Part shown: positions 1 to 42,706 of the stretch, piece after piece | Position numbering within the stretch: the first letter of the stretch is position 1 | How the letters are laid out: each line of letters begins with the position of its first letter | From: Staphylococcus virus IME1354_01 | Reading direction: 5' to 3' (one strand) | Sequence record: KY653126.1 | DNA length: 42,706 nt | The notes under the pieces: generated by a model | What the model was told of the DNA's origin: nothing | Seen by the model: the letters and a program-made list of their open reading frames with translations, nothing else | Database searches by the model: none | Translations under genes and position numbers: made by a program

Positions 1-14
1 CCCTCACTCTCCGT
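1..14. repeat. att core direct repeat, left copy (attL side): ccctcactctccgt
   Basis: An exact copy is present at 42693-42706. It lies immediately outside the 3' end of int. Confidence 0.7.
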
Positions 15-51
15 ATATAAACCTTGATATGATAGGGTTTCAATAGAGTAA

Positions 52-71
52 GTGTCAAATATGTGTCAAGA
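52..71 (+). promoter_or_regulatory. Putative integrase arm-type binding site, tandem GTGTCAA repeats (aGTGTCAAATATGTGTCAAGaa)
   Basis: A near-identical 20-mer recurs at 42583-42604, next to the other att core. Inside it the 7-mer GTGTCAA is directly repeated with 10-bp spacing. Confidence 0.45.
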
Positions 72-1172
72 AAATAATTCTCTGACACGTTGACCTTGCT
101 CTTTTTTATGTTCTTCTAACAAATGAGAGTATGTGTCTAAAGTTATCGATATGCTTGCATGTCCTAAACGTTTACTAATATATTCAATAGGTAAACCCTT
201 AGAAAGTAAATAAGATGTGTGAGTGTGTCTTAGCGAGTAGGGTGTTACATTGTCATCATCTAATCCAACAACTTTTTTCGCGTGTTTAAAAGATTTATTT
301 ACTGCAGTATGACTCAAAGTAAATAACTTCCCATCAATCCTACGAGGTAAGTTAGACAACTTAGATTTGATTAACATTATATCTTTCTGGTTTACTTCAA
401 CATCTCTTTTTGAATTTTTAGTTTTTGTACCAGGTAAATGTATAATACCATTTTCTTTGTTTAGGTCATCGTAAGTCATGTTAATAGCATCGCTATATCT
501 TGCACCTGTAATTGCTAATAAGTATAAGAAGATATAGCTTTGGTCGTTTTTACTTTTAAAAAATTCAAGCATATCTAAATAATTTTTAATGCTTATATAT
601 TTAAAATGCTCCTCTTTAGCTTCCACAGTTCCTTTTACAGTTACATTGAAAGTAGGGTCTTTTTTCATATATCCATCATACACTGCCTCTCGCAAACAAG
701 GACCAATACACCCATTCACTTTCCTTACTGTTTCATCTGCGTGACCTTTGCCATAATTATTTAAGAATTTCTGATATTCTGAACGCTTAATATTTTTTAA
801 TAGTATTTGTTCGCCAAAATATTCTTTGAATAATTTAAGTGATCGTTCATACCAATAATATTGACGAGGAGACAAGTCTTTTTTGTTTTTTATTTCCAAC
901 CAATCATTATAGTAGTCCACAAACTTTTTGTTATCTTCTATTTTATTTCCATCTTCTAAATCTCTAATAAGTTGTTGTGCAGCCAATGTAGCTTCTGCTT
1001 TCGTTTTAAAGCCCGATTTACGTTTCTTACCTGACTTAAAACTTGGGTCTTTCACATCGTATTGCCATGTAGTAGATGTTTTATTTTTACGTTTTGTTAC
1101 TGTAAAAGTTGTCATATATTTCATTCCTCCTAAAAAAAGATAAAAATATATAGGGGCAGCATAGCTACCCAT
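66..1172 (-). CDS. int: Tyrosine recombinase / phage integrase
   Basis: The 368-aa product has a C-terminal catalytic region with R...HxxR...Y signatures (LRHTHTSYLL...GHASISITLDTYSHL). It sits at the prophage end next to the att core. Confidence 0.9.
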   Translation of the reverse strand: MGSYAAPIYFYLFLGGMKYMTTFTVTKRKNKTSTTWQYDVKDPSFKSGKKRKSGFKTKAEATLAAQQLIRDLEDGNKIEDNKKFVDYYNDWLEIKNKKDLSPRQYYWYERSLKLFKEYFGEQILLKNIKRSEYQKFLNNYGKGHADETVRKVNGCIGPCLREAVYDGYMKKDPTFNVTVKGTVEAKEEHFKYISIKNYLDMLEFFKSKNDQSYIFLYLLAITGARYSDAINMTYDDLNKENGIIHLPGTKTKNSKRDVEVNQKDIMLIKSKLSNLPRRIDGKLFTLSHTAVNKSFKHAKKVVGLDDDNVTPYSLRHTHTSYLLSKGLPIEYISKRLGHASISITLDTYSHLLEEHKKEQGQRVRELFS

Positions 1173-1177
1173 AAATA

Positions 1178-2056
1178 TTAAAATTCGCTATATATCATTA
1201 TTGGTTTAAAATAATGTGTAGGCTTATCTGTTAACGTTTGTAACAAAGGTTGAAGCATTTCTCTATCAACTTGTAATGATTCAAGAACATTTTGAGAATT
1301 AATAATAAGATGTTCTTGAACATTAGTAACAACTAACCCGATTATTTTTAAAGTGTTTTTAGTATAAAAGTACTTGAGCTCTCTAACGGGCACTTTTAAG
1401 TTTTCTTTGTATAAAGAACCTATTAGTGATTCACCATGGTAATCAAATAATAGTTTATAATCACCGGGTATTAGTTCATTAAATACTGACGAAAGTTGTT
1501 TCAATGGCGTTATTTGTTTTTCAATTTGTTTGAATTCGTCTTTGTCTGAAGTGTTTATTCCTAAAAAAGATGAAGTTTTATCTTTAGTATAAAGATCTAC
1601 AATTCTATTCAAAAAATCAAAATAGTCTTTATTCATTTCAGCAATAACTACTGAACTAGAAGAAAAAGTTTGCAATTTATCATTGTATTCTAAAGAATTT
1701 TCAAATATTTCATAAAGATAGTCATGTAATTCTATTTTATATAATTCAGATTGCGCTTCACTTTTTGAATCCATAAATTGTAAAGTTTCTCGTAATTCAT
1801 TTTTGTTAATTTTAAACTCGTATTTAGATGGCGTAGAGTATTCACCATTCACAACATGAATATTAGCTCCAATAGTTAAGTCTCCATCTTTTTCACCGCT
1901 AATTTTCTCAGTTTCTTTTGCATTTTGTGTTGTACGTGTTTCGCTCTCTGAACTTGTATTTTTGTTCATTTGACTGTAAGATAGATTTAAACCTTTTCCA
2001 TGTTGACTTAGATAAGAATATATAAATGCTTTATCAGTGTATAAATAATGTTTCAA
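1178..2056 (-). CDS. Hypothetical 292-aa protein, lysogeny-side accessory gene
   Basis: It is a long ORF on the same strand as int with a strong RBS (AAGGAGG) ahead of a TTG start. It has no TM segment and no recognisable catalytic motif. Confidence 0.6.
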   Translation of the reverse strand: MKHYLYTDKAFIYSYLSQHGKGLNLSYSQMNKNTSSESETRTTQNAKETEKISGEKDGDLTIGANIHVVNGEYSTPSKYEFKINKNELRETLQFMDSKSEAQSELYKIELHDYLYEIFENSLEYNDKLQTFSSSSVVIAEMNKDYFDFLNRIVDLYTKDKTSSFLGINTSDKDEFKQIEKQITPLKQLSSVFNELIPGDYKLLFDYHGESLIGSLYKENLKVPVRELKYFYTKNTLKIIGLVVTNVQEHLIINSQNVLESLQVDREMLQPLLQTLTDKPTHYFKPIMIYSEF

Positions 2057-2083
2057 TAAAATTCCTCCTTAGGTGGTGATTGT

Positions 2084-2287
2084 ATGTTTAAAACTTTAAA
2101 AGAAATGAAACGTAAAGATGATATAGAGTTCAAACAATTTTCAAACCAAGTAGATTATCAATTTAAAAAAGTTGAAGAAAAAAACGATAATAAAATGAAA
2201 GAACTTAATAATCAAAGAAAACAGAAAACCAAAGCTAAGCACCAATTGCCACTTTGGGCTGATGCAATAAAAAACGGTAAATTTTAA
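2084..2287 (+). CDS. Small basic K-rich 67-aa protein, possible excisionase-like DNA-binding protein
   Basis: It has an RBS (GGTGGTGA) and an ATG start, runs divergent to the 1178-2056 gene and is followed by a terminator hairpin. The xis assignment rests on position only. Confidence 0.4.
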   Translation: MFKTLKEMKRKDDIEFKQFSNQVDYQFKKVEEKNDNKMKELNNQRKQKTKAKHQLPLWADAIKNGKF

Positions 2288-2313
2288 CGTCTAACTTAGT
2301 TAGGCGTTTTTTG
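2288..2313 (+). terminator. Rho-independent terminator (cgtctaac ttag ttaggcg TTTTTT)
   Basis: The stem has one G-U pair and is followed by a T6 run, right after the 67-aa gene. Confidence 0.55.
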
Positions 2314-2351
2314 ATAAAAATATATAGGGCATAGTTAAATGCCCAAAAATA

Positions 2352-2942
2352 TTAATTAATAGGTTCTACTTCGTCTAATATTTCATTTTGTCTTCTTTCC
2401 ATAGCTTCCATTTCTTCATCACTGTAGTCCTTTTCACCATACATCTTATCTGAAAGGTCAAAATATTCTTCTTGTAATTCTGCTTCTTTAGCTTCCTGTT
2501 CAGCTTGTTCGGCAGCTTCTTGTTCCTTCACTTCTTTATAGGCAGCATCTGAATCTAATAATCCTGCATCACCATTAGGAATACCAGTATAACCATGTTC
2601 TTTCGCTACTTTAGCATTAGCTTCCATTTTTTCTTGGTCTGTCGGTTCATATGGTTTTGATTGCTCTTGTGATTGTATATTTTGTTGAGTGCTAGGTTGT
2701 TCTTCTGTATTTACATTTTCATTATCTGCTACTTGTTCAGAACTTTTATCATCTGTTTTAGATTTTTCTTCATCTAATTTCTTATTGTCTTTTTTACTAT
2801 TATCAGACTTTTTCTCATCTTTCTTTTTATCTTTGTTAGATGATTTTGTTTCTTTCTTATCTCCCGACTTACTTTCTTCACTATTTCCACATGCTGCTAA
2901 AATTAAGAAACTTGCTAATAATAAAACTAAAAACTTTTTCAT
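2352..2942 (-). CDS. Lipoprotein with a highly charged K/E/D-rich low-complexity mature region
   Basis: The N-terminus MKKFLVLLLASFLILAACGN carries a signal peptide and an LAAC lipobox. The ATG at 2942 is the likely start after RBS GGGGGAA. The ORF track extends to a TTG at 2957. Confidence 0.75.
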   Translation of the reverse strand: MKKFLVLLLASFLILAACGNSEESKSGDKKETKSSNKDKKKDEKKSDNSKKDNKKLDEEKSKTDDKSSEQVADNENVNTEEQPSTQQNIQSQEQSKPYEPTDQEKMEANAKVAKEHGYTGIPNGDAGLLDSDAAYKEVKEQEAAEQAEQEAKEAELQEEYFDLSDKMYGEKDYSDEEMEAMERRQNEILDEVEPIN

Positions 2943-2958
2943 TCTACATTCCCCCAAA

Positions 2959-3528
2959 TTATTTATTCGCTATAGTTTTAAGTAATTCTATTATTTCATC
3001 ATTTTGCTTAATTAAAGTATCGTTTTGAGCAATTTGAATGAAGTTTTGATTTTGTTGTGTTTGATAATAGTTATACATCGCTTGTTTTTCCATATTTAAA
3101 GTAAAAGTACCTAAAGCGTGGTAAAATTTATCAAAGTTTGCCATTATGTTTTGTTTGTTGAATGCATCCAATGTTGTTTGACTTGGATTATATATACCTT
3201 GTGTAGTAAAAAATTTTATTAATCTGTCGTAATTAGCTTCTTTTATTTCTTGCTCTTTTATCTTAGCCATTTTAGCCTTATGATTTTCGTTTTTTATTTT
3301 AGAATCAACTTTTTCTTTTGTATGTTTAAAAGATGCTTCTTTTATTAAATCTATATAATTCTCACTTGATAGATTTATAGGATCATCTTTGATATATTGC
3401 AAAACTACTATATCTTTTTGATTTCTATTCAATGATTTAAATATTTTTAAATCAGAATCGCTTAGTGTCTTCTTATATTTTCCTTCGTTCCAAGAAATTT
3501 TGTTTTGTTCTTTAAAACCTAAACCCAT
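2959..3528 (-). CDS. Hypothetical 189-aa protein
   Basis: The ORF is tightly packed between the lipoprotein and ImmA-like genes on the lysogenic strand. Confidence 0.55.
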   Translation of the reverse strand: MGLGFKEQNKISWNEGKYKKTLSDSDLKIFKSLNRNQKDIVVLQYIKDDPINLSSENYIDLIKEASFKHTKEKVDSKIKNENHKAKMAKIKEQEIKEANYDRLIKFFTTQGIYNPSQTTLDAFNKQNIMANFDKFYHALGTFTLNMEKQAMYNYYQTQQNQNFIQIAQNDTLIKQNDEIIELLKTIANK

Positions 3529-3542
3529 AATAGATTTCCCCT

Positions 3543-4007
3543 TTATTCAATATTTTTATGTTCAAACACTTGCAATGGCTCAAATTTTATTACGTAACCA
3601 TTGTGATAGGTTGATAAGCCATATTTCATTTTGTAATGCTCAATAGCATCTAACACGTAACTTTTTGATACCTCGAAGAATAGGGCGATTTCATATAAAT
3701 TACATGCTCCAGAGTGAAAAGCATCAATAATTCCTTGTAGAGTTATTAATTTTTCATACGCATATCTTCTAGCTTTTAATTCGAATTTTCTATTAATTAA
3801 TTTAGTTTGATCGCGTATATCACCATAAGTTATGTGTAAATGTGCAATTTCCTCTGCTAACGTTTCTAGCTTGTGCATTCGATTTAAACTATCCTTTATA
3901 AAAATCATATCATCTAAGGTAACACCACTTAGTTTATTAGGTAGATGACAAGTTTCAGTAATGCATAAGTTATCGTTTGCCATCATTATATTTTCATATC
4001 TACTCAA
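3543..4007 (-). CDS. Putative ImmA/IrrE-like protein adjacent to repressor (assignment mainly positional)
   Basis: The 154-aa product lies immediately downstream of the cI-like gene. It contains EEIAHLH but no clean HEXXH. Confidence 0.45.
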   Translation of the reverse strand: MSRYENIMMANDNLCITETCHLPNKLSGVTLDDMIFIKDSLNRMHKLETLAEEIAHLHITYGDIRDQTKLINRKFELKARRYAYEKLITLQGIIDAFHSGACNLYEIALFFEVSKSYVLDAIEHYKMKYGLSTYHNGYVIKFEPLQVFEHKNIE

Positions 4008-4019
4008 ACAAACAACCCC

Positions 4020-4355
4020 TTACTCTTTACGCTTAGATTTAATAAATTCAGCGTATTCAATTACTTCTTGCCATTCTTCTTCTGTTAAATCACCATCTAA
4101 ATGTGCAGCGATTGTTTCGAAAGAATTACTTTTTTTATTATTTTCTTTTTGTTCAAATAAAATACTTTCAGGAGTCACACCCAATACGTTTGCAAAATCT
4201 GCAATATCTTCCATTGGTATTTTACGAGTTCCATTTTCATATCTTGATAAAGTAGATTTATTTATGTCCACTTTCTTCGCCAAATCAGTTACGCTCATTT
4301 GTCTTTGTTGTCGTATTTGCTTTATGTATTTACCAATTTGTTCTGAATTTCTCAT
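4020..4355 (-). CDS. cI-like repressor, XRE-family HTH
   Basis: The HTH_3-like segment is QMSVTDLAKKVDINKSTLSRYENGTRKIP. The gene is divergent from cro across a 150-bp control region. Confidence 0.85.
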   Translation of the reverse strand: MRNSEQIGKYIKQIRQQRQMSVTDLAKKVDINKSTLSRYENGTRKIPMEDIADFANVLGVTPESILFEQKENNKKSNSFETIAAHLDGDLTEEEWQEVIEYAEFIKSKRKE

Positions 4356-4396
4356 AATATGGTACCTCCGTTATTTGATAATTTAATATTACCATA

Positions 4397-4411
4397 TTTC
4401 CATATAGGAAA
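4397..4411. promoter_or_regulatory. Inverted repeat TTTCCatataGGAAA, candidate operator
   Basis: It has perfect 5-bp arms in the cI/cro intergenic region, and the GGAAACA motif recurs at 4468-4474 inside the cro promoter spacer. Confidence 0.35.
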
Positions 4412-4457
4412 CAACTAGGACTTTTAATATTCTTTAAAACTTTTTTGAAATATATTG

Positions 4458-4486
4458 TTGACAAACAGGAAACATGCGTTTAGTAT
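4458..4486 (+). promoter_or_regulatory. Sigma-A-type promoter for cro: TTGACA-17 bp-TAGTAT
   Basis: The -35 box is at 4458-4463 and the -10 box at 4481-4486, just upstream of the cro RBS. Confidence 0.6.
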
Positions 4487-4507
4487 TGATTACAGAACGA
4501 AAGCGAG

Positions 4508-4750
4508 GTGACAAACAACATGTACGAATTCAACGTAAGACGAATGAAAGCAGAGCGTATTGCAAAAGGAATTTCGCTTAAAGAGATGTCAGATAAATTA
4601 GGCATGACTCAAGGTACTTATTCGAAAAAAGAGAATGGGAAGATAAGAGTTAATGTTGACGACTTGGCAAAAATATTTGAAATCCTAGAATTAAGTGAAG
4701 AAGATTGTGGTATTTTTTTTACACATAAAGTTTCCAAATTGACAACTTAA
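4508..4750 (+). CDS. Cro-like XRE-family HTH regulator
   Basis: The HTH segment is ISLKEMSDKLGMTQGTYSKKENG. The track start is a GTG at 4508, but the ATG at 4520 with RBS GCGAGGTG is the more likely start. Confidence 0.8.
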   Translation: MTNNMYEFNVRRMKAERIAKGISLKEMSDKLGMTQGTYSKKENGKIRVNVDDLAKIFEILELSEEDCGIFFTHKVSKLTT

Positions 4751-4755
4751 TACAT

Positions 4756-4986
4756 GTGAAGAAAGGAGTTGATCAAATGGACTTCATCGGATTCGCAGAT
4801 GCAAAAGAATTTATAAAAGTTAGTGGCATTTCTAGGGACGATTTAGAAAGTAAAGTTTATCCGAACAAAGAATTTCAAGAAGCGTGTATGTATCGATTTG
4901 GTAAAGGTAACAAACGCTACATCAAAATCAGACCAGCAATAGAGTTTATCGAACAAAACATTCTAATTAAAGAAACTAATTTATAA
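4756..4986 (+). CDS. Hypothetical 76-aa early protein
   Basis: This is the ORF directly after cro on the early strand. Confidence 0.5.
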   Translation: MKKGVDQMDFIGFADAKEFIKVSGISRDDLESKVYPNKEFQEACMYRFGKGNKRYIKIRPAIEFIEQNILIKETNL

Positions 4987-4998
4987 GGAGGTGATTAC

Positions 4999-5172
4999 AT
5001 GAGAACACTACTAACATTTTTGACACTCCCATTCACAACATTAGCTATAGGGATTACAACAAATGATTTCTTTGTCGGTATGTTGTTAGCAGTAATGGCA
5101 GGGTTCGGATTGTATTGGTTCTGGGATAAGTTTTTCGACGCAATAAAAAAGACTGAAAGAGGAGAGATATAA
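4999..5172 (+). CDS. Small hydrophobic 57-aa membrane protein (not in ORF track)
   Basis: An ATG follows RBS AAGGAGG. The translation MRTLLTFLTLPFTTLAIGITTNDFFVGMLLAVMAGFGLYWFW has two predicted TM segments. The stop lies 1 nt before the next gene's ATG. Confidence 0.45.
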   Translation: MRTLLTFLTLPFTTLAIGITTNDFFVGMLLAVMAGFGLYWFWDKFFDAIKKTERGEI

Positions 5173-5173
5173 A

Positions 5174-5620
5174 ATGGAACAAATAACAGTGACTAAAGAA
5201 GAATTACTTGAGTTAGTAGAAAAAGCAGTAAGTAAAAGATTAAATGGTGTGAAAGAAAAAGGACCGAAGACATTATTTAAAGAAGTATCGCTTTCGAAAG
5301 AAGATATAAAAAATGTCAACGATAGCTTTATAATTCCAAACCAAGACCATCCTTTCTCACACGAGGTCAACACAGACGCAATCTTAGAAGTATCAGAAAT
5401 ATGTAGTCATAAAAGTGTAAGGTCTGTTTTTCATTATAAGTTTGCTGTTCACGATAATTTAAGATTGATTTCACAAAGAATTGTAGGAGCAAGTAGAAAT
5501 ACAGATATCGATAAAAAAGATTATGAGTTTGTTGAAGAATGTTATTCAGAATTAAAAGAGAAATTTTTAGAGTTGTATGAAAAAGCTTTAGAAAGAAAAT
5601 TAGAAAGAAAAGACCGCTAG
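5174..5620 (+). CDS. Hypothetical 148-aa early protein
   Basis: The ORF is on the early strand and is followed by an imperfect hairpin at 5611-5650. Confidence 0.55.
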   Translation: MEQITVTKEELLELVEKAVSKRLNGVKEKGPKTLFKEVSLSKEDIKNVNDSFIIPNQDHPFSHEVNTDAILEVSEICSHKSVRSVFHYKFAVHDNLRLISQRIVGASRNTDIDKKDYEFVEECYSELKEKFLELYEKALERKLERKDR

Positions 5621-5685
5621 CTAATATGGGTTAGCGAACGGTCAGAGAGATTAATAAATATATATTAAATATACACGGAATAGAG

Positions 5686-5922
5686 GTGTTTCGTCAAATG
5701 GCGAAGGAAACGGTAACTTATATCATTCGGCACAGAGAAATACCAATTTATATAACGAACAAACCTAGTGATGCTAATCCAGATACAAATTATTCCACTA
5801 ACATAAGTAGAGCTAGAGAATTCGATGGAATGGAAGAAGCAAAAATTAATATGGACCATCACATAGCTATAAAAAAGACGGTCATAGAAACAACGGAATA
5901 CGAGGAGGTACAAGATGACTAG
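5686..5922 (+). CDS. Hypothetical 78-aa protein
   Basis: The likely start is the ATG at 5698 after AGAGGTG. The stop overlaps the next start as ATGACTAG. Confidence 0.5.
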   Translation: MFRQMAKETVTYIIRHREIPIYITNKPSDANPDTNYSTNISRAREFDGMEEAKINMDHHIAIKKTVIETTEYEEVQDD

Positions 5923-6547
5923 CTTTATCGAAAAATTTAACGAACTTAATTCACGTAACGTAAACGAACACGTTGAACAAAAAAATGGTCTCAACTATTT
6001 ATCTTGGGCATATGTTCAACAAGAATTAACTAAATTAGATGAAAATTTTCAACACAGATTCATAGAATTTCCTTATACAGACAGTGAACGTGACGACATT
6101 TTCGTGCCTTATTTAAAGACAGATGAAGGTTATATGGTTTGTGTGGAAATCACATTATTTGGCGTTACCAAAAGAGAGTGGTTACCAGTATTAAATTACA
6201 AAAACCAAGCAATTCCTAAAGGATCAGCTACAACTTTCGACATAAACAAAAGTATGAAAAGAGCATTCGTAAAATGTGCAGCTCAATTTGGTCTAGGAAA
6301 CTATTTATATTTGGGCGAGGATGCGCCAGATGCTAGTGATAACGACAGAACTGAATTAGAAGATAAGATTAATCAGTTTGTTACTATCTCACAAGAAAAA
6401 GGCCGTGACGCAACGTTGGACAAAACAATGCGATGGTTAGGCATATCGGACATTAATAAAGTATCACAAAAAGAAATAGCAAACGCACACGCAAAACTAG
6501 ATGCAGGACTAAAACAATTAGATAAGGATGATGAAAATGATAAATAG
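5915..6547 (+). CDS. Putative single-strand annealing protein (Rad52-like Sak / DUF1071-type)
   Basis: The N-terminal region NGLNYLSWAYVQQEL...GYMVCVEITLFG resembles phage Sak/DUF1071 proteins, and the gene sits immediately upstream of ssb. Confidence 0.5.
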   Translation: MTSFIEKFNELNSRNVNEHVEQKNGLNYLSWAYVQQELTKLDENFQHRFIEFPYTDSERDDIFVPYLKTDEGYMVCVEITLFGVTKREWLPVLNYKNQAIPKGSATTFDINKSMKRAFVKCAAQFGLGNYLYLGEDAPDASDNDRTELEDKINQFVTISQEKGRDATLDKTMRWLGISDINKVSQKEIANAHAKLDAGLKQLDKDDENDK

Positions 6548-6971
6548 ATTTATTGGTGTAGGACGATTAACTAAGGACCCAAATTTTGTAGAAGGACAAA
6601 CTGCAATAGCAAATTTCACAATAGCTTGCAACCGTCCGTTTAAGAACAAAAACGGTGAACATGATGCAGACTTCATCAATGTTGTAACATTCCGCAAACA
6701 AGCTGAAAACGTCAATAACTATGTACACAAAGGCGATATGGTTGGGATTGACGGACGTATACAATCACGCAGTTATGAAAATAAAGAAGGTCAACGTGTA
6801 TTTGTGACCGAAGTAGTGGCGGACAATGTTCAGTTTTTAGAACCTAAAGGACAATCAAACAAACAATACCAACAACAACGTGGTCAAGCTAAACCACAAC
6901 AAGCACCAGATAAAGATAATCCATTTGCTAACGGAAGTGCAGATATCAATACGGATGACCTTCCGTTCTGA
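6528..6971 (+). CDS. ssb: Single-stranded DNA-binding protein
   Basis: It has an OB-fold SSB sequence (MINRFIGVGRLTKDP...) and the acidic C-terminal tail DDLPF. The likely start is the ATG at 6537. Confidence 0.9.
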   Translation: MMKMINRFIGVGRLTKDPNFVEGQTAIANFTIACNRPFKNKNGEHDADFINVVTFRKQAENVNNYVHKGDMVGIDGRIQSRSYENKEGQRVFVTEVVADNVQFLEPKGQSNKQYQQQRGQAKPQQAPDKDNPFANGSADINTDDLPF

Positions 6972-6984
6972 TTGGACTGATTGA

Positions 6985-7665
6985 ATGCCAATAATTAAAA
7001 ACTACATCCAGCAAGATGATGGCACAATAACTGCTGTCATCGAGGATGTAACGTTAGAAAACAAAGACTTCTTACTGTTAGATAACGGACTAGAAGTAGA
7101 GTGCGACGTAATCGTGAGTGATCCTTACAAGATAACCGATAAACAACGTCGAAAAGTGTTCGCAATGATAAGAGATATATTCAATCACTATGGACAACCA
7201 ATGGACTATTTAAGGTATATGTTCCAAAAACAACTGGAGTTCTTACACGGTTATGAACCTATTTCATTAAGTAACTGCAGTAGACGACAAGCGAGTGAAT
7301 TAATCGAGTTGATACTTGATTTTATATTCGTAAATAATATACCCATTCACAAAGTCACTAGCGAGCTTATGAGCAACGATAAGTATTTTATATATAAATC
7401 TACCATAAACAGAATATGTGTTGTCTGTGGGGCTAAGAATGCCGATTTAGCACATTATCAAGCAGTAGGTAGAGGACGAAACAGAAACAAGATAGATCAT
7501 TATGGAAACAAAGTGTTAGCGCTGTGCAGAAACCATCATACAGAACAGCATCAAATAGGAATGGATAGCTTTAACAAGAAATATCATCTTACAGACAGTT
7601 GGCTTGACGTGGACGAGAAGCTGAATAAGATGTTGAAAGGAGAGCAATCAAATGGGAATCATTAG
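6985..7665 (+). CDS. HNH/Zn-finger nuclease-like protein (DUF968-type)
   Basis: The motif CVVCGAKNADLAHYQAVGRG...LALCRNHHTEQHQIG has the Cys/His spacing of an HNH-like fold. Confidence 0.5.
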   Translation: MPIIKNYIQQDDGTITAVIEDVTLENKDFLLLDNGLEVECDVIVSDPYKITDKQRRKVFAMIRDIFNHYGQPMDYLRYMFQKQLEFLHGYEPISLSNCSRRQASELIELILDFIFVNNIPIHKVTSELMSNDKYFIYKSTINRICVVCGAKNADLAHYQAVGRGRNRNKIDHYGNKVLALCRNHHTEQHQIGMDSFNKKYHLTDSWLDVDEKLNKMLKGEQSNGNH

Positions 7666-8356
7666 GATTGATAAAACTGCAGGTAATTACTTTATAGCTA
7701 GTAAATACTATGTAGAAGATGAAAATATTTCGTGGAAAGCCAAAGGGATTATGAGTTATCTATTTTCCAAACCTGATGATTGGCAGATTTACCAAACGCA
7801 ATTAGAGAAAGTATCTAAAGATGGCAAGGCTAGTGTTCGGTCAACTATTAATGAATTGATTGATAATGGTTATATGACTAGACAAAGCCGACGTAAAAGT
7901 AATGGCGATTTCGATGGATATGATTACACGCTACATGAACACCCAGTAAATGATGGGGTTCGAAAAATGGAAGACGCGAAAATGGAAGACGCGAAAATGG
8001 TAATCGCGAAATCGGACACTACTAATAATAACTCAACTAATAATGATTTAACTAATAATGATATAAACACTAGCGCAACTAAAGTTACGCAAGAACAATT
8101 CGACCAATGGTGGAATTTATATGATAAGAAACTAGATAAGAAGAAAGCATTTAGTTTATTTAAATCAGCATTAAAAAAATATGAGTTTGAAACCATTATG
8201 AACGGGACTAAAAATTATCTAAAAACAATTACTGATAAACAATATCAAAAATATCCTAAAACATTCTTATCACAAGAAAGTTTCTTGAATGATTACGGAA
8301 ATGAAGTAAAAACATCTGAAGAAAGTTATTTAGATAAATTGATGGAGGAGGGATAA
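7652..8356 (+). CDS. Replication initiator / replisome organizer-like protein, contains an internal iteron array
   Basis: The N-terminal domain is winged-helix-like. Fifteen-bp tandem repeats and an AT-rich stretch lie inside the coding sequence. The gene precedes the DnaB-like helicase. Confidence 0.55.
   Translation: MGIIRIDKTAGNYFIASKYYVEDENISWKAKGIMSYLFSKPDDWQIYQTQLEKVSKDGKASVRSTINELIDNGYMTRQSRRKSNGDFDGYDYTLHEHPVNDGVRKMEDAKMEDAKMVIAKSDTTNNNSTNNDLTNNDINTSATKVTQEQFDQWWNLYDKKLDKKKAFSLFKSALKKYEFETIMNGTKNYLKTITDKQYQKYPKTFLSQESFLNDYGNEVKTSEESYLDKLMEEG
7961..8015 (+). repeat. Iteron-like 15-bp tandem repeats (GCGAAAATGGAAGAC x about 3.5), putative phage origin
   Basis: The array reads cgaaaaatggaagac gcgaaaatggaagac gcgaaaatggtaatc gcgaaatcgg. 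It is followed at 8018-8070 by AT-rich ACTAATAATGA repeats. Confidence 0.55.
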
Positions 8357-8359
8357 CAA

Positions 8360-8725
8360 TTGCCAATGACTAAAAAAGAAGCAATAACCATACTGAAACT
8401 ATTAGAAGATGTATATGATATGGGGTTCAATAAAAATGAAAGTAAAGCTAAGACTTGGATGAATTTCCTAGTAGAAGATGGAGACTATGAGCCTTCGTTA
8501 CAAACAGCTAAAAGATATATTAAAGATGGTAATACCTTCCCTCCTAAATTACCACACATCTTAAAAAAATATCCTAAAACAGTTAAAGAGGAACCTATTG
8601 ACGAAAAGACTGCAAAACATCGTTGGAAAATGCAAAATGACCCAGAATATGTAGCACGTCGTAAAAAAATACTAGATGATTTTAAAAAGAAGTTAAATGA
8701 GTTTGAGGTGAACAACAATGAATGA
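8360..8725 (+). CDS. Hypothetical 121-aa protein in the replication module
   Basis: The ORF lies between the organizer and the helicase, with a TTG start at 8360 or an ATG at 8366. Confidence 0.5.
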   Translation: MPMTKKEAITILKLLEDVYDMGFNKNESKAKTWMNFLVEDGDYEPSLQTAKRYIKDGNTFPPKLPHILKKYPKTVKEEPIDEKTAKHRWKMQNDPEYVARRKKILDDFKKKLNEFEVNNNE

Positions 8726-9953
8726 ACGCCATGAGATAGAAAGCACCATTGTTGCTAGTCTTTTACAAAAACCAGATTTAATCGAAAAACTACGTGTTAA
8801 ACCTAAAATGTTTACGCATGATGGTATGAAGTCCTTTATGGAGTATGTGTTTGATGTAGGTAAAGTGGACCACAACGAAATATATTTAAAGACTACTAAA
8901 GACAAATCATTTTTAGATATGAATACCATTTCGAATTTGTATAATTCAATATTTATCGGCTACGGATTCTTTGAAAGATACCAACAAGATTTACTCAATC
9001 TATATCAAATAGATCAGACGCAAAATGTATTACAAGAATTCAATTCGGAACCAAACATAAACAATTTCGATGAGATGCTTAACAAACTACAAAAAGTCAG
9101 CTTGATTAGTGCAAATGAAGAAAGTGGAACGAAGAAAATTGTAGATCACTTTGTTGAAGAATTATACAGCGAAGAACCTAAGAAACAAATTAATACAGGT
9201 TACAAATTGATGGATTACAAAATAGGAGGTTTAGAGCCTACACAGTTGATTGTGATTGCTGCAAGGCCTTCAGTCGGAAAGACAGGATTTGCGCTTAATA
9301 TGATGCTTAATATTGCCTCACAAGGATATAAAACATCGTTCTTTAGCTTAGAAACTACAGGTGTATCTGTATTAAAAAGAATGTTATCAGCAGAAACTGG
9401 AATAGAACTAACACGTATTAAAGAAATTAAAGATTTAGAGCCAGATGAACTAACACGTTTAACAAGTGCTGCAGATAAAATACTCAAACTTGATATAGAT
9501 ATACACGATAAAAGCAATATCACTACACACGATGTACGTAAACAAGCGATGAAAAACAAAGATACCCAACAAGTTATATTCATCGACTACCTACAACTTA
9601 TGGAAACAGACAACAAGTTAGATCGTCGTAATGGTATTGAAAAAATATCAAGAGACTTAAAGATTATCGCTAACGAAACAGGCGCAATTATCGTCTTACT
9701 TTCACAGTTAAGTCGTGGAGTTGAAAGTAGAAACGACAAACGTCCTATGTTATCTGATATGAAAGAAGCAGGCGGAATAGAAGCAGACGCTAGTTTAGCA
9801 ATGTTGTTATATCGAGATGACTATTATAACCGTGATGACGTTGATAACTCAGGAAAATCAATTGTTGAATGTAATATCGCAAAGAATAAAGACGGGGAAA
9901 CGGGCATTATCGAATTTGAATACTACAAGAAAACGCAAAGGTTTTTCACATGA
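8718..9953 (+). CDS. DnaB-like replicative DNA helicase
   Basis: The C-terminal RecA-like domain has Walker A (ARPSVGKTGFALNMM) and DnaB-type motifs (IDYLQLM, LSQLSRGVESR). Confidence 0.9.
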   Translation: MNERHEIESTIVASLLQKPDLIEKLRVKPKMFTHDGMKSFMEYVFDVGKVDHNEIYLKTTKDKSFLDMNTISNLYNSIFIGYGFFERYQQDLLNLYQIDQTQNVLQEFNSEPNINNFDEMLNKLQKVSLISANEESGTKKIVDHFVEELYSEEPKKQINTGYKLMDYKIGGLEPTQLIVIAARPSVGKTGFALNMMLNIASQGYKTSFFSLETTGVSVLKRMLSAETGIELTRIKEIKDLEPDELTRLTSAADKILKLDIDIHDKSNITTHDVRKQAMKNKDTQQVIFIDYLQLMETDNKLDRRNGIEKISRDLKIIANETGAIIVLLSQLSRGVESRNDKRPMLSDMKEAGGIEADASLAMLLYRDDYYNRDDVDNSGKSIVECNIAKNKDGETGIIEFEYYKKTQRFFT

Positions 9954-10156
9954 CTATAAAACAATTCCAACAATTACTCGGACACCTATACAGAGACACA
10001 TACAAAGACGACACGCTCATTCAAGCTAATTTACTTGAGTTAGGTTGGGCAACTGAAAGATTGCGTGTGAATGGTCGCATAACGCCGTTTGATATGTATG
10101 AAGAAAAGAAGGACATTATTTTTGAAGAAATGGAGTGGTCGGATAGATGGAAATAA
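9950..10156 (+). CDS. Hypothetical 68-aa protein
   Basis: The ORF is coupled to the helicase stop through an ATGA overlap. Confidence 0.5.
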   Translation: MTIKQFQQLLGHLYRDTYKDDTLIQANLLELGWATERLRVNGRITPFDMYEEKKDIIFEEMEWSDRWK

Positions 10157-10371
10157 TTGAAAAGTATTTTCTTTATAGACCAGATGGAACAGAAGAAATA
10201 GAAGTAGAGAAACTTGATAAAGATACGAATATAGTTAGAACGCTCACAGGCGCTCATTTTAGCGAAGAAAGTAAAAAGATGACTGATAATGAGGTAAAAC
10301 GTTTTAAAGGCGTGTACGGGCTTCTATATGAGAATGAGCTAGGGTTACAAACAACAATATTTGATATATAG
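10147..10371 (+). CDS. Hypothetical 74-aa protein
   Basis: Its 3' end (…FDI stop) lies inside the 20-bp junction repeat. Confidence 0.5.
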   Translation: MEIIEKYFLYRPDGTEEIEVEKLDKDTNIVRTLTGAHFSEESKKMTDNEVKRFKGVYGLLYENELGLQTTIFDI

Positions 10372-10377
10372 GAGTGA
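10358..10377 (+). repeat. 20-bp junction direct repeat tatttgatatataggagtga (copy 1)
   Basis: An exact copy is at 11151-11170. It spans the FDI-stop of the upstream gene and the RBS of the downstream gene. Confidence 0.8.
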
Positions 10378-10381
10378 ACCA

Positions 10382-11164
10382 ATGGAACTGAATAAAATTT
10401 ACAACGAAGATTGTTTGATAGGTATGGAAAAAATTAAGGACAAGTCGGTAGATATGATTTTATGCGATTTACCATATGGAATGACAGATTGTAAGTGGGA
10501 CTCGATACTACCTTTAGATAAGCTATGGAAGCAGTACGAAAGAGTGATAAAGGATAATGGCGCTATAGTTCTAACAGCAGCACAACCGTTCACAACTCAC
10601 CTCATTGCTTCAAACATGAAACTTTTCAAATACACTTGGTATTGGATTAAAAATAGACCCAGTGGTTGGCAACATGCAAAGAATAAACCAATGACCAAAG
10701 TTGAAGAAGTATGTGTTTTTAGTAAAGCACCAATAGGGCATTTTTCACGACTAGGGGATAGAAGAATGGAGTATTACCCACAAGGTATTAAACCATCTGG
10801 CAAGAAAACCATAAGTGCTGCAAAACGCGGGAACATTATGGGGGCGAGACCTAATCAGACAGGAAAAGAATATGAGTCATTCACAGGTTTTCCGCATAAC
10901 ATACTAGAAATACAAAACGTCATCGGCAAACAAACAGTACATCCTACTCAAAAACCTGTTGAGCTATTCGAATACCTAATCAAAACATACACAAATGAGG
11001 GCGATACAGTATTAGATAATTGCATAGGGAGTGGAACAACCGCAATAGCTGCAATTAACACTAATAGAAATTATATAGGCTTTGAGTTAGACAAAGAATA
11101 TTTCGAATTAGCGAAAGACCGAATAAAAAAACACAATAAGCAGATGGAATTATTTGATATATAG
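10382..11164 (+). CDS. Orphan DNA methyltransferase, N6-adenine/N4-cytosine beta-class (N6_N4_Mtase-type)
   Basis: Motif IV DLPYG precedes HPTQKP and motif I (VLDNCIGSGTTAIAA). I take the ATG at 10382 after GGAGTGA as the start. The track begins at a TTG at 10361. Confidence 0.85.
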   Translation: MELNKIYNEDCLIGMEKIKDKSVDMILCDLPYGMTDCKWDSILPLDKLWKQYERVIKDNGAIVLTAAQPFTTHLIASNMKLFKYTWYWIKNRPSGWQHAKNKPMTKVEEVCVFSKAPIGHFSRLGDRRMEYYPQGIKPSGKKTISAAKRGNIMGARPNQTGKEYESFTGFPHNILEIQNVIGKQTVHPTQKPVELFEYLIKTYTNEGDTVLDNCIGSGTTAIAAINTNRNYIGFELDKEYFELAKDRIKKHNKQMELFDI

Positions 11165-11170
11165 GAGTGA
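11151..11170 (+). repeat. 20-bp junction direct repeat tatttgatatataggagtga (copy 2)
   Basis: It is an exact match to 10358-10377 and bounds the 3' end of the methyltransferase cassette. Confidence 0.8.
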
Positions 11171-11174
11171 CGGA

Positions 11175-11576
11175 ATGAGCAAATACAATGCAAAAAAAAT
11201 TGAGTACAAAGGAATTGTATTCGATAGCACGGTAGAGTGTGAATATTACCAATATTTAGAAAGTAGATTGCATGTAGATGGTTATGACCATATTCAAGTA
11301 CAACCTAGATTTGAGTTAATACCAAAAGTGGGCAAGCAAAGAAAAACGGAATATGTGGGAGATTTCGCACTGTATTTTGAAACTAAACTTATCGAAGTTA
11401 TAGATGTTAAAGGTATGCCTACAGAAACAGCTAAATTGAAAGCAAAGTTATTCAGATATAAATACCCAGATGTAAAGCTAACGTGGATATGTAAAGCTCC
11501 TAAATACACAGGTAAGCAATGGATAACTTACGAAGATTTAATTAAAGCTAGACGAGAACGCAAGAAAGCGAAGTGA
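11175..11576 (+). CDS. Conserved phage protein (DUF1064-like)
   Basis: The segment YKGIVFDSTVECEYYQYLE...VGDFALY matches a common staphylococcal-phage early protein. The ATG at 11175 follows GGAGTGA. Confidence 0.5.
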   Translation: MSKYNAKKIEYKGIVFDSTVECEYYQYLESRLHVDGYDHIQVQPRFELIPKVGKQRKTEYVGDFALYFETKLIEVIDVKGMPTETAKLKAKLFRYKYPDVKLTWICKAPKYTGKQWITYEDLIKARRERKKAK

Positions 11577-11581
11577 TCTAA

Positions 11582-11770
11582 ATGAATGAAGAAACAGCAA
11601 CAATTCGATATAAAGTCTACGTTGAGAAGCGAGTGTATGTTAATCACGATGACGATGATAATACTGCCGCTGATAAGATACACAATCAGATGTGGACGAA
11701 TAAAGAAGATTACATGGACGCAAAACCATTAGAGTTTGACGACGTAAAAATTATAGATAGGGGTTATTGA
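11582..11770 (+). CDS. Hypothetical 62-aa protein
   Basis: This is a tightly packed ORF on the early strand. Confidence 0.45.
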   Translation: MNEETATIRYKVYVEKRVYVNHDDDDNTAADKIHNQMWTNKEDYMDAKPLEFDDVKIIDRGY

Positions 11771-11771
11771 G

Positions 11772-12125
11772 ATGGTTAAAACAATTAGAGTGCACGACGC
11801 AATATATGAAATCAAAGGCGAGAACTACGAGCTAGCAGAGAAGTTGGATATATCAGATGGTTTATTAAGAGGTCGACTGTTGAAAGGCTGGTCGTTAGCA
11901 GAAGCATGCCAGGTACCTAAAGGTATTGACCCTAAAGATTTAGTTTATATCAATTATGCCAAACAGTATGAAGCAGATAACACACAAGCGAAGATTAATT
12001 ACAGAGAAGAAAAGCATAAGGAAGAACGTCCTTGGTTATACGATGGAACACCACAAAACCATGACAGAGGTAAGTGGTGCCAGTATTTAATGAATACAAG
12101 TATTTTTCCTAAGGCGGTGCATTAG
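11772..12125 (+). CDS. Hypothetical 117-aa protein
   Basis: This is a tightly packed ORF on the early strand. Confidence 0.5.
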   Translation: MVKTIRVHDAIYEIKGENYELAEKLDISDGLLRGRLLKGWSLAEACQVPKGIDPKDLVYINYAKQYEADNTQAKINYREEKHKEERPWLYDGTPQNHDRGKWCQYLMNTSIFPKAVH

Positions 12126-13100
12126 ATGAAAATCAGTGATTTAAAAATAGGTAACTACGTTGTTGTGAATGACTTAGGTGCAGGTAAGTATAGCAGTGGT
12201 ATGCGTGTGATAGGTAGAGTGGTTGAGATTGACGATAAAGGAAACTATGCGATTATCGAATCGCTACCTAAACACAGATATGAAATCACAGACTTCAACG
12301 ACTTTGAGTTGTGGACGAAAGAGATGGAAGATAAGACTGAGAGTATGAGTAAAGTAAAAATAAAAGATTTGAATTTAGGTGACACAATCCGGATACCACA
12401 CGGAATAATGTATTTAGAAGGTAAAGTGGTTTCCATAAGTGATGTGTTTGCGACAGTGCACTTTCCTTCAGTAGGACATAAAGCTATAGGTGATGAGTCG
12501 GATTTTAAAAGAATTAGAAAAGCAAGAAAATCATTGGACCCTAATAAATGGTTAGAGAAAGCTATTGAGGAAAATAAGGAAAATTCAAAATCAGTTTTAG
12601 AAGCAGGTTTAGGGGTTAGTAAACCGACTACTGACCATAAACAATCCAACGACGTACAACAACGTAAGCGTAAGGAAGAAAACACGGCGTTATTTAAAAT
12701 TAAGGATTTAAAAGTCGGTTACAAAGTCAAAATGCTAGATGATGATATGACAGGTGAAATTTCTGAAATAGCCGATAATGGTAAGTATGCTGAAATAAAA
12801 ATAGATAATGGCGTGTATAGAGGTATCAACGATAATTGTGATTTCACAATAACAGAGTGGAATTCAGTGCCAGAGTATGCAGAGGACACAGTTAACAGTC
12901 CTTCACATTATAACTACGGTGATATAGAAGTGATAAATTTCATAGAGCAGGTAACTCAACATTACAACGCTAACGTAGCTTATCACATTGGGAATGCTAT
13001 TAAGTATCTTGCACGCAGTCCTCATAAGAACGGTAAAGAGGACGTAGCTAAAGCTAAATGGTATATCGAACGTGCGTTTGAGAATTGGGATGTGAAGTAG
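12126..13100 (+). CDS. 324-aa protein with three tandem N-terminal KIKDL-type repeats and a conserved C-terminal phage domain (DUF3310-like)
   Basis: The three repeat units begin MKISDLKIGNYVVV, KVKIKDLNLGDTIRI and LFKIKDLKVGYKVKM. The C-terminal region reads SPSHYNYGDIEVINFIEQ...NAIKYLARSPHKNGKEDVAKAKWYIERA. Confidence 0.55.
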   Translation: MKISDLKIGNYVVVNDLGAGKYSSGMRVIGRVVEIDDKGNYAIIESLPKHRYEITDFNDFELWTKEMEDKTESMSKVKIKDLNLGDTIRIPHGIMYLEGKVVSISDVFATVHFPSVGHKAIGDESDFKRIRKARKSLDPNKWLEKAIEENKENSKSVLEAGLGVSKPTTDHKQSNDVQQRKRKEENTALFKIKDLKVGYKVKMLDDDMTGEISEIADNGKYAEIKIDNGVYRGINDNCDFTITEWNSVPEYAEDTVNSPSHYNYGDIEVINFIEQVTQHYNANVAYHIGNAIKYLARSPHKNGKEDVAKAKWYIERAFENWDVK

Positions 13101-13529
13101 ATGGACGTACATTATAGTAGCAAATCTAATGAGTGGGCTACACCTCAGTATTTATTTGATGAATTAGATAGAGAATTTAGTTTTACATTGGATCCATGCG
13201 CTACAGATGGAAACGCTAAATGTGATAAATACTACACAATTAAAGATGATGGTTTAAAACAAGATTGGTCAAATGATGTAGTGTTTATGAACCCTCCGTA
13301 TGGACGAGGTATTAAACATTGGATTAAGAAAGCATATGAAGAACATATGAAAGGTGCAACGGTTGTTTGTTTAATTCCTTCAAGAACAGACACAACTTAT
13401 TGGCATGACTATATTTTCGGAAAAGCAAGTGACATTCGTTTTCTAAGAGGGCGTTTGAAGTTTGGTGATAGTAAAAACAGTGCGCCGTTTCCTAGTGCAA
13501 TTGTTGTATATGAAAGTGAGATACGTTAA
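13101..13529 (+). CDS. Orphan DNA N6-adenine methyltransferase, phage Dam family
   Basis: WATPQYLFDELDREFSFTLDPCA, the NPPYG motif and FLRGRLKFGD...APFPSAIVVYES match the phage Dam family along the whole length. Confidence 0.8.
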   Translation: MDVHYSSKSNEWATPQYLFDELDREFSFTLDPCATDGNAKCDKYYTIKDDGLKQDWSNDVVFMNPPYGRGIKHWIKKAYEEHMKGATVVCLIPSRTDTTYWHDYIFGKASDIRFLRGRLKFGDSKNSAPFPSAIVVYESEIR

Positions 13530-13735
13530 TGAAGCTATCTGACGCTATCAAAGTTAAATACAAACTCGATACTAAAGGCAGAAATACTGTCGAAATGGCA
13601 AAGCTACTAAGAGATTGTGGAGTTAAAGGATTCTTATACTCGATTAATCCACGTAGCATTGTCATGGCAGTGTTGCCAGAGGATAAAGCACATAACAGGA
13701 AAGTATTAAATGAATTGAAAGGGCTGGTGGAGTAG
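13529..13735 (+). CDS. Hypothetical 68-aa protein
   Basis: The ORF is coupled to the upstream gene through an ATGA overlap. Confidence 0.45.
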   Translation: MKLSDAIKVKYKLDTKGRNTVEMAKLLRDCGVKGFLYSINPRSIVMAVLPEDKAHNRKVLNELKGLVE

Positions 13736-14125
13736 ATGATTAAGTTTAGAGCGTGGGATAAAGAAGAAAAAGAATGGTTAAGTATTAGAACAATAGGATT
13801 TGATGATGATGGCTCACTTTGGTATTTACAAGCTTGGGATGATAATGAAAACGACATAGACCCACCATATTTAGAAGATGATTTAGGAGTGAAATGGGAG
13901 CTTCTCCAATCCACGGGGCTTAAAGATAAACATGGTGTGGAGATATACGATAAAGATATTGTAAGAGATTCCTATGGAGATATTCTCTTAATTGAGTGGT
14001 TAGACGGTAGCTTTGTACTAACTGACTTTTTCAGTGGTGGATATGACCATTGCAGTATAGATGATTCAGAAGCATATGAAATTGTTGGTAATCAATTTGA
14101 ACACCCACATTTACTAGAGGAGTGA
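13736..14125 (+). CDS. YopX-family protein
   Basis: The start MIKFRAWDKEEKEW and the segment GLKDKHGVEIYDKDIV are typical of YopX. Confidence 0.7.
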   Translation: MIKFRAWDKEEKEWLSIRTIGFDDDGSLWYLQAWDDNENDIDPPYLEDDLGVKWELLQSTGLKDKHGVEIYDKDIVRDSYGDILLIEWLDGSFVLTDFFSGGYDHCSIDDSEAYEIVGNQFEHPHLLEE

Positions 14126-14136
14126 TGGCGAGTGAG
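14117..14136 (+). repeat. 20-bp junction direct repeat gaggagtgatggcgagtgag (copy 1)
   Basis: An exact copy is at 14918-14937. In both copies the upstream gene ends with an EE codon pair and the stop, and the downstream gene starts at a GTG 15 nt into the repeat. Confidence 0.8.
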
Positions 14137-14440
14137 AATAGAATGTAACGGCGATAGAGTATCGATGTCTAAAAATGAATATAACCAAGTAATGAATGAA
14201 CTCAATCAGATTAAAAAACAACGCGACACATGCCTTGAAGATATTGAGAAGTTGCGAAATAAGTTAGAAGGTGCCGAAACATACATTGACGCAATTAAAA
14301 CTTATTATCCTATGTATAAAAGTTTACGTAAACGTTACACCACCCTAACCGACCACATACGTTTGAAAGCAGAAATGAATCCAGGGGTAAGTCGTTATAT
14401 AGATTTGGTTAATTACATTGATAGATTGGAGCGAAGATAA
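14132..14440 (+). CDS. Hypothetical 102-aa coiled-coil protein
   Basis: The gene has a GTG start inside the junction repeat. Confidence 0.5.
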   Translation: MRIECNGDRVSMSKNEYNQVMNELNQIKKQRDTCLEDIEKLRNKLEGAETYIDAIKTYYPMYKSLRKRYTTLTDHIRLKAEMNPGVSRYIDLVNYIDRLERR

Positions 14441-14583
14441 TGCCCAAATCAAAATACTACTCAACTAAACAAATCAGAGAAATCATAAATAGTTATCAAA
14501 TATATGAACCACATATTCATAAAGAGGTGTTAGAGAGATTGAAACAAGAGTTTGGATACAAGGAGGACAACAACAATGATTAA
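14440..14583 (+). CDS. Small 47-aa ORF (not in track)
   Basis: Its ATG overlaps the upstream TAA, and it ends just inside the next gene (MPKSKYYSTKQIREIINSYQIYEPHIHKEVLERLKQEFGYKEDNNND). Confidence 0.3.
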   Translation: MPKSKYYSTKQIREIINSYQIYEPHIHKEVLERLKQEFGYKEDNNND

Positions 14584-14926
14584 AGAACAATTATATACAT
14601 TCAAAGCAAACTGCTACAACGTTGTAGATGGGGACACAATAGACGTGATATTAGATTTCGGTTTCGATATTTCTGCAGATAGAAGATTACGTTTATTAGA
14701 TGTTGATACGCCTGAACGAGGACAAGAGAATTACACAGAGGCTACTGAGTTTGTGAAAGATAAAGTGTTTAATCACGATGTGCTGGTGCAGACACACAAA
14801 GATGACAATTTTGGTCGTTACTTAGCAAATGTTTATTACCTAGATGGCACAGAATATAGACTGCTTAATGATGAGATTAAAGAGAATGGACTATTAAAAC
14901 CAAATTCTAAATGGAATGAGGAGTGA
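14576..14926 (+). CDS. Staphylococcal-nuclease (SNase/thermonuclease)-like fold protein, short
   Basis: It contains VVDGDTIDV...RLRLLDVDTPER (compare the SNase DGDT...RLLLVDTPE). The ATG at 14576 follows AGGAGG. The track begins at a TTG at 14552. Confidence 0.55.
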   Translation: MIKEQLYTFKANCYNVVDGDTIDVILDFGFDISADRRLRLLDVDTPERGQENYTEATEFVKDKVFNHDVLVQTHKDDNFGRYLANVYYLDGTEYRLLNDEIKENGLLKPNSKWNEE

Positions 14927-14937
14927 TGGCGAGTGAG
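14918..14937 (+). repeat. 20-bp junction direct repeat gaggagtgatggcgagtgag (copy 2)
   Basis: It is an exact match to 14117-14136. Confidence 0.8.
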
Positions 14938-15208
14938 CGATTATTACGAAAGACAAAGTCAATATTGGTTTGATGAATGCGCGAAATTTATTAAAGAACT
15001 CAACCAATACAAACAAGCATATCAGCACTGTGTGGATGATTTAATCGTACTACGTGCGAATAATAAACGGTTGGAACGGGAGAACGCAGAACAACTCGAA
15101 TTACTGAAACAGTTTAGAAAGCTTATAGATTATAAATTAACACTGCATCAAGGCAGTTCGATGTATAGAGAGTATCGAAGTAAGTTAGATCAGTTGGGGG
15201 TTAAGTAG
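14933..15208 (+). CDS. Hypothetical 91-aa coiled-coil protein
   Basis: The gene has a GTG start inside the junction repeat. Confidence 0.5.
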   Translation: MSDYYERQSQYWFDECAKFIKELNQYKQAYQHCVDDLIVLRANNKRLERENAEQLELLKQFRKLIDYKLTLHQGSSMYREYRSKLDQLGVK

Positions 15209-15439
15209 ATGGCGTATGAGTATGAAAGTGATGTAATAAGCGAGTTAGAACAAATGGGCGCGGATTATCAAAGCAATGAATATTTCAATATGTCTATTGA
15301 AGTTGAAGAAGTCTATCGCAAAGCAAAGGCGTATGAAAAATTAGTTGAATTATATCCACAAAAAGATGAAATACCAAGCGATGAATTTTTTATGATGATG
15401 GGATATATCATTAAGGAACTCACAGACGATGAAAGATAG
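15209..15439 (+). CDS. Hypothetical acidic 76-aa protein
   Basis: The ORF starts with a TAGATG junction. Confidence 0.45.
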   Translation: MAYEYESDVISELEQMGADYQSNEYFNMSIEVEEVYRKAKAYEKLVELYPQKDEIPSDEFFMMMGYIIKELTDDER

Positions 15440-15490
15440 AGAAAAATGGCAGAAATTAAAAGATGAAATATATGTTTGGAGGACAAATAA

Positions 15491-16015
15491 ATGACAAACA
15501 CATTACAAATAAAACTACTAAGCGACAACGCAACAATGCCAGAACGTCATCATGATACAGATGCCGGTTATGACATATACGCAGCAGAAACAGTGATACT
15601 TGAACCACAACAGAAAGCATTAGTTGCTACTGATCTAGCAGTGAATATTCCTAAAGGCTATGTGGGATTACTAACAAGTAGAAGTGGTGTAAGTAGTAAG
15701 ACACATCTTGTAGTTGAGACAGGGAAGATTGATGCAGGATTTCAAGGTCATATGAGGATTAATGTTAAGAATGACTTTATACCAATTAAAAAAAGAAAGA
15801 AAACCGAGGCGTACTTTAATGTTGAAGGTAAAGGAGTTCTAGATTTAAAGAGTGATAAGAAATACAAACTTCGAACATACCAAATCAACAAAGGCGACCG
15901 ACTAGCACAGTTAGTTATCGTGCCTATATACACACCAGAGTTAGAGACAGTTAAGGAGTTTAGTAATGAATCAGCAAGAGGAGAAAAAGGGTGGGGTTCT
16001 AGTGGAACAAGATAA
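15491..16015 (+). CDS. dut: Trimeric dUTPase with phage-type extra motif insertion
   Basis: Canonical dUTPase motifs are DAGYDIYA, GLLTSRSGVSSKTHL, GKIDAGFQGHMRINVKN and RGEKGWGSSG. An extra segment of about 40 aa lies between motifs III/IV and V. Confidence 0.9.
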   Translation: MTNTLQIKLLSDNATMPERHHDTDAGYDIYAAETVILEPQQKALVATDLAVNIPKGYVGLLTSRSGVSSKTHLVVETGKIDAGFQGHMRINVKNDFIPIKKRKKTEAYFNVEGKGVLDLKSDKKYKLRTYQINKGDRLAQLVIVPIYTPELETVKEFSNESARGEKGWGSSGTR

Positions 16016-16062
16016 AGATATCGTTGAACGTGTACGAATAATATTAGGCAAGGAGTGAGGCA

Positions 16063-16215
16063 ATGCAATTCCTAGTACGCAAGACACACCACACAACAGG
16101 TGAAGTATTCTTTGATGTAACTAGAGCTAAGGATAATGAAGAATTCATTGTAGTGGAAGCAGAGAATAAGGAAGATGCAAAAGAGAAGGTTAAACATAAG
16201 GAGGACGACCAATGA
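16063..16215 (+). CDS. Small 50-aa ORF (not in track)
   Basis: It has RBS GGAGTGAGG, and its stop overlaps the next ATG (ATGA). Confidence 0.35.
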   Translation: MQFLVRKTHHTTGEVFFDVTRAKDNEEFIVVEAENKEDAKEKVKHKEDDQ

Positions 16216-16340
16216 AACAAATACTCAAACTATTATTAACACTTGCACTCTATGAACTAAGTAAAGAGATCACATACGAAATCATTTGTCGTATGCAAGC
16301 GAATGATATGGTGCCAAAAGATTATGAGGAGGAGAAGTAA
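16212..16340 (+). CDS. Small 42-aa ORF (not in track)
   Basis: It is chained by ATGA/TAATG overlaps between the neighbouring ORFs. Confidence 0.3.
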   Translation: MKQILKLLLTLALYELSKEITYEIICRMQANDMVPKDYEEEK

Positions 16341-16567
16341 TGAGTAATTTAATAAATCAAATATATGTAATTGAAACTAAAGATGGTCGTTTTTACGAGA
16401 AAGAAGTTGAAATGTATGCTGACGACGAAGTAATAAACACAGTGTTAAAAGTGGTTGCCAAATTATCCGAAGCAAAAAGATTTTCAGATTATAAAGAAGC
16501 AAATGAGATTGCGCTTGCTTATGGTTTCAATGTGTTAGCACTCAATACTTATTTAGAAGAGGTGTAG
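16340..16567 (+). CDS. Hypothetical 75-aa protein
   Basis: The ORF has RBS GGAGGAG. Confidence 0.5.
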   Translation: MSNLINQIYVIETKDGRFYEKEVEMYADDEVINTVLKVVAKLSEAKRFSDYKEANEIALAYGFNVLALNTYLEEV

Positions 16568-16571
16568 TTAT

Positions 16572-16796
16572 ATGTGGATTATTATATCAATCTTATCAGG
16601 ATGTATAACAATACTTACGCTTATCTACAATTCAATTAAGGATTCTAAGATAGATGCACTGGAATATGAAGTAGCTTATCTACTCGATATTATATTCAAT
16701 GATCATGGCGATGTTGTATTGAGGTTGAAAGATAATGAATTAACGGATGAAGAAGTTAGAGAGATAAAAGACGCATGGGATAAACGTATGAAATAA
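16572..16796 (+). CDS. Small membrane protein (74 aa, N-terminal TM)
   Basis: The N-terminus MWIIISILSGCITILTLIY is hydrophobic. Confidence 0.5.
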   Translation: MWIIISILSGCITILTLIYNSIKDSKIDALEYEVAYLLDIIFNDHGDVVLRLKDNELTDEEVREIKDAWDKRMK

Positions 16797-16809
16797 CTGG
16801 AGGTAGTAT

Positions 16810-17205
16810 ATGTACAGTGAATTAGAAGTAAGACAATTAATTACAGGCTATCATTGGCGTGTGAATCTGCTAGAACATAAGGTGTATGAGTATGACAGTA
16901 CATCTACTGGGCAGTATGGTATAGAAGCAGCAATGCCTAAAGGACAAGGACAGACTGGGGATAAGGTGTTGGTTAGAGTTATACGTAATGATAAGGATAA
17001 GAAACATTCACAGAAGTTAATAGATGAAATAGAGTTTGTTGATAAGCGTGAGCATTATATTACGAATGATAAAAATTATCACATACTGCAGTTGCTTAAG
17101 CAGGGCGAGACCATCAAGACTATAGAAAGGCTATTAGGTATAAGTAGAAGAAGTATATATAGTCGAATAGACAAGATAGTGGAAACATATATGAAACATC
17201 AATAA
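16810..17205 (+). CDS. Putative late-gene transcriptional activator (RinA/LtrC/ArpU superfamily-like, C-terminal HTH)
   Basis: The C-terminal HTH is TIKTIERLLGISRRSIYSRIDKI. It is the last early-strand gene before a 170-bp noncoding gap and the packaging module. Confidence 0.45.
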   Translation: MYSELEVRQLITGYHWRVNLLEHKVYEYDSTSTGQYGIEAAMPKGQGQTGDKVLVRVIRNDKDKKHSQKLIDEIEFVDKREHYITNDKNYHILQLLKQGETIKTIERLLGISRRSIYSRIDKIVETYMKHQ

Positions 17206-17221
17206 CCATGCACATATTGCA

Positions 17222-17255
17222 CACATTGCACAGTTTACACACTATTAGGTACATT
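17222..17255 (+). promoter_or_regulatory. Direct repeats ATTGCACA(CATTGCACA)…TTACACAC upstream of the packaging operon, candidate activator site and late promoter region
   Basis: The sequence reads cacatATTGCACACATTGCACAgtttacacac, and a TATATAAT box at 17268-17275 has no good -35 element. Confidence 0.35.
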
Positions 17256-17407
17256 ACTAAGGTAAGGTATATAATATGGATATACGCAAGTTGGATATAA
17301 CTTTAGAGGTGTTAGTCCAATGGTATGTAATACAAATACTATATTATGATTAATTTGCAGGCACATCACATTGAGTGGTGTGTCTTTCTTATATGGAGGT
17401 AAGCAAA

Positions 17408-18142
17408 GTGAAACTTGTTATTGTGTATGGTGCGCCTATGAGTGGTAAGACAACATACGTTAATGAACAATTAACTAATGAAGATATTGTGTATGACTAT
17501 GATGCTTTAGCAAAGACTATCACTAATAGTGAATACCAACAATACAATGACAATGCACACAATCTATTACTTACTCTAAGAGATAGCATGATTGATTATG
17601 CCAAGTGGAATGATAAAGGAACTATGTACATCATTACGACATTCTTATCTAAAGTAATACTTAATAGACTTAAGACATTATCTATAGAAGCGAAGTACAT
17701 CAAGATGGATGTAGATATAAATACTTGTCTTAAACGTTTGTACGAAACAGACAGACACGATGCACATGAGGTTGAAGAAGTCATACATGATTGGTATGCA
17801 AGACATGATAATAAACCAGCAAGTGATCGTGTTGTTGATAAGGAGACAATGCGTTTCTACAAATCTAAAGCATGGCGTGATACAAGGCTACAAGTATTAA
17901 AAAGAGATAACTATGAATGCCAACATTGCAAGGCACAAGGTAAAGTGACAACTATTGATAAGAGCAAACATAAATCATTAGATGTTGACCATATAAAAGA
18001 GTTGGATACACATCCAAATTTAGCATATGACATGGACAATTTGGTTACATTGTGTGTGTCTTGTCATAATCGCAAACACAATCGGAACTACAATCGATGG
18101 AATCGCAAGCCTAATAAATGGGATGGAGATGAAAAATGGTAA
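17408..18142 (+). CDS. HNH endonuclease fused to an N-terminal P-loop NTPase/kinase-like domain (packaging-associated HNH)
   Basis: The N-terminus has Walker A VIVYGAPMSGKTTYV, and the C-terminus has the HNH motif YECQHCK...LDVDHIKEL...NLVTLCVSCHNRKHN. It sits immediately upstream of the cos region and terS. The GTG at 17408 after GGAGGT is the likely start. Confidence 0.75.
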   Translation: MKLVIVYGAPMSGKTTYVNEQLTNEDIVYDYDALAKTITNSEYQQYNDNAHNLLLTLRDSMIDYAKWNDKGTMYIITTFLSKVILNRLKTLSIEAKYIKMDVDINTCLKRLYETDRHDAHEVEEVIHDWYARHDNKPASDRVVDKETMRFYKSKAWRDTRLQVLKRDNYECQHCKAQGKVTTIDKSKHKSLDVDHIKELDTHPNLAYDMDNLVTLCVSCHNRKHNRNYNRWNRKPNKWDGDEKW

Positions 18143-18313
18143 TTGTGTTTTTCGTGAATACAAAAACCTAAACAATTGTCCTCCCCGGGTGGAAACAAAT
18201 TGGTTTTGTCCACGTGAGGAAGAAACGGCGAAGAAGGTCCCGATTGCTTAACCGTAAAAATAAAACATTACATAACCCCCTACGGGTATATTGGTACGAA
18301 ATGAGGTGAAAAA
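18143..18313. other. Putative cos site region (locally GC-rich, between hnh and terS)
   Basis: In an AT-rich genome it carries gtcctccccgggtgg, gaaacggcgaagaaggtcccg and taaccccctacggg. The location matches cos in HNH-dependent cos phages. Confidence 0.4.
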
Positions 18314-18670
18314 ATGAAAATTAGCGACAATGACAAGCAAGTAATTAAAGAACGCAAGCGATTGCTCGAAATATACAAAGATATTCCTGAAGATAAGTTA
18401 AAAGTCGCAGAAGGATTGATAATTCAAGCTGCAAGATTAAGGATAATGCTCGATTATATGTGGAAAGATATACAAGAAAACGGAGAATATGCAATGTTCC
18501 AACAAACGGATAAAGCTCCACCATATGAAAGAGAACGCCCTGTTGCTCGATTGTATACGACGAGAGATCAATCTTACCAAAGAGTAATTAAACAATTATC
18601 TGATTTACTGCCTAAAGAAAACAAAGAAGAAGATAACAAAAAAAGAAGAACGTCGAGTGATTTATTATGA
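18314..18670 (+). CDS. terS: Terminase small subunit (P27-family-like)
   Basis: The 118-aa product lies immediately upstream of terL and is coupled to it, and has a basic C-terminus. Confidence 0.7.
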   Translation: MKISDNDKQVIKERKRLLEIYKDIPEDKLKVAEGLIIQAARLRIMLDYMWKDIQENGEYAMFQQTDKAPPYERERPVARLYTTRDQSYQRVIKQLSDLLPKENKEEDNKKRRTSSDLL

Positions 18671-20298
18671 AGATAGTAGATGAAGTACAACAATACATTG
18701 AACAGTGGCAAAAAGGTTATATTAAATTTAATAAAGAACGAAGGATGTTGGTCGAACATCTTAAAAAATACGTATTTAACAGAGATGATATTTACTTTGA
18801 TGAAAGGCATATAAAAAATTGTATTAGTTTCATCGAGAAGTATTATTTTAAATTAAATAGTTTTCAAAAATTCCTGATAGCGTTTATTTTCTTAAAATAC
18901 AAAGAAGATGACGCGCTTTTTTATGAACAATTTTTTATTATGATGGCAAGAGGTGCTGGTAAAAATGGTTTAATCAGTGGACTTAGTCATTATTTCATTA
19001 GTGGTTTGCATGGAATTAACCATTACAACATTTCGGTTGTTGCAACATCAGAAGAACAAGCTAAAACATCATTCGAAGAAATATTCAACTGTATTAAAGA
19101 GAATGAATTAGATGATGTTTTTGATAATCGTAAAGCACACATCACTGCATACGATACAGGTTCGTATATCAAATATCGTACATCAAACGCAAGTACAAAG
19201 GATGGACTACGTGATGGTTGCGTTATATACGATGAGGTTGCAGCGTATGAAAATTGGGATACGGTAAATGTGTTTAGTTCTGGATTAGGTAAAGTCAAAC
19301 ATCCACGTGAATTTTTTATCAGTACTGATGGTTTCGTACGAGACGGTTTTATCGACAAGATGAAAGAACGGTCAATGGAAATTTTAAAAGGTGAAGAGTT
19401 GGACGATCCGATGTTTCCATTCATTTGCAGATTAGATGACCCTAAAGAAGTAGACGACAAAGAAATGTGGGAGAAAGCTAATCCGATGTTCTGTGAACCA
19501 CGTACTGAATACGCAAAAGGTCTTTTTAGAAAAGTGTTAATTCAATATAAGCAACTACCAAACAATCCTTCAAACAGACCCGAATTTATGACTAAACGTA
19601 TGAACTTACCAGAAGTAGATTTATCTCTCTCTATCGCTCAATGGGAAGATATATTGGCTACAAATAAACGCATTCCTCCATTAGATCATCATACATGTGT
19701 AGGTGGATTAGACTTTGCAGATATAAGAGACTTTGCAAGTGTGGGATTGTTATTTAAAGAAGGCGATGAATACATTTGGAAGTCACACTCGTTTGTTAGA
19801 AAGGGTTTCTTAGAAAATGTAAGATTGAAAGCACCAATACATGAATGGGAAGAAAAAGGATTATTAACAATTCTTGATGAGCCTGTTATTGATATCCATC
19901 ACATTGTAGATTGGTTTAAAGAAATGAGAGAAAAATACAATCTGACTGTAATATGCGCAGATATGTATAGATTAGATATTGTAAAACAACAACTTGAAAA
20001 AGAGGGCTTCCAATTTATATATGTTAGAAATCCAAAATCAATCCAATCTATCTTAGCACCGCGTGTTGAAACGTTGTTTAGCCAACATAAAGTTGTTTAC
20101 GGAGACAATCCATTAATGCGGTGGTATACAAACAACGTTCAAGTAACTGTAAAAAAAGATGGTAATAAAATTTACGAGAAAAAAGATGAAGTCAGACGTA
20201 AAACTGATGGATTTCAAGCCTTTATACATGCTTTGTGGATAGCAGATACGTATTTAAAAGATGAAGAACACTTCATAATGGCTGACATCGATTTTTAG
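18667..20298 (+). CDS. terL: Terminase large subunit
   Basis: The 543-aa product has an N-terminal ATPase region (MMARGAGKNG, VIYDEVAAYE) and a C-terminal nuclease region. Confidence 0.85.
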   Translation: MKIVDEVQQYIEQWQKGYIKFNKERRMLVEHLKKYVFNRDDIYFDERHIKNCISFIEKYYFKLNSFQKFLIAFIFLKYKEDDALFYEQFFIMMARGAGKNGLISGLSHYFISGLHGINHYNISVVATSEEQAKTSFEEIFNCIKENELDDVFDNRKAHITAYDTGSYIKYRTSNASTKDGLRDGCVIYDEVAAYENWDTVNVFSSGLGKVKHPREFFISTDGFVRDGFIDKMKERSMEILKGEELDDPMFPFICRLDDPKEVDDKEMWEKANPMFCEPRTEYAKGLFRKVLIQYKQLPNNPSNRPEFMTKRMNLPEVDLSLSIAQWEDILATNKRIPPLDHHTCVGGLDFADIRDFASVGLLFKEGDEYIWKSHSFVRKGFLENVRLKAPIHEWEEKGLLTILDEPVIDIHHIVDWFKEMREKYNLTVICADMYRLDIVKQQLEKEGFQFIYVRNPKSIQSILAPRVETLFSQHKVVYGDNPLMRWYTNNVQVTVKKDGNKIYEKKDEVRRKTDGFQAFIHALWIADTYLKDEEHFIMADIDF

Positions 20299-20309
20299 GA
20301 GGTGAGAAT

Positions 20310-21476
20310 TTGAGTATATTTGACAAAATAATGGGAAGAAATTCTGCAATTGAATTTTCATATGATTTAGAACTTGTTAGAGAAACTTCCAACAAAGCCT
20401 ACATAAAACGTTGGGCGTTAGACACATGTATCAATCACATTGCTAGGACAATAAGTCAAACAAAGTTTGAAATTATAGATGGTGAAACTAAAGATAATTC
20501 TTCTACAACACATTATAAATTGAATGTTAGACCAAATACTGATGAAAGTGCAGCTACATTTTGGCAAAAAGTTATTCGAAAGTTAATTTATGATAATGAA
20601 GTATTAATTGTAGTTACCGATTCTAAAGATTTAATAATTGCCGATGATTTTGTTCGTGAAGAATATGCTTTATATGATGATATTTTTAAAAATGTTATGT
20701 TAGGTGAGTTTGAATTTGAAAGAAACTTTAAAATGAGTGAAGTTATTTATTTAGAATACAACAATGAATCTATTACCAATATGTTGATGGGATTATTTAA
20801 AGATTACGGTGATATTTTTGGTCGTGTTCTTACTTATAATATGATGAGTAATCAAATAAGAGGGACAGTAGAAATGGACGCAACATTAGCTTTAAATGAA
20901 GCTTCAAACGAAAGTATGCAGAGGTTTATTAATAAGACATATGAAGCATTTAGCAAAAATGATGTAGCAGTTGTACCAATGCAAAAAGGATATTCATACA
21001 AGGAACATTCTAACAGTAATGGGTCGAAAACATCTTCACAGATTGATGACTTAGCAAAAGTTCCTAATCAACTATTGAGTTATGTAGCACGTAACTTAGG
21101 AATTCCCGTAGGGCTTATAAACGGTGATACGGCCGATATAGAAGCAATGACGGATAACTACATGAAATTTTGTATCAAACCTATTATTGAAAAGATTACG
21201 GATGAGTTAAACGCCAAGTTGTTCAGTGAGCGTGGTTATAAAGAAGGTAAACGAATTAAAGCTATATCTATAGACCAAAAAGGACCATTAGAAGTGAGTG
21301 AAGCGATAGACAAACTCATTGCTAGTGGTTCTTTTAATAGAGACGAAATTCGTGAGCTAACTGGCTACGAACCTATTGGAAGCGAAGAAATGCAGAAGTT
21401 TATCATCACTAAAAACTATCAAACTGTGGAGGAAGAATTCACAGGAAATCATGAAGGAGGTGATATAGATGAGTAA
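20310..21476 (+). CDS. Portal protein
   Basis: The 388-aa product is in the canonical position after terL, with a TTG start after GGAGGTGAG. Confidence 0.8.
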   Translation: MSIFDKIMGRNSAIEFSYDLELVRETSNKAYIKRWALDTCINHIARTISQTKFEIIDGETKDNSSTTHYKLNVRPNTDESAATFWQKVIRKLIYDNEVLIVVTDSKDLIIADDFVREEYALYDDIFKNVMLGEFEFERNFKMSEVIYLEYNNESITNMLMGLFKDYGDIFGRVLTYNMMSNQIRGTVEMDATLALNEASNESMQRFINKTYEAFSKNDVAVVPMQKGYSYKEHSNSNGSKTSSQIDDLAKVPNQLLSYVARNLGIPVGLINGDTADIEAMTDNYMKFCIKPIIEKITDELNAKLFSERGYKEGKRIKAISIDQKGPLEVSEAIDKLIASGSFNRDEIRELTGYEPIGSEEMQKFIITKNYQTVEEEFTGNHEGGDIDE

Positions 21477-22257
21477 TAACGAAATCGATATTTACGGTTT
21501 TATTGATTCAATGACAGTCGAAGGTATGACGATTAGCCCACAAACAGTTAAAGATCAACTGAAAGAAATGAGCGATGAAAAAGAAATTATCGTGAATATA
21601 AACAGTCAGGGTGGTGATGTGTTTAGTGGAGTTGCTATATATAATATGCTTCGTCGTCAAAACGCCCATATCACCGTAAATATTGATGGTTTGGCAGCAT
21701 CGATTGCTTCAGTCATTGCTATGGCTGGTGACACAGTTAATATGCCAAATAATGCAGTACTAATGATTCATAACGCGTGGACGAATGTAACGGGAGATTC
21801 AAATGAATTTAAAAAACAAGCCGATTCATTAGAAAGAATCAATTCTGTTGTGTTTAACAGTTACATCGATAAAAATCCTGATATTGATCATGCGCTTCTA
21901 CGTCAGTATATGGACGAAGAAACATGGTTTACAGCTAAAGAAGCAGAAGAATTAGGGTTAATCGATAATATAACTGAAAGTACACGTGTTGCGGCTGCAA
22001 CAACATCAGTCTTACTAGGAGGTGACAACAATATGTCAAAACATTATAGAAATGAAGGTCCAGGTGAGCCACAAGAACCTAAAAAACAAGGTGAAGAAAT
22101 TACTGTTGAAGATGTGATGGATAAATTAGAAGAAATCTTGGCAGAAATTAAAAAAGTTTCTGACAAAGACGGTGAAGGTTCAGAACCTAAAAAACCTGAA
22201 CCAAATGAACCACCTCAAAACAGTTTTGCAAGATTATTTAATATGCAAACAAAATAA
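21469..22257 (+). CDS. Prohead protease, ClpP family
   Basis: ClpP-like motifs are INSQGGDVFSGVAIYNMLRR and IDGLAASIASVIAMAGD (Ser-His catalytic region). Confidence 0.85.
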   Translation: MSNNEIDIYGFIDSMTVEGMTISPQTVKDQLKEMSDEKEIIVNINSQGGDVFSGVAIYNMLRRQNAHITVNIDGLAASIASVIAMAGDTVNMPNNAVLMIHNAWTNVTGDSNEFKKQADSLERINSVVFNSYIDKNPDIDHALLRQYMDEETWFTAKEAEELGLIDNITESTRVAAATTSVLLGGDNNMSKHYRNEGPGEPQEPKKQGEEITVEDVMDKLEEILAEIKKVSDKDGEGSEPKKPEPNEPPQNSFARLFNMQTK

Positions 22258-22271
22258 ACAATAAAAGGAGA

Positions 22272-23492
22272 ATGAAAACTATGGCAATTGATTTAGAAAA
22301 CAGAGAGCAATTCCAAAACTCACAAGAATTGTTAAAGCAATTTTCAAATATGAGTCCGAATGCATCGGATGAACAAGTAAAGGAAAAGTATACAGAATAC
22401 ATGAATGCATATAGCGAAGATTTAGCTAATGCTATTCGTAAGGATATGCAAAATGAACAAGGTGACAATGCAGTGTTAAACGCACGCAAAGTTAATCGTT
22501 TAACTAACGAAGAAAAGAAATTCTACAACGCATTAGTTTCTGAAGATCATGTTAATACTGATACAAACTGGAAAGATGGTGAATTATTACCAGAAACAGT
22601 TATTGACCGTATCTTCGAAGATATTGAATCAGAACACCCATTATTACAACATATCAACATCAACCGTACAGGATTAAAAGCACGTGTAATTCGTTCTGTG
22701 CCTGAAGGACAGGTTGTATGGGGTAAAGTGTTCGGAGAAATCCGTGGACAACTTGAAGCTACTTTCTATGAACAAGACGTTTCATTAGGTAAAGCTACAG
22801 CGTTTGTTGTTGTTCCTAAAGATTTAAAAGATGCTGGTGTACAATGGGTTGACCGTTATGTACGCGCGCAAATCAAAGAAGCTTTTGCAGTAGCAATTGA
22901 AAAAACTGCAGTTGTTGGTGAAGGTGCTGCTAAAGACCAACCAGTAGGATTAATGAAAGAAATTAACCGTACAAACGGTGCTGTTTCAGATAAAGCAGTA
23001 GCTGGTACTTTAACTTTAGCTGATGCAGATAAATCAATTTCTGAAATTGGTGGCGTGATTAAGAACTTATCAACTAAAGAATACTACGACAAAGACGGTA
23101 ATGTTAAGAAATCTAAAGGTGCTAGCGTACTTAACAATGTAGTTATCGCATTAAACCCTGCAGATTACATTTACACTGGTGTAGCGTTCATGCAGTTACA
23201 CAATGGTCAATTTGTTAGCCCAATTCCATTTAACGTAACATTTGAACAATCTGAATTTGTACCTGCTGGTAAAGCAGTAGCATTTGATAAAACACGTTAC
23301 AATTTCTATGCTGGTAGCGAGGTTATTGTACGTGAATTTGACCAAACATTAGCATTAGAAGATATGGATCTTTATACTGCAAAACAATTCTTATATGCAG
23401 AGCCTGACGATAATAAAACTTCATTCGTATATGATGTAGACTTTTCAAGTTTAGGTTCTACTGATAATGCATCAGTTACACCAGAAGCATAA
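22272..23492 (+). CDS. Major capsid protein (HK97-like)
   Basis: The 406-aa product follows the protease. Its N-terminal segment of about 100 aa looks like a scaffold-like delta domain. Confidence 0.8.
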   Translation: MKTMAIDLENREQFQNSQELLKQFSNMSPNASDEQVKEKYTEYMNAYSEDLANAIRKDMQNEQGDNAVLNARKVNRLTNEEKKFYNALVSEDHVNTDTNWKDGELLPETVIDRIFEDIESEHPLLQHININRTGLKARVIRSVPEGQVVWGKVFGEIRGQLEATFYEQDVSLGKATAFVVVPKDLKDAGVQWVDRYVRAQIKEAFAVAIEKTAVVGEGAAKDQPVGLMKEINRTNGAVSDKAVAGTLTLADADKSISEIGGVIKNLSTKEYYDKDGNVKKSKGASVLNNVVIALNPADYIYTGVAFMQLHNGQFVSPIPFNVTFEQSEFVPAGKAVAFDKTRYNFYAGSEVIVREFDQTLALEDMDLYTAKQFLYAEPDDNKTSFVYDVDFSSLGSTDNASVTPEA

Positions 23493-23508
23493 TAAGGAGG
23501 TTTTATAA

Positions 23509-23679
23509 ATGGCAGAGTATAAAGTGCTAAAATCTTATAAAGATAAGCAATTAGATAAAAAATTAAAAAAGAACGAAAAAGTAGAAATGACTGTCAAACG
23601 TGCTGATGAAGTTGAAGAAATTTTAAAAGCAAATGGTTTTGACGGTCCTTTTTTAGAACGAATTAAAGAGAAGAAGTGA
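23509..23679 (+). CDS. Small 56-aa K-rich protein after capsid gene (not in track)
   Basis: An ATG follows RBS AAGGAGG (MAEYKVLKSYKDKQLDKKLKK...). Confidence 0.45.
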   Translation: MAEYKVLKSYKDKQLDKKLKKNEKVEMTVKRADEVEEILKANGFDGPFLERIKEKK

Positions 23680-23684
23680 TGTAA

Positions 23685-23972
23685 ATGATTACTTCAGAAC
23701 ATGTTGAAGAATTTAAAGCACGTAATCGTATTTTTTATGATATGGAAGATGAACGCATTAAACGTGATTTAGAAATGTCGTATGAAGATATAAAACGGAA
23801 ATGCGGTAATTTTTCAATGAAAGATATTTCGCTTGGTCGTGAATTGGTATATGAACGTACAAGATATGTATTCAATGATAAATTAGAAGAATTTCACGAT
23901 AATTTTTTATCGAGCATTGTCCAACTTCAAATAATCAATATGGAGGTGCCAGAAGATGGCACAACAACGTAG
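23685..23972 (+). CDS. Head-tail connector (gp6-like)
   Basis: The assignment rests on position and a size of 95 aa. Confidence 0.55.
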   Translation: MITSEHVEEFKARNRIFYDMEDERIKRDLEMSYEDIKRKCGNFSMKDISLGRELVYERTRYVFNDKLEEFHDNFLSSIVQLQIINMEVPEDGTTT

Positions 23973-24306
23973 ACAAGTAGTAACTGGTGGAGAAATGCGC
24001 ACACCGGTTATTTTTTATATCGCAAAACCAAGTGATGATTTCTTGCCAGGTGAATCTGTGAGCGAAGTTTATTATAAATGTTTTGCGAATGTTTATCCTC
24101 CTTCTCAAAAAGACTTGGACATGACAGATAATAAAGCAAGTATAACGATGGTGACATGGTATCCAATGGGTAAGGAAATCATTGACGATATGTACTTTGA
24201 AATTGACTTACCTAGATATAAAGGTAAACATTTCAATATTGTACAAATTGATGATGATACAGATTACCACATGAATATTAAAATTATTGGAGAATACTCA
24301 AAATGA
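23956..24306 (+). CDS. Head closure / head-tail adaptor protein
   Basis: The assignment rests on position and a size of 116 aa. Confidence 0.5.
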   Translation: MAQQRRQVVTGGEMRTPVIFYIAKPSDDFLPGESVSEVYYKCFANVYPPSQKDLDMTDNKASITMVTWYPMGKEIIDDMYFEIDLPRYKGKHFNIVQIDDDTDYHMNIKIIGEYSK

Positions 24307-24698
24307 GTGTAGAAATAGAAGGTACGCATCAAATGTTACGTAAAATCGGCGAGAAGTATGGGGAAGCTAAGATGCTTAAAGCTCAAGACAAGGCTTTAAA
24401 TAACGGGGCTAAGTATTTTACATCTGTATTGAAAAGTAATTTTGAAGTCTTTAGAGATACAGGTGCAAGTATAGGTGAAATAACCGTTACGGACCCATAT
24501 TTCATTCATGGCAATACACGTATAGTTAAAGTTCATTGGGAAGGTGCTCGAAACCGTTATTCCATTATTCACATAAACGAATGGGGTTCGGTTAAAAAAC
24601 CTAATCCACGAGGTAAAGGTGCGATTGCTAGAACAATGTTCACAACAGAAATGCCATATAGATCAATTATAAAAGAAACGTTAGAAGGTGAACTGTAA
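24303..24698 (+). CDS. Tail component (HK97 gp10-like)
   Basis: The assignment rests on position and size. Confidence 0.45.
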   Translation: MSVEIEGTHQMLRKIGEKYGEAKMLKAQDKALNNGAKYFTSVLKSNFEVFRDTGASIGEITVTDPYFIHGNTRIVKVHWEGARNRYSIIHINEWGSVKKPNPRGKGAIARTMFTTEMPYRSIIKETLEGEL

Positions 24699-25109
24699 AT
24701 GTTTGATATGTTGAAAACTTTACAAAAATATTTATTAAAAAACGCAACAATTGCTCAACATTGTACAGGTCGAATTCGAGCGTATCATTATGATGAAACT
24801 GCCGATACTTCTGGACCCTATATACTCATTAGTCCATTGATTGCACCTCAACCATCAACGTATGCAAGTGATACAAATTTATCGACTGAATATTTATATC
24901 AAATAGATGTACGTGGACCTAATTACGACATTGTTAAATTACTACAAGAAGAAATAAGAAAAACATTGTGGCAGATTGGTTTTCGTCAACAAGATGGTAC
25001 TGATCAATACGACCACGAAATTAAAATCTATATGGATGCACGAAGATATCGTGGTAATCCATATACGATAGACGAATTAAGACATATCGATAAAGAATTA
25101 ACTGAATAG
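24699..25109 (+). CDS. Tail completion protein
   Basis: It lies upstream of the major tail protein and is followed by an intergenic hairpin. Confidence 0.45.
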   Translation: MFDMLKTLQKYLLKNATIAQHCTGRIRAYHYDETADTSGPYILISPLIAPQPSTYASDTNLSTEYLYQIDVRGPNYDIVKLLQEEIRKTLWQIGFRQQDGTDQYDHEIKIYMDARRYRGNPYTIDELRHIDKELTE

Positions 25110-25170
25110 GCAAGCCTTTCGTAATCACGGAGGGCTATTTTTTATGCCTAAATTTAAGGAGGAAATATAA

Positions 25171-25791
25171 ATGGGTAGATATAATGCTGCGACAGGATTA
25201 GGAAAAATGTACTATGCAGTTTTAAATGAACAACCAGATGGTTCAGTAGAAATTGGAAATATAAAAGACGTGGACTATGTACAAGAAATGGAATTAGAGT
25301 TTGGTGAAGAATTAGAAAGAGCTTATGGTTCAAACAAAGTAGCGGAGATTGCAAAATCTGCTGGAGAAACAACACTTTCGTTAACATTCCATAAATTACC
25401 TATTGACGTTCAAAAAGACTTATTAGGTTTAGTTGAGCATAGCGAGAATAAAAATGTATATGGATTTAGTAATTCTACAGGTATTACTTATGCGGCTGTA
25501 GCTATTCCACGTACGATGGAAGATGGGTCAATGGAATGGTTTGGATTATCTAAAGGCGTATTCACACGTCCGAACAAAGAAGGCCAAACAAAAGAAGACG
25601 GCGTAGAATTCGGTTCAGACGAAATCGAAGGTCAATTCATGGAACGTGAAGTCGGCGGTTTCGAAGAAGAATTAGCAGTTATGATGGCATATGAGCCTAA
25701 AGGATCTACAGAAGGTAAAGACTCTGTATTCCAATCTATTTTTGGTAAATCTGAAAATAATACAGTAACAGACACAGTACCTGAAGCATAA
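25171..25791 (+). CDS. Major tail protein
   Basis: The 206-aa product has RBS AAGGAGG and is followed by the hairpin gacgactttaaccggtcgtc plus a T-run at 25800-25826. Confidence 0.65.
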   Translation: MGRYNAATGLGKMYYAVLNEQPDGSVEIGNIKDVDYVQEMELEFGEELERAYGSNKVAEIAKSAGETTLSLTFHKLPIDVQKDLLGLVEHSENKNVYGFSNSTGITYAAVAIPRTMEDGSMEWFGLSKGVFTRPNKEGQTKEDGVEFGSDEIEGQFMEREVGGFEEELAVMMAYEPKGSTEGKDSVFQSIFGKSENNTVTDTVPEA

Positions 25792-25894
25792 AGATATTAG
25801 ACGACTTTAACCGGTCGTCTATTTTTGTATACAAAAATAAAAATCTAAAATAATCGGTTGAATATAAACCCCGATGAAAAGGAGTAAATAAATT

Positions 25895-26221
25895 ATGGCA
25901 AAAGCATTAGTATTAAATATCAACGGTGAAGAAAAGAAATTTTATAAAGCAGGTAGCTTTACAGGTAAACAAGCACGTAAAGGTACACGTTTATCAATGC
26001 GTATGAGTGCTTTAAGCACAAACCCTGAAGGTTTAGACATTGAACAAGCAGAAAAATTTGAAGAAACATTAGATCAAATTGAAAAAATGGTTGTTGAAGA
26101 TTTATATGATAACCAATTTACTGTAGATGAATTACAAGAAGGTGTAGATGGAGATAAATACTTTGAAACACTTATCACTGAAGTAAGTGGAGCTAACGAA
26201 GAAACGGGAAAGAAAAAATAG
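25895..26221 (+). CDS. Tail assembly chaperone (G-like), zero-frame product
   Basis: The acidic 108-aa product lies before the tape measure gene and ends just after the slippery site. Confidence 0.65.
   Translation: MAKALVLNINGEEKKFYKAGSFTGKQARKGTRLSMRMSALSTNPEGLDIEQAEKFEETLDQIEKMVVEDLYDNQFTVDELQEGVDGDKYFETLITEVSGANEETGKKK
26206..26212 (+). other. Programmed -1 ribosomal frameshift slippery heptamer G GGA AAG
   Basis: It follows the X XXY YYZ pattern in the zero frame of the chaperone gene. The -1 frame stays open from here through 26463. Confidence 0.6.
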
Positions 26222-26262
26222 ATAGTAGCTCACTTAAAAATGAAGATTTAACGTATGAAAAA

Positions 26263-26463
26263 ATGGCGAAGAATATCGATGTTATTTATCAAGACTTGTT
26301 AGAAGCAGGTTGGAAAATGACGGAGATAGATAATACTGAAATTTTCGAGCTATTACGAATCTTACAGGATAAAAATAACAAACAAAGTAAAACTAAGAAA
26401 GTAAAAGTCAACGAGAGTCTAATTGGAGCAATTACTGGGAAAGACCCACGTCAATCCAGTTAG
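26263..26463 (+). CDS. Frameshift extension of tail assembly chaperone (GT-like product; fusion from about 25895 through 26463)
   Basis: The -1 frame is open upstream back past the slippery site, and this arrangement is standard before a tape measure gene. Confidence 0.55.
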   Translation: MAKNIDVIYQDLLEAGWKMTEIDNTEIFELLRILQDKNNKQSKTKKVKVNESLIGAITGKDPRQSS

Positions 26464-26501
26464 GCTCTTTTTTTATTATGCAAAGAAAGGAGAGTGAGTA
26501 A

Positions 26502-29500
26502 ATGGCAGATGAAATTAAGGGTTTTACGATTGATTTAGGTATTGACACCTCCGATATTGATAGAGGGATGGCCAACTTACAACGTAAATTAAAAACTGCA
26601 GATGCGCAAATGAAAGCTAACCTTTCTACATTTGATAAAGCAGAAAAGTCAGTGGACAAATTCGAAACTGAATTAGAAGGATTGAATAAAAAGCTAACAC
26701 AACAAGGGCGTGCAAGCGAACAATCTCAAAAGAAATTAGATCAACTAAGAAACGCCCAAGACAATACAAACAAGAAGATGAAAGAAGCAGCAGTTCAAGC
26801 TCAAAATGCTAAAAGTCGTTATGAATCATTGGCTGATAGTTATGACAAGTTAAATAATGAACTTAAAGAACATCAAACCAATGTTAAGAATGCGCAAAAT
26901 GCACAAAAACAAATGCAGAATACTGTCACGGCACTAAGCGCGAAAATGAAAAATGCTAAATCTTCTGTAGATGGTTTACAGGAAGAATTTGACCAATTAA
27001 ATGCATCAGGCAAAGCGTCTAAACAAGAATTAACTTCGTTAGGCAATCAGTTAGCTAAAGCTAGAGCTCAATACAATAGTTTATCTAATGCTGTAGATAG
27101 TGCTAAGCAAGATTTAAATGAATCTAAAGTAGCAACAGCAAATGCAAAAAATGAATTGCAAAACTTTAGTGATGCCAACAAAGAAGCGATGACTAGCGCT
27201 AAAACTGCAATGCAGTCCGCAAAGCAAGAAGCTAACAATGCAGAGAAATCTTATGCATCATTGAATAGGGAAGTAGCACAACTTCCAAGCAAACTTGATA
27301 AAGCTGAAAAAGAAGTTTACGAAAATGCTTTAGCTTATAACGTATTGCAAAATCGTATTGACGAAGCAACTGATGAAATGCGTGAATTCCACAGAGAACA
27401 AACAAAATTCTTCGGTATGGGTCCTGCAATTGCTGCAATGGGTCAACGTTGGGAAGAAGTAAACGCTAAAATCAATAAAATTGGTAATAGTTTCAGGAAC
27501 GTTGGCTATGTAGTTCGAGGTATTGGCATGGGTGCTTTAATTTCTAACATTTCTGCTGTAATACCTGTGGCTGGTAGTGCTGTAAGTGCTATTGCTGGAA
27601 TAGGTGGTGCTGCTACTGCAGCTGCTGGTGGTGCGATTGGACTTGGTGGTGCTTATGGTGTTGCGTTAGGCGGCATCATGGCATTTAGTGGCCAAGCTAC
27701 AACTGCTTTGCAAATGTTAGAAGATGGCCAAATAAAAGTTACTAGTCAAGTTCGTAGATACCAAACAGCATTAAGCGGTTTGCAAAATCAATGGAAAGGT
27801 CTTGTGCAGTCTAATCAAGCGGCTATATTTAATACAATGGCCAATGGTATTAATATCGCAAGAACTGCGTTAACTAGATTAACTCCCTTCATTACGACAA
27901 CTACAAATCAAATAGCCCGAGCATCAAAAGAAATGCGTAACTGGGTTACATCTTCTAAAAATGCTAACAATGCATTCAAACTTATTAATAATATTGGTCC
28001 ACCGATATTCCAAAACTTACTTAACGCTGCAATGCGTGTAGGCGATGGTATCACACATATGTTCACTCAATTTGGCCCTTTATTTACTTGGACAGGTAAA
28101 GGTATAGAAAGTTTAGCTAATAAATTTAACGCATGGGCTAACAGTGCAAGTACAGATAAAGGGATAGCCCAATTTATTCAATATACTAAAACGAATCTTC
28201 CTATTGTAGGACAGATATTCGGGAATGTATTTAGTGGTATTGTTAGTTTATTCCAAGCATTTAGTGGTCATTCACATGATGTGCTAGTAGGGATGCAAGG
28301 TGTAACCAAAACATTTAAAGATTGGGCTGCTAATTTACAAGGAACTGAAGGTTTTAAAAACTTCATAGCTTATCTTAACGCAAATGGTCCTAAAGTTTGG
28401 CAATTACTCAAAAACATTGGAAACATTTTTGTTGGTCTTGTTAGAGGTATGGCACCAGTTGGATCCGTAGTGCTTAGTATAACAACAGCTATAACTGGAT
28501 TTATAGCCAAAGGTGCAACAGCTAACAATACAATGGGTCTAATGACAGGTGTTTTAACAGCTGTTGGTGGTGCATTAGCAGCAATTCTTCCCATGTGGGG
28601 CGTATATAAAACTGTAATGGGTGGTGCTTCGTTAGTAACTCGTGCATATAACACCATAGTTAATATAACAAAAACATCAATGGCTATTTGGACAGGTGTA
28701 ACACGTGCTTTAGCCTTAGCTCAAATTTTAAATGCTAGAAACACTTCTTTAGCAACTATTATGACTGGTAAATATTCAATCGCTACAAAAATTGCTGCAG
28801 TTGCTACACGAGGACTAGGTTTAGCTCTTAGATTTATGACTGGGCCAATTGGTTGGGTTATAACTGCTATCGGTGCATTGGTTGCAGGCATTATGTATCT
28901 TTGGAAAAACAACGAAACGTTCCGTAATTTTGTCATAACTGCTTGGAATCAAATTAAAGCCACAGCAATATCAGTTTTTGGCTTTTTAAAACCATATTTA
29001 GTTGCAATATGGAATGGTATAAAAACATCTGCAATTGTTGCATGGACGATTTTGAAAACTGCAGCATTTGCGACATGGAATGCAATTAAATTTGCAATTC
29101 AAAATCCAATTTTGGCATTAAGGAACGTTTTATCTGCTATTTGGGCTGGAATTAAATTCACAGCTATAGCAGTGTGGACAGGAATTAAGACTGCTGTATT
29201 GACAATTATTCGTACATGGTTAGCAGTAGCTAAAGCATATTTTAACGTTTGGAAAGTAGCACTTACTGCGATATGGAATGGTATAAAAACTGTTGCAATA
29301 GCTGTATGGAACGGTATTAAGAACTCAATACTATCAATCATTCGAACTTTAGTTGCAGTAGCTAGAGCTATTTTAAATACAATAAAAACTGTTGTTTCAA
29401 CGGTGTTTAATGGTGCTAAAACGATTGCTATAGCAGCGTGGACAATCTTAAAAAATAGAGTGGTTGCAATAACACGTGCAATTTGGACGTTAGTTAAAGC

Positions 29501-32159
29501 GATATTTACGGGATTAAAAAATTCTGTTGTAGCTATATTTAATGCAGTGAAGAACTTTGCTATAAGAGTTTGGACTTTGATGAAAAACAGAATTATAGCA
29601 AATGCTAGATTGCTATGGACAGGTGTTAGAAATACGTTCAACGCTCTTAAAAAAGGTGTTATTGCCATATTCAACGCAGTTAAAAACTTTGCTATTAAAG
29701 TTTGGACAACGCTCAAAAACGGTGTGATAGCGAGAGCTAAATCACTGTGGAATGGTGTTCGTAACACTTTTAATGCATTAAGAAAAGGTGTAACAAACAT
29801 ATTCAATGCGGTGAAGAATTTCGCGCTGAAATTATGGACAAATATGAAAAACGGCGTTGTTGCAAGAGCTAAATCTCTTTGGAACGGCGTTAAAAATATG
29901 TTCAATAAATTAAAAAATAGTGTAAATTCCATAACTAAAAGTATTAGGTCATTCTTATTTGATATATGGAATAAAATCAAAAACAAAGTAATATCTTTAG
30001 CTAAAGCTTTGTGGAATAGTGTTAGAAATACCTTTAATAATATGCGTAACGGTATACGCGGTATTATCGGGAAAGTTAAAGGTAATCTTATTAACACTTG
30101 GAATTCTATTAAAAGTAAAGTGACTGATATTGCTTCGAAATTATGGAATTCTGTTAAAGGCACTTTCAATAACATGAAAAATGGTCTTAAAGATATTATT
30201 GGAAAAATTAAAGGCCACATAACTGGAATGGTTGATGCAGTTAAAAAAGGATTAAATAAATTAATAGATGGTGTGAACTGGGTTGGTGGCAAACTTGGTA
30301 TGGATAAATTACCTAAACTCAAGTTACACACTGGTACAGAACACACTAATACAACCACGAATGTAGTTAAGAACGGTAAGATTGCTCGCGATACATTTGC
30401 TACTGTAGGAGATAAAGGACGTGGAAACGGTCCTGGTGGTTTCAGACACGAAGCTATTAAATATCCAAATGGTAAAATGGCACTTACACCTAACAAAGAT
30501 ACAACAGCATTCTTACCTAAAGGATCATCTGTTATGAATGGTGCGCAAACGCATTCTATGTTAAGCAATAGCAATCCAACATTCTCTAAGGGTACGTTAC
30601 CTAGATTCCATAATGGTACTACAGGATGGGATATGTTAGGTGGCGGTGGTTCTAAGCCTAAAAAACATAAAAAAGATGATAATTTATTTGGCGATATGAT
30701 ATCTGGTGCTAAAGATGGTGCAGAAGCATTACAAGGAAAAGTAGTTAAAGGTGGCAAGGCAGTTGTCAATAAAACACTTGAAACTGCTGCAAAAGGTAAG
30801 AAATGGTTAGGCGATAAAGTCGGCGATGTCATGGACTGGATTGAAAAACCTGGTAAATTACTTAAAAAAGTCTTAGAAGGCTTTGGAGTAAGTATGAAAG
30901 GTTTTGGCATACCTAAAGCTGCATCTTTACCATATGACATGATGAAAGGTATGTTTGGCAAACTTAAAAAAGCTGCTACTGATTTATTCACATCTTGGAT
31001 GGAAGAACAAGGTGGTGACGGTGGTTATATAGATTTATCTAAAGGGATTAACTTCGGATTCTATAAAACTGCTGCTCAAGCGTTAGCTGCAGGCTATCCA
31101 TTTGCATCAGCCCATCATGGTATAGATGTCAACTACAAAACTGGGGATAAGTTATATTCTACAGTGTCAGGTACAGCGACAGCAAAACACGATAATTCCG
31201 GTTTCGGTAAACATATGTGGATTAAGTCAGGGATTATGGATGTTATCTATGGCCATATGAGTAAGTTTGCGTTCACTGGTAGCAAAAAAGTTAAACCAGG
31301 TACTTATTTAGGTGAATCCGGTAATACAGGTCGTTCAAGTGGTCCTCACTTACACTATGAAATGAGAAAAAATGGTGTGCCGTTTGATCCGAGAAATTGG
31401 TTGAAGAAAAACAATGGCGGCGGTGGTAAATCTGGTAAATGGAACGGAGATATTAAAAAAGCACTTAAAATAGCTGGTTTACCAACATCTGGGGCGTATG
31501 TAAAAGCGTGGCAAAAACAAATTCAAACTGAATCAGGTGGAAATCCTAAAGCTTTAGGTGGTACTGATGGATTGGCTGATGGTCGTGCAAAAGGTTTAGT
31601 ACAAGTTAAACCAGGTACATTCAATGCATATAAATTACCAGGTCACGGAAACATATGGAATGGCTTGGATAACCTAATTGCTGGTATGAGATACGCTAAA
31701 GCTAGATATGGTAAAGGTGGCATGCTAAGCGTTATAGGTAAAGGACATGGATATGCCACTGGCGGTCTAATCAAAAATGCTGGGTGGTATAACCTAGCCG
31801 AAGGTGGTTATCCAGAGTGGGTAATCCCTACTGACCCTAGTCGTAACTCTGACGCAATGAAATTGTTAGCGTTAGCTGCACAAGATATACAAGGTGGTAA
31901 ATCAACAACTGGTAATAAACGTCCTAACTCAATGAAAACACCAAAAACAAATGACGATGACGCTATGTTAAGAAAAGTTGTTGAACGCCAAGATGTACAA
32001 ATTAGTCAAATGCAAGAAACAATTGGCTATTTAGCTCAATTAGTATCAAGTACACAAAACATCGAACAACAACCTAAAGGATTTAATGAAGGTGATGTAT
32101 CACAAGCACAAGGCAAACGTATGCAAATGATGGCGTACAATATGGGAGGTGCGTTCTAA
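26502..32159 (+). CDS. Tail tape measure protein with C-terminal lytic transglycosylase (SLT) and M23 peptidase domains
   Basis: The 1885-aa product has an N-terminal coiled coil, a Gly/Ala TM region and about 40-aa tandem repeats. The M23 motif is HHGIDV...[17 protein letters not shown], and the SLT motif is [14 protein letters not shown]...GLVQV. Confidence 0.9.
28990..30250 (+). repeat. Imperfect tandem repeats inside the tape measure gene, about 120 bp (about 40 aa) units such as [41 protein letters not shown]
   Basis: About ten diverged copies are visible in the translation, and they create the long spurious antisense ORF 29099-30991. Confidence 0.7.
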
Positions 32160-32988
32160 TTTGAAAAAAGAAGTAAGGTTATTTAATGATAATTTTGATA
32201 TTAAACTGACAGACACACCTTATTTGAGATTTCTCGATCATATAGAAGAAGGCGTTGAAGTCAACGCCAATACAACTGAAATCAATGGTACTGACGGTGT
32301 ACTAATGGGGCCGACTACGTTCGGTCCTTTTAATTTGGTTTTAAACTTTTCTTTCAGAGGATTAGATACTAAAGATTTAATACTACAAAAACAAAAATTA
32401 AGGAACATTTTATTCCGACGTGAACCTTATTATATTTGGCATTCAGATGCACCAGGCAAGAAGTATTTAGTTTATTGTGATAGTAATGAAAATGAAGATT
32501 TAACGCATTCTTTTGCTACATTTAAAGTTACTTTCGTGGTTGTAAAAGGTTATTCAGAATCATTAAAAGACACAAGTCAATTTAGTTTATCAAGTGGGGA
32601 TTGGCAATTTGAAGCAGGCGTTTTATCAGATGATGAAATTAAATACACACACGATACAACAGCTTTTAAAATTTATAATGGTTCATCAGATACAATCAAC
32701 CCATTATTAAGACATCAATTTAAATTACTAGTTAATATTGATGCACCTAAAGGTTTCAAAATTAAGAATAAAACAACAGGTGACGTATTCGAGTATAAGA
32801 AAGCTATTAAAAGCAATCAAAGGTTAACTATAAATGGTGTGCATCCTTTCATTGATAACAAACGTGTAGGAATCGATACTAATTGGCAGTGGCTCACATT
32901 AGATGAAGGTTTCAATAACATAGAAATCATTGGCGAGAATATCAGTAACGTTCAGACACAATGGATATTCCCTTTCATATATAGGTAG
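32149..32988 (+). CDS. Distal tail protein (Dit-like)
   Basis: The 279-aa product lies immediately after the tape measure gene. Confidence 0.65.
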
Positions 32989-34587
32989 GTGAATGAATTG
33001 GAAAGTTTAGTTTTGAAAAATAAAAAAGACACATACGGTGAAATATTAACCGATTTTGATTTCGGTTCATTCAAATATGAATATGAAAAGAATAATGAAC
33101 GTTCTGTTGCTTTCACTATATTTAAAACGACATCTAATTCTGACATTTTTGACGCAATGTTGAATGAAATGTTGATACTTTGGAAAGGTCAGGAATATGT
33201 AATCAAATCAACTTCTGTTAAACATGATGGTGCAATTGTATCTAATGATGTGACTGCCAAACATATATTTATGGAGTTTCAAAATCATTACATTCAGAAA
33301 GATTTAGAAAATGAAGAAATGAATAGTGAAGAAACTACGGATGAAGAAAGTAAACCTACAATGACACTCGAACAATATCTTGACTTTGGCTTTAAAGGTA
33401 ACAAGCTAGGCTTTACCTATGAGATTAAAGGCACATTTAATAAACGTGTTGAAATTGATGAATTAGGTAACAAAAATGGCATGGAATTTCTTACAGAGGG
33501 TGCTGAATTATTCAATTATATTTATTTTGCCGACAATAAGAAAATTTACATCTACGATGAAGCAACTTTTTATAAAATGGCAGATATACCGTTAATCTAC
33601 AAATATAATTCAAGTGAAGTGCAAGCAACAATTACTACAACTGATGTTAAAACTTACATTCAAGGTTATGGCAAGAAGAAAACAAAAGCTGAAACTAAGA
33701 ACTATAAACCTATGAAACCCAAAGACTTAAGTTACTCAGGAACATTTATTAAGGATGGTACTTGGAGAACTGAAACTGTTGGGGCAAGTTACAATAAAAC
33801 ATTTAACTGTAAGTGGGGAAACGAAACACTTGAATGGACATTGAAAAAAATGGCTAAAGGTGGTTTACTCGATATTTATTTAGACAATGAGTTAGTTGGA
33901 CGATATGAATGTTATAGTAAAACAGCTACAAGCGAGAAGATAGTTGTTGCAAGAAATTTATCAAAAGGTAACCACACATTTAAAGCGGTATACAGAGGAG
34001 CCAAACCTGGTATAGACTATAAAAAGTCAAAACCTTGTATGTATGTTGGCACAGAGAAGTCTACAGTTTTAAATATTACTGCGGTATTGAAAGGTGCTGA
34101 CATTTATCATGCTTATGCTGAATATAAATCGCCAAATATAGACGCTTTTGGTTTTTCAGAAGCGCCGACAGTGTTTGATGATAACGCGTTAGATAAAGAA
34201 GAATTATTAAAGAAAATAAAAGACGAACTCAATGACCAACCAACTGTTGAAGTATCAACTAACTATTTAGGATCCGTTGAGAATAAGCACTATCTTAATA
34301 ATGATGATATTAAAGAAAACAACACAATACGCTTCATACACCAACCCTTAGGCTATAACTTAGATTTAAAAGTTGTTAAAATCACTGCTTCACATCCATT
34401 AGTAAATGAACCAGTGGAAGTTGATTTCAGCAATTCACCAACAGATATTATAAAAATACAACAGGGTATAAGTAAAAATATTAAAAAAGTAAACAATTTA
34501 GTAAGAGGTGGCTCACTCGGTAGGGCATCTTTTACTATACCTGAAAACTATTCAGATATTGTGGGGGTGACATTAACAGATGGCTGA
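32989..34587 (+). CDS. Tail-associated protein (Tal-like / tail tip)
   Basis: The 532-aa product lies after Dit, with a TTG start. Confidence 0.55.
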   Translation: MNELESLVLKNKKDTYGEILTDFDFGSFKYEYEKNNERSVAFTIFKTTSNSDIFDAMLNEMLILWKGQEYVIKSTSVKHDGAIVSNDVTAKHIFMEFQNHYIQKDLENEEMNSEETTDEESKPTMTLEQYLDFGFKGNKLGFTYEIKGTFNKRVEIDELGNKNGMEFLTEGAELFNYIYFADNKKIYIYDEATFYKMADIPLIYKYNSSEVQATITTTDVKTYIQGYGKKKTKAETKNYKPMKPKDLSYSGTFIKDGTWRTETVGASYNKTFNCKWGNETLEWTLKKMAKGGLLDIYLDNELVGRYECYSKTATSEKIVVARNLSKGNHTFKAVYRGAKPGIDYKKSKPCMYVGTEKSTVLNITAVLKGADIYHAYAEYKSPNIDAFGFSEAPTVFDDNALDKEELLKKIKDELNDQPTVEVSTNYLGSVENKHYLNNDDIKENNTIRFIHQPLGYNLDLKVVKITASHPLVNEPVEVDFSNSPTDIIKIQQGISKNIKKVNNLVRGGSLGRASFTIPENYSDIVGVTLTDG

Positions 34588-35188
34588 GATTAACCACAGA
34601 TATTTAAAAGATAATGATGGAGATACATTTTTCCCTATAACTCATATAGATGCTATACAAGGCATAAACCAAGAAAATACTGATAACGCAATAACTGATA
34701 TTAACGACAAGATTAACCAAATGAACACATTGCTATCAGAAGCTAGTGAAACTATTGCAAAACAAAGTAAAATAATAGAAGAACAGAAAAATAGTTTAGA
34801 TATACTCGATATATCACTAGGGGATATGGTCGGTGATACAGGTTGGGTGGATATTTCTGTACCTACTAATATGAAAAATAACGCAGTAGGCACTGGTTTT
34901 AAATCAGGTATTAGAGAGGTCAGAGTAGGCAACAGTTTAATGCCACATTATTTTGTAATCCGTTCCATTAGATTGAATGTATCAGGTATCACAGGTGCTA
35001 CTATGCAAATAGCTCAACTGCCTACAGGGTTTGTTACTGACAACCAATCATTCATGGCTAGACAACATGGTAGCAGGTCTCCAGTAACAGTTGAATGTTT
35101 AAAAGATGGTAAGGTCATGGCTTATATCCACCCTGACGACCAATCCAAAACTAATTGGCTCTACCAAGAGTTTACTTGGCTGGAATAA
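34580..35188 (+). CDS. Hypothetical tail/baseplate protein (202 aa)
   Basis: The assignment is positional. Confidence 0.45.
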   Translation: MAEINHRYLKDNDGDTFFPITHIDAIQGINQENTDNAITDINDKINQMNTLLSEASETIAKQSKIIEEQKNSLDILDISLGDMVGDTGWVDISVPTNMKNNAVGTGFKSGIREVRVGNSLMPHYFVIRSIRLNVSGITGATMQIAQLPTGFVTDNQSFMARQHGSRSPVTVECLKDGKVMAYIHPDDQSKTNWLYQEFTWLE

Positions 35189-35204
35189 AAAAGGAGTAAG
35201 ATAA

Positions 35205-37820
35205 ATGAAACTATATATAGACTTCCCTATTGAACTAGGTCAAAATTTTAGATATAAAACAGTAGAAAACTTTAAACGTATCTTAGATAACTATAAGTAT
35301 CTTAATGAAGATATGAAGTATCATAGAGAAGAAGAAAAACATGCTCACAACTCAAAACAGATTGATTACAAGCTCTCAAATGTTCATGATGAATTGACTT
35401 ATCAAGATGGACGTATTGAGGGCTTAGTTATTGGTCATAATGGTGACGGTATAGAAGAAATTAAAGATAGTAGAACAGCTTTAGATGGTACTAATCAACC
35501 TTTACTATCTAAGCGTTTAAAATATGATTTTGAAATCATTAAAAACAAAATGGAAGAAAATTTTAATTATCTTAACAAGAAGATTGAACGTATTGTAAAC
35601 GTCAATGATTACGGTGCAGATCCAACAGGTGAACAAGATTCTACTAAAGCTTTTAAGCAGGCTGTACGAGGTGGCAACGTTCACGTTCATATGACAGCAG
35701 GTACTTACAAAGTTACTGGAATTAAATTACCAAATAACACTGTATTATCAGGTGAAGGTAAAGATATTACTACAATTAAATTTGCAGATGAAACACCTGC
35801 TGAGAACATTGTAATTACTAATGAAGATATGTCAGGCAATGCTCACAATATCGGTATCAAAGATTTTACAGTCAACGGCAATAAGTGGAGACAGAACAAG
35901 AAGTTCAATGCGGCAGGAGGATCATTATCGTCTAACGTTAGGTTTGCTGGTGTTAAACATGGCTTTGCAAACAACATTAAATCAATTGATGCATTATTAC
36001 ATGGTTTTGATATTACTTATGCCAGCGATGATTATTTCTATCAAGGTGATGGAGTAAGAGTTAATGAAGCTTTAGAAAGTAAATACATTCATATTGATAA
36101 CTGTGAAGCTAGTGGTTTTGGTGATGAAGGTATTACTACCCACCACTCAAGATATTTGTTAATCACTAATAACTACTTGCATCATGCTACAGGTGGTGGC
36201 AATAATAACGGTATTGAAATAGATGATGGTTCACAGCATATAATGTTAGATAATAACAAAACTGAAATGAACTATGGAGGAGTAGAGGTTAAAGCCCATG
36301 CTCCAGCTTCAGCTCCTAATAATGTTTTAATCAGTAACCACATGTCTATTCATGATTCAAGAGCATATAACTTACGTCACATTGGACATCATAGAGCAGG
36401 AGACCCTAAATCTAAAACAGCACACAGTTTAATGTTAAATAATTGTACAGCAATCGAACCTTATGATAATAAAGTTTATCCAAACACAACACCAAGAGCA
36501 TTAGTTATTTCTGCTTATAGAAACGTACAAATTAATAACTTTAGCGCAGTTGGTGATGGTAAATTTACAGCAAATCAACCAGTTATCGCCGTACAATTTA
36601 TGGCAGAAAATGTTATGTTTAACGGCATTAACGTAACTGGTTTTAAAAATGCTTCCACTGATATTAAATTATTTGGTGGTAAAAATAGAGGTAAAAAATT
36701 TACTATTACTAATGCAAATATTTGGAACTCATCTCAAAATATTGGTATAGCTGGTGGCGCGGGATTATATGATATCCGGATCATTAATGCAAATATACAA
36801 GGACAAGGAACAGGTAATGGTATAGAGTTATATAACCATACCGCTGAAATAATTGGTTGTCACGCAGATAATTATAAAAATCCAGCAGTAATTGGTGGAA
36901 ACCCTTATTCTACAGTGCCTACTTTCTTAAAAGGTGGATTTAACGGAGGCACAACGGGTTCTTCTGCTTTATCTAACCGTTCTGCAATATTTGCTTCTAC
37001 TGGTGGTTCGTTTGCACACAGCGCTCGTTCATGGGTAGCTGGCTCTGGTGCTAATTCACATGCATGGGGTTCACGTAGTGCTGTACTTAACTCATTGGAA
37101 TCAGAAACTACTAATGGAAATCATACACAAACAATATTGAACTCAAGAGGTATGAAAGTAGATAAAAACTACACTGTAGCAATGGGCTATGGTACAGATG
37201 GGCCTTCAACAGAAAACACAGGTATAGAATTTAGACCTATTAGCGGCAATGCATATTTCAAAGGTAAAATAACTTCAGGAAATAGCACAGGTGACTATGC
37301 AGAGTATTTTGAATCTCAATCAGGACAAGAAATCCCTAACGGATATTTAGTTACACTCGATGGAAGATATGTCCGAAAAGCTAACTTAAACGATACACCT
37401 ATCGGAGTTATTTCAGGGACAGCAGGAGTTATTCTTGGTGACCAAATGTTCCACCATAAAGAAAAATTCTTAAAAGATGAATTTGGTGTTACACAAACTG
37501 AATGGACTACTAAAGAGTGGCAAGATGATGAAGGTAAGTGGTACTCAGAAGAAGTAGAACTTCCTATCCCTAACCCTGATTGGAAAGAATCAGATAATAA
37601 ATATATAGACCGTTCGCAACGTCCTGAATGGAACGTAGTAGGTCTTGTAGGGCAAGTATATACTCGTATTGATTCAACAGTATCAGAGAACGACTATATC
37701 AAACCCAATAAAGGTATCGGTACTAAAGATAATAATAACGGTTTCTATAGAGTGTTAGAAATAACTACGCCGTATGATAATGAAAAAGGCTATGGTGTAG
37801 CAGTAGTGTTAATCAAATAG
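35205..37820 (+). CDS. Tail fibre / baseplate protein with pectate-lyase-type right-handed beta-helix, possible cell-wall glycopolymer depolymerase
   Basis: The Pectate_lyase_3-like start VNVNDYGADPTGEQDSTKAFKQAV is followed by many Gly/Asn-rich beta-helix repeats. The C-terminal segment GDYAEYFESQ resembles Peptidase_G2 and tail-spike C-termini. Confidence 0.65.
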   Translation: MKLYIDFPIELGQNFRYKTVENFKRILDNYKYLNEDMKYHREEEKHAHNSKQIDYKLSNVHDELTYQDGRIEGLVIGHNGDGIEEIKDSRTALDGTNQPLLSKRLKYDFEIIKNKMEENFNYLNKKIERIVNVNDYGADPTGEQDSTKAFKQAVRGGNVHVHMTAGTYKVTGIKLPNNTVLSGEGKDITTIKFADETPAENIVITNEDMSGNAHNIGIKDFTVNGNKWRQNKKFNAAGGSLSSNVRFAGVKHGFANNIKSIDALLHGFDITYASDDYFYQGDGVRVNEALESKYIHIDNCEASGFGDEGITTHHSRYLLITNNYLHHATGGGNNNGIEIDDGSQHIMLDNNKTEMNYGGVEVKAHAPASAPNNVLISNHMSIHDSRAYNLRHIGHHRAGDPKSKTAHSLMLNNCTAIEPYDNKVYPNTTPRALVISAYRNVQINNFSAVGDGKFTANQPVIAVQFMAENVMFNGINVTGFKNASTDIKLFGGKNRGKKFTITNANIWNSSQNIGIAGGAGLYDIRIINANIQGQGTGNGIELYNHTAEIIGCHADNYKNPAVIGGNPYSTVPTFLKGGFNGGTTGSSALSNRSAIFASTGGSFAHSARSWVAGSGANSHAWGSRSAVLNSLESETTNGNHTQTILNSRGMKVDKNYTVAMGYGTDGPSTENTGIEFRPISGNAYFKGKITSGNSTGDYAEYFESQSGQEIPNGYLVTLDGRYVRKANLNDTPIGVISGTAGVILGDQMFHHKEKFLKDEFGVTQTEWTTKEWQDDEGKWYSEEVELPIPNPDWKESDNKYIDRSQRPEWNVVGLVGQVYTRIDSTVSENDYIKPNKGIGTKDNNNGFYRVLEITTPYDNEKGYGVAVVLIK

Positions 37821-37830
37821 GAGTGATAAT

Positions 37831-39351
37831 GTGGAAAACGGTATAGACAAAAAAGCCTTATTTAAATTTAAATCTGAACCTTATTTAAAACCTATTTCTG
37901 ATTTGGGAGTAGGTTTTTACAATTTAGATGAAAACACAGCGATATTACGTTTTCAGTTAAGTAATTCAAAAGGTCCATTATTGATACACGAAAACAACTT
38001 AACAGCATATGCTTATTTTGAGTCAAGTAATGGGAGTGCTTCGGACGTTGTGGAATTAAACATTGAAGATAATTTCAATGGTATTGTGACAGTTACTTTA
38101 GATAAAGAGTTCTTACAAGCTTCGACTTCTACAACAGTAAAAGGTCAAGTTTATATTGGTGTTAATAATGTAGATGGAAACCCTGAATATAATGAGGTAG
38201 CTGTATTCAGAGAATTTACTTTCCAAGTAGCAGATGCATTAATTAATAAAATATCTTCATTCACTAAGATTGAATATATTCGTATGTTCAGTCAATTAAA
38301 AGAACGTATTGAACAACAAGTAAGGGATATTGAAGAAGCAATAGCTAACGGTGCTGATTATGTAGCAGAAATGAAATCAGTGTTACAAAAAGGTATAGAA
38401 ACACTTAATGCTATTGTTGATGATGGTAAAAAAGATATTCAATCTTATATTGATAAAACTAAAACTGATCTAACTAAAATTAAAGATAATGCTACAGAAG
38501 ATATAACTACTGTAGCTAACAACGCCAAATCAAGTGTTCAAGATACAGCATCAACAGCAGCAAATAGCATTAACACTAAAACTACAGAAGCTACTGAGCA
38601 TGTAGATGCAAAGGTTAATGAGTTTAATCAAACCGTTGAAGATAACGGGTTCTTAACACCTGATAAATTAACAGAAGATTTAACAGCTTTAAATTGGCAG
38701 AAGTATAAATTCACCGAAGATGACGGAACTATAAAATATTATACAAAAGGGACTATAACAGATATAACAGAACTCCCTCCAGGATTATACGAAACAGTTT
38801 CAGATGATGATGCGACAGAACAAGGAATTCCATTAAATAACAGTTATGTACAAATTAAAGTATGGGAGGCAGGAAGTGGGCGCAAAGAAATAGAACTTAC
38901 TTCTACTTTCAACTCTGAAAAATATTTCAGATTGTTTCACACAGACGGCACTAGAGACTCTGGGTGGAAGAAAATAAGTAACGACCAAACCGACACAGGT
39001 TGGATACCATTTAATTTAATAAACGGTGCTAAAACTAATAGTGCTTATGATTATGGCGGTCCTCGTAATGGTTTTGGCTGTGCTTATAGAACTATTAAAC
39101 GTGGTGATGTAACAGAAAGACATTTAAGAATAAATGGTTCTAATGTTAAAAATGGTCAAGTTATAGCACAACTACCTCCTAATTTTTGTAAAAATGTTCA
39201 AGTAGGATTTATAAGAGCTCCATTAGCTCACAATGGAACTAGCATTATTGTTGAAAATACTGGTGAGGTAAGAGTGTATGTTAATAATAGTGCAGAATGG
39301 GGAAACAGTGATGGTTATTATCTATACGGAGAAATTAGTTGGTTAGACTAG
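37831..39351 (+). CDS. Baseplate upper / receptor-binding protein-like (BppU-like N-terminus)
   Basis: The 506-aa product has the N-terminus LGVGFYNLDENTAILRFQL, a central coiled coil and a C-terminal beta-rich domain. Confidence 0.5.
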   Translation: MENGIDKKALFKFKSEPYLKPISDLGVGFYNLDENTAILRFQLSNSKGPLLIHENNLTAYAYFESSNGSASDVVELNIEDNFNGIVTVTLDKEFLQASTSTTVKGQVYIGVNNVDGNPEYNEVAVFREFTFQVADALINKISSFTKIEYIRMFSQLKERIEQQVRDIEEAIANGADYVAEMKSVLQKGIETLNAIVDDGKKDIQSYIDKTKTDLTKIKDNATEDITTVANNAKSSVQDTASTAANSINTKTTEATEHVDAKVNEFNQTVEDNGFLTPDKLTEDLTALNWQKYKFTEDDGTIKYYTKGTITDITELPPGLYETVSDDDATEQGIPLNNSYVQIKVWEAGSGRKEIELTSTFNSEKYFRLFHTDGTRDSGWKKISNDQTDTGWIPFNLINGAKTNSAYDYGGPRNGFGCAYRTIKRGDVTERHLRINGSNVKNGQVIAQLPPNFCKNVQVGFIRAPLAHNGTSIIVENTGEVRVYVNNSAEWGNSDGYYLYGEISWLD

Positions 39352-39365
39352 AAGGAGAGTGAAAA

Positions 39366-39770
39366 ATGGATTTCAAAAAAGTATTTTTATATGATGGGAC
39401 ACCTTATCTAGCATTTAAAAATGAAGATGGTGAGTACGATTATCCTAATGATGAATGGACTGAGGTAGCTCCTCCAGAAGGTATATACAGTCCGTTCTAT
39501 TTTAATGGTAATGAATGGATTGGCTCTACTAAAGAAGAGTATGAAGAATCACTTCCTAAGGAAGAAATATCACAACCATCAACATCTGAGCTAATGATGG
39601 CTAGTACTCAAATGCAGATAGCAGAAAGCTCATTCCAGTTAAGAGACACTCAAAAACAGTTGGCACAAAGCATGCTAGATGTTGCTGAGAAAGATAAACG
39701 TATTGAGCAATTAGAAGGACAACAAGCTAAAATATTATTAGAATTAGCGGAAATGAAAGGGGAAAAATAA
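39366..39770 (+). CDS. Conserved hypothetical 134-aa protein preceding lysis module
   Basis: The ORF has RBS AAGGAGAGTGA. Confidence 0.5.
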   Translation: MDFKKVFLYDGTPYLAFKNEDGEYDYPNDEWTEVAPPEGIYSPFYFNGNEWIGSTKEEYEESLPKEEISQPSTSELMMASTQMQIAESSFQLRDTQKQLAQSMLDVAEKDKRIEQLEGQQAKILLELAEMKGEK

Positions 39771-39771
39771 T

Positions 39772-39924
39772 ATGTTTCCAGGATTTGACAATATTAAATA
39801 TTTTTACGATAGAAATTGTTACACAAATGCACAAATCAAAAGATATGTAGAACTAGAGTGTATTACTAAAAAACAATATACAGAAATCACAGGTGAAGAT
39901 TATCCAGAAGAACCACAGGCTTAG
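39772..39924 (+). CDS. Small 50-aa XkdX-like protein (not in track)
   Basis: The translation is MFPGFDNIKYFYDRNCYTNAQIKRYVELECITKKQYTEITGEDYPEEPQA, and the gene is followed by a terminator. Confidence 0.45.
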   Translation: MFPGFDNIKYFYDRNCYTNAQIKRYVELECITKKQYTEITGEDYPEEPQA

Positions 39925-39937
39925 GCTTGTGGTTTTT
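39913..39937 (+). terminator. Rho-independent terminator (ccacaggc ttag gcttgtgg TTTTT)
   Basis: The 8-bp stem has one G-U pair and is followed by a T5 run. Confidence 0.6.
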
Positions 39938-39963
39938 AATTTGCATGAAAAGTAGGTGACAGA

Positions 39964-40335
39964 GTGAGTAGTGAAGGGAATCAAGATATTGAGCGTCGTG
40001 TCGGTATTTTGGAAGATAAAGACAGATATAACGACAAACGCTTAAGGAATATAGAAAGAACAATGAAAGAGGATAGAAAAGAAATAAATGAGTCTATCGA
40101 AAAACTTCATAACTCATTAAAAGAAATTGAAAAAGGACAACATACACAAGAAATAACCAATGTAAAAATGAATTACACATTAGATTCAATCAATCGTGAA
40201 AGAGAGATTGAGAGAGAAAACAAAGAAGAAAGTCGAAAAGAATTTAAGCAACTAAGGTGGTTAATATTAGGTACGATTTTCACTTTACTTAGTTCATTAA
40301 TTCTTGCAGCAATCAGAAGTTGGTTAGGTATTTGA
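39964..40335 (+). CDS. Coiled-coil protein with C-terminal TM anchor (123 aa), lysis-cassette accessory
   Basis: The gene has a GTG start after AGGTGA. The C-terminal hydrophobic segment is WLILGTIFTLLSSLILAAI. Terminators flank the gene on both sides. Confidence 0.55.
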   Translation: MSSEGNQDIERRVGILEDKDRYNDKRLRNIERTMKEDRKEINESIEKLHNSLKEIEKGQHTQEITNVKMNYTLDSINREREIERENKEESRKEFKQLRWLILGTIFTLLSSLILAAIRSWLGI

Positions 40336-40441
40336 AGGAGGTGAAAAAACTATGTTGGAATTTCTAAGTGAACAAATCGTTTTTGGCGCAAGTTTTTGGG
40401 AATGTTTTTGGTTTGGCAGTTGTAAATAATATTTAAATTAA

Positions 40442-40468
40442 AGTCGGCACTCATGTGTCGGCTTTTTA
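40442..40468 (+). terminator. Rho-independent terminator (agtcggcac tcat gtgtcggct TTTTT)
   Basis: The 9-bp stem has two G-U pairs and is followed by a T-run. Confidence 0.5.
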
Positions 40469-40484
40469 TTATGGAGGTAAACAA

Positions 40485-40967
40485 ATGAAAAGTATAAATT
40501 TCAAACTAAGATTAAAGAACGGATATACTGCCACAGGTTTATTAAGCACTTTGGTTATATTTCTAAAAGAAATCACAGGTGCATTTGGTTTAGATTTAAG
40601 TACACAAATAGACCAATACGCAAGTGGTGTCGGTGCTATCCTAGCATTTTTAACTGCAATTGGAGTTATTGTAGACGGTACATCTAAAGGGTTTAAAGAT
40701 ACTGGTATTGCAAAAACTTACGCTAAACCACGTGATGAAAATAAAAATCCAGTTGAGTATCAGAAAGTAGGTAGTGATAATTATGTTACACCAGAACGAA
40801 AAGAATTAACGCCTACAGAATTTGATACATCTGAACCGTTCACTGATAATACTGACGAAGTAGAATTTGATGTTGCAGATTATGAATATGATGAAGAATT
40901 GAAACGTGGTGCTAGTCGTTACCACGATGATGAAGTATTGAAAGTGAGTGATGAAGATGGTCGCTAA
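40485..40967 (+). CDS. Holin (phi11-type)
   Basis: It is similar to the phi11 holin as remembered ([16 protein letters not shown]...FGLDLSTQ...[20 protein letters not shown]), with two or three TM segments and a charged C-terminus. The ATG at 40485 follows GGAGG. Confidence 0.8.
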
Positions 40968-42393
40968 ATTAACAAAAAAAGAAGCTGTTAAATATTTGTA
41001 TTCACTAGAAGGTAAAGGCTGGGATTACGATTTAGCTTTTGGCTGGCAGTGCTTCGATTTGGCAAACAAATATTGGCATCAGTTATTTGGTCATGGATTG
41101 AAAGGCGCTGGTGCTGCTGACATTCCTAACGTGAATAACTTCAATGGTGAGGCCACTGTGTACAATAACACACCTAGTTTTAAAGCAGAAGAAGGTGACA
41201 TTGTTGTATTCAATCGCAATTACGGTGGTGGATATGGTCACGTAGCTATTGTTACAAAAGGTAATTATGATGGTAAATATATGCAATTCCAATCATTAGA
41301 TCAAAATTGGTTTGGCGGGGGAAGTGCAAAAACAGAGGTAGCTCAAAGAATTGTTCATAATTACGATTTTCCTATGTGGTTTATTCGCCCACATTATAAA
41401 TCAGAGAGTGCGAAAAAGGTTTCTACACAATCTGCTACTAAAAATACTACTAAGAAGAAAACAACGGCTAAAAAGAAAATGAAGAAATTAACTTATATTC
41501 GTGATGAAGTAAAAGGTTATCGCTTACCTAATCGTGGGTATAAGCCTAAAGGTATCGTTTTACACAACGACGCAGGAAGTGTAGGTGCTACTGCAGAAGC
41601 ATATCATCGTGGATTAGTTAATGCCCCTCTATCTCGTTTAGAGGCTGGTGTAGCGCATTCATATATAAGTGGGAACACAGTATACCAAGCGTTGCCAGAA
41701 AGCCGTATAGCGTGGCACACAGCTAATCAAAATGGTAATAAAAATTATTATGGTATTGAAGTATGTCAGTCTATTGGCGCAAGCGATAAAGTGTTTTTAG
41801 CGAACGAACAAGCGAGTTTTCAAGAAGCAGCAAGATTATTAAATAAGTGGGGGTTGAAAGCTAACCGCAATACCTGTAGACTGCATATGGAGTTTTCACA
41901 AACTAGCTGCCCACATCGATCTATGAAATTGCATACTGGTTTCGATCCAGTGACACAAGGTGTACCTTCGCAAGCAATTAAACTCAAACTTAAAGACTAC
42001 TTCATTAAGCAGATTAGAGCTTACCAAGCAGGCAAGGTACCGACAGCTACTGTGTCTAAAAACACAAGTTCTGCAAGTAACACTAAGTCAACTGTAGCAG
42101 GGGCATGGAAGCGCAACAGTTATGGTACATGGTATATGAGCGAGAAGGCACGTTTCACTAACGGTAGCCAACCAATCATGGTTAGAACAGTTGGACCATT
42201 CAGAAGTTGTCCACACGCTTACAATTTCCAACCTGGTGGATACTGTGATTATGATGAAGTGATGTTGCAAGATGGCCATGTATGGATCGGATATGATTGG
42301 AAGGGCAAACGTTACTACTTGCCTATTCGCACATGGAACGGGTCAAATCCTCCACATCATTCGGTAGGAAGTTTATGGGGAACAATTTCATAA
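40948..42393 (+). CDS. Endolysin: CHAP peptidase + N-acetylmuramoyl-L-alanine amidase (Amidase_2) + SH3b cell-wall-binding domain
   Basis: The CHAP domain has Cys/His ([12 protein letters not shown] ... GYGHVAIV). The amidase segment is [10 protein letters not shown]...[10 protein letters not shown]. The C-terminal SH3b-like region is [10 protein letters not shown]...GHVWIGYDW. The gene overlaps the holin 3' end. Confidence 0.9.
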
Positions 42394-42429
42394 AGTGTGG
42401 TATAATGTAGATACCACGTAATCATACTA

Positions 42430-42463
42430 GGGTAAGCACATAGTGGTGCTTGCCCTATTTTTA
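42430..42463 (+). terminator. Rho-independent terminator (gggtaagcac atagtg gtgcttgccc tattttta)
   Basis: The 10-bp stem has one G-U pair and is followed by a T-rich tail downstream of the endolysin. Confidence 0.6.
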
Positions 42464-42514
42464 TGTTATAATTTATTTACATGTATAATGCCTTTCTCAA
42501 ATTTTTTTATATCC

Positions 42515-42550
42515 ACCACCCACACATGTCACTGGGTGGTTGTTTTTTTA
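42515..42550 (+). terminator. Second terminator hairpin (accaccc …loop… gggtggt TGTTTTTTT)
   Basis: It has a 7-bp GC-rich stem and a T7 run, and a further hairpin cccacc ttat tggtggg lies at 42560-42580. Confidence 0.5.
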
Positions 42551-42582
42551 CATAAATAAACCCACCTTATTGGTGGGTCGCG

Positions 42583-42604
42583 TGTCAAATACGTGTCAAA
42601 ATGT
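42583..42604 (+). promoter_or_regulatory. Putative integrase arm-type binding site (cGTGTCAAATACGTGTCAAAat)
   Basis: It matches the motif at 52-71, differing at only 2 positions across the shared 20-mer GTGTCAAATAYGTGTCAAR, and has the same orientation relative to the core. Confidence 0.45.
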
Positions 42605-42692
42605 TTCTGTTTTGTTCTATTCCGTTCTAAAGTATATACTCTAAAATCCTTTAGTTATGCGGTTTTCGATTATATCCGAAAGTATACAAATG

Positions 42693-42706
42693 CCCTCACT
42701 CTCCGT
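42693..42706. repeat. att core direct repeat, right copy (attR side): ccctcactctccgt
   Basis: This is an exact 14-bp match to positions 1-14, and the preceding g at 42692 may extend the core. Confidence 0.7.

Follow-up and report, generated by a model that had tools for sequence, protein, structure and literature searches.

Orphan DNA methyltransferases are well known in temperate staphylococcal and lactococcal phages (PMC12435837, PMC4190342). PamA of the mosaic phage phi11 is a 141-aa methyltransferase of the Dam type (PMC12435837), and the methyltransferases of the lactococcal 936-type phages were shown experimentally to protect against restriction (PMC4190342). Conserved "boundary" or "junction" sequences at gene borders have been described for lambdoid phages and for PVL-type staphylococcal phages, and they form part of the modular theory (PMC3528268). 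In T4-type phages, the PeSL of the "mobile regulatory cassettes", a unit of ~100 bp made up of a promoter and a stem-loop terminator, is dispersed over the genome in ~50 copies, and excision and insertion between copies have been proposed (Arbiol et al. 2010, PMC2839356).

The locus analysed here shares features with each of these systems. Like other orphan phage methyltransferases, its enzyme is accessory, has no cognate endonuclease and occurs in only some of the related phages. Phages 80, 88 and 92 (annotated dam) carry a methyltransferase in exactly the same slot, between a DUF3269 and a DUF1064 gene, and its closest homologues among phage proteins include enzymes of lactococcal phages (56% aa identity). 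The proteins of the PamA/Dam type, however, have 141 aa and belong to PF05869, whereas the enzyme studied here is a 260-aa beta-class protein of PF01555. As in the PeSL system, a single accessory ORF lies between two short copies of an expression signal, and a close relative has the signal once and lacks the ORF; excision or insertion between the copies would be possible for this cassette as well. The repeat differs from PeSL in being a 20-bp translational junction (stop codon plus Shine-Dalgarno sequence) with two copies, no promoter or terminator, and variable joints in the relatives. Furthermore, PeSL circles were demonstrated in T4-type phages, whereas a circle of this cassette would be hypothetical. 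With the junctions of the modular theory it has in common the mosaic joints at gene borders and the short conserved sequences as candidate exchange sites, but here the border is duplicated around one ORF and a part of it has been recruited as a coding 3' end. The literature that could be searched contained no account of this junction duplication, and the junction sequences used as queries led to unrelated papers only. Conceptually, the feature fits the known gain and loss of accessory genes in phages, of which it is a fairly ordinary but clean example.

The whole stretch of DNA analysed (42,706 nt, hereafter the window) begins with a tyrosine integrase gene and encodes Sak, SSB, an HNH-type nuclease, a DnaB helicase, DUF3269, the methyltransferase, DUF1064 and small phage genes (Table 1). 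Because of the integrase and the replication and recombination genes, the window looks like a temperate (integrase-encoding) staphylococcal phage or a prophage.

Table 1. Positions of the repeat copies, the methyltransferase gene and other features in the window
Feature	Position	Strand	Description
Sak-type single-strand annealing protein	5915..6547	+	PF06378, E=2.7e-30
SSB	6528-6971		After Sak; PF00436, E=2.3e-31
DUF3269 gene	10147..10371	+	74 aa, ends ...TIFDI-TAG; PF11673, E=1.6e-30; PHROG 433
Junction copy 1 (J1)	10358..10377	+	Last codons of DUF3269, TAG stop and GGAGTGA Shine-Dalgarno sequence
Inserted foreign segment	10378..11150	+	4-nt spacer and methyltransferase ORF from the ATG to the ...M-E codon; native 3' end and stop missing
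Beta-class N6-adenine/N4-cytosine DNA methyltransferase ORF	10382..11164	+	260 aa; F-D-I and stop lie inside J2
Junction copy 2 (J2)	11151..11170	+	Duplicated DUF3269 tail; methyltransferase stop codon and DUF1064 Shine-Dalgarno sequence
DUF1064 gene	11175..11576	+	133 aa; PF06356, E=1.6e-41; PHROG 190 "Holliday junction resolvase"
Dam-type methyltransferase gene	13101-13529		Second methyltransferase gene in the window

A sequence-only reading of the window had reported a 20-mer that occurs exactly twice, about 793 bp apart. Both positions and the spacing were confirmed: TATTTGATATATAGGAGTGA has exactly two copies in the whole window, their starts 793 bp apart. No third site was found in the window, even with up to three mismatches, and two matches were found in 0/100 dinucleotide-preserving shuffles. 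The bases that border the copies differ on both sides (A/T at 10357/11150 and A/C at 10378/11171), therefore the exact repeat is 20 bp long. Identity between the copies returns only at the AATG, and the extended repeat matches at 24/27.

The anatomy can be read directly at both copies and is as previously described, with the F-D-I codons and the stop of the upstream gene followed by the GGAGTGA of the downstream gene. In J1, the codons and the TAG are those of the DUF3269 ORF, and GGAGTGA lies 4 nt before the ATG of the methyltransferase at 10382. In J2, they are those of the methyltransferase ORF, and GGAGTGA lies 4 nt before the ATG of DUF1064 at 11175. The source of the repeat is the 3' end of the DUF3269 gene, the upstream partner. 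The identical MIYRS N-termini that had also been pointed out are real in the ORF list and arise from a TTG inside the repeat, but the likely starts are the ATGs. Three independent public assemblies (L006, L007 and L012) show the same junction-methyltransferase-junction arrangement, so the repeat is not an assembly error. It is not a generic ribosome-binding-site context either, since only four instances of its 9-nt core, TAGGAGTGA, exist in the 42.7 kb, two of them outside the repeat copies.

The product of the ORF between the copies matched PF01555 (N6_N4_Mtase) with 105.5 bits (cutoff 26.7) over profile positions 1-220 of 221, and PHROG 67 "DNA methyltransferase" with E=2.2e-78. In beta-class enzymes, a (D/S)PPY-type motif IV lies near the N-terminus and the AdoMet-binding FxGxG-type motif I near the C-terminus. 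Here, DLPY is at residues 29-32 and GSGTT at residues 216-220. The best solved homologue is M.MboIIA (1g60, residues 1-244 aligned), followed by DpnA, CcrM and M.RsrI. The motif order and this homologue show that the earlier assignment to the beta class was correct. No cognate restriction endonuclease gene lies next to the methyltransferase, whose neighbours are DUF3269, DUF1064 and small phage ORFs; thus, the enzyme is an orphan. Its role would most likely be the methylation of phage DNA to evade host restriction.

To find relatives, positions 9950-11580 were compared with phage records by megablast. Phage O1-69 matched in two pieces spanning 838 bp, exactly 793 bp less than the query. When 10378-11170 (793 bp) was removed from the window, the remainder aligned with O1-69 without a gap (838/838) at 89% identity. 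O1-69 carries the junction once, as TATTTGATTTGTAGGAGTGA, and the methyltransferase is absent. The DUF3269 gene of the window has 94-96% nucleotide identity to that of empty-site relatives. In at least 48 S. aureus phage records annotated as DUF3269 followed by DUF1064, the megablast match starts exactly at 11151, the first base of J2, and the junction has the diverged form TATTTGATATTTAGAGGTGG.

A pattern scan of IMG/VR identified ~40 staphylococcal phage loci in which DUF3269 ends in the junction. DUF1064, the usual downstream partner of DUF3269, follows directly in 19 of them, including L024 with the exact 20-mer once. The junction is followed by RusA in eight loci, by VRR-NUC in five, by a methyltransferase allele beginning MELNKIYNEDC in six and by another gene in one. 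Across many phages, 18-20 of its 20 positions are conserved ahead of different downstream genes, and in the loci with RusA, VRR-NUC or a GTG-start DUF1064 the conservation extends right through the "caac GTG" start. Since the genes after the DUF3269 junction vary among loci, the slot between DUF3269 and the resolvase gene is, by this comparison, a hot spot at which DUF3269 is joined to one of several nuclease or resolvase genes and, optionally, to a methyltransferase. The methyltransferase genes of L039 and L054 are disrupted, indicating that the gene is dispensable.

These observations agree with the description of the gene as a discrete and losable cassette between identical gene junctions. 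Relatives with the repeat once were proposed as the check, and both expected kinds were found: those without the methyltransferase (O1-69, L024 and ~17 others) and those with another gene in its place, some of the alternative alleles having a second junction copy. Exact-protein look-ups of the window's DUF3269 and DUF1064 revealed no near-identical pair of phages that differ only by the cassette; the exact DUF3269 protein is not on record, and the exact DUF1064 protein is found only on the contig of L012. A megablast search of the second-repeat region against phage records revealed no empty-site relative. A search of genome contigs (596 Gb) with TTTGATNTNTAGGAGTGA, which has 16 specified bases, gave only chance matches in unrelated taxa among the matches listed.

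A classic moron, by the definition of Juhala and Hendrix, carries a promoter and a terminator of its own, and its base composition often deviates. The methyltransferase resembles morons in being an extra gene between genes that are adjacent in related phages (O1-69, L024 and ~17 other loci). However, a consensus scan of the + strand revealed neither a promoter-like site in the junction ahead of 10382 nor a terminator-like site around 11164, and the counts of such sites in the region were below the shuffle expectation. The gap between a stop and the next start is 10 nt on each side of the ORF, and the insert has 36.7% GC, not far from the flanking genes (32.9% and 33.6%) and the window (34.2%). 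With neither promoter nor terminator around it, with narrow gaps and with a composition like its surroundings, the methyltransferase is embedded in the surrounding gene cluster and probably translated by coupling. We therefore rejected the label of moron, which the earlier reading had used, in its strict sense.

To define the ends of the insert, we examined homologues outside the slot. The closest of them occur in unrelated contexts: the nearest one, P0002 (86% aa identity, locus L008), has a gene of unknown function on one side and a glutaredoxin gene on the other, and another, P0003, lies after a large-terminase gene. The junction sequence is absent on both sides of the nearest out-of-slot homologues. 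The nucleotide homology between the window and L008 (~85%) extends from the ATG to ATGGA(A/G) at 11144-11149, leaving one base ahead of the start of J2 at 11151. The out-of-slot homologues end in ...EMEK, ...SETL, ...HENK or ...QQLTLV before the stop, whereas the window enzyme ends in ...LFDI. Thus, the insert comprises ~10378-11150, a bare ORF without its native stop, and on this alignment the methyltransferase of the window terminates in a duplicated piece of the DUF3269 gene. The tail ...KQxxLF is common to the in-slot alleles of the window, L039, L042 and L043, so the L-F part of the "borrowed" tail may be native to this clade and may have offered a stretch of microhomology to the DUF3269 tail (TTATTT). 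Candidate donors reached at most 86% identity.

The in-slot methyltransferases share only 30-56% protein identity with the window enzyme. The identity between alleles is 86-94% in DUF3269 and 75-80% in the first 50-100 nt of the methyltransferase; the methyltransferase core is at background level or unalignable, and identity recovers over the last ~150 nt and DUF1064. The second junction copy varies among these loci. It is identical to the first (20/20) in the window and in L012. In L039/L025 it matches at 19/20, and the methyltransferase also ends in ...LFDI and a stop. In L062/L054 it matches at 17/20 and lies 8 nt past a native TAA stop, with a longer DUF3269 tail (gcgaTATTTGA). In L042 it matches at ~14/20, the TAG is changed to CAG, the tail is ...ELFTLQE before the stop, and RusA instead of DUF1064 lies downstream. 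L043 has no clear copy, and the 3' end of its methyltransferase overlaps the start of DUF1064. Phages 80 and 88 carry a 141-aa Dam/PamA-type enzyme in the same slot, with its tail fused at the Shine-Dalgarno sequence (...VY joined to RGAQ and a stop, with an ATGA overlap). At this joint only ~12 nt of Shine-Dalgarno sequence and spacer are shared, and phage 80 lacks the 20-bp duplication seen in the window.

The lineages therefore show at least three different types of right-hand joint, in all of which the ribosome-binding site of the downstream gene is retained. The claim that the gene was recently acquired is doubtful. The right-hand joint of the window (...KQxxLF plus junction) is shared with the diverged alleles of L039 and L042, and for this reason the joint is probably old.

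Taken together, we consider it likely that the duplication is the scar of a short-homology insertion of a promoter-less methyltransferase gene into the DUF3269-DUF1064 junction. This interpretation is based on the variable right-hand joint, the out-of-slot homologues without junctions, and the lack of a transposase, a recombinase or inverted repeats. The junction, consisting of the DUF3269 tail, TAG stop, GGAGTGA Shine-Dalgarno sequence, 4-nt spacer and start codon, would have been duplicated when the ORF of an orphan beta-class methyltransferase was spliced into it in a temperate Staphylococcus phage. Copy 1 serves as the ribosome-binding site for the methyltransferase. Copy 2 provides its last codons and stop in place of the native 3' end, and restores the ribosome-binding site of DUF1064. 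The gene is thus read within the surrounding replication and recombination gene cluster, 10 nt past the preceding stop.

We infer that the scar arose by short- or micro-homology (illegitimate) recombination, for example by an unequal crossover in which one partner phage had a methyltransferase after DUF3269 and the other had DUF3269-DUF1064. Selection would keep only joints upstream of the Shine-Dalgarno sequence of the downstream gene, and the repeat would be retained because that gene needs its ribosome-binding site. The later spread of the gene and the replacement of its alleles would have proceeded by relaxed homologous recombination in the longer conserved flanks, namely DUF3269, both ends of the methyltransferase gene (first ~85 nt, last ~150 nt) and the resolvase gene. 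Rad52-like phage recombinases are reported to recombine short, diverged sequences efficiently during phage growth (PMC3945230), and the phage's own Sak annealing protein could plausibly be the catalyst. The two perfect 20-mers could also permit precise loss of the gene, giving an empty site like that of O1-69.

Alternatively, the 20-bp junction may itself recombine: a circle consisting of the gene and one junction would enter a resident junction by a single crossover and leave it by the reverse reaction, and alleles would be exchanged between junction copies. We regard this as possible but rather unlikely. The junction-gene-junction architecture is exactly the product expected from such a crossover, and the L039/L025 allele also has a junction on both sides (19/20). 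L042 has the cassette and a decayed junction before a different downstream gene, RusA, and three unrelated nuclease genes follow one and the same junction, with conservation reaching through the GTG start. We surveyed the window and 42 staphylococcal phage loci (483 kb) for exact direct repeats of at least 16 nt whose two copies lie 150-3000 nt apart, and found 26 pairs compared with 0-3 in shuffles, many of them made up of a stop codon, a Shine-Dalgarno sequence and a start codon. A second junction, AGGAGTGATGGCGAGTG, forms tandem arrays in L043, L050, L231 and L242. Sak is present in the window, and PeSL mini-circles were shown experimentally in T4-type phages (PMC2839356). In addition, the two copies in the window are perfectly identical, whereas orthologous junctions differ at one or two positions between phages. 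The perfect match in the window as against the decayed copies elsewhere could stem from recent exchange or gene conversion acting at the 20-mer itself, as would be predicted if the junction recombines.

Several observations argue against this explanation. The right-hand joint is not fixed: L062 has a native stop and a longer DUF3269 remnant, the joint of phage 80 is at the Shine-Dalgarno sequence, and L043 has no clear copy. Neither flank of the nearest out-of-slot homologues carries the junction, and the genome contains only two copies of it. Moreover, 20 bp is near the lower limit for recombination by annealing proteins, while the flanks offer hundreds of base pairs at 75-95% homology. The sequence-only reading had regarded such junctions as the substrate for exchange of single-gene modules. 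The junction-bounded alleles and the empty sites fit this view; the varying joint positions (L062, phage 80) and the bare out-of-slot homologues do not, and exchange at the junction is not needed, as the conserved flanks are much longer than 20 bp. The 20-mer is thus probably not a universal linker.

A broader form of the same idea is less likely still. It holds that in staphylococcal temperate siphoviruses, junctions of 17-27 nt made up of stop, Shine-Dalgarno sequence and start act as recombinase-independent cassette linkers, between which single genes such as this methyltransferase are cut out as mini-circles and re-inserted by Sak at any junction copy that is resident. When the 67 ORFs after the second junction were clustered by BLASTP at 70% coverage, 12 clusters were obtained. 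A statement that this junction stands ahead of "more than 50 unrelated genes" was withdrawn, because 44/67 ORFs fall in one hypervariable mosaic family.

We also considered an ancestral filled state, from which the empty sites (O1-69, L024 and others) would have arisen secondarily by deletion between the direct repeats; we judge this very unlikely. Direct repeats favour precise deletion, the resulting site would be indistinguishable from one that was never occupied, and the disrupted genes of L039 and L054 show dispensability. However, DUF1064 directly follows DUF3269 in the majority of cases, across very divergent phages that include the at least 48 S. aureus records with TATTTGATATTTAGAGGTGG, and a methyltransferase stop inside a copy of the DUF3269 tail is a derived feature. 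Such deletions bear on individual lineages and not on the origin of the structure.

An insertion by a transposable or site-specific mobile element, with the repeat as target-site duplication or att core, seems more improbable again, even though a direct target duplication around an insert is the classical signature of such events. Neither the insert nor the adjoining genes, DUF3269 and DUF1064, encode a transposase, recombinase or homing endonuclease, and a search for terminal inverted repeats found none; the transposon and att-site readings were rejected on these grounds. The inserted stretch, a bare ORF, runs from 4 nt ahead of the ATG to just short of the stop. The phage integrase is 9 kb away, and the window has no other junction-like site. 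A 20-bp duplication is also atypical for known transposons.

We give almost no weight to coincidence or convergence of two gene ends that resemble each other and share a strong ribosome-binding site: GGAGTGA is a good Shine-Dalgarno sequence and TAGGAGTGA stands at two further sites in the window, but translation constrains only ~7-8 nt, DUF1064 of phage 80 is served without the TATTTGATATATAG part, and the idea is effectively refuted by the shuffles, by the out-of-slot homologues that do not end in FDI, and by the empty-site alignment with O1-69.

If short junctions are active recombination sites, the mini-circle idea developed for PeSL would extend to temperate phages of Gram-positive bacteria. 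Such linkers would amount to an integron- or PeSL-like shuffling built on translational instead of transcriptional signals, and would account for the junction-gene-junction structure, the AGGAGTGATGGCGAGTG arrays, and the identical junctions and GTG starts on unrelated genes. As the scar of an insertion, which we favour, the locus provides a base-resolved example of how a phage gains a gene with a presumed anti-restriction function while the operon is left undisturbed and both genes are still translated, the newcomer methyltransferase borrowing its stop codon from its neighbour. The DUF3269-resolvase hot spot receives several methyltransferases, including the PamA/Dam type that is linked to S. 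aureus virulence, and knowledge of this hot spot could aid the prediction of phage host range and restriction evasion.

Besides the repeat that flanks the beta-class methyltransferase gene, the window contains a second direct repeat, GAGGAGTGATGGCGAGTGAG, again 20 bp long and exact. Both copies are placed on gene junctions, where the end of one gene adjoins the GTG start of the next, and the spacing between them is 801 bp. The pair encloses three ORFs (102 aa, 47 aa and SNase). In L012, a relative with 98% identity, only copy 2 is present and another gene is located upstream of SNase, while phage O1-69 lacks the entire GAGGAGTGATGGCGAGTGAG-bracketed block.

Sixty staphylococcal phage stretches from IMG/VR contain the core of this second junction, AGGAGTGATGGCGAGTG; each has one to three tandem copies, and a small GTG-started ORF lies directly 3' of every copy. 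A single hypervariable, mosaic coiled-coil family accounts for 44 of the 67 ORFs downstream of AGGAGTGATGGCGAGTG, and both the 102-aa and the 91-aa ORFs of the window are members of it. At least 11 further ORF clusters also occupy this position.

Coordinates and loci of the features described here (L numbers denote compared staphylococcal phage loci or contigs)
Feature	Locus	Position	Details
GAGGAGTGATGGCGAGTGAG copy 1	window	14117-14136	YopX gene 3' end (...LLEE*), GTG start of 102-aa ORF
GAGGAGTGATGGCGAGTGAG copy 2	window	14918-14937	SNase-like gene 3' end (...WNEE*), GTG start of 91-aa ORF
AGGAGTGATGGCGAGTG array	L043	8583-9304	
AGGAGTGATGGCGAGTG array	L050	6448-7169	
AGGAGTGATGGCGAGTG, 3 copies each	L231, L242, L236		
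AGGAGTGATGGCGAGTG, 2 copies each	L018, L212, L217, L226, L254		
TAAGTAATGGAGGTAATGTAATG pair	L014	5091/5330	spacing 239 nt
TAAGTAATGGAGGTAATGTAATG pair	L081	10008/10247	spacing 239 nt
AAAATGGAAGACGCG duplication	window	7964-7993	
Second orphan methyltransferase	window	13101-13529	142 aa, Dam-type, PF05869
Paralogous PF01555-type methyltransferase	L013 (O1-69)	35141-35839	56% aa identity
Split in-slot methyltransferase	L039	819-1519	reverse strand, two ORFs
Split in-slot methyltransferase	L054	10165-10939	reverse strand, two ORFs
HNH homing endonuclease gene	L005 (vB_SarS_BM31)	306-785	annotated
RusA after TATTTGATNTNTAGGAGTGAcaacGTG	L040, L055-L058, L060, L068, L071		
VRR-NUC after TATTTGATNTNTAGGAGTGAcaacGTG	L035, L045, L052, L061, L076		

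Two other repeats were observed. Another exact direct repeat of the junction type, TAAGTAATGGAGGTAATGTAATG (23 nt, comprising stop, Shine-Dalgarno and start), occurs in pairs in two IMG/VR staphylococcal phage contigs. In the window, a perfect 15-nt tandem duplication (AAAATGGAAGACGCG twice) is located inside a 234-aa HTH-domain ORF (7652-8356).

The Dam-type enzyme of the window is of the same kind as the annotated dam that phages 80/88 carry between DUF3269 and DUF1064; such an enzyme was named PamA in mosaic phi11 (PMC12435837). At the position of this gene, L012 carries an HTH gene. In O1-69, a relative with an empty site, the PF01555-type methyltransferase is located about 7.5 kb downstream of the DUF3269-DUF1064 junction. 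The flanks of that locus had no nucleotide match in the window, indicating that the related methyltransferases are located at different positions in the two phages.

Within the DUF3269-DUF1064 slot, apparent frameshifts divide the methyltransferase in the phage loci L039 and L054, and the near-identical copy in L062 is intact. These splits are consistent with a dispensable gene, or else with sequencing errors. Phage vB_SarS_BM31 shows an insertion of another type in the module that contains DUF3269: upstream of its DUF3269 homologue, the annotation places an HNH homing endonuclease gene between two DnaB helicase pieces.

The common junction TATTTGATNTNTAGGAGTGAcaacGTG directly precedes DUF1064, RusA or VRR-NUC, three unrelated nuclease/resolvase-type genes that are alternatives in different loci. 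Some VRR-NUC and some DUF1064 proteins have a C-terminal ...EKMKNGK tail in common. After TATTTGATNTNTAGGAGTGAcaacGTG, DUF1064, RusA and VRR-NUC thus stand in for one another as non-orthologous replacements joined at the start codon.

Follow-up and report, generated by a model that had tools for sequence, protein, structure and literature searches.

The nearest described counterpart of one of the two genes considered here is PamA of the Staphylococcus aureus prophage mPhi11 (a mosaic phi11; PP554657), which methylates GATC as judged by a DpnI assay (JCI 2025, PMC12435837). Its active site consists of N64, P65, P66 and Y67, and the mutants P65A, P65T and P66A are without activity (PMC12435837). 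PamA raises the virulence of S. aureus epigenetically, with increases in fnbA, biofilm and abscess size; the effect requires the methylase activity and was observed under native prophage control of the gene (PMC12435837). Equivalents of PamA are present in phages 80, 52A, 88, 92 and P954. For the combination of both genes, the closest described case is the Lactococcus 936-type phage Phi93, which carries M.Phi93I (beta class, GGWG6mA) and M.Phi93DAM, both characterised (PMC4190342). M.Phi93DAM protects against DpnII, and SMRT sequencing showed that it makes G6mATC (Murphy et al. 2014, PMC4190342), while M.Phi145I, a 99% twin of M.Phi93I, is an active m6A enzyme (GGWG6mA) that protects against HphI (PMC4190342).

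The stretch of DNA analysed here (42,706 nucleotides; below, the window) is IME1354_01, a temperate siphovirus of Staphylococcus cohnii. The pair of methyltransferases in it is already known, since both are annotated in the published phage (ARM68353.1, ARM68358.1); what we add is that they lie as cassettes in independently variable slots of the early operon, that a 20-nt repeat flanks the first of them, and that the genome is depleted in GATC. We refer to the two genes as MT1 and MT2:

10382 to 11164, + strand: MT1, a solitary beta-class amino-methyltransferase (260 amino acids; PF01555, PADLOC, match to M.MboIIA 1g60)
10466 to 10480, + strand: catalytic motif IV of MT1, DLPYG (amino acids 29-33), which aligns with DPPY of M.MboIIA
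10727 to 10933, + strand: central variable region of MT1, the presumed target-recognition domain (amino acids 116-184), marked by a drop in identity to M.Phi93I
10940 to 11041, + strand: HPTQKP (amino acids 187-192; nucleotides 10940-10957) and motif I of MT1, aligned to M.MboIIA and M1.HpyAVI
13101 to 13529, + strand: MT2, a solitary phage Dam-family N6-adenine methyltransferase, orthologue of PamA (142 amino acids; PF05869, PADLOC, identity to PamA)
13290 to 13304, + strand: catalytic motif of MT2, NPPYG (N64-P65-P66-Y67-G68, in the active-site numbering of PamA)

Both open reading frames had been proposed in an earlier note on this DNA, and both are found at these positions on the + strand. 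The Pfam families that it expected are exactly those matched in the profile search, and every motif that it cited is present in the translations.

MT2 is identical to ARM68358.1 (YP_010648350.1) of IME1354_01. It matches PF05869 (Dam) with an E-value of 7e-30 and 104.4 bits (curated Pfam cut-off, 28.1 bits), its best PADLOC model is the orphan methyltransferase oMTase (PDLC03726, 5.5e-58), and its PHROGs label is phrog_111, "DNA methyltransferase." With NCBIfam TIGR01712 (phage_N6A_met) it scores 94.1 bits over profile positions 11-123 of 165, narrowly under the equivalog cut-off of 97.05 bits; near-identical members of its cluster are named "phage N-6-adenine-methyltransferase" in RefSeq. In addition to NPPYG, the protein contains WATPQYLF (amino acids 12-19), DPCA (31-34) and FLRGRLKFGD (114-123). 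A sequence search found no relative of MT2 with a solved structure, and its single-sequence AF2 model, with a pLDDT of 43, is too poor to show the fold. MT2 and PamA share 112 of 137 residues (82%), with NPPY at the same positions, and MT2 is 61% identical to M.Phi93DAM. Because of these two identities its target can be predicted, and MT2 most likely methylates N6 of the adenine in GATC. The earlier note had called the target sequences of both enzymes unknown; this stands for MT1 only, as PamA and M.Phi93DAM make G6mATC. Like PamA (141 amino acids), MT2 is a solitary PF05869 protein whose gene belongs to the replication module of a temperate siphovirus of staphylococci. However, the gene of mPhi11 and phage 80 lies between DUF3269 and DUF1064 genes, whereas MT2 lies between DUF3310 and phrog_3683 genes; moreover, the host of PamA is S. 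aureus and not S. cohnii.

MT1 is identical to ARM68353.1 (YP_010648345.1), annotated as "adenine-specific methyltransferase" of Staphylococcus virus IME1354_01. It matches PF01555 (N6_N4_Mtase) over positions 1-220 of 221 with an E-value of 5e-30 and 105.5 bits (curated cut-off, 26.7 bits) and the PADLOC model MTase_II (PDLC03251) at 4e-82, and its PHROGs label is phrog_67, "DNA methyltransferase." The order of its motifs is that of the beta class (circularly permuted), with motif IV N-terminal, the recognition region in between and the FxGxG-like AdoMet-binding motif I, VLDNCIGSGTT (amino acids 210-220; nucleotides 11009-11041), C-terminal. The second residue of motif IV is Leu and not Pro, as it is in the active M.Phi93I and M.Phi145I. 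By sequence, MT1 matches M.MboIIA (1g60) over its full length (E-value 1.9e-19). The AF2 model (pLDDT 84.8, pTM 0.83) has the class I methyltransferase fold of the solved beta-class enzymes; its best 38 matches in the PDB are all beta-class DNA methyltransferases, the first being 1g60 (Foldseek E-value 2.5e-18), and the solved matches include MboIIA, CcrM, M.BceJIV, RsrI and M1.HpyAVI. M.MboIIA (N6-adenine, GAAGA) is thus the best solved relative by both sequence and fold (TM 0.60-0.68), and the two proteins are alike in motif order (DPPY or DLPY N-terminal, FxGxG C-terminal). They are nevertheless only 22% identical and differ in their recognition regions, and M.MboIIA, as part of a type IIS R-M system, is paired with a cognate endonuclease, which MT1 lacks.

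As in Phi93, one genome carries solitary genes of the same two methyltransferase families, and M.Phi93I is 46% identical to MT1, with DLPYG and motif I identical. Both Phi93 enzymes protect DNA against restriction (by DpnII and HphI). In contrast, Phi93 is virulent, and its two genes are part of the packaging module, where they lie between the terminase subunits with an HNH gene separating them, whereas those of the temperate IME1354_01 are in the replication module. A temperate-type siphovirus record, that of Geobacillus phage vB_GthS_PT9.1 (OP341630), has a PF05869-type and a PF01555-type gene approximately 5 kb apart (65% identical to MT2 and 52% to MT1, respectively), although host phylogeny and backbone differ.

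MT1 and MT2 are unrelated by sequence (BLASTP E-value 0.036). Both are AdoMet-dependent exocyclic-amino methyltransferases with a (D/N)xPY catalytic motif, and most likely both are N6-adenine enzymes. The term "mechanistically distinct," applied to the pair by the earlier note, is therefore too strong, as the two differ by family and motif order and not by chemistry.

Is there a restriction partner for either enzyme? That no endonuclease gene adjoins them had been claimed before, and we found none beside them or elsewhere in the window with Pfam, PADLOC, NCBIfam and PHROGs. The nucleases in the window are HNHc_6, DUF1064, an SNase-like protein, the packaging HNH and TerL, and all neighbors of the two genes belong to phage backbone families. 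The nearest relatives of MT1 (P0002, P0005) have no endonuclease neighbor, and three other prophages carry an identical MT2 without one. MT1 and MT2 are solitary (orphan) phage methyltransferases and not parts of a type II R-M system. We also considered the product of the DUF1064 gene directly downstream of MT1, a small protein labeled Holliday-junction resolvase in PHROGs, as a cognate restriction enzyme of MT1. We rejected it because this backbone gene is conserved beside DUF3269 in phages without any methyltransferase; it has no PADLOC match.

The surroundings of the two genes are as follows:

4458 to 4486, + strand: best promoter-like site (TTGACA-17-TAGTAT, by consensus match), in the cI-cro intergenic region
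10147 to 10371, + strand: DUF3269 gene (PF11673, E-value 1.6e-30), left boundary of slot 1
10358 to 10377, + strand: left copy of a perfect 20-nt direct repeat, TATTTGATATATAGGAGTGA, covering the last codons and stop of DUF3269 and the ribosome-binding site of MT1
11151 to 11170, + strand: right copy of the same repeat, covering the last codons and stop of MT1 and the ribosome-binding site of DUF1064
11175 to 11576, + strand: DUF1064 gene (PF06356, E-value 1.6e-41; phrog_190), right boundary of slot 1
12126 to 13100, + strand: DUF3310 gene (PF11753, E-value 1.1e-21), left boundary of slot 2; its stop TAG abuts the ATG of MT2
13529 to 13735, + strand: phrog_3683 gene, right boundary of slot 2; its ATG overlaps the stop of MT2 (TAATG)
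17359 to 17385, + strand: first predicted terminator-like hairpin downstream of both genes

In slot 1, DUF3269 and DUF1064 are adjacent without a methyltransferase in BM31, L094 and many S. aureus phage records, the first two being clean empty sites; elsewhere the slot holds a Dam-type gene (phage 80, mPhi11) or a different beta-class allele (L095). In slot 2, a DUF3310 gene directly precedes an identical MT2 in three other backbones (L088, L089, L090) and a homologue of MT2 in IME1365_01, while L095 has a homing endonuclease there and BM31 is empty. An MT2-like gene lies near only one of 80 genomic MT1-like loci, and an MT1-like gene is absent, within the stretch examined, from all of seven other staphylococcal phage regions that bear MT2. 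MT1 and MT2 are cassettes in two independently variable slots of the early operon, so the description of the two as "stacked," which suggests a designed pair, does not fit. The promoter-like site at 4458 is flanked by HTH repressor-like genes and is presumably the early lytic promoter of the operon that holds both genes; no + strand terminator is predicted between 4500 and 17359.

GATC is the most depleted 4-bp palindrome of the genome (43 sites observed versus 121 expected). The sites are evenly spaced at approximately one per kb, with a maximum of two per 300 nucleotides compared to a mean of 2.9 under random placement, and GATC is absent from the cI-cro intergenic region and just upstream of the terminase genes. 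A depletion this strong suggests that methylation by itself has not been enough to lift the selection on GATC. Sau3AI is not blocked by adenine methylation of GATC, so the anti-restriction value of MT2 in staphylococci would rest on DpnII/MboI-type enzymes. The type II system found most often in S. aureus is Sau3A-type GATC restriction, in which the modification is on cytosine (PMC6532042). G6mATC would also expose the DNA to DpnI-like methyl-dependent enzymes.

The reading that we favor, at a probability of roughly 60%, is that the phage has independently acquired two solitary cassettes that methylate its progeny DNA against restriction, with a PamA-like effect in lysogens as a possible addition. 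Transcripts of the early lytic operon would include MT1 and MT2, which would be translated from tightly packed, coupled reading frames. Both would act on replicating phage DNA, so that progeny virions would bear two extra methylation patterns, whatever systems the producing host has. In the next host, this may protect against restriction enzymes that are blocked by m6A at the motifs of either enzyme: methylated GATC would guard against DpnII/MboI-type enzymes but not Sau3AI, and the depletion of GATC may cover the latter threat. In lysogens, the host chromosome may in addition become methylated through leaky or induced expression, with a shift in host gene expression like that caused by PamA. 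The earlier note had offered anti-restriction and epigenetic roles as alternatives, and both have direct precedents from experiments on close homologues (M.Phi93DAM and M.Phi145I for the former, PamA for the latter).

It is possible, but we think unlikely, that at least MT2 has been selected mainly for methylating the chromosome of the lysogenic host and reprogramming its transcription, with protection of phage DNA secondary. The only in vivo phenotype of a close staphylococcal homologue is the epigenetic, methylase-dependent effect of PamA on virulence under native prophage control, not anti-restriction; MT2 has the same active-site residues, and its cluster (247 members) occurs widely in genomes of S. 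aureus and S. haemolyticus. However, MT2 is located deep within the early lytic operon, where no convincing promoter can be assigned to it (promoter-like sites are fewer than in shuffled sequences) and no + strand terminator isolates it; it is therefore expected to be largely repressed in a stable lysogen. The phage switch region lacks GATC, there are no clusters of the site, and the phenotype of PamA concerns virulence genes of S. aureus, while the host here is S. cohnii. Such a function would also leave MT1 unexplained.

What does MT1 methylate? Its central region is 15% identical to that of M.Phi93I, compared to 63% and 57% for the N- and C-terminal flanks, and GGWGA can therefore not be transferred to MT1. 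None of the characterised proteins has this central region in common with it, M.Phi93I being the nearest. In contrast, the region is 90% identical in P0002, an 86% relative, and highly conserved within the MT1 subfamily, which is strongly conserved as a whole (44 sequences, 65% mean column identity). The motif of MT1 is most likely short, different from GATC and set by its own central region. The methylated base is most likely m6A, on the basis of the Asp in motif IV and the nearest relatives. Were MT1 instead an N4-cytosine enzyme, the modifications made by the phage would be of two chemical kinds: PF01555 holds enzymes of both types, Geobacillus virus E3 has a homologue of 53.5% identity with the annotation "putative DNA cytosine methylase," and N4C enzymes (rotifer N4CMT, M.PvuII) are among the structural matches. 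We regard this as very unlikely. Motif IV of N4C enzymes is typically SPP(Y/F), while that of MT1 begins with Asp (DLPY); the closest characterised relatives, M.Phi93I and M.Phi145I, make m6A with an identical DLPYG; the best matches by sequence and structure are N6A enzymes (MboIIA, 1.9e-19, versus 8.6e-11 and 1.4e-5 for N4C enzymes); and both GenBank and JGI call the family adenine-specific.

A role in the phage life cycle itself (packaging, replication timing or the lysis-lysogeny decision), comparable to that of Dam at the P1 pac site, seems highly improbable. Both genes belong to the replication module and lie upstream of those for packaging, and GATC methylation does have a regulatory role in P1 packaging (cited in PMC4190342). 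In this genome, however, GATC is evenly spread and missing from the two places noted above, and the life cycle does not depend on either gene, since close relatives such as BM31 and L094 keep the same backbone while lacking both. Equally hard to credit is that one or both genes are functionless passengers, selfish or decaying cargo spread by mosaic recombination: both slots are empty (BM31) or hold selfish elements (L095) in relatives, and the exact MT1 protein is found on only two short metagenome contigs in a contig look-up, but the two reading frames are complete and uninterrupted and keep every catalytic and AdoMet motif, the MT1 subfamily is conserved, MT2 is 100% identical as a protein in four different phage backbones, and close homologues are active.

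The 20-nt repeat at slot 1 has exactly two matches in the window, compared to 0.01 expected, and none of 100 shuffled sequences reaches two. L094, in which the site is empty, has a single copy, and the right copy here matches it exactly, together with the bases that follow. It is tempting to speculate, though we hold it to be a long shot, that the DUF3269-DUF1064 junction of staphylococcal siphoviruses is a dedicated exchange point for methyltransferase cassettes, marked by a conserved 20-mer of stop codon and ribosome-binding site that insertion duplicates. If so, slot 1 across relatives would be empty, Dam-type or occupied by beta-class alleles with swapped recognition regions, phages would exchange methylation specificities at this point in a manner comparable to the shuffling of hsdS in type I systems, and the specificity of the MT1 subfamily would be one not yet described. 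MT1 and MT2 together could then give a coagulase-negative lysogen a two-motif epigenome, with PamA-like regulatory effects.

Staphylococcus virus IME1354_01, which is classed in the genus Zhangqianvirus and which PMC11001980, citing Tian et al. 2022, presents as the first S. cohnii temperate phage reported, has the standard siphovirus layout, from the integrase (66-1172, minus strand) through to the holin and lysin region. The earlier note had claimed two DNA methyltransferases of different families in its early region. Both open reading frames, here called MT1 and MT2, are present in the following gene order:

8718-9953, DnaB helicase gene, first in this order; followed by phrog_3161
10147-10371, DUF3269 gene, directly before MT1
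10382-11164, plus strand, MT1, 260 amino acids (PF01555, N6_N4_Mtase)
11175-11576, DUF1064 gene, directly after MT1; followed by a small ORF
11772-12125, PVL_ORF50, between that small ORF and the DUF3310 gene
12126-13100, DUF3310 gene, directly before MT2
13101-13529, plus strand, MT2, 142 amino acids (PF05869, Dam)
13529-13735, phrog_3683 gene, directly after MT2; followed by YopX

A Pfam search returned the two families predicted for these genes. MT1 matches PF01555 from end to end (E-value 5e-30; 105.5 bits, cut-off 26.7) and MT2 matches PF05869 (E-value 7e-30; 104.4 bits, cut-off 28.1). PHROGs labels each of them "DNA methyltransferase"; in PADLOC, MT1 scores best with a type II methyltransferase model (4e-82) and MT2 with an "orphan methyltransferase" model (5.5e-58). 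All the motifs cited for them were found and could be placed exactly: DLPYG (residues 29-33), HPTQKP (187-192), and VLDNCIGSGTT (210-220) in MT1; WATPQYLF (12-19), DPCA (31-34), NPPYG (64-68), and FLRGRLKFGD (114-123) in MT2. The two proteins have no sequence relationship to each other. By exact-sequence look-up, MT1 is ARM68353.1 / YP_010648345.1, annotated "adenine-specific methyltransferase," and MT2 is ARM68358.1 / YP_010648350.1, annotated "DNA modification methyltransferase." The finding of two methyltransferases is therefore an ordinary one, already in the public annotation of a published phage, and the interpretation first placed on it was broadly reasonable. Our additions are modest: a predicted GATC target for MT2, a swapped recognition region in MT1, two variable slots, a 20-nt junction duplication, and depletion of GATC.

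The target sequences of both enzymes had been described as unknown. For MT2 this is wrong, because its likeness to two characterized enzymes makes GATC a strong prediction. MT2 is identical at 112 of 137 positions (82%) to PamA, the GATC adenine methyltransferase encoded by prophage mosaic phi11 of S. aureus, and it shows the same degree of similarity to the "dam" genes of phages 80, 52A, 88, 92, and P954. PamA has 141 amino acids and an active site at N64-P65-P66-Y67; NPPY occupies the same residues in MT2. PamA methylates GATC, as judged by DpnI sensitivity that is abolished in P65/P66 mutants, and under native prophage control it increases fnbA expression, biofilm, and abscess size (PMC12435837). 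M.Phi93DAM of the lactococcal phage Phi93, to which MT2 is 61% identical, produces G6mATC by SMRT sequencing, and the cloned gene shields DNA from DpnII (PMC4190342). MT2 narrowly misses the cut-off of the NCBIfam equivalog (94.1 bits; cut-off 97.05), its single-sequence AlphaFold2 model has a pLDDT of 43, and a sequence search found no relative of it with a solved structure.

For MT1, the best solved relative by sequence is M.MboIIA, which aligns over the full length with its DPPY opposite DLPY and with the FxGxG motifs aligned. An AlphaFold2 model built with 44 homologues (pLDDT 84.8, pTM 0.83) has only beta-class DNA amino-methyltransferases as its top structural matches, including MboIIA, CcrM, M.BceJIV, M1.HpyAVI, and RsrI; N4C enzymes match less well. 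We predict that MT1 is very probably an m6A enzyme, since it has Asp in motif IV and its nearest relatives are m6A enzymes. The closest characterized relative is M.Phi93I (46% identical, same DLPYG), the second methyltransferase of Phi93, whose 99% twin, M.Phi145I, produces GGWG6mA and confers protection from HphI (PMC4190342). The similarity is modular, as can be seen by comparing M.Phi93I with P0002, an 86%-identical relative of MT1.

Identity of MT1 to two relatives, by region
Residues 1-115: 63% to M.Phi93I; 90% to P0002
Residues 116-184 (central): 15% to M.Phi93I; 90% to P0002
Residues 185-260: 57% to M.Phi93I; 77% to P0002

The central region is strongly conserved inside the MT1 subfamily (44 sequences, 60-86% identity) and differs again in phage O1-69 and the related IMG/VR contig L095, where it has 52 and 148 residues. 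We read this pattern as a probable swapping of the target-recognition region. GGWGA is accordingly rejected as the MT1 motif. At least 7,942 proteins, mostly metagenomic, belong to this large family at E-value ≤ 1e-40. In a scan of species-representative genomes, from which 80 MT1-like loci were kept, no relative exceeded 60% identity and none of the kept loci came from Staphylococcus; the scan indicated neither a host nor an R-M origin. The contig encoding P0002 (Logan SRR31646574, 27.6 kb), which is large and phage-like, is itself a case of three stacked methyltransferases: in addition to P0002 it encodes another PF01555 protein and a C5-cytosine methyltransferase (PF00145), along with ribonucleotide reductase, thymidylate synthase, and a TnpB/IS605 (Cas12f-like) protein.

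Is there a restriction partner for either gene? Pfam, PADLOC, NCBIfam, and PHROGs were run over the remainder of the early region, over the lysogeny module, and over the packaging genes. As had been claimed, no restriction endonuclease lies beside either methyltransferase, and none was found among the other scanned genes. DUF1064 and TerL, neither of them an R-M endonuclease, complete the list of nucleases found, together with three that are likewise not of R-M type:

6985-7665, HNHc_6 protein
14552-14926, SNase-like protein in the early operon
17375-18142, HNH protein in front of the terminase

DUF1064, the neighbor of MT1, was considered as a hidden partner and rejected. We regard it as a conserved backbone gene because it adjoins DUF3269 without a methyltransferase in phage BM31, in the IMG/VR prophage L094, and in many S. 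aureus phage records, because it has no PADLOC match, and because in prophage L089 a RusA resolvase takes its position a few genes upstream of the DUF3310 gene. Nor is there an endonuclease neighbor beside the nearest MT1 relatives (86% and 75% identity) or beside the identical copies of MT2 in three other prophages.

Two of these nucleases have features of their own. The SNase-like protein matches PF00565, phrog_452 ("endonuclease"), and, weakly, the PADLOC SNc model. The HNH protein encoded ahead of the terminase genes has 255 amino acids, compared with 104-116 in the related prophages L088 and L089; its N-terminal 150 residues resemble a P-loop/kinase-like domain (weak AAA_33; phrog_4581 "terminase small subunit," 3.5e-68; phrog_505 polynucleotide kinase). 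It looks like a fusion.

Relative to empty sites, MT1 and MT2 are clean cassette insertions. BM31, a phage of S. arlettae, is empty at both slots (DUF3269 is followed by DUF1064, and DUF3310 by the phrog_3683 homologue), and its junction sequences can be aligned with the DNA on both sides of each methyltransferase gene here. MT1 lies between the two copies of a perfect 20-nt direct repeat, TATTTGATATATAGGAGTGA (10358-10377 and 11151-11170), comprising final codons (..FDI), the stop codon, and a ribosome-binding site. It has no further copy in the window, and two matches were reached in 0 of 100 shuffles. L094 has one copy of the identical 20-mer at its empty DUF3269/DUF1064 junction, the same as the right junction here. 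As the exact recombination breakpoint, the repeat is rejected by metagenome contig L087: its identity to the window spans MT1 and about 110 nt of DUF1064, then falls to about 74%, and the exchange in this contig took place through recombination within the backbone gene beside MT1, away from the repeat.

The contents of both slots vary. In phage 80 and mosaic phi11 the first is occupied by a Dam-type gene, and in L095 by a 344-amino-acid beta-class allele with another central region. Three other prophage backbones have the identical MT2 in the second slot, IME1365_01 has an MT2 homologue there, and L095 (7818-8396) has a 192-amino-acid protein that by eye resembles a homing endonuclease of the HNH/NUMOD type. 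O1-69, the relative closest overall, has its beta-class gene between TerL and portal. The two genes do not form a module: an MT2-like gene lies within the flanks at only 1 of the 80 genomic loci with an MT1-like gene, and an MT1-like gene is absent from the examined stretch of all seven other staphylococcal phage regions that bear MT2.

Several other genes of this phage deserve mention. The DUF3310 protein, whose family PHROGs labels "nucleotide kinase," is enlarged (324 amino acids versus 160-262 in related phages) and has three N-terminal repeats of ~55 amino acids, each beginning (K/V)I(S/K)DL..G (pairwise local alignment, z 2.7-6.5 versus shuffles). The DnaB gene is intact, while in BM31 it is annotated in two pieces (L002, 614-2601) separated by an HNH homing endonuclease gene. 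Three minus-strand genes of the lysogeny module at 1178-3528, between the integrase and the M78 peptidase/repressor pair, encode products of 292, 201 (lipoprotein-like), and 189 amino acids with no Pfam or PADLOC assignment and matches only in PHROG families that have no assigned function; they are candidate morons or superinfection exclusion genes. An anti-repressor, Ant (phrog_847, E-value 6e-42), lies at 5174-5620 just downstream of the cro-like genes, and a 95-amino-acid opposite-strand ORF overlaps its start. A 630-amino-acid antisense ORF (29099-30991, minus strand) inside the 1885-amino-acid tape-measure gene (26502-32159), striking for its length, is most likely spurious.

How might the two enzymes act? 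The strongest plus-strand promoter-like site is at 4458-4486, in the cI-cro intergenic region, and the first plus-strand terminator-like hairpin after it is at 17359-17385. Neither MT1 nor MT2 is preceded by a convincing promoter of its own in our scan, where promoter-like sites are fewer than in shuffles. The frames are packed: those of DUF3310 and MT2 abut (TAG then ATG, 13098-13103), and those of MT2 and phrog_3683 overlap (TAATG, 13526-13531). Because of this upstream site, with no intervening terminator and no private promoter, the simplest reading is that both enzymes would be made as early lytic products; they would then methylate replicating phage DNA, and progeny phages would arrive in the next host already marked. 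In lysogens, a PamA-like effect on the host is possible but would need leaky expression; with no dedicated promoter in the scan, expression in the lysogen cannot be argued from sequence.

GATC is the most depleted 4-bp palindrome of the genome (43 observed, 121 expected; ratio 0.36), which fits long-standing GATC restriction in staphylococci. Since adenine methylation does not block Sau3AI, it is only from DpnII/MboI-type enzymes that MT2 would shield the 43 sites that remain; the depletion of sites would counter Sau3AI-type enzymes. Among the type II systems of S. aureus, Sau3A is the most common; the modification that goes with Sau3AI is on cytosine, and phage K no longer has any GATC site (PMC6532042). 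At NNGGAT[C] PAMs, G6mATC also makes cleavage by SaCas9 6-10 fold lower (PMC12805903). A G or C next to 19 of the GATC sites might provide this context, and avoidance of SaCas9 would be at most a minor extra benefit. Self-regulation of the phage by the two enzymes has no support: GATC is evenly spaced (about 1 per kb, maximum 2 per 300 nt), and the window scan found no clusters and none in control regions, including the switch region.

Solitary phage methyltransferases are a textbook anti-restriction device, and even this pair of families in one genome has been described and tested before: both co-occur in Lactococcus phage Phi93, where they are functionally characterized, and in Geobacillus phage PT9.1, and the MT2 orthologue PamA is already studied in depth. 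If true, the finding changes little, as it mostly repeats public annotation, and its practical value is modest. IME1354_01 DNA is predicted to be DpnI-sensitive and DpnII/MboI-resistant, which, like the SaCas9 effect of G6mATC (PMC12805903), is relevant to cloning, transduction, and phage-therapy host-range work. MT2 can now be labeled an orthologue of PamA, its predicted specificity being G6mATC, and this would extend the PamA story to phages of coagulase-negative staphylococci. The MT1 subfamily is large, mostly metagenomic, and uncharacterized in its recognition region, and a single methylome experiment would give a motif to thousands of genes.

Follow-up and report, generated by a model that had tools for sequence, protein, structure and literature searches.

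A short sequence that carries the stop of one gene and the start signals of the next recurs across Staphylococcus phages. We regard this sequence, here called J, as probably a portable gene-junction adaptor within which cassette crossovers would occur, through which translation of adjacent genes would be coupled, and on which annealing enzymes likely act. This reading draws on the recurrence of J, the fixed positions of the stop and start within it, the abrupt end of homology on either side and the 100%-identical blocks that it bounds.

The J element and its neighbouring genes

In the 42.7-kb window (the whole stretch of phage DNA that was analysed), the 20-mer GAGGAGTGATGGCGAGTGAG occurs exactly twice, both times on the + strand, at 14117-14136 and 14918-14937, as the preliminary description had reported. 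A third copy was not found on either strand of the window at up to three mismatches, and none of 100 dinucleotide-preserving shuffles contained even one match. Identity between the two copies ends sharply: the preceding two positions read T-A versus A-T, and the following base is A versus C. The search of the whole window for exact repeats that had been proposed earlier was run at a length of at least 20 nt and yielded four direct repeat pairs, two of them intragenic (7964/7979 and 29007/29271) and the others being the J pair and a pair flanking a methyltransferase cassette (10358/11151). The features discussed below are as follows.

66-1172, at the genome end: prophage integrase, the only tyrosine recombinase of the window
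5915-6547, + strand: Sak-like (Rad52-type) single-strand annealing protein (PHROG 659, Sak-like ssDNA annealing protein, E=2e-68)
6528-6971: SSB-like gene following the Sak-like gene, assigned by reading its translation only
10358-11177, + strand: methyltransferase cassette, flanked by a 20-27-nt repeat (TATTTGATATATAGGAGTGA...) unrelated to J
13736-14125, + strand: YopX-family gene (Pfam YopX, E=5e-23), its last two codons and stop supplied by J
14115-14136, + strand: J copy 1, with the exact 20-mer; flanks drop to background identity in comparisons
14132-14440, + strand: 102-aa coiled-coil gene, D1 paralogue 1 (N-terminal type MRIE..., C-terminal type ...YTTLTDHIRLKAEMNPGVSRYIDLVNYIDRLE)
14440-14583, + strand: 47-aa ORF, its start overlapping the 102-aa stop as TAATG
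14558-14926, + strand: SNase-like nuclease cassette, with its own ribosome site AAGGAGGA, ATG at 14576 and stop in J copy 2
14918-14937, + strand: J copy 2, the exact 20-mer, with the SNase TGA at 14924-14926 and the GTG of the 91-aa gene at 14933
14933-15208, + strand: 91-aa coiled-coil gene, D1 paralogue 2, with a unique N-terminal segment and a body and C-terminus common to many phages

Copy 1 holds the YopX TGA (14123-14125) together with AGAGGAGTGAT, which is an extended Shine-Dalgarno sequence; a spacer of fixed length, 9 nt, leads to the GTG at 14132. The YopX protein ends in ...LLEE with its TGA inside copy 1, the SNase-like protein ends in ...WNEE with its TGA inside copy 2, and both GTG starts (14132 and 14933) sit 15 nt into their copies; the arrangement first described, an EE terminus closed by a stop within the repeat and a GTG 15 nt into it, is found at both. 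Across all occurrences, J has the consensus T-A-R-A-GGAGTGATGGCGAGTG-A, a length of about 17-21 nt and the core AGGAGTGATGGCGAGTG. Direct reading of the sequence reveals no dyad symmetry inside J, and an Rfam scan of 9500-17500 returned no RNA-family match at E<=1. A promoter and terminator scan of 12000-16500 detected no terminator-like site at J; the sole promoter-like match touching a copy is weak (9/12) and on the minus strand (14932-14904), and promoter-like matches across this interval are rarer than in shuffles.

The 801-bp interval between the copies holds the three genes originally listed there, encoding the 102-aa, 47-aa and SNase-like products. The SNase-like gene matches Pfam SNase (E=2e-9), a PHROG endonuclease family (E=2.5e-42) and a thermonuclease in the PDB. 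The 47-aa ORF is perhaps what remains of a gene, as it weakly matches the C-terminus of a dUTPase model (E=4.5e-4); its last codons (...YKEDNNND) fall where translation of the SNase gene is initiated. By BLASTP (E=0.001), the 102-aa and 91-aa proteins are distantly paralogous. PHROG matches of this coiled-coil family are to families of unknown function, and Pfam and NCBIfam searches returned only sub-threshold coiled-coil noise. The 5' part of the 102-aa gene is 79-84% identical to J-following genes with unrelated upstream neighbours. The body and C-terminus of the 91-aa protein share 82-91% amino acid identity with many phages, all IMG/VR matches beginning at residue 10-18; its N-terminal segment is found elsewhere only in one near-identical metagenome contig, which keeps the same SNase-J-91aa order. 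Judged from sequence, the two J copies of the window are the predicted start signals of two paralogues in one hypervariable, mosaic coiled-coil family.

J across Staphylococcus phages

The J core is present in about 60 Staphylococcus phage or prophage contigs, with 1-4 copies per locus, and its carriers include temperate siphoviruses of ~40 kb and Twort-like myoviruses of ~140 kb. The J 16-mer was found in 66 IMG/VR loci, giving 78 AT-rich occurrences when phage PSU4 and the window are counted, and prophages of eight Staphylococcus species representatives carry J in up to three tandem copies. Complete isolate genomes also contain it, among them PSU4 and S. arlettae NCTC 12413, the latter with three coiled-coil genes in a tandem array; an assembly artefact is ruled out by this recurrence. 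The 17-mer core stands in 76 AT-rich occurrences, and near-variants are scarce (9 with 1-3 mismatches versus 76 exact copies). An AT variant of J was seen in an 89-kb Sextaecvirus, and the AT variant of phage SA2, AGGAGTGATGGATAGTG, is ruled out as a second widespread allele since it occurs in only 8 IMG/VR loci. A full-text literature search for the 16-mer gave no match.

The position of J relative to genes is nearly constant. In all 78 AT-rich occurrences its orientation is that of the genes and the start is GTG, and the GTG-frame ORF downstream is at least 40 aa long in 68 of the 71 complete cases. The upstream ORF stops inside J in 65 of 69 cases, in two frames used by 11 and 9 upstream families; since the stop frame differs among families, J is conserved at the nucleotide level. 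The base preceding the 16-mer is A in 67/67 unique contexts, and pairwise identity is ~0.3 within 3-4 nt of J on both flanks.

The neighbours of J are diverse, comprising 23 upstream and 10 downstream families in 34 combinations. YopX is the most frequent gene upstream (21/76), and an SNase gene occupies this position at 3 of 76 copies. The D1 coiled-coil family accounts for 54 of the 76 downstream genes, a cluster that may be inflated by coiled-coil composition; the recurrence of J could partly reflect the conserved 5' end of this one family.

Loci anchored on YopX or on the 91-aa gene served as unbiased samples of J conservation. Exact J was present in 9 of 15 loci of the 91-aa set and in 6 of 8 YopX-anchored loci, these six having YopX identities of 40-67%. 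YopX relatives at 40-93% amino acid identity have J or a J variant, and one at 31% differs in its start region. The Firmicute 16S rRNA ends in ...GAUCACCUCCUUUCU. The GGCGAGTG positions are invariant in the ascertained J set and in the same 6 of 8 YopX-anchored loci, 16S pairing being assigned from the textbook 3' end.

Homology breakpoints and exchanged blocks

Pairs of loci were considered informative when J separated a flank with an identity of at least 85% over 120 nt from one with at most 45%. Identity stops within 4 nt of J in 75 of 86 such pairs, and both copies of the window fit this pattern. At copy 2, the upstream flank is 95-96% identical to contigs L011 and L064, whose homology to the SNase cassette spans 14558 to 14935-14937, and on the downstream side relatedness is lost 0-2 nt past the motif.

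The lytic phage PSU4 (Herelleviridae) and three otherwise unrelated contigs of ~40 kb (L025, L038 and L054) share 434-436 bp at 100.0% identity. The shared block begins 2-4 nt before the first J core and terminates at the end of the second. In L025, an additional 290-bp cassette lies between J copies, and the adjoining DNA on both sides is 100% identical to PSU4.

Within the window, the 102-aa, 47-aa and SNase genes had been taken as one module, which does not hold as a conserved unit: L011 and L064 carry the SNase gene without the other two, and 102-aa-type genes also occur without SNase. Related genomes do have different content at this junction. The closest YopX relative (L136, 93% amino acid identity) has YopX, a J variant, different content and then the body of a 91-aa-type gene, and in L010, L112, L025 and L027 a single hybrid gene joins the 102-aa N-terminus to the 91-aa body, which points to a crossover at internal ELNQ-coding homology rather than at the 20-mer. 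The comparison suggested earlier, for relatives lacking exactly 14132-14926 between YopX and the 91-aa gene, returned no such J-bounded empty site among the relatives. The broader proposal of the preliminary description, an early region built from modules swapped at short junctions, is upheld by J with varied neighbours in about 60 contigs, by homology breaks at J and by the blocks that it bounds; the three-gene block as a fixed unit is not.

The preliminary description drew a parallel with the methyltransferase cassette. Empty sites with one copy of the methyltransferase repeat exist in phage O1-69 (L001) and in L111, and the 20-mer of this pair was found in two IMG/VR loci, so it is not a widespread motif. 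Most other homology breakpoints of the region fall at gene boundaries with no common motif, which indicates that illegitimate recombination with selection for intact genes also acts here.

A proposed adaptor and its alternatives

As an adaptor, J would serve the early accessory region of phages infecting the Staphylococcus saprophyticus species group. It would give an incoming ORF a stop, either the TGA within GGAGTGA or a TAA or TAG just ahead in another frame, and would equip the next ORF with an extended Shine-Dalgarno sequence and, after a constant 9 nt, a GTG start. Through this combination, translation of adjacent cassettes would be coupled. Placed before non-homologous genes, J would form an island of identity amid unrelated DNA in which co-infecting or resident phages could cross over, so that whole cassettes would be swapped, added or removed with their ORFs undamaged. 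Selection or repeated exchange presumably keeps the spacer identical.

Exchange is probably carried out by phage single-strand annealing proteins, and the Sak homologue at 5915-6547 is a candidate for it at short homologies. According to published reports, annealing proteins such as Sak can act on homologies that are short or diverged and give rise to mosaic phages (PMC3945230, PMC5499656). Minimal efficient pairing segments are 23-27 bp for Red-beta and 31-34 bp for RecA (PMC3945230); J is shorter, so exchange at J would be rare per infection.

The same conservation could reflect strong selection on a translation-initiation region, which a factor of the host or phage might recognise, with no role in recombination, illegitimate recombinants surviving only when joined at gene boundaries. 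The exact retention of J in YopX orthologues diverged to 40-67% amino acid identity speaks for selection on the sequence itself, its conservation may extend past the 16S-pairing part as in the start-associated sequences of mycobacteriophages, and the motif-free breakpoints elsewhere in the region fit as well. Illegitimate joins, however, would not remake an exact 17-21-nt element at each new junction. The 100%-identical blocks terminate inside J on both sides, the signature of crossover in shared sequence, and the loss of homology within 4 nt of the motif in 75/86 pairs is what such a crossover predicts; we therefore consider an initiation signal alone rather unlikely. It is very unlikely that the pair arose when a coiled-coil gene and its start region were duplicated in tandem within this phage, the copies then diverging and the 47-aa and SNase genes being inserted. 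The paralogy of the 102-aa and 91-aa proteins within one family and tandem arrays such as that of S. arlettae NCTC 12413 would suit such an origin, but nucleotide similarity between the genes, and between their upstream flanks, is limited to the 20-mer and a short patch coding for ELNQ, and an age sufficient to erase similarity would not have spared 20/20 identical bases. Nearer relatives of each half are also found in other phages (for the first half PSU4, L010 and L046; for the second L011 and L120).

Cassette arrays with a common short site, and a nuclease gene adjoining J in the window, L011 and L064, could instead suggest the target of a dedicated site-specific recombinase or homing-type nuclease, possibly the SNase-like protein itself. 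We find this highly improbable: SNase lies upstream of J in only 3/76 cases, J has neither inverted-repeat symmetry nor an accompanying recombinase gene (the only integrase is that of the prophage, at 66-1172), and its distance to the start is always that of a ribosome site. An integron attC site is ruled out by the lack of a recombinase with J and of dyad symmetry. A transposon target-site duplication is likewise ruled out, as ORF and profile searches found no transposase in 14132-14917 and the same sequence stands at about 76 other junctions.

A bolder extension of the adaptor reading, which we hold to be doubtful, is that J serves a phage community as a dedicated signal for both cassette exchange and co-regulation, a trans-acting factor reading its invariant TGATGGCGAGTG part to control translation and the same site being the crossover point. 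If so, this factor, whether protein or RNA and of phage or host origin, would control hypervariable genes with a possible counter-defence role. Temperate siphoviruses would then exchange ready-to-express single-gene cassettes with Twort-like myoviruses that are strictly lytic, in an integron-like gene-cassette economy without an integrase.

Significance

Two routes to phage mosaicism have long been weighed against each other, namely homologous exchange at short, conserved boundary sequences and illegitimate recombination with subsequent selection; the main objection to the first is that such sequences usually cannot be found (PMC3029335). J, read as an adaptor, would be an explicit and exactly conserved boundary element of 17-21 nt, found in dozens of independent contexts and bounding 100%-identical cassettes. 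It points to exchange between lytic and temperate phages with common hosts and offers a tractable natural setting in which to measure short-homology recombination. With stop, ribosome site and start packed into one small natural adaptor, it could help Staphylococcus phage engineering, and it flags a hypervariable coiled-coil gene family worth functional work.

Comparison with known systems

Two known systems come closest to J. One is the start-associated sequences (SAS) that Pope et al. (2011, PMC3203893) described in Cluster K mycobacteriophages, and the other is the PeSL cassettes. SAS and J are both short, asymmetric and in one orientation, lie a few nucleotides before the starts of different gene families, keep to the non-structural region of the genome and are each specific to one phage group. 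Both contain a Shine-Dalgarno core and sometimes include the upstream stop; SAS is conserved beyond 16S pairing, and J may be as well. Their sequences are unrelated, however (GGGATAGGAGCCC versus AGGAGTGATGGCGAGTG). SAS occurs in 11-19 copies per genome, mostly before ATG at a variable 3-7 nt, whereas J has 1-4 copies, a fixed spacer and always GTG. SAS has not been reported as a recombination breakpoint, whereas J marks homology breakpoints, and the inverted repeats of the extended SAS are absent around J. From these sequence features, J is analogous, not homologous, to SAS.

The PeSL cassettes of T4-type phages (Arbiol et al. 2010, PMC2839356; PMC4122927) resemble J in that hyperplastic regions contain short, repeated regulatory motifs beside small ORFs that are non-essential. 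Where related phages differ by an indel or a replacement, copies of the motif mark its ends in both systems, implying recombination between copies; for PeSLs, mini-circles have been shown (PMC2839356; PMC4122927). PeSL is a transcriptional unit between genes (a sigma-70 early promoter with a stem-loop terminator), whereas J would be a translational junction that lacks promoter and terminator signals and overlaps both flanking ORFs.

The boundary (linker) sequences proposed for mosaicism in lambdoid phages embody the same concept, homologous recombination at short conserved module boundaries, but J is explicit, exactly conserved, present across phage families and a complete stop, ribosome-site and start unit. 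Integrons depend on an IntI integrase, attC sites with imperfect inverted repeats, an attI site and a common promoter, and their common site lies at the cassette 3' end. They share with J arrays of promoterless single-gene cassettes, a common short site and highly variable content; J has no integron integrase, attC-like palindrome, attI or common promoter, and is located at the 5' translational start. In synthetic bicistronic designs, the upstream ORF is engineered to contain a ribosome site at its end and to stop near the next start, which insulates initiation from its context. J has the same arrangement in natural form, with a ribosome site within the upstream ORF end and a stop close to the next start.

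Gene order around the repeated junction

The window consists of an entire temperate Staphylococcus siphovirus prophage, with its integrase on the minus strand at 66-1172. Both window ends (1-14 and 42693-42706) carry the 14-nt direct repeat CCCTCACTCTCCGT, next to the integrase; it is probably either the prophage's flanking att core or an overlap left by assembly or circularisation. Named phages resemble the prophage only in patches, the best being O1-69 (90% identity over 34% of the late region).

The preliminary description reported an exact repeat pair whose copies end one gene and begin the next, and both observations are confirmed. The 20-mer GAGGAGTGATGGCGAGTGAG occurs at 14117-14136 (copy 1) and 14918-14937 (copy 2), and the TGA stops of YopX and of the SNase-like gene and both downstream GTG starts fall within these copies. 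No further copy with up to three mismatches was found in the window, and none in 100 shuffles. Exact direct repeats of at least 20 nt number four in the window: two intragenic, this pair (two copies of an element hereafter called J), and a methyltransferase pair at 10358/11151.

Genes surrounding the two copies of J
12126-13100, DUF3310 gene
13101-13529, Dam-type methyltransferase
13529-13735, 68-aa gene
13736-14125, YopX
14132-14440, 102-aa coiled-coil gene
14440-14583, 47-aa ORF
14576-14926, SNase-like gene
14933-15208, 91-aa coiled-coil gene
15209-15439, 76-aa gene
15491-16015, dUTPase

A 15-nt tandem duplication (AAAATGGAAGACGCG twice, 7964-7993) in a 234-aa gene (7652-8356) yields KMEDAKMEDAKM. 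The late region has a 44-nt imperfect direct repeat (29003-29046 and 29267-29310; 84% identical, 20-nt exact core, 264-nt spacing), probably an internal repeat of a structural gene.

Distribution and anatomy of J

Phage VB-SauS-SA2 (SA2), an 89-kb Sextaecvirus, carries two GAGGAGTGATGGATAGTGA copies flanking a YopX-like gene (L002 2142-2161 and 2520-2539), and PSU4, a 144-kb Twort-like myovirus, carries two AAGGAGTGATGGCGAGTG copies. The SA2 copies have one and the same AT variant, rare in IMG/VR, which suggests homogenisation within the lineage. Scanning IMG/VR with the 16-mer GGAGTGATGGCGAGTG gave 66 loci; with PSU4 and the window added there are 85 occurrences, 78 in AT-rich Staphylococcus-phage-like DNA and 7 that are chance matches in GC-rich contigs. 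Several loci hold 2-4 copies a few hundred bases apart. Among bacterial representatives (one genome per species, so that absence elsewhere is weak evidence), a 17-mer of J was found in prophage contexts of S. arlettae (five copies), S. edaphicus (three), S. gallinarum (two), S. nepalensis, S. pseudoxylosus, S. caeli, S. kloosii and Staphylococcus sp. S9, all of which we take to belong to the S. saprophyticus group. About 30 more matches in unrelated taxa, mostly without a long downstream ORF, look like chance. The 16-mer was not found in the paper full texts of the searchable library, whose coverage leaves out most subscription literature.

The position before the 16-mer is A in all 67 unique contexts, the three positions before that A are mostly T-A-R, the position after the 16-mer is mostly A, and beyond these pairwise identity is at background (~0.3); J is therefore written T-A-R-A-GGAGTGATGGCGAGTG-A. 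Near-variants are few: across 613 kb of related loci the 17-mer occurs 76 times exactly against 9 times with 1-3 mismatches. In 68 of 71 complete cases an ORF of at least 40 aa begins at the GTG (positions 14-16), and the upstream ORF stops inside J in 65 of 69. Of these stops, 44 are the TGA within GGAGTGA, reached by 11 upstream families, and 21 are a TAA or TAG directly before GGAG. T-A-R-A is kept whether it is read as Leu-Lys, Ile-Lys or a stop, and conservation therefore acts at the nucleotide level. Going by the textbook 3' end of Firmicute 16S rRNA, we infer that AAAGGAG and UGAU are able to pair with the anti-Shine-Dalgarno region and that GGCGAGUG is not. No Rfam family, promoter or terminator was found to coincide with J.

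In both window copies the upstream TGA and downstream GTG share a frame, 9 nt apart (14123-14134 and 14924-14935), and an out-of-frame ATG overlapping the stop (TGATG) begins ORFs that are 7 and 15 codons long. At J, a fusion made by readthrough is conceivable, as is a small ORF acting as a decoy. In locus L136, a one-base deletion brings this ATG into frame with the next gene.

Genes adjoining J

ORFs upstream of J form 23 clusters and those downstream 10, in 34 distinct combinations. Upstream genes include YopX (21 occurrences), a 32-aa ...YLLKE peptide (8), the SNase-like gene (3), two kinds of methyltransferase-like gene (recognised by sequence motifs rather than profile search), a Lar-like zinc-finger gene and others. 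Downstream, 54 of 76 genes belong to D1, the coiled-coil family that includes both window genes; among the others are a Lar-like restriction-alleviation zinc-finger protein (9 occurrences; PHROG 599) and several ORFans. The 102-aa and 91-aa proteins have only distant similarity (E=0.001), and in the PSU4 member a 91-aa-like middle lies between ends that resemble the 102-aa protein. Across the family, N-terminal segments, central coils and C-terminal modules, the last of at least three alternative types, can be exchanged for one another, and comparison with Pfam, NCBIfam and PHROG gave no informative assignment. D1 is a hypervariable, segmentally mosaic coiled-coil family. In S. arlettae NCTC 12413 it occurs as three tandem genes with J at each (L076 38-920).

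J as a probable crossover point

The 120-nt flanks were compared across all pairs of J occurrences, with cut-offs of at least 85% and at most 45% identity. In 29 pairs the upstream flank is conserved and the downstream flank unrelated by these cut-offs, and 57 pairs show the opposite; in 75 of the 86 taken together, identity reaches no more than 4 nt past the motif into the unrelated side. Both window copies show such one-sided identity. For copy 1, the YopX flank is 94% identical in L055 and the downstream gene is not shared, while that gene is 79-84% identical in at least eight loci with unrelated upstream genes. For copy 2, the SNase flank is 95% common to L011, L120 and L064, followed by three different genes.

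The plainest example is PSU4, a lytic member of the Herelleviridae, which shares a 434-436-bp block at 100.0% identity with three ~40-kb contigs. The block holds J, a Lar-like gene, a small ORF and J; it runs from 2-4 nt before the first J core to the last base of the second J, with no similarity outside.

Positions of the shared block
L003 (PSU4), 2871-3306
L025, 8580-9015
L038, 6445-6880
L054, 11639-12072

In L025, two genes that adjoin each other in PSU4 are also separated by a further cassette of 290 bp, made up of J plus a gene, and the DNA on each side of this cassette is 100% identical to PSU4. The presence/absence pattern predicted for junctions is thus seen in relatives. The shared block indicates that genes have passed very recently between a lytic myovirus and presumably temperate siphoviruses. 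The three contigs carry an early-gene set as in the window prophage. Most other breakpoints in the region, in a locus set ascertained on J, are gene boundaries without a shared motif, and therefore illegitimate recombination plus selection also contributes.

The interval between the window copies

The genes between the copies had been described as a three-gene module, but they form no fixed unit, as the SNase cassette stands behind other genes in L011 and L064. Its homology runs from 14558 to 14935-14937, the left limit being its own ribosome site. Three unrelated upstream ORFs end in this ribosome-site region, AACAAGGAGGACAMAAACAATGA (window 14558-14583; L064 1038-1069; L011 14369-14400), with ...KEDxNND: the 47-aa ORF in the window, a 62-aa ORF in L064 and a truncated MazG-like remnant in L011. 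The AACAAGGAGGACAMAAACAATGA region is a second conserved junction. The 47-aa ORF may be what is left of a longer gene, and not itself functional; it has a weak match to a dUTPase model (NF049964, E=4.5e-4), in that model's C-terminal part.

The predicted relative, lacking exactly 14132-14926 between single copies of J, was not found. In L010/L112, L025/L116 and L027/L113 a single D1 gene occupies this position, its first ~26 residues 102-aa-like and the remainder 91-aa-like. Such a hybrid is expected of a deletion between the window paralogues at short ELNQ-coding homology, not of a J-to-J event. The 91-aa N-terminal segment was found elsewhere only in one near-identical metagenome contig, where SNase and J also lie upstream; the comparison therefore yielded no J-bounded empty site for this exact interval. 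In L136, YopX is followed by a J variant, other content and then the same 91-aa-type body.

The N4/N6 methyltransferase cassette (10361-11164), proposed as a parallel case, is bracketed by a 20-27-nt repeat, TATTTGATATATAGGAGTGA..., at 10358-10384 and 11151-11177. It does have a precise empty site, in O1-69 (L001 1272-1298) and L111 (3473-3492), with one repeat copy and flanks 88-91% identical. This repeat occurs at only 2 loci in IMG/VR, so the two cases have their architecture in common, not their motif.

Conservation and proposed mechanism

Two samples were ascertained independently of the motif, by YopX protein and by 91-aa protein. Eight loci keep the YopX C-terminus (31-93% aa identity), with seven different genes next. 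J is exact in six of them (YopX identity 40-67%); in the closest relative (L136, 93%) the spacer is one base shorter by deletion, and the most distant (L144, 31%) has another start region. Among 15 loci with the 91-aa protein, J is exact in 9, has one mismatch in 1 and is reduced to TGATGGCGAGTG in 1, and the other 4 have a different start region, TAAGGAGTGCTAATTATG, sharing with J the Shine-Dalgarno part alone. J is conserved far better than the surrounding coding DNA, which requires purifying selection, frequent homogenising exchange, or both.

We conclude that J is probably a portable translational junction, which ends an upstream ORF arriving in either of two of the three frames and offers a strong extended ribosome site, with the next ORF beginning at a fixed GTG. 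It probably also provides the homology used for cassette exchange, because it is identical before non-homologous genes; the dominance of D1 in the downstream set is a caveat. Among the phage's genes, one for a Sak-like (Rad52-type) annealing protein adjoins an SSB-like gene (SSB assigned by eye only). Sak-type proteins are reported to recombine short or diverged sequences and to drive phage mosaicism (PMC3945230, PMC2327257, PMC5499656). The pairing minimum given for Red-beta in that literature is 23-27 bp, and J is shorter. The principle of modules swapped at short junctions is borne out in relatives, although neither the three-gene unit nor its exact empty site is.

Comparison with known systems

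Start-associated sequences of Cluster K mycobacteriophages follow the same positional logic as J but differ in sequence, copy number and start codon, and no recombination role is described for them. T4-type PeSL cassettes likewise involve shuffling between repeated regulatory motifs, although these are transcriptional and intergenic. The concept of J is that of the lambdoid 'short conserved boundary sequences', which according to the literature are usually not identifiable. J belongs to none of the three by sequence or composition. These systems are its nearest analogues, and J is a translational-junction variant of the principle behind them.
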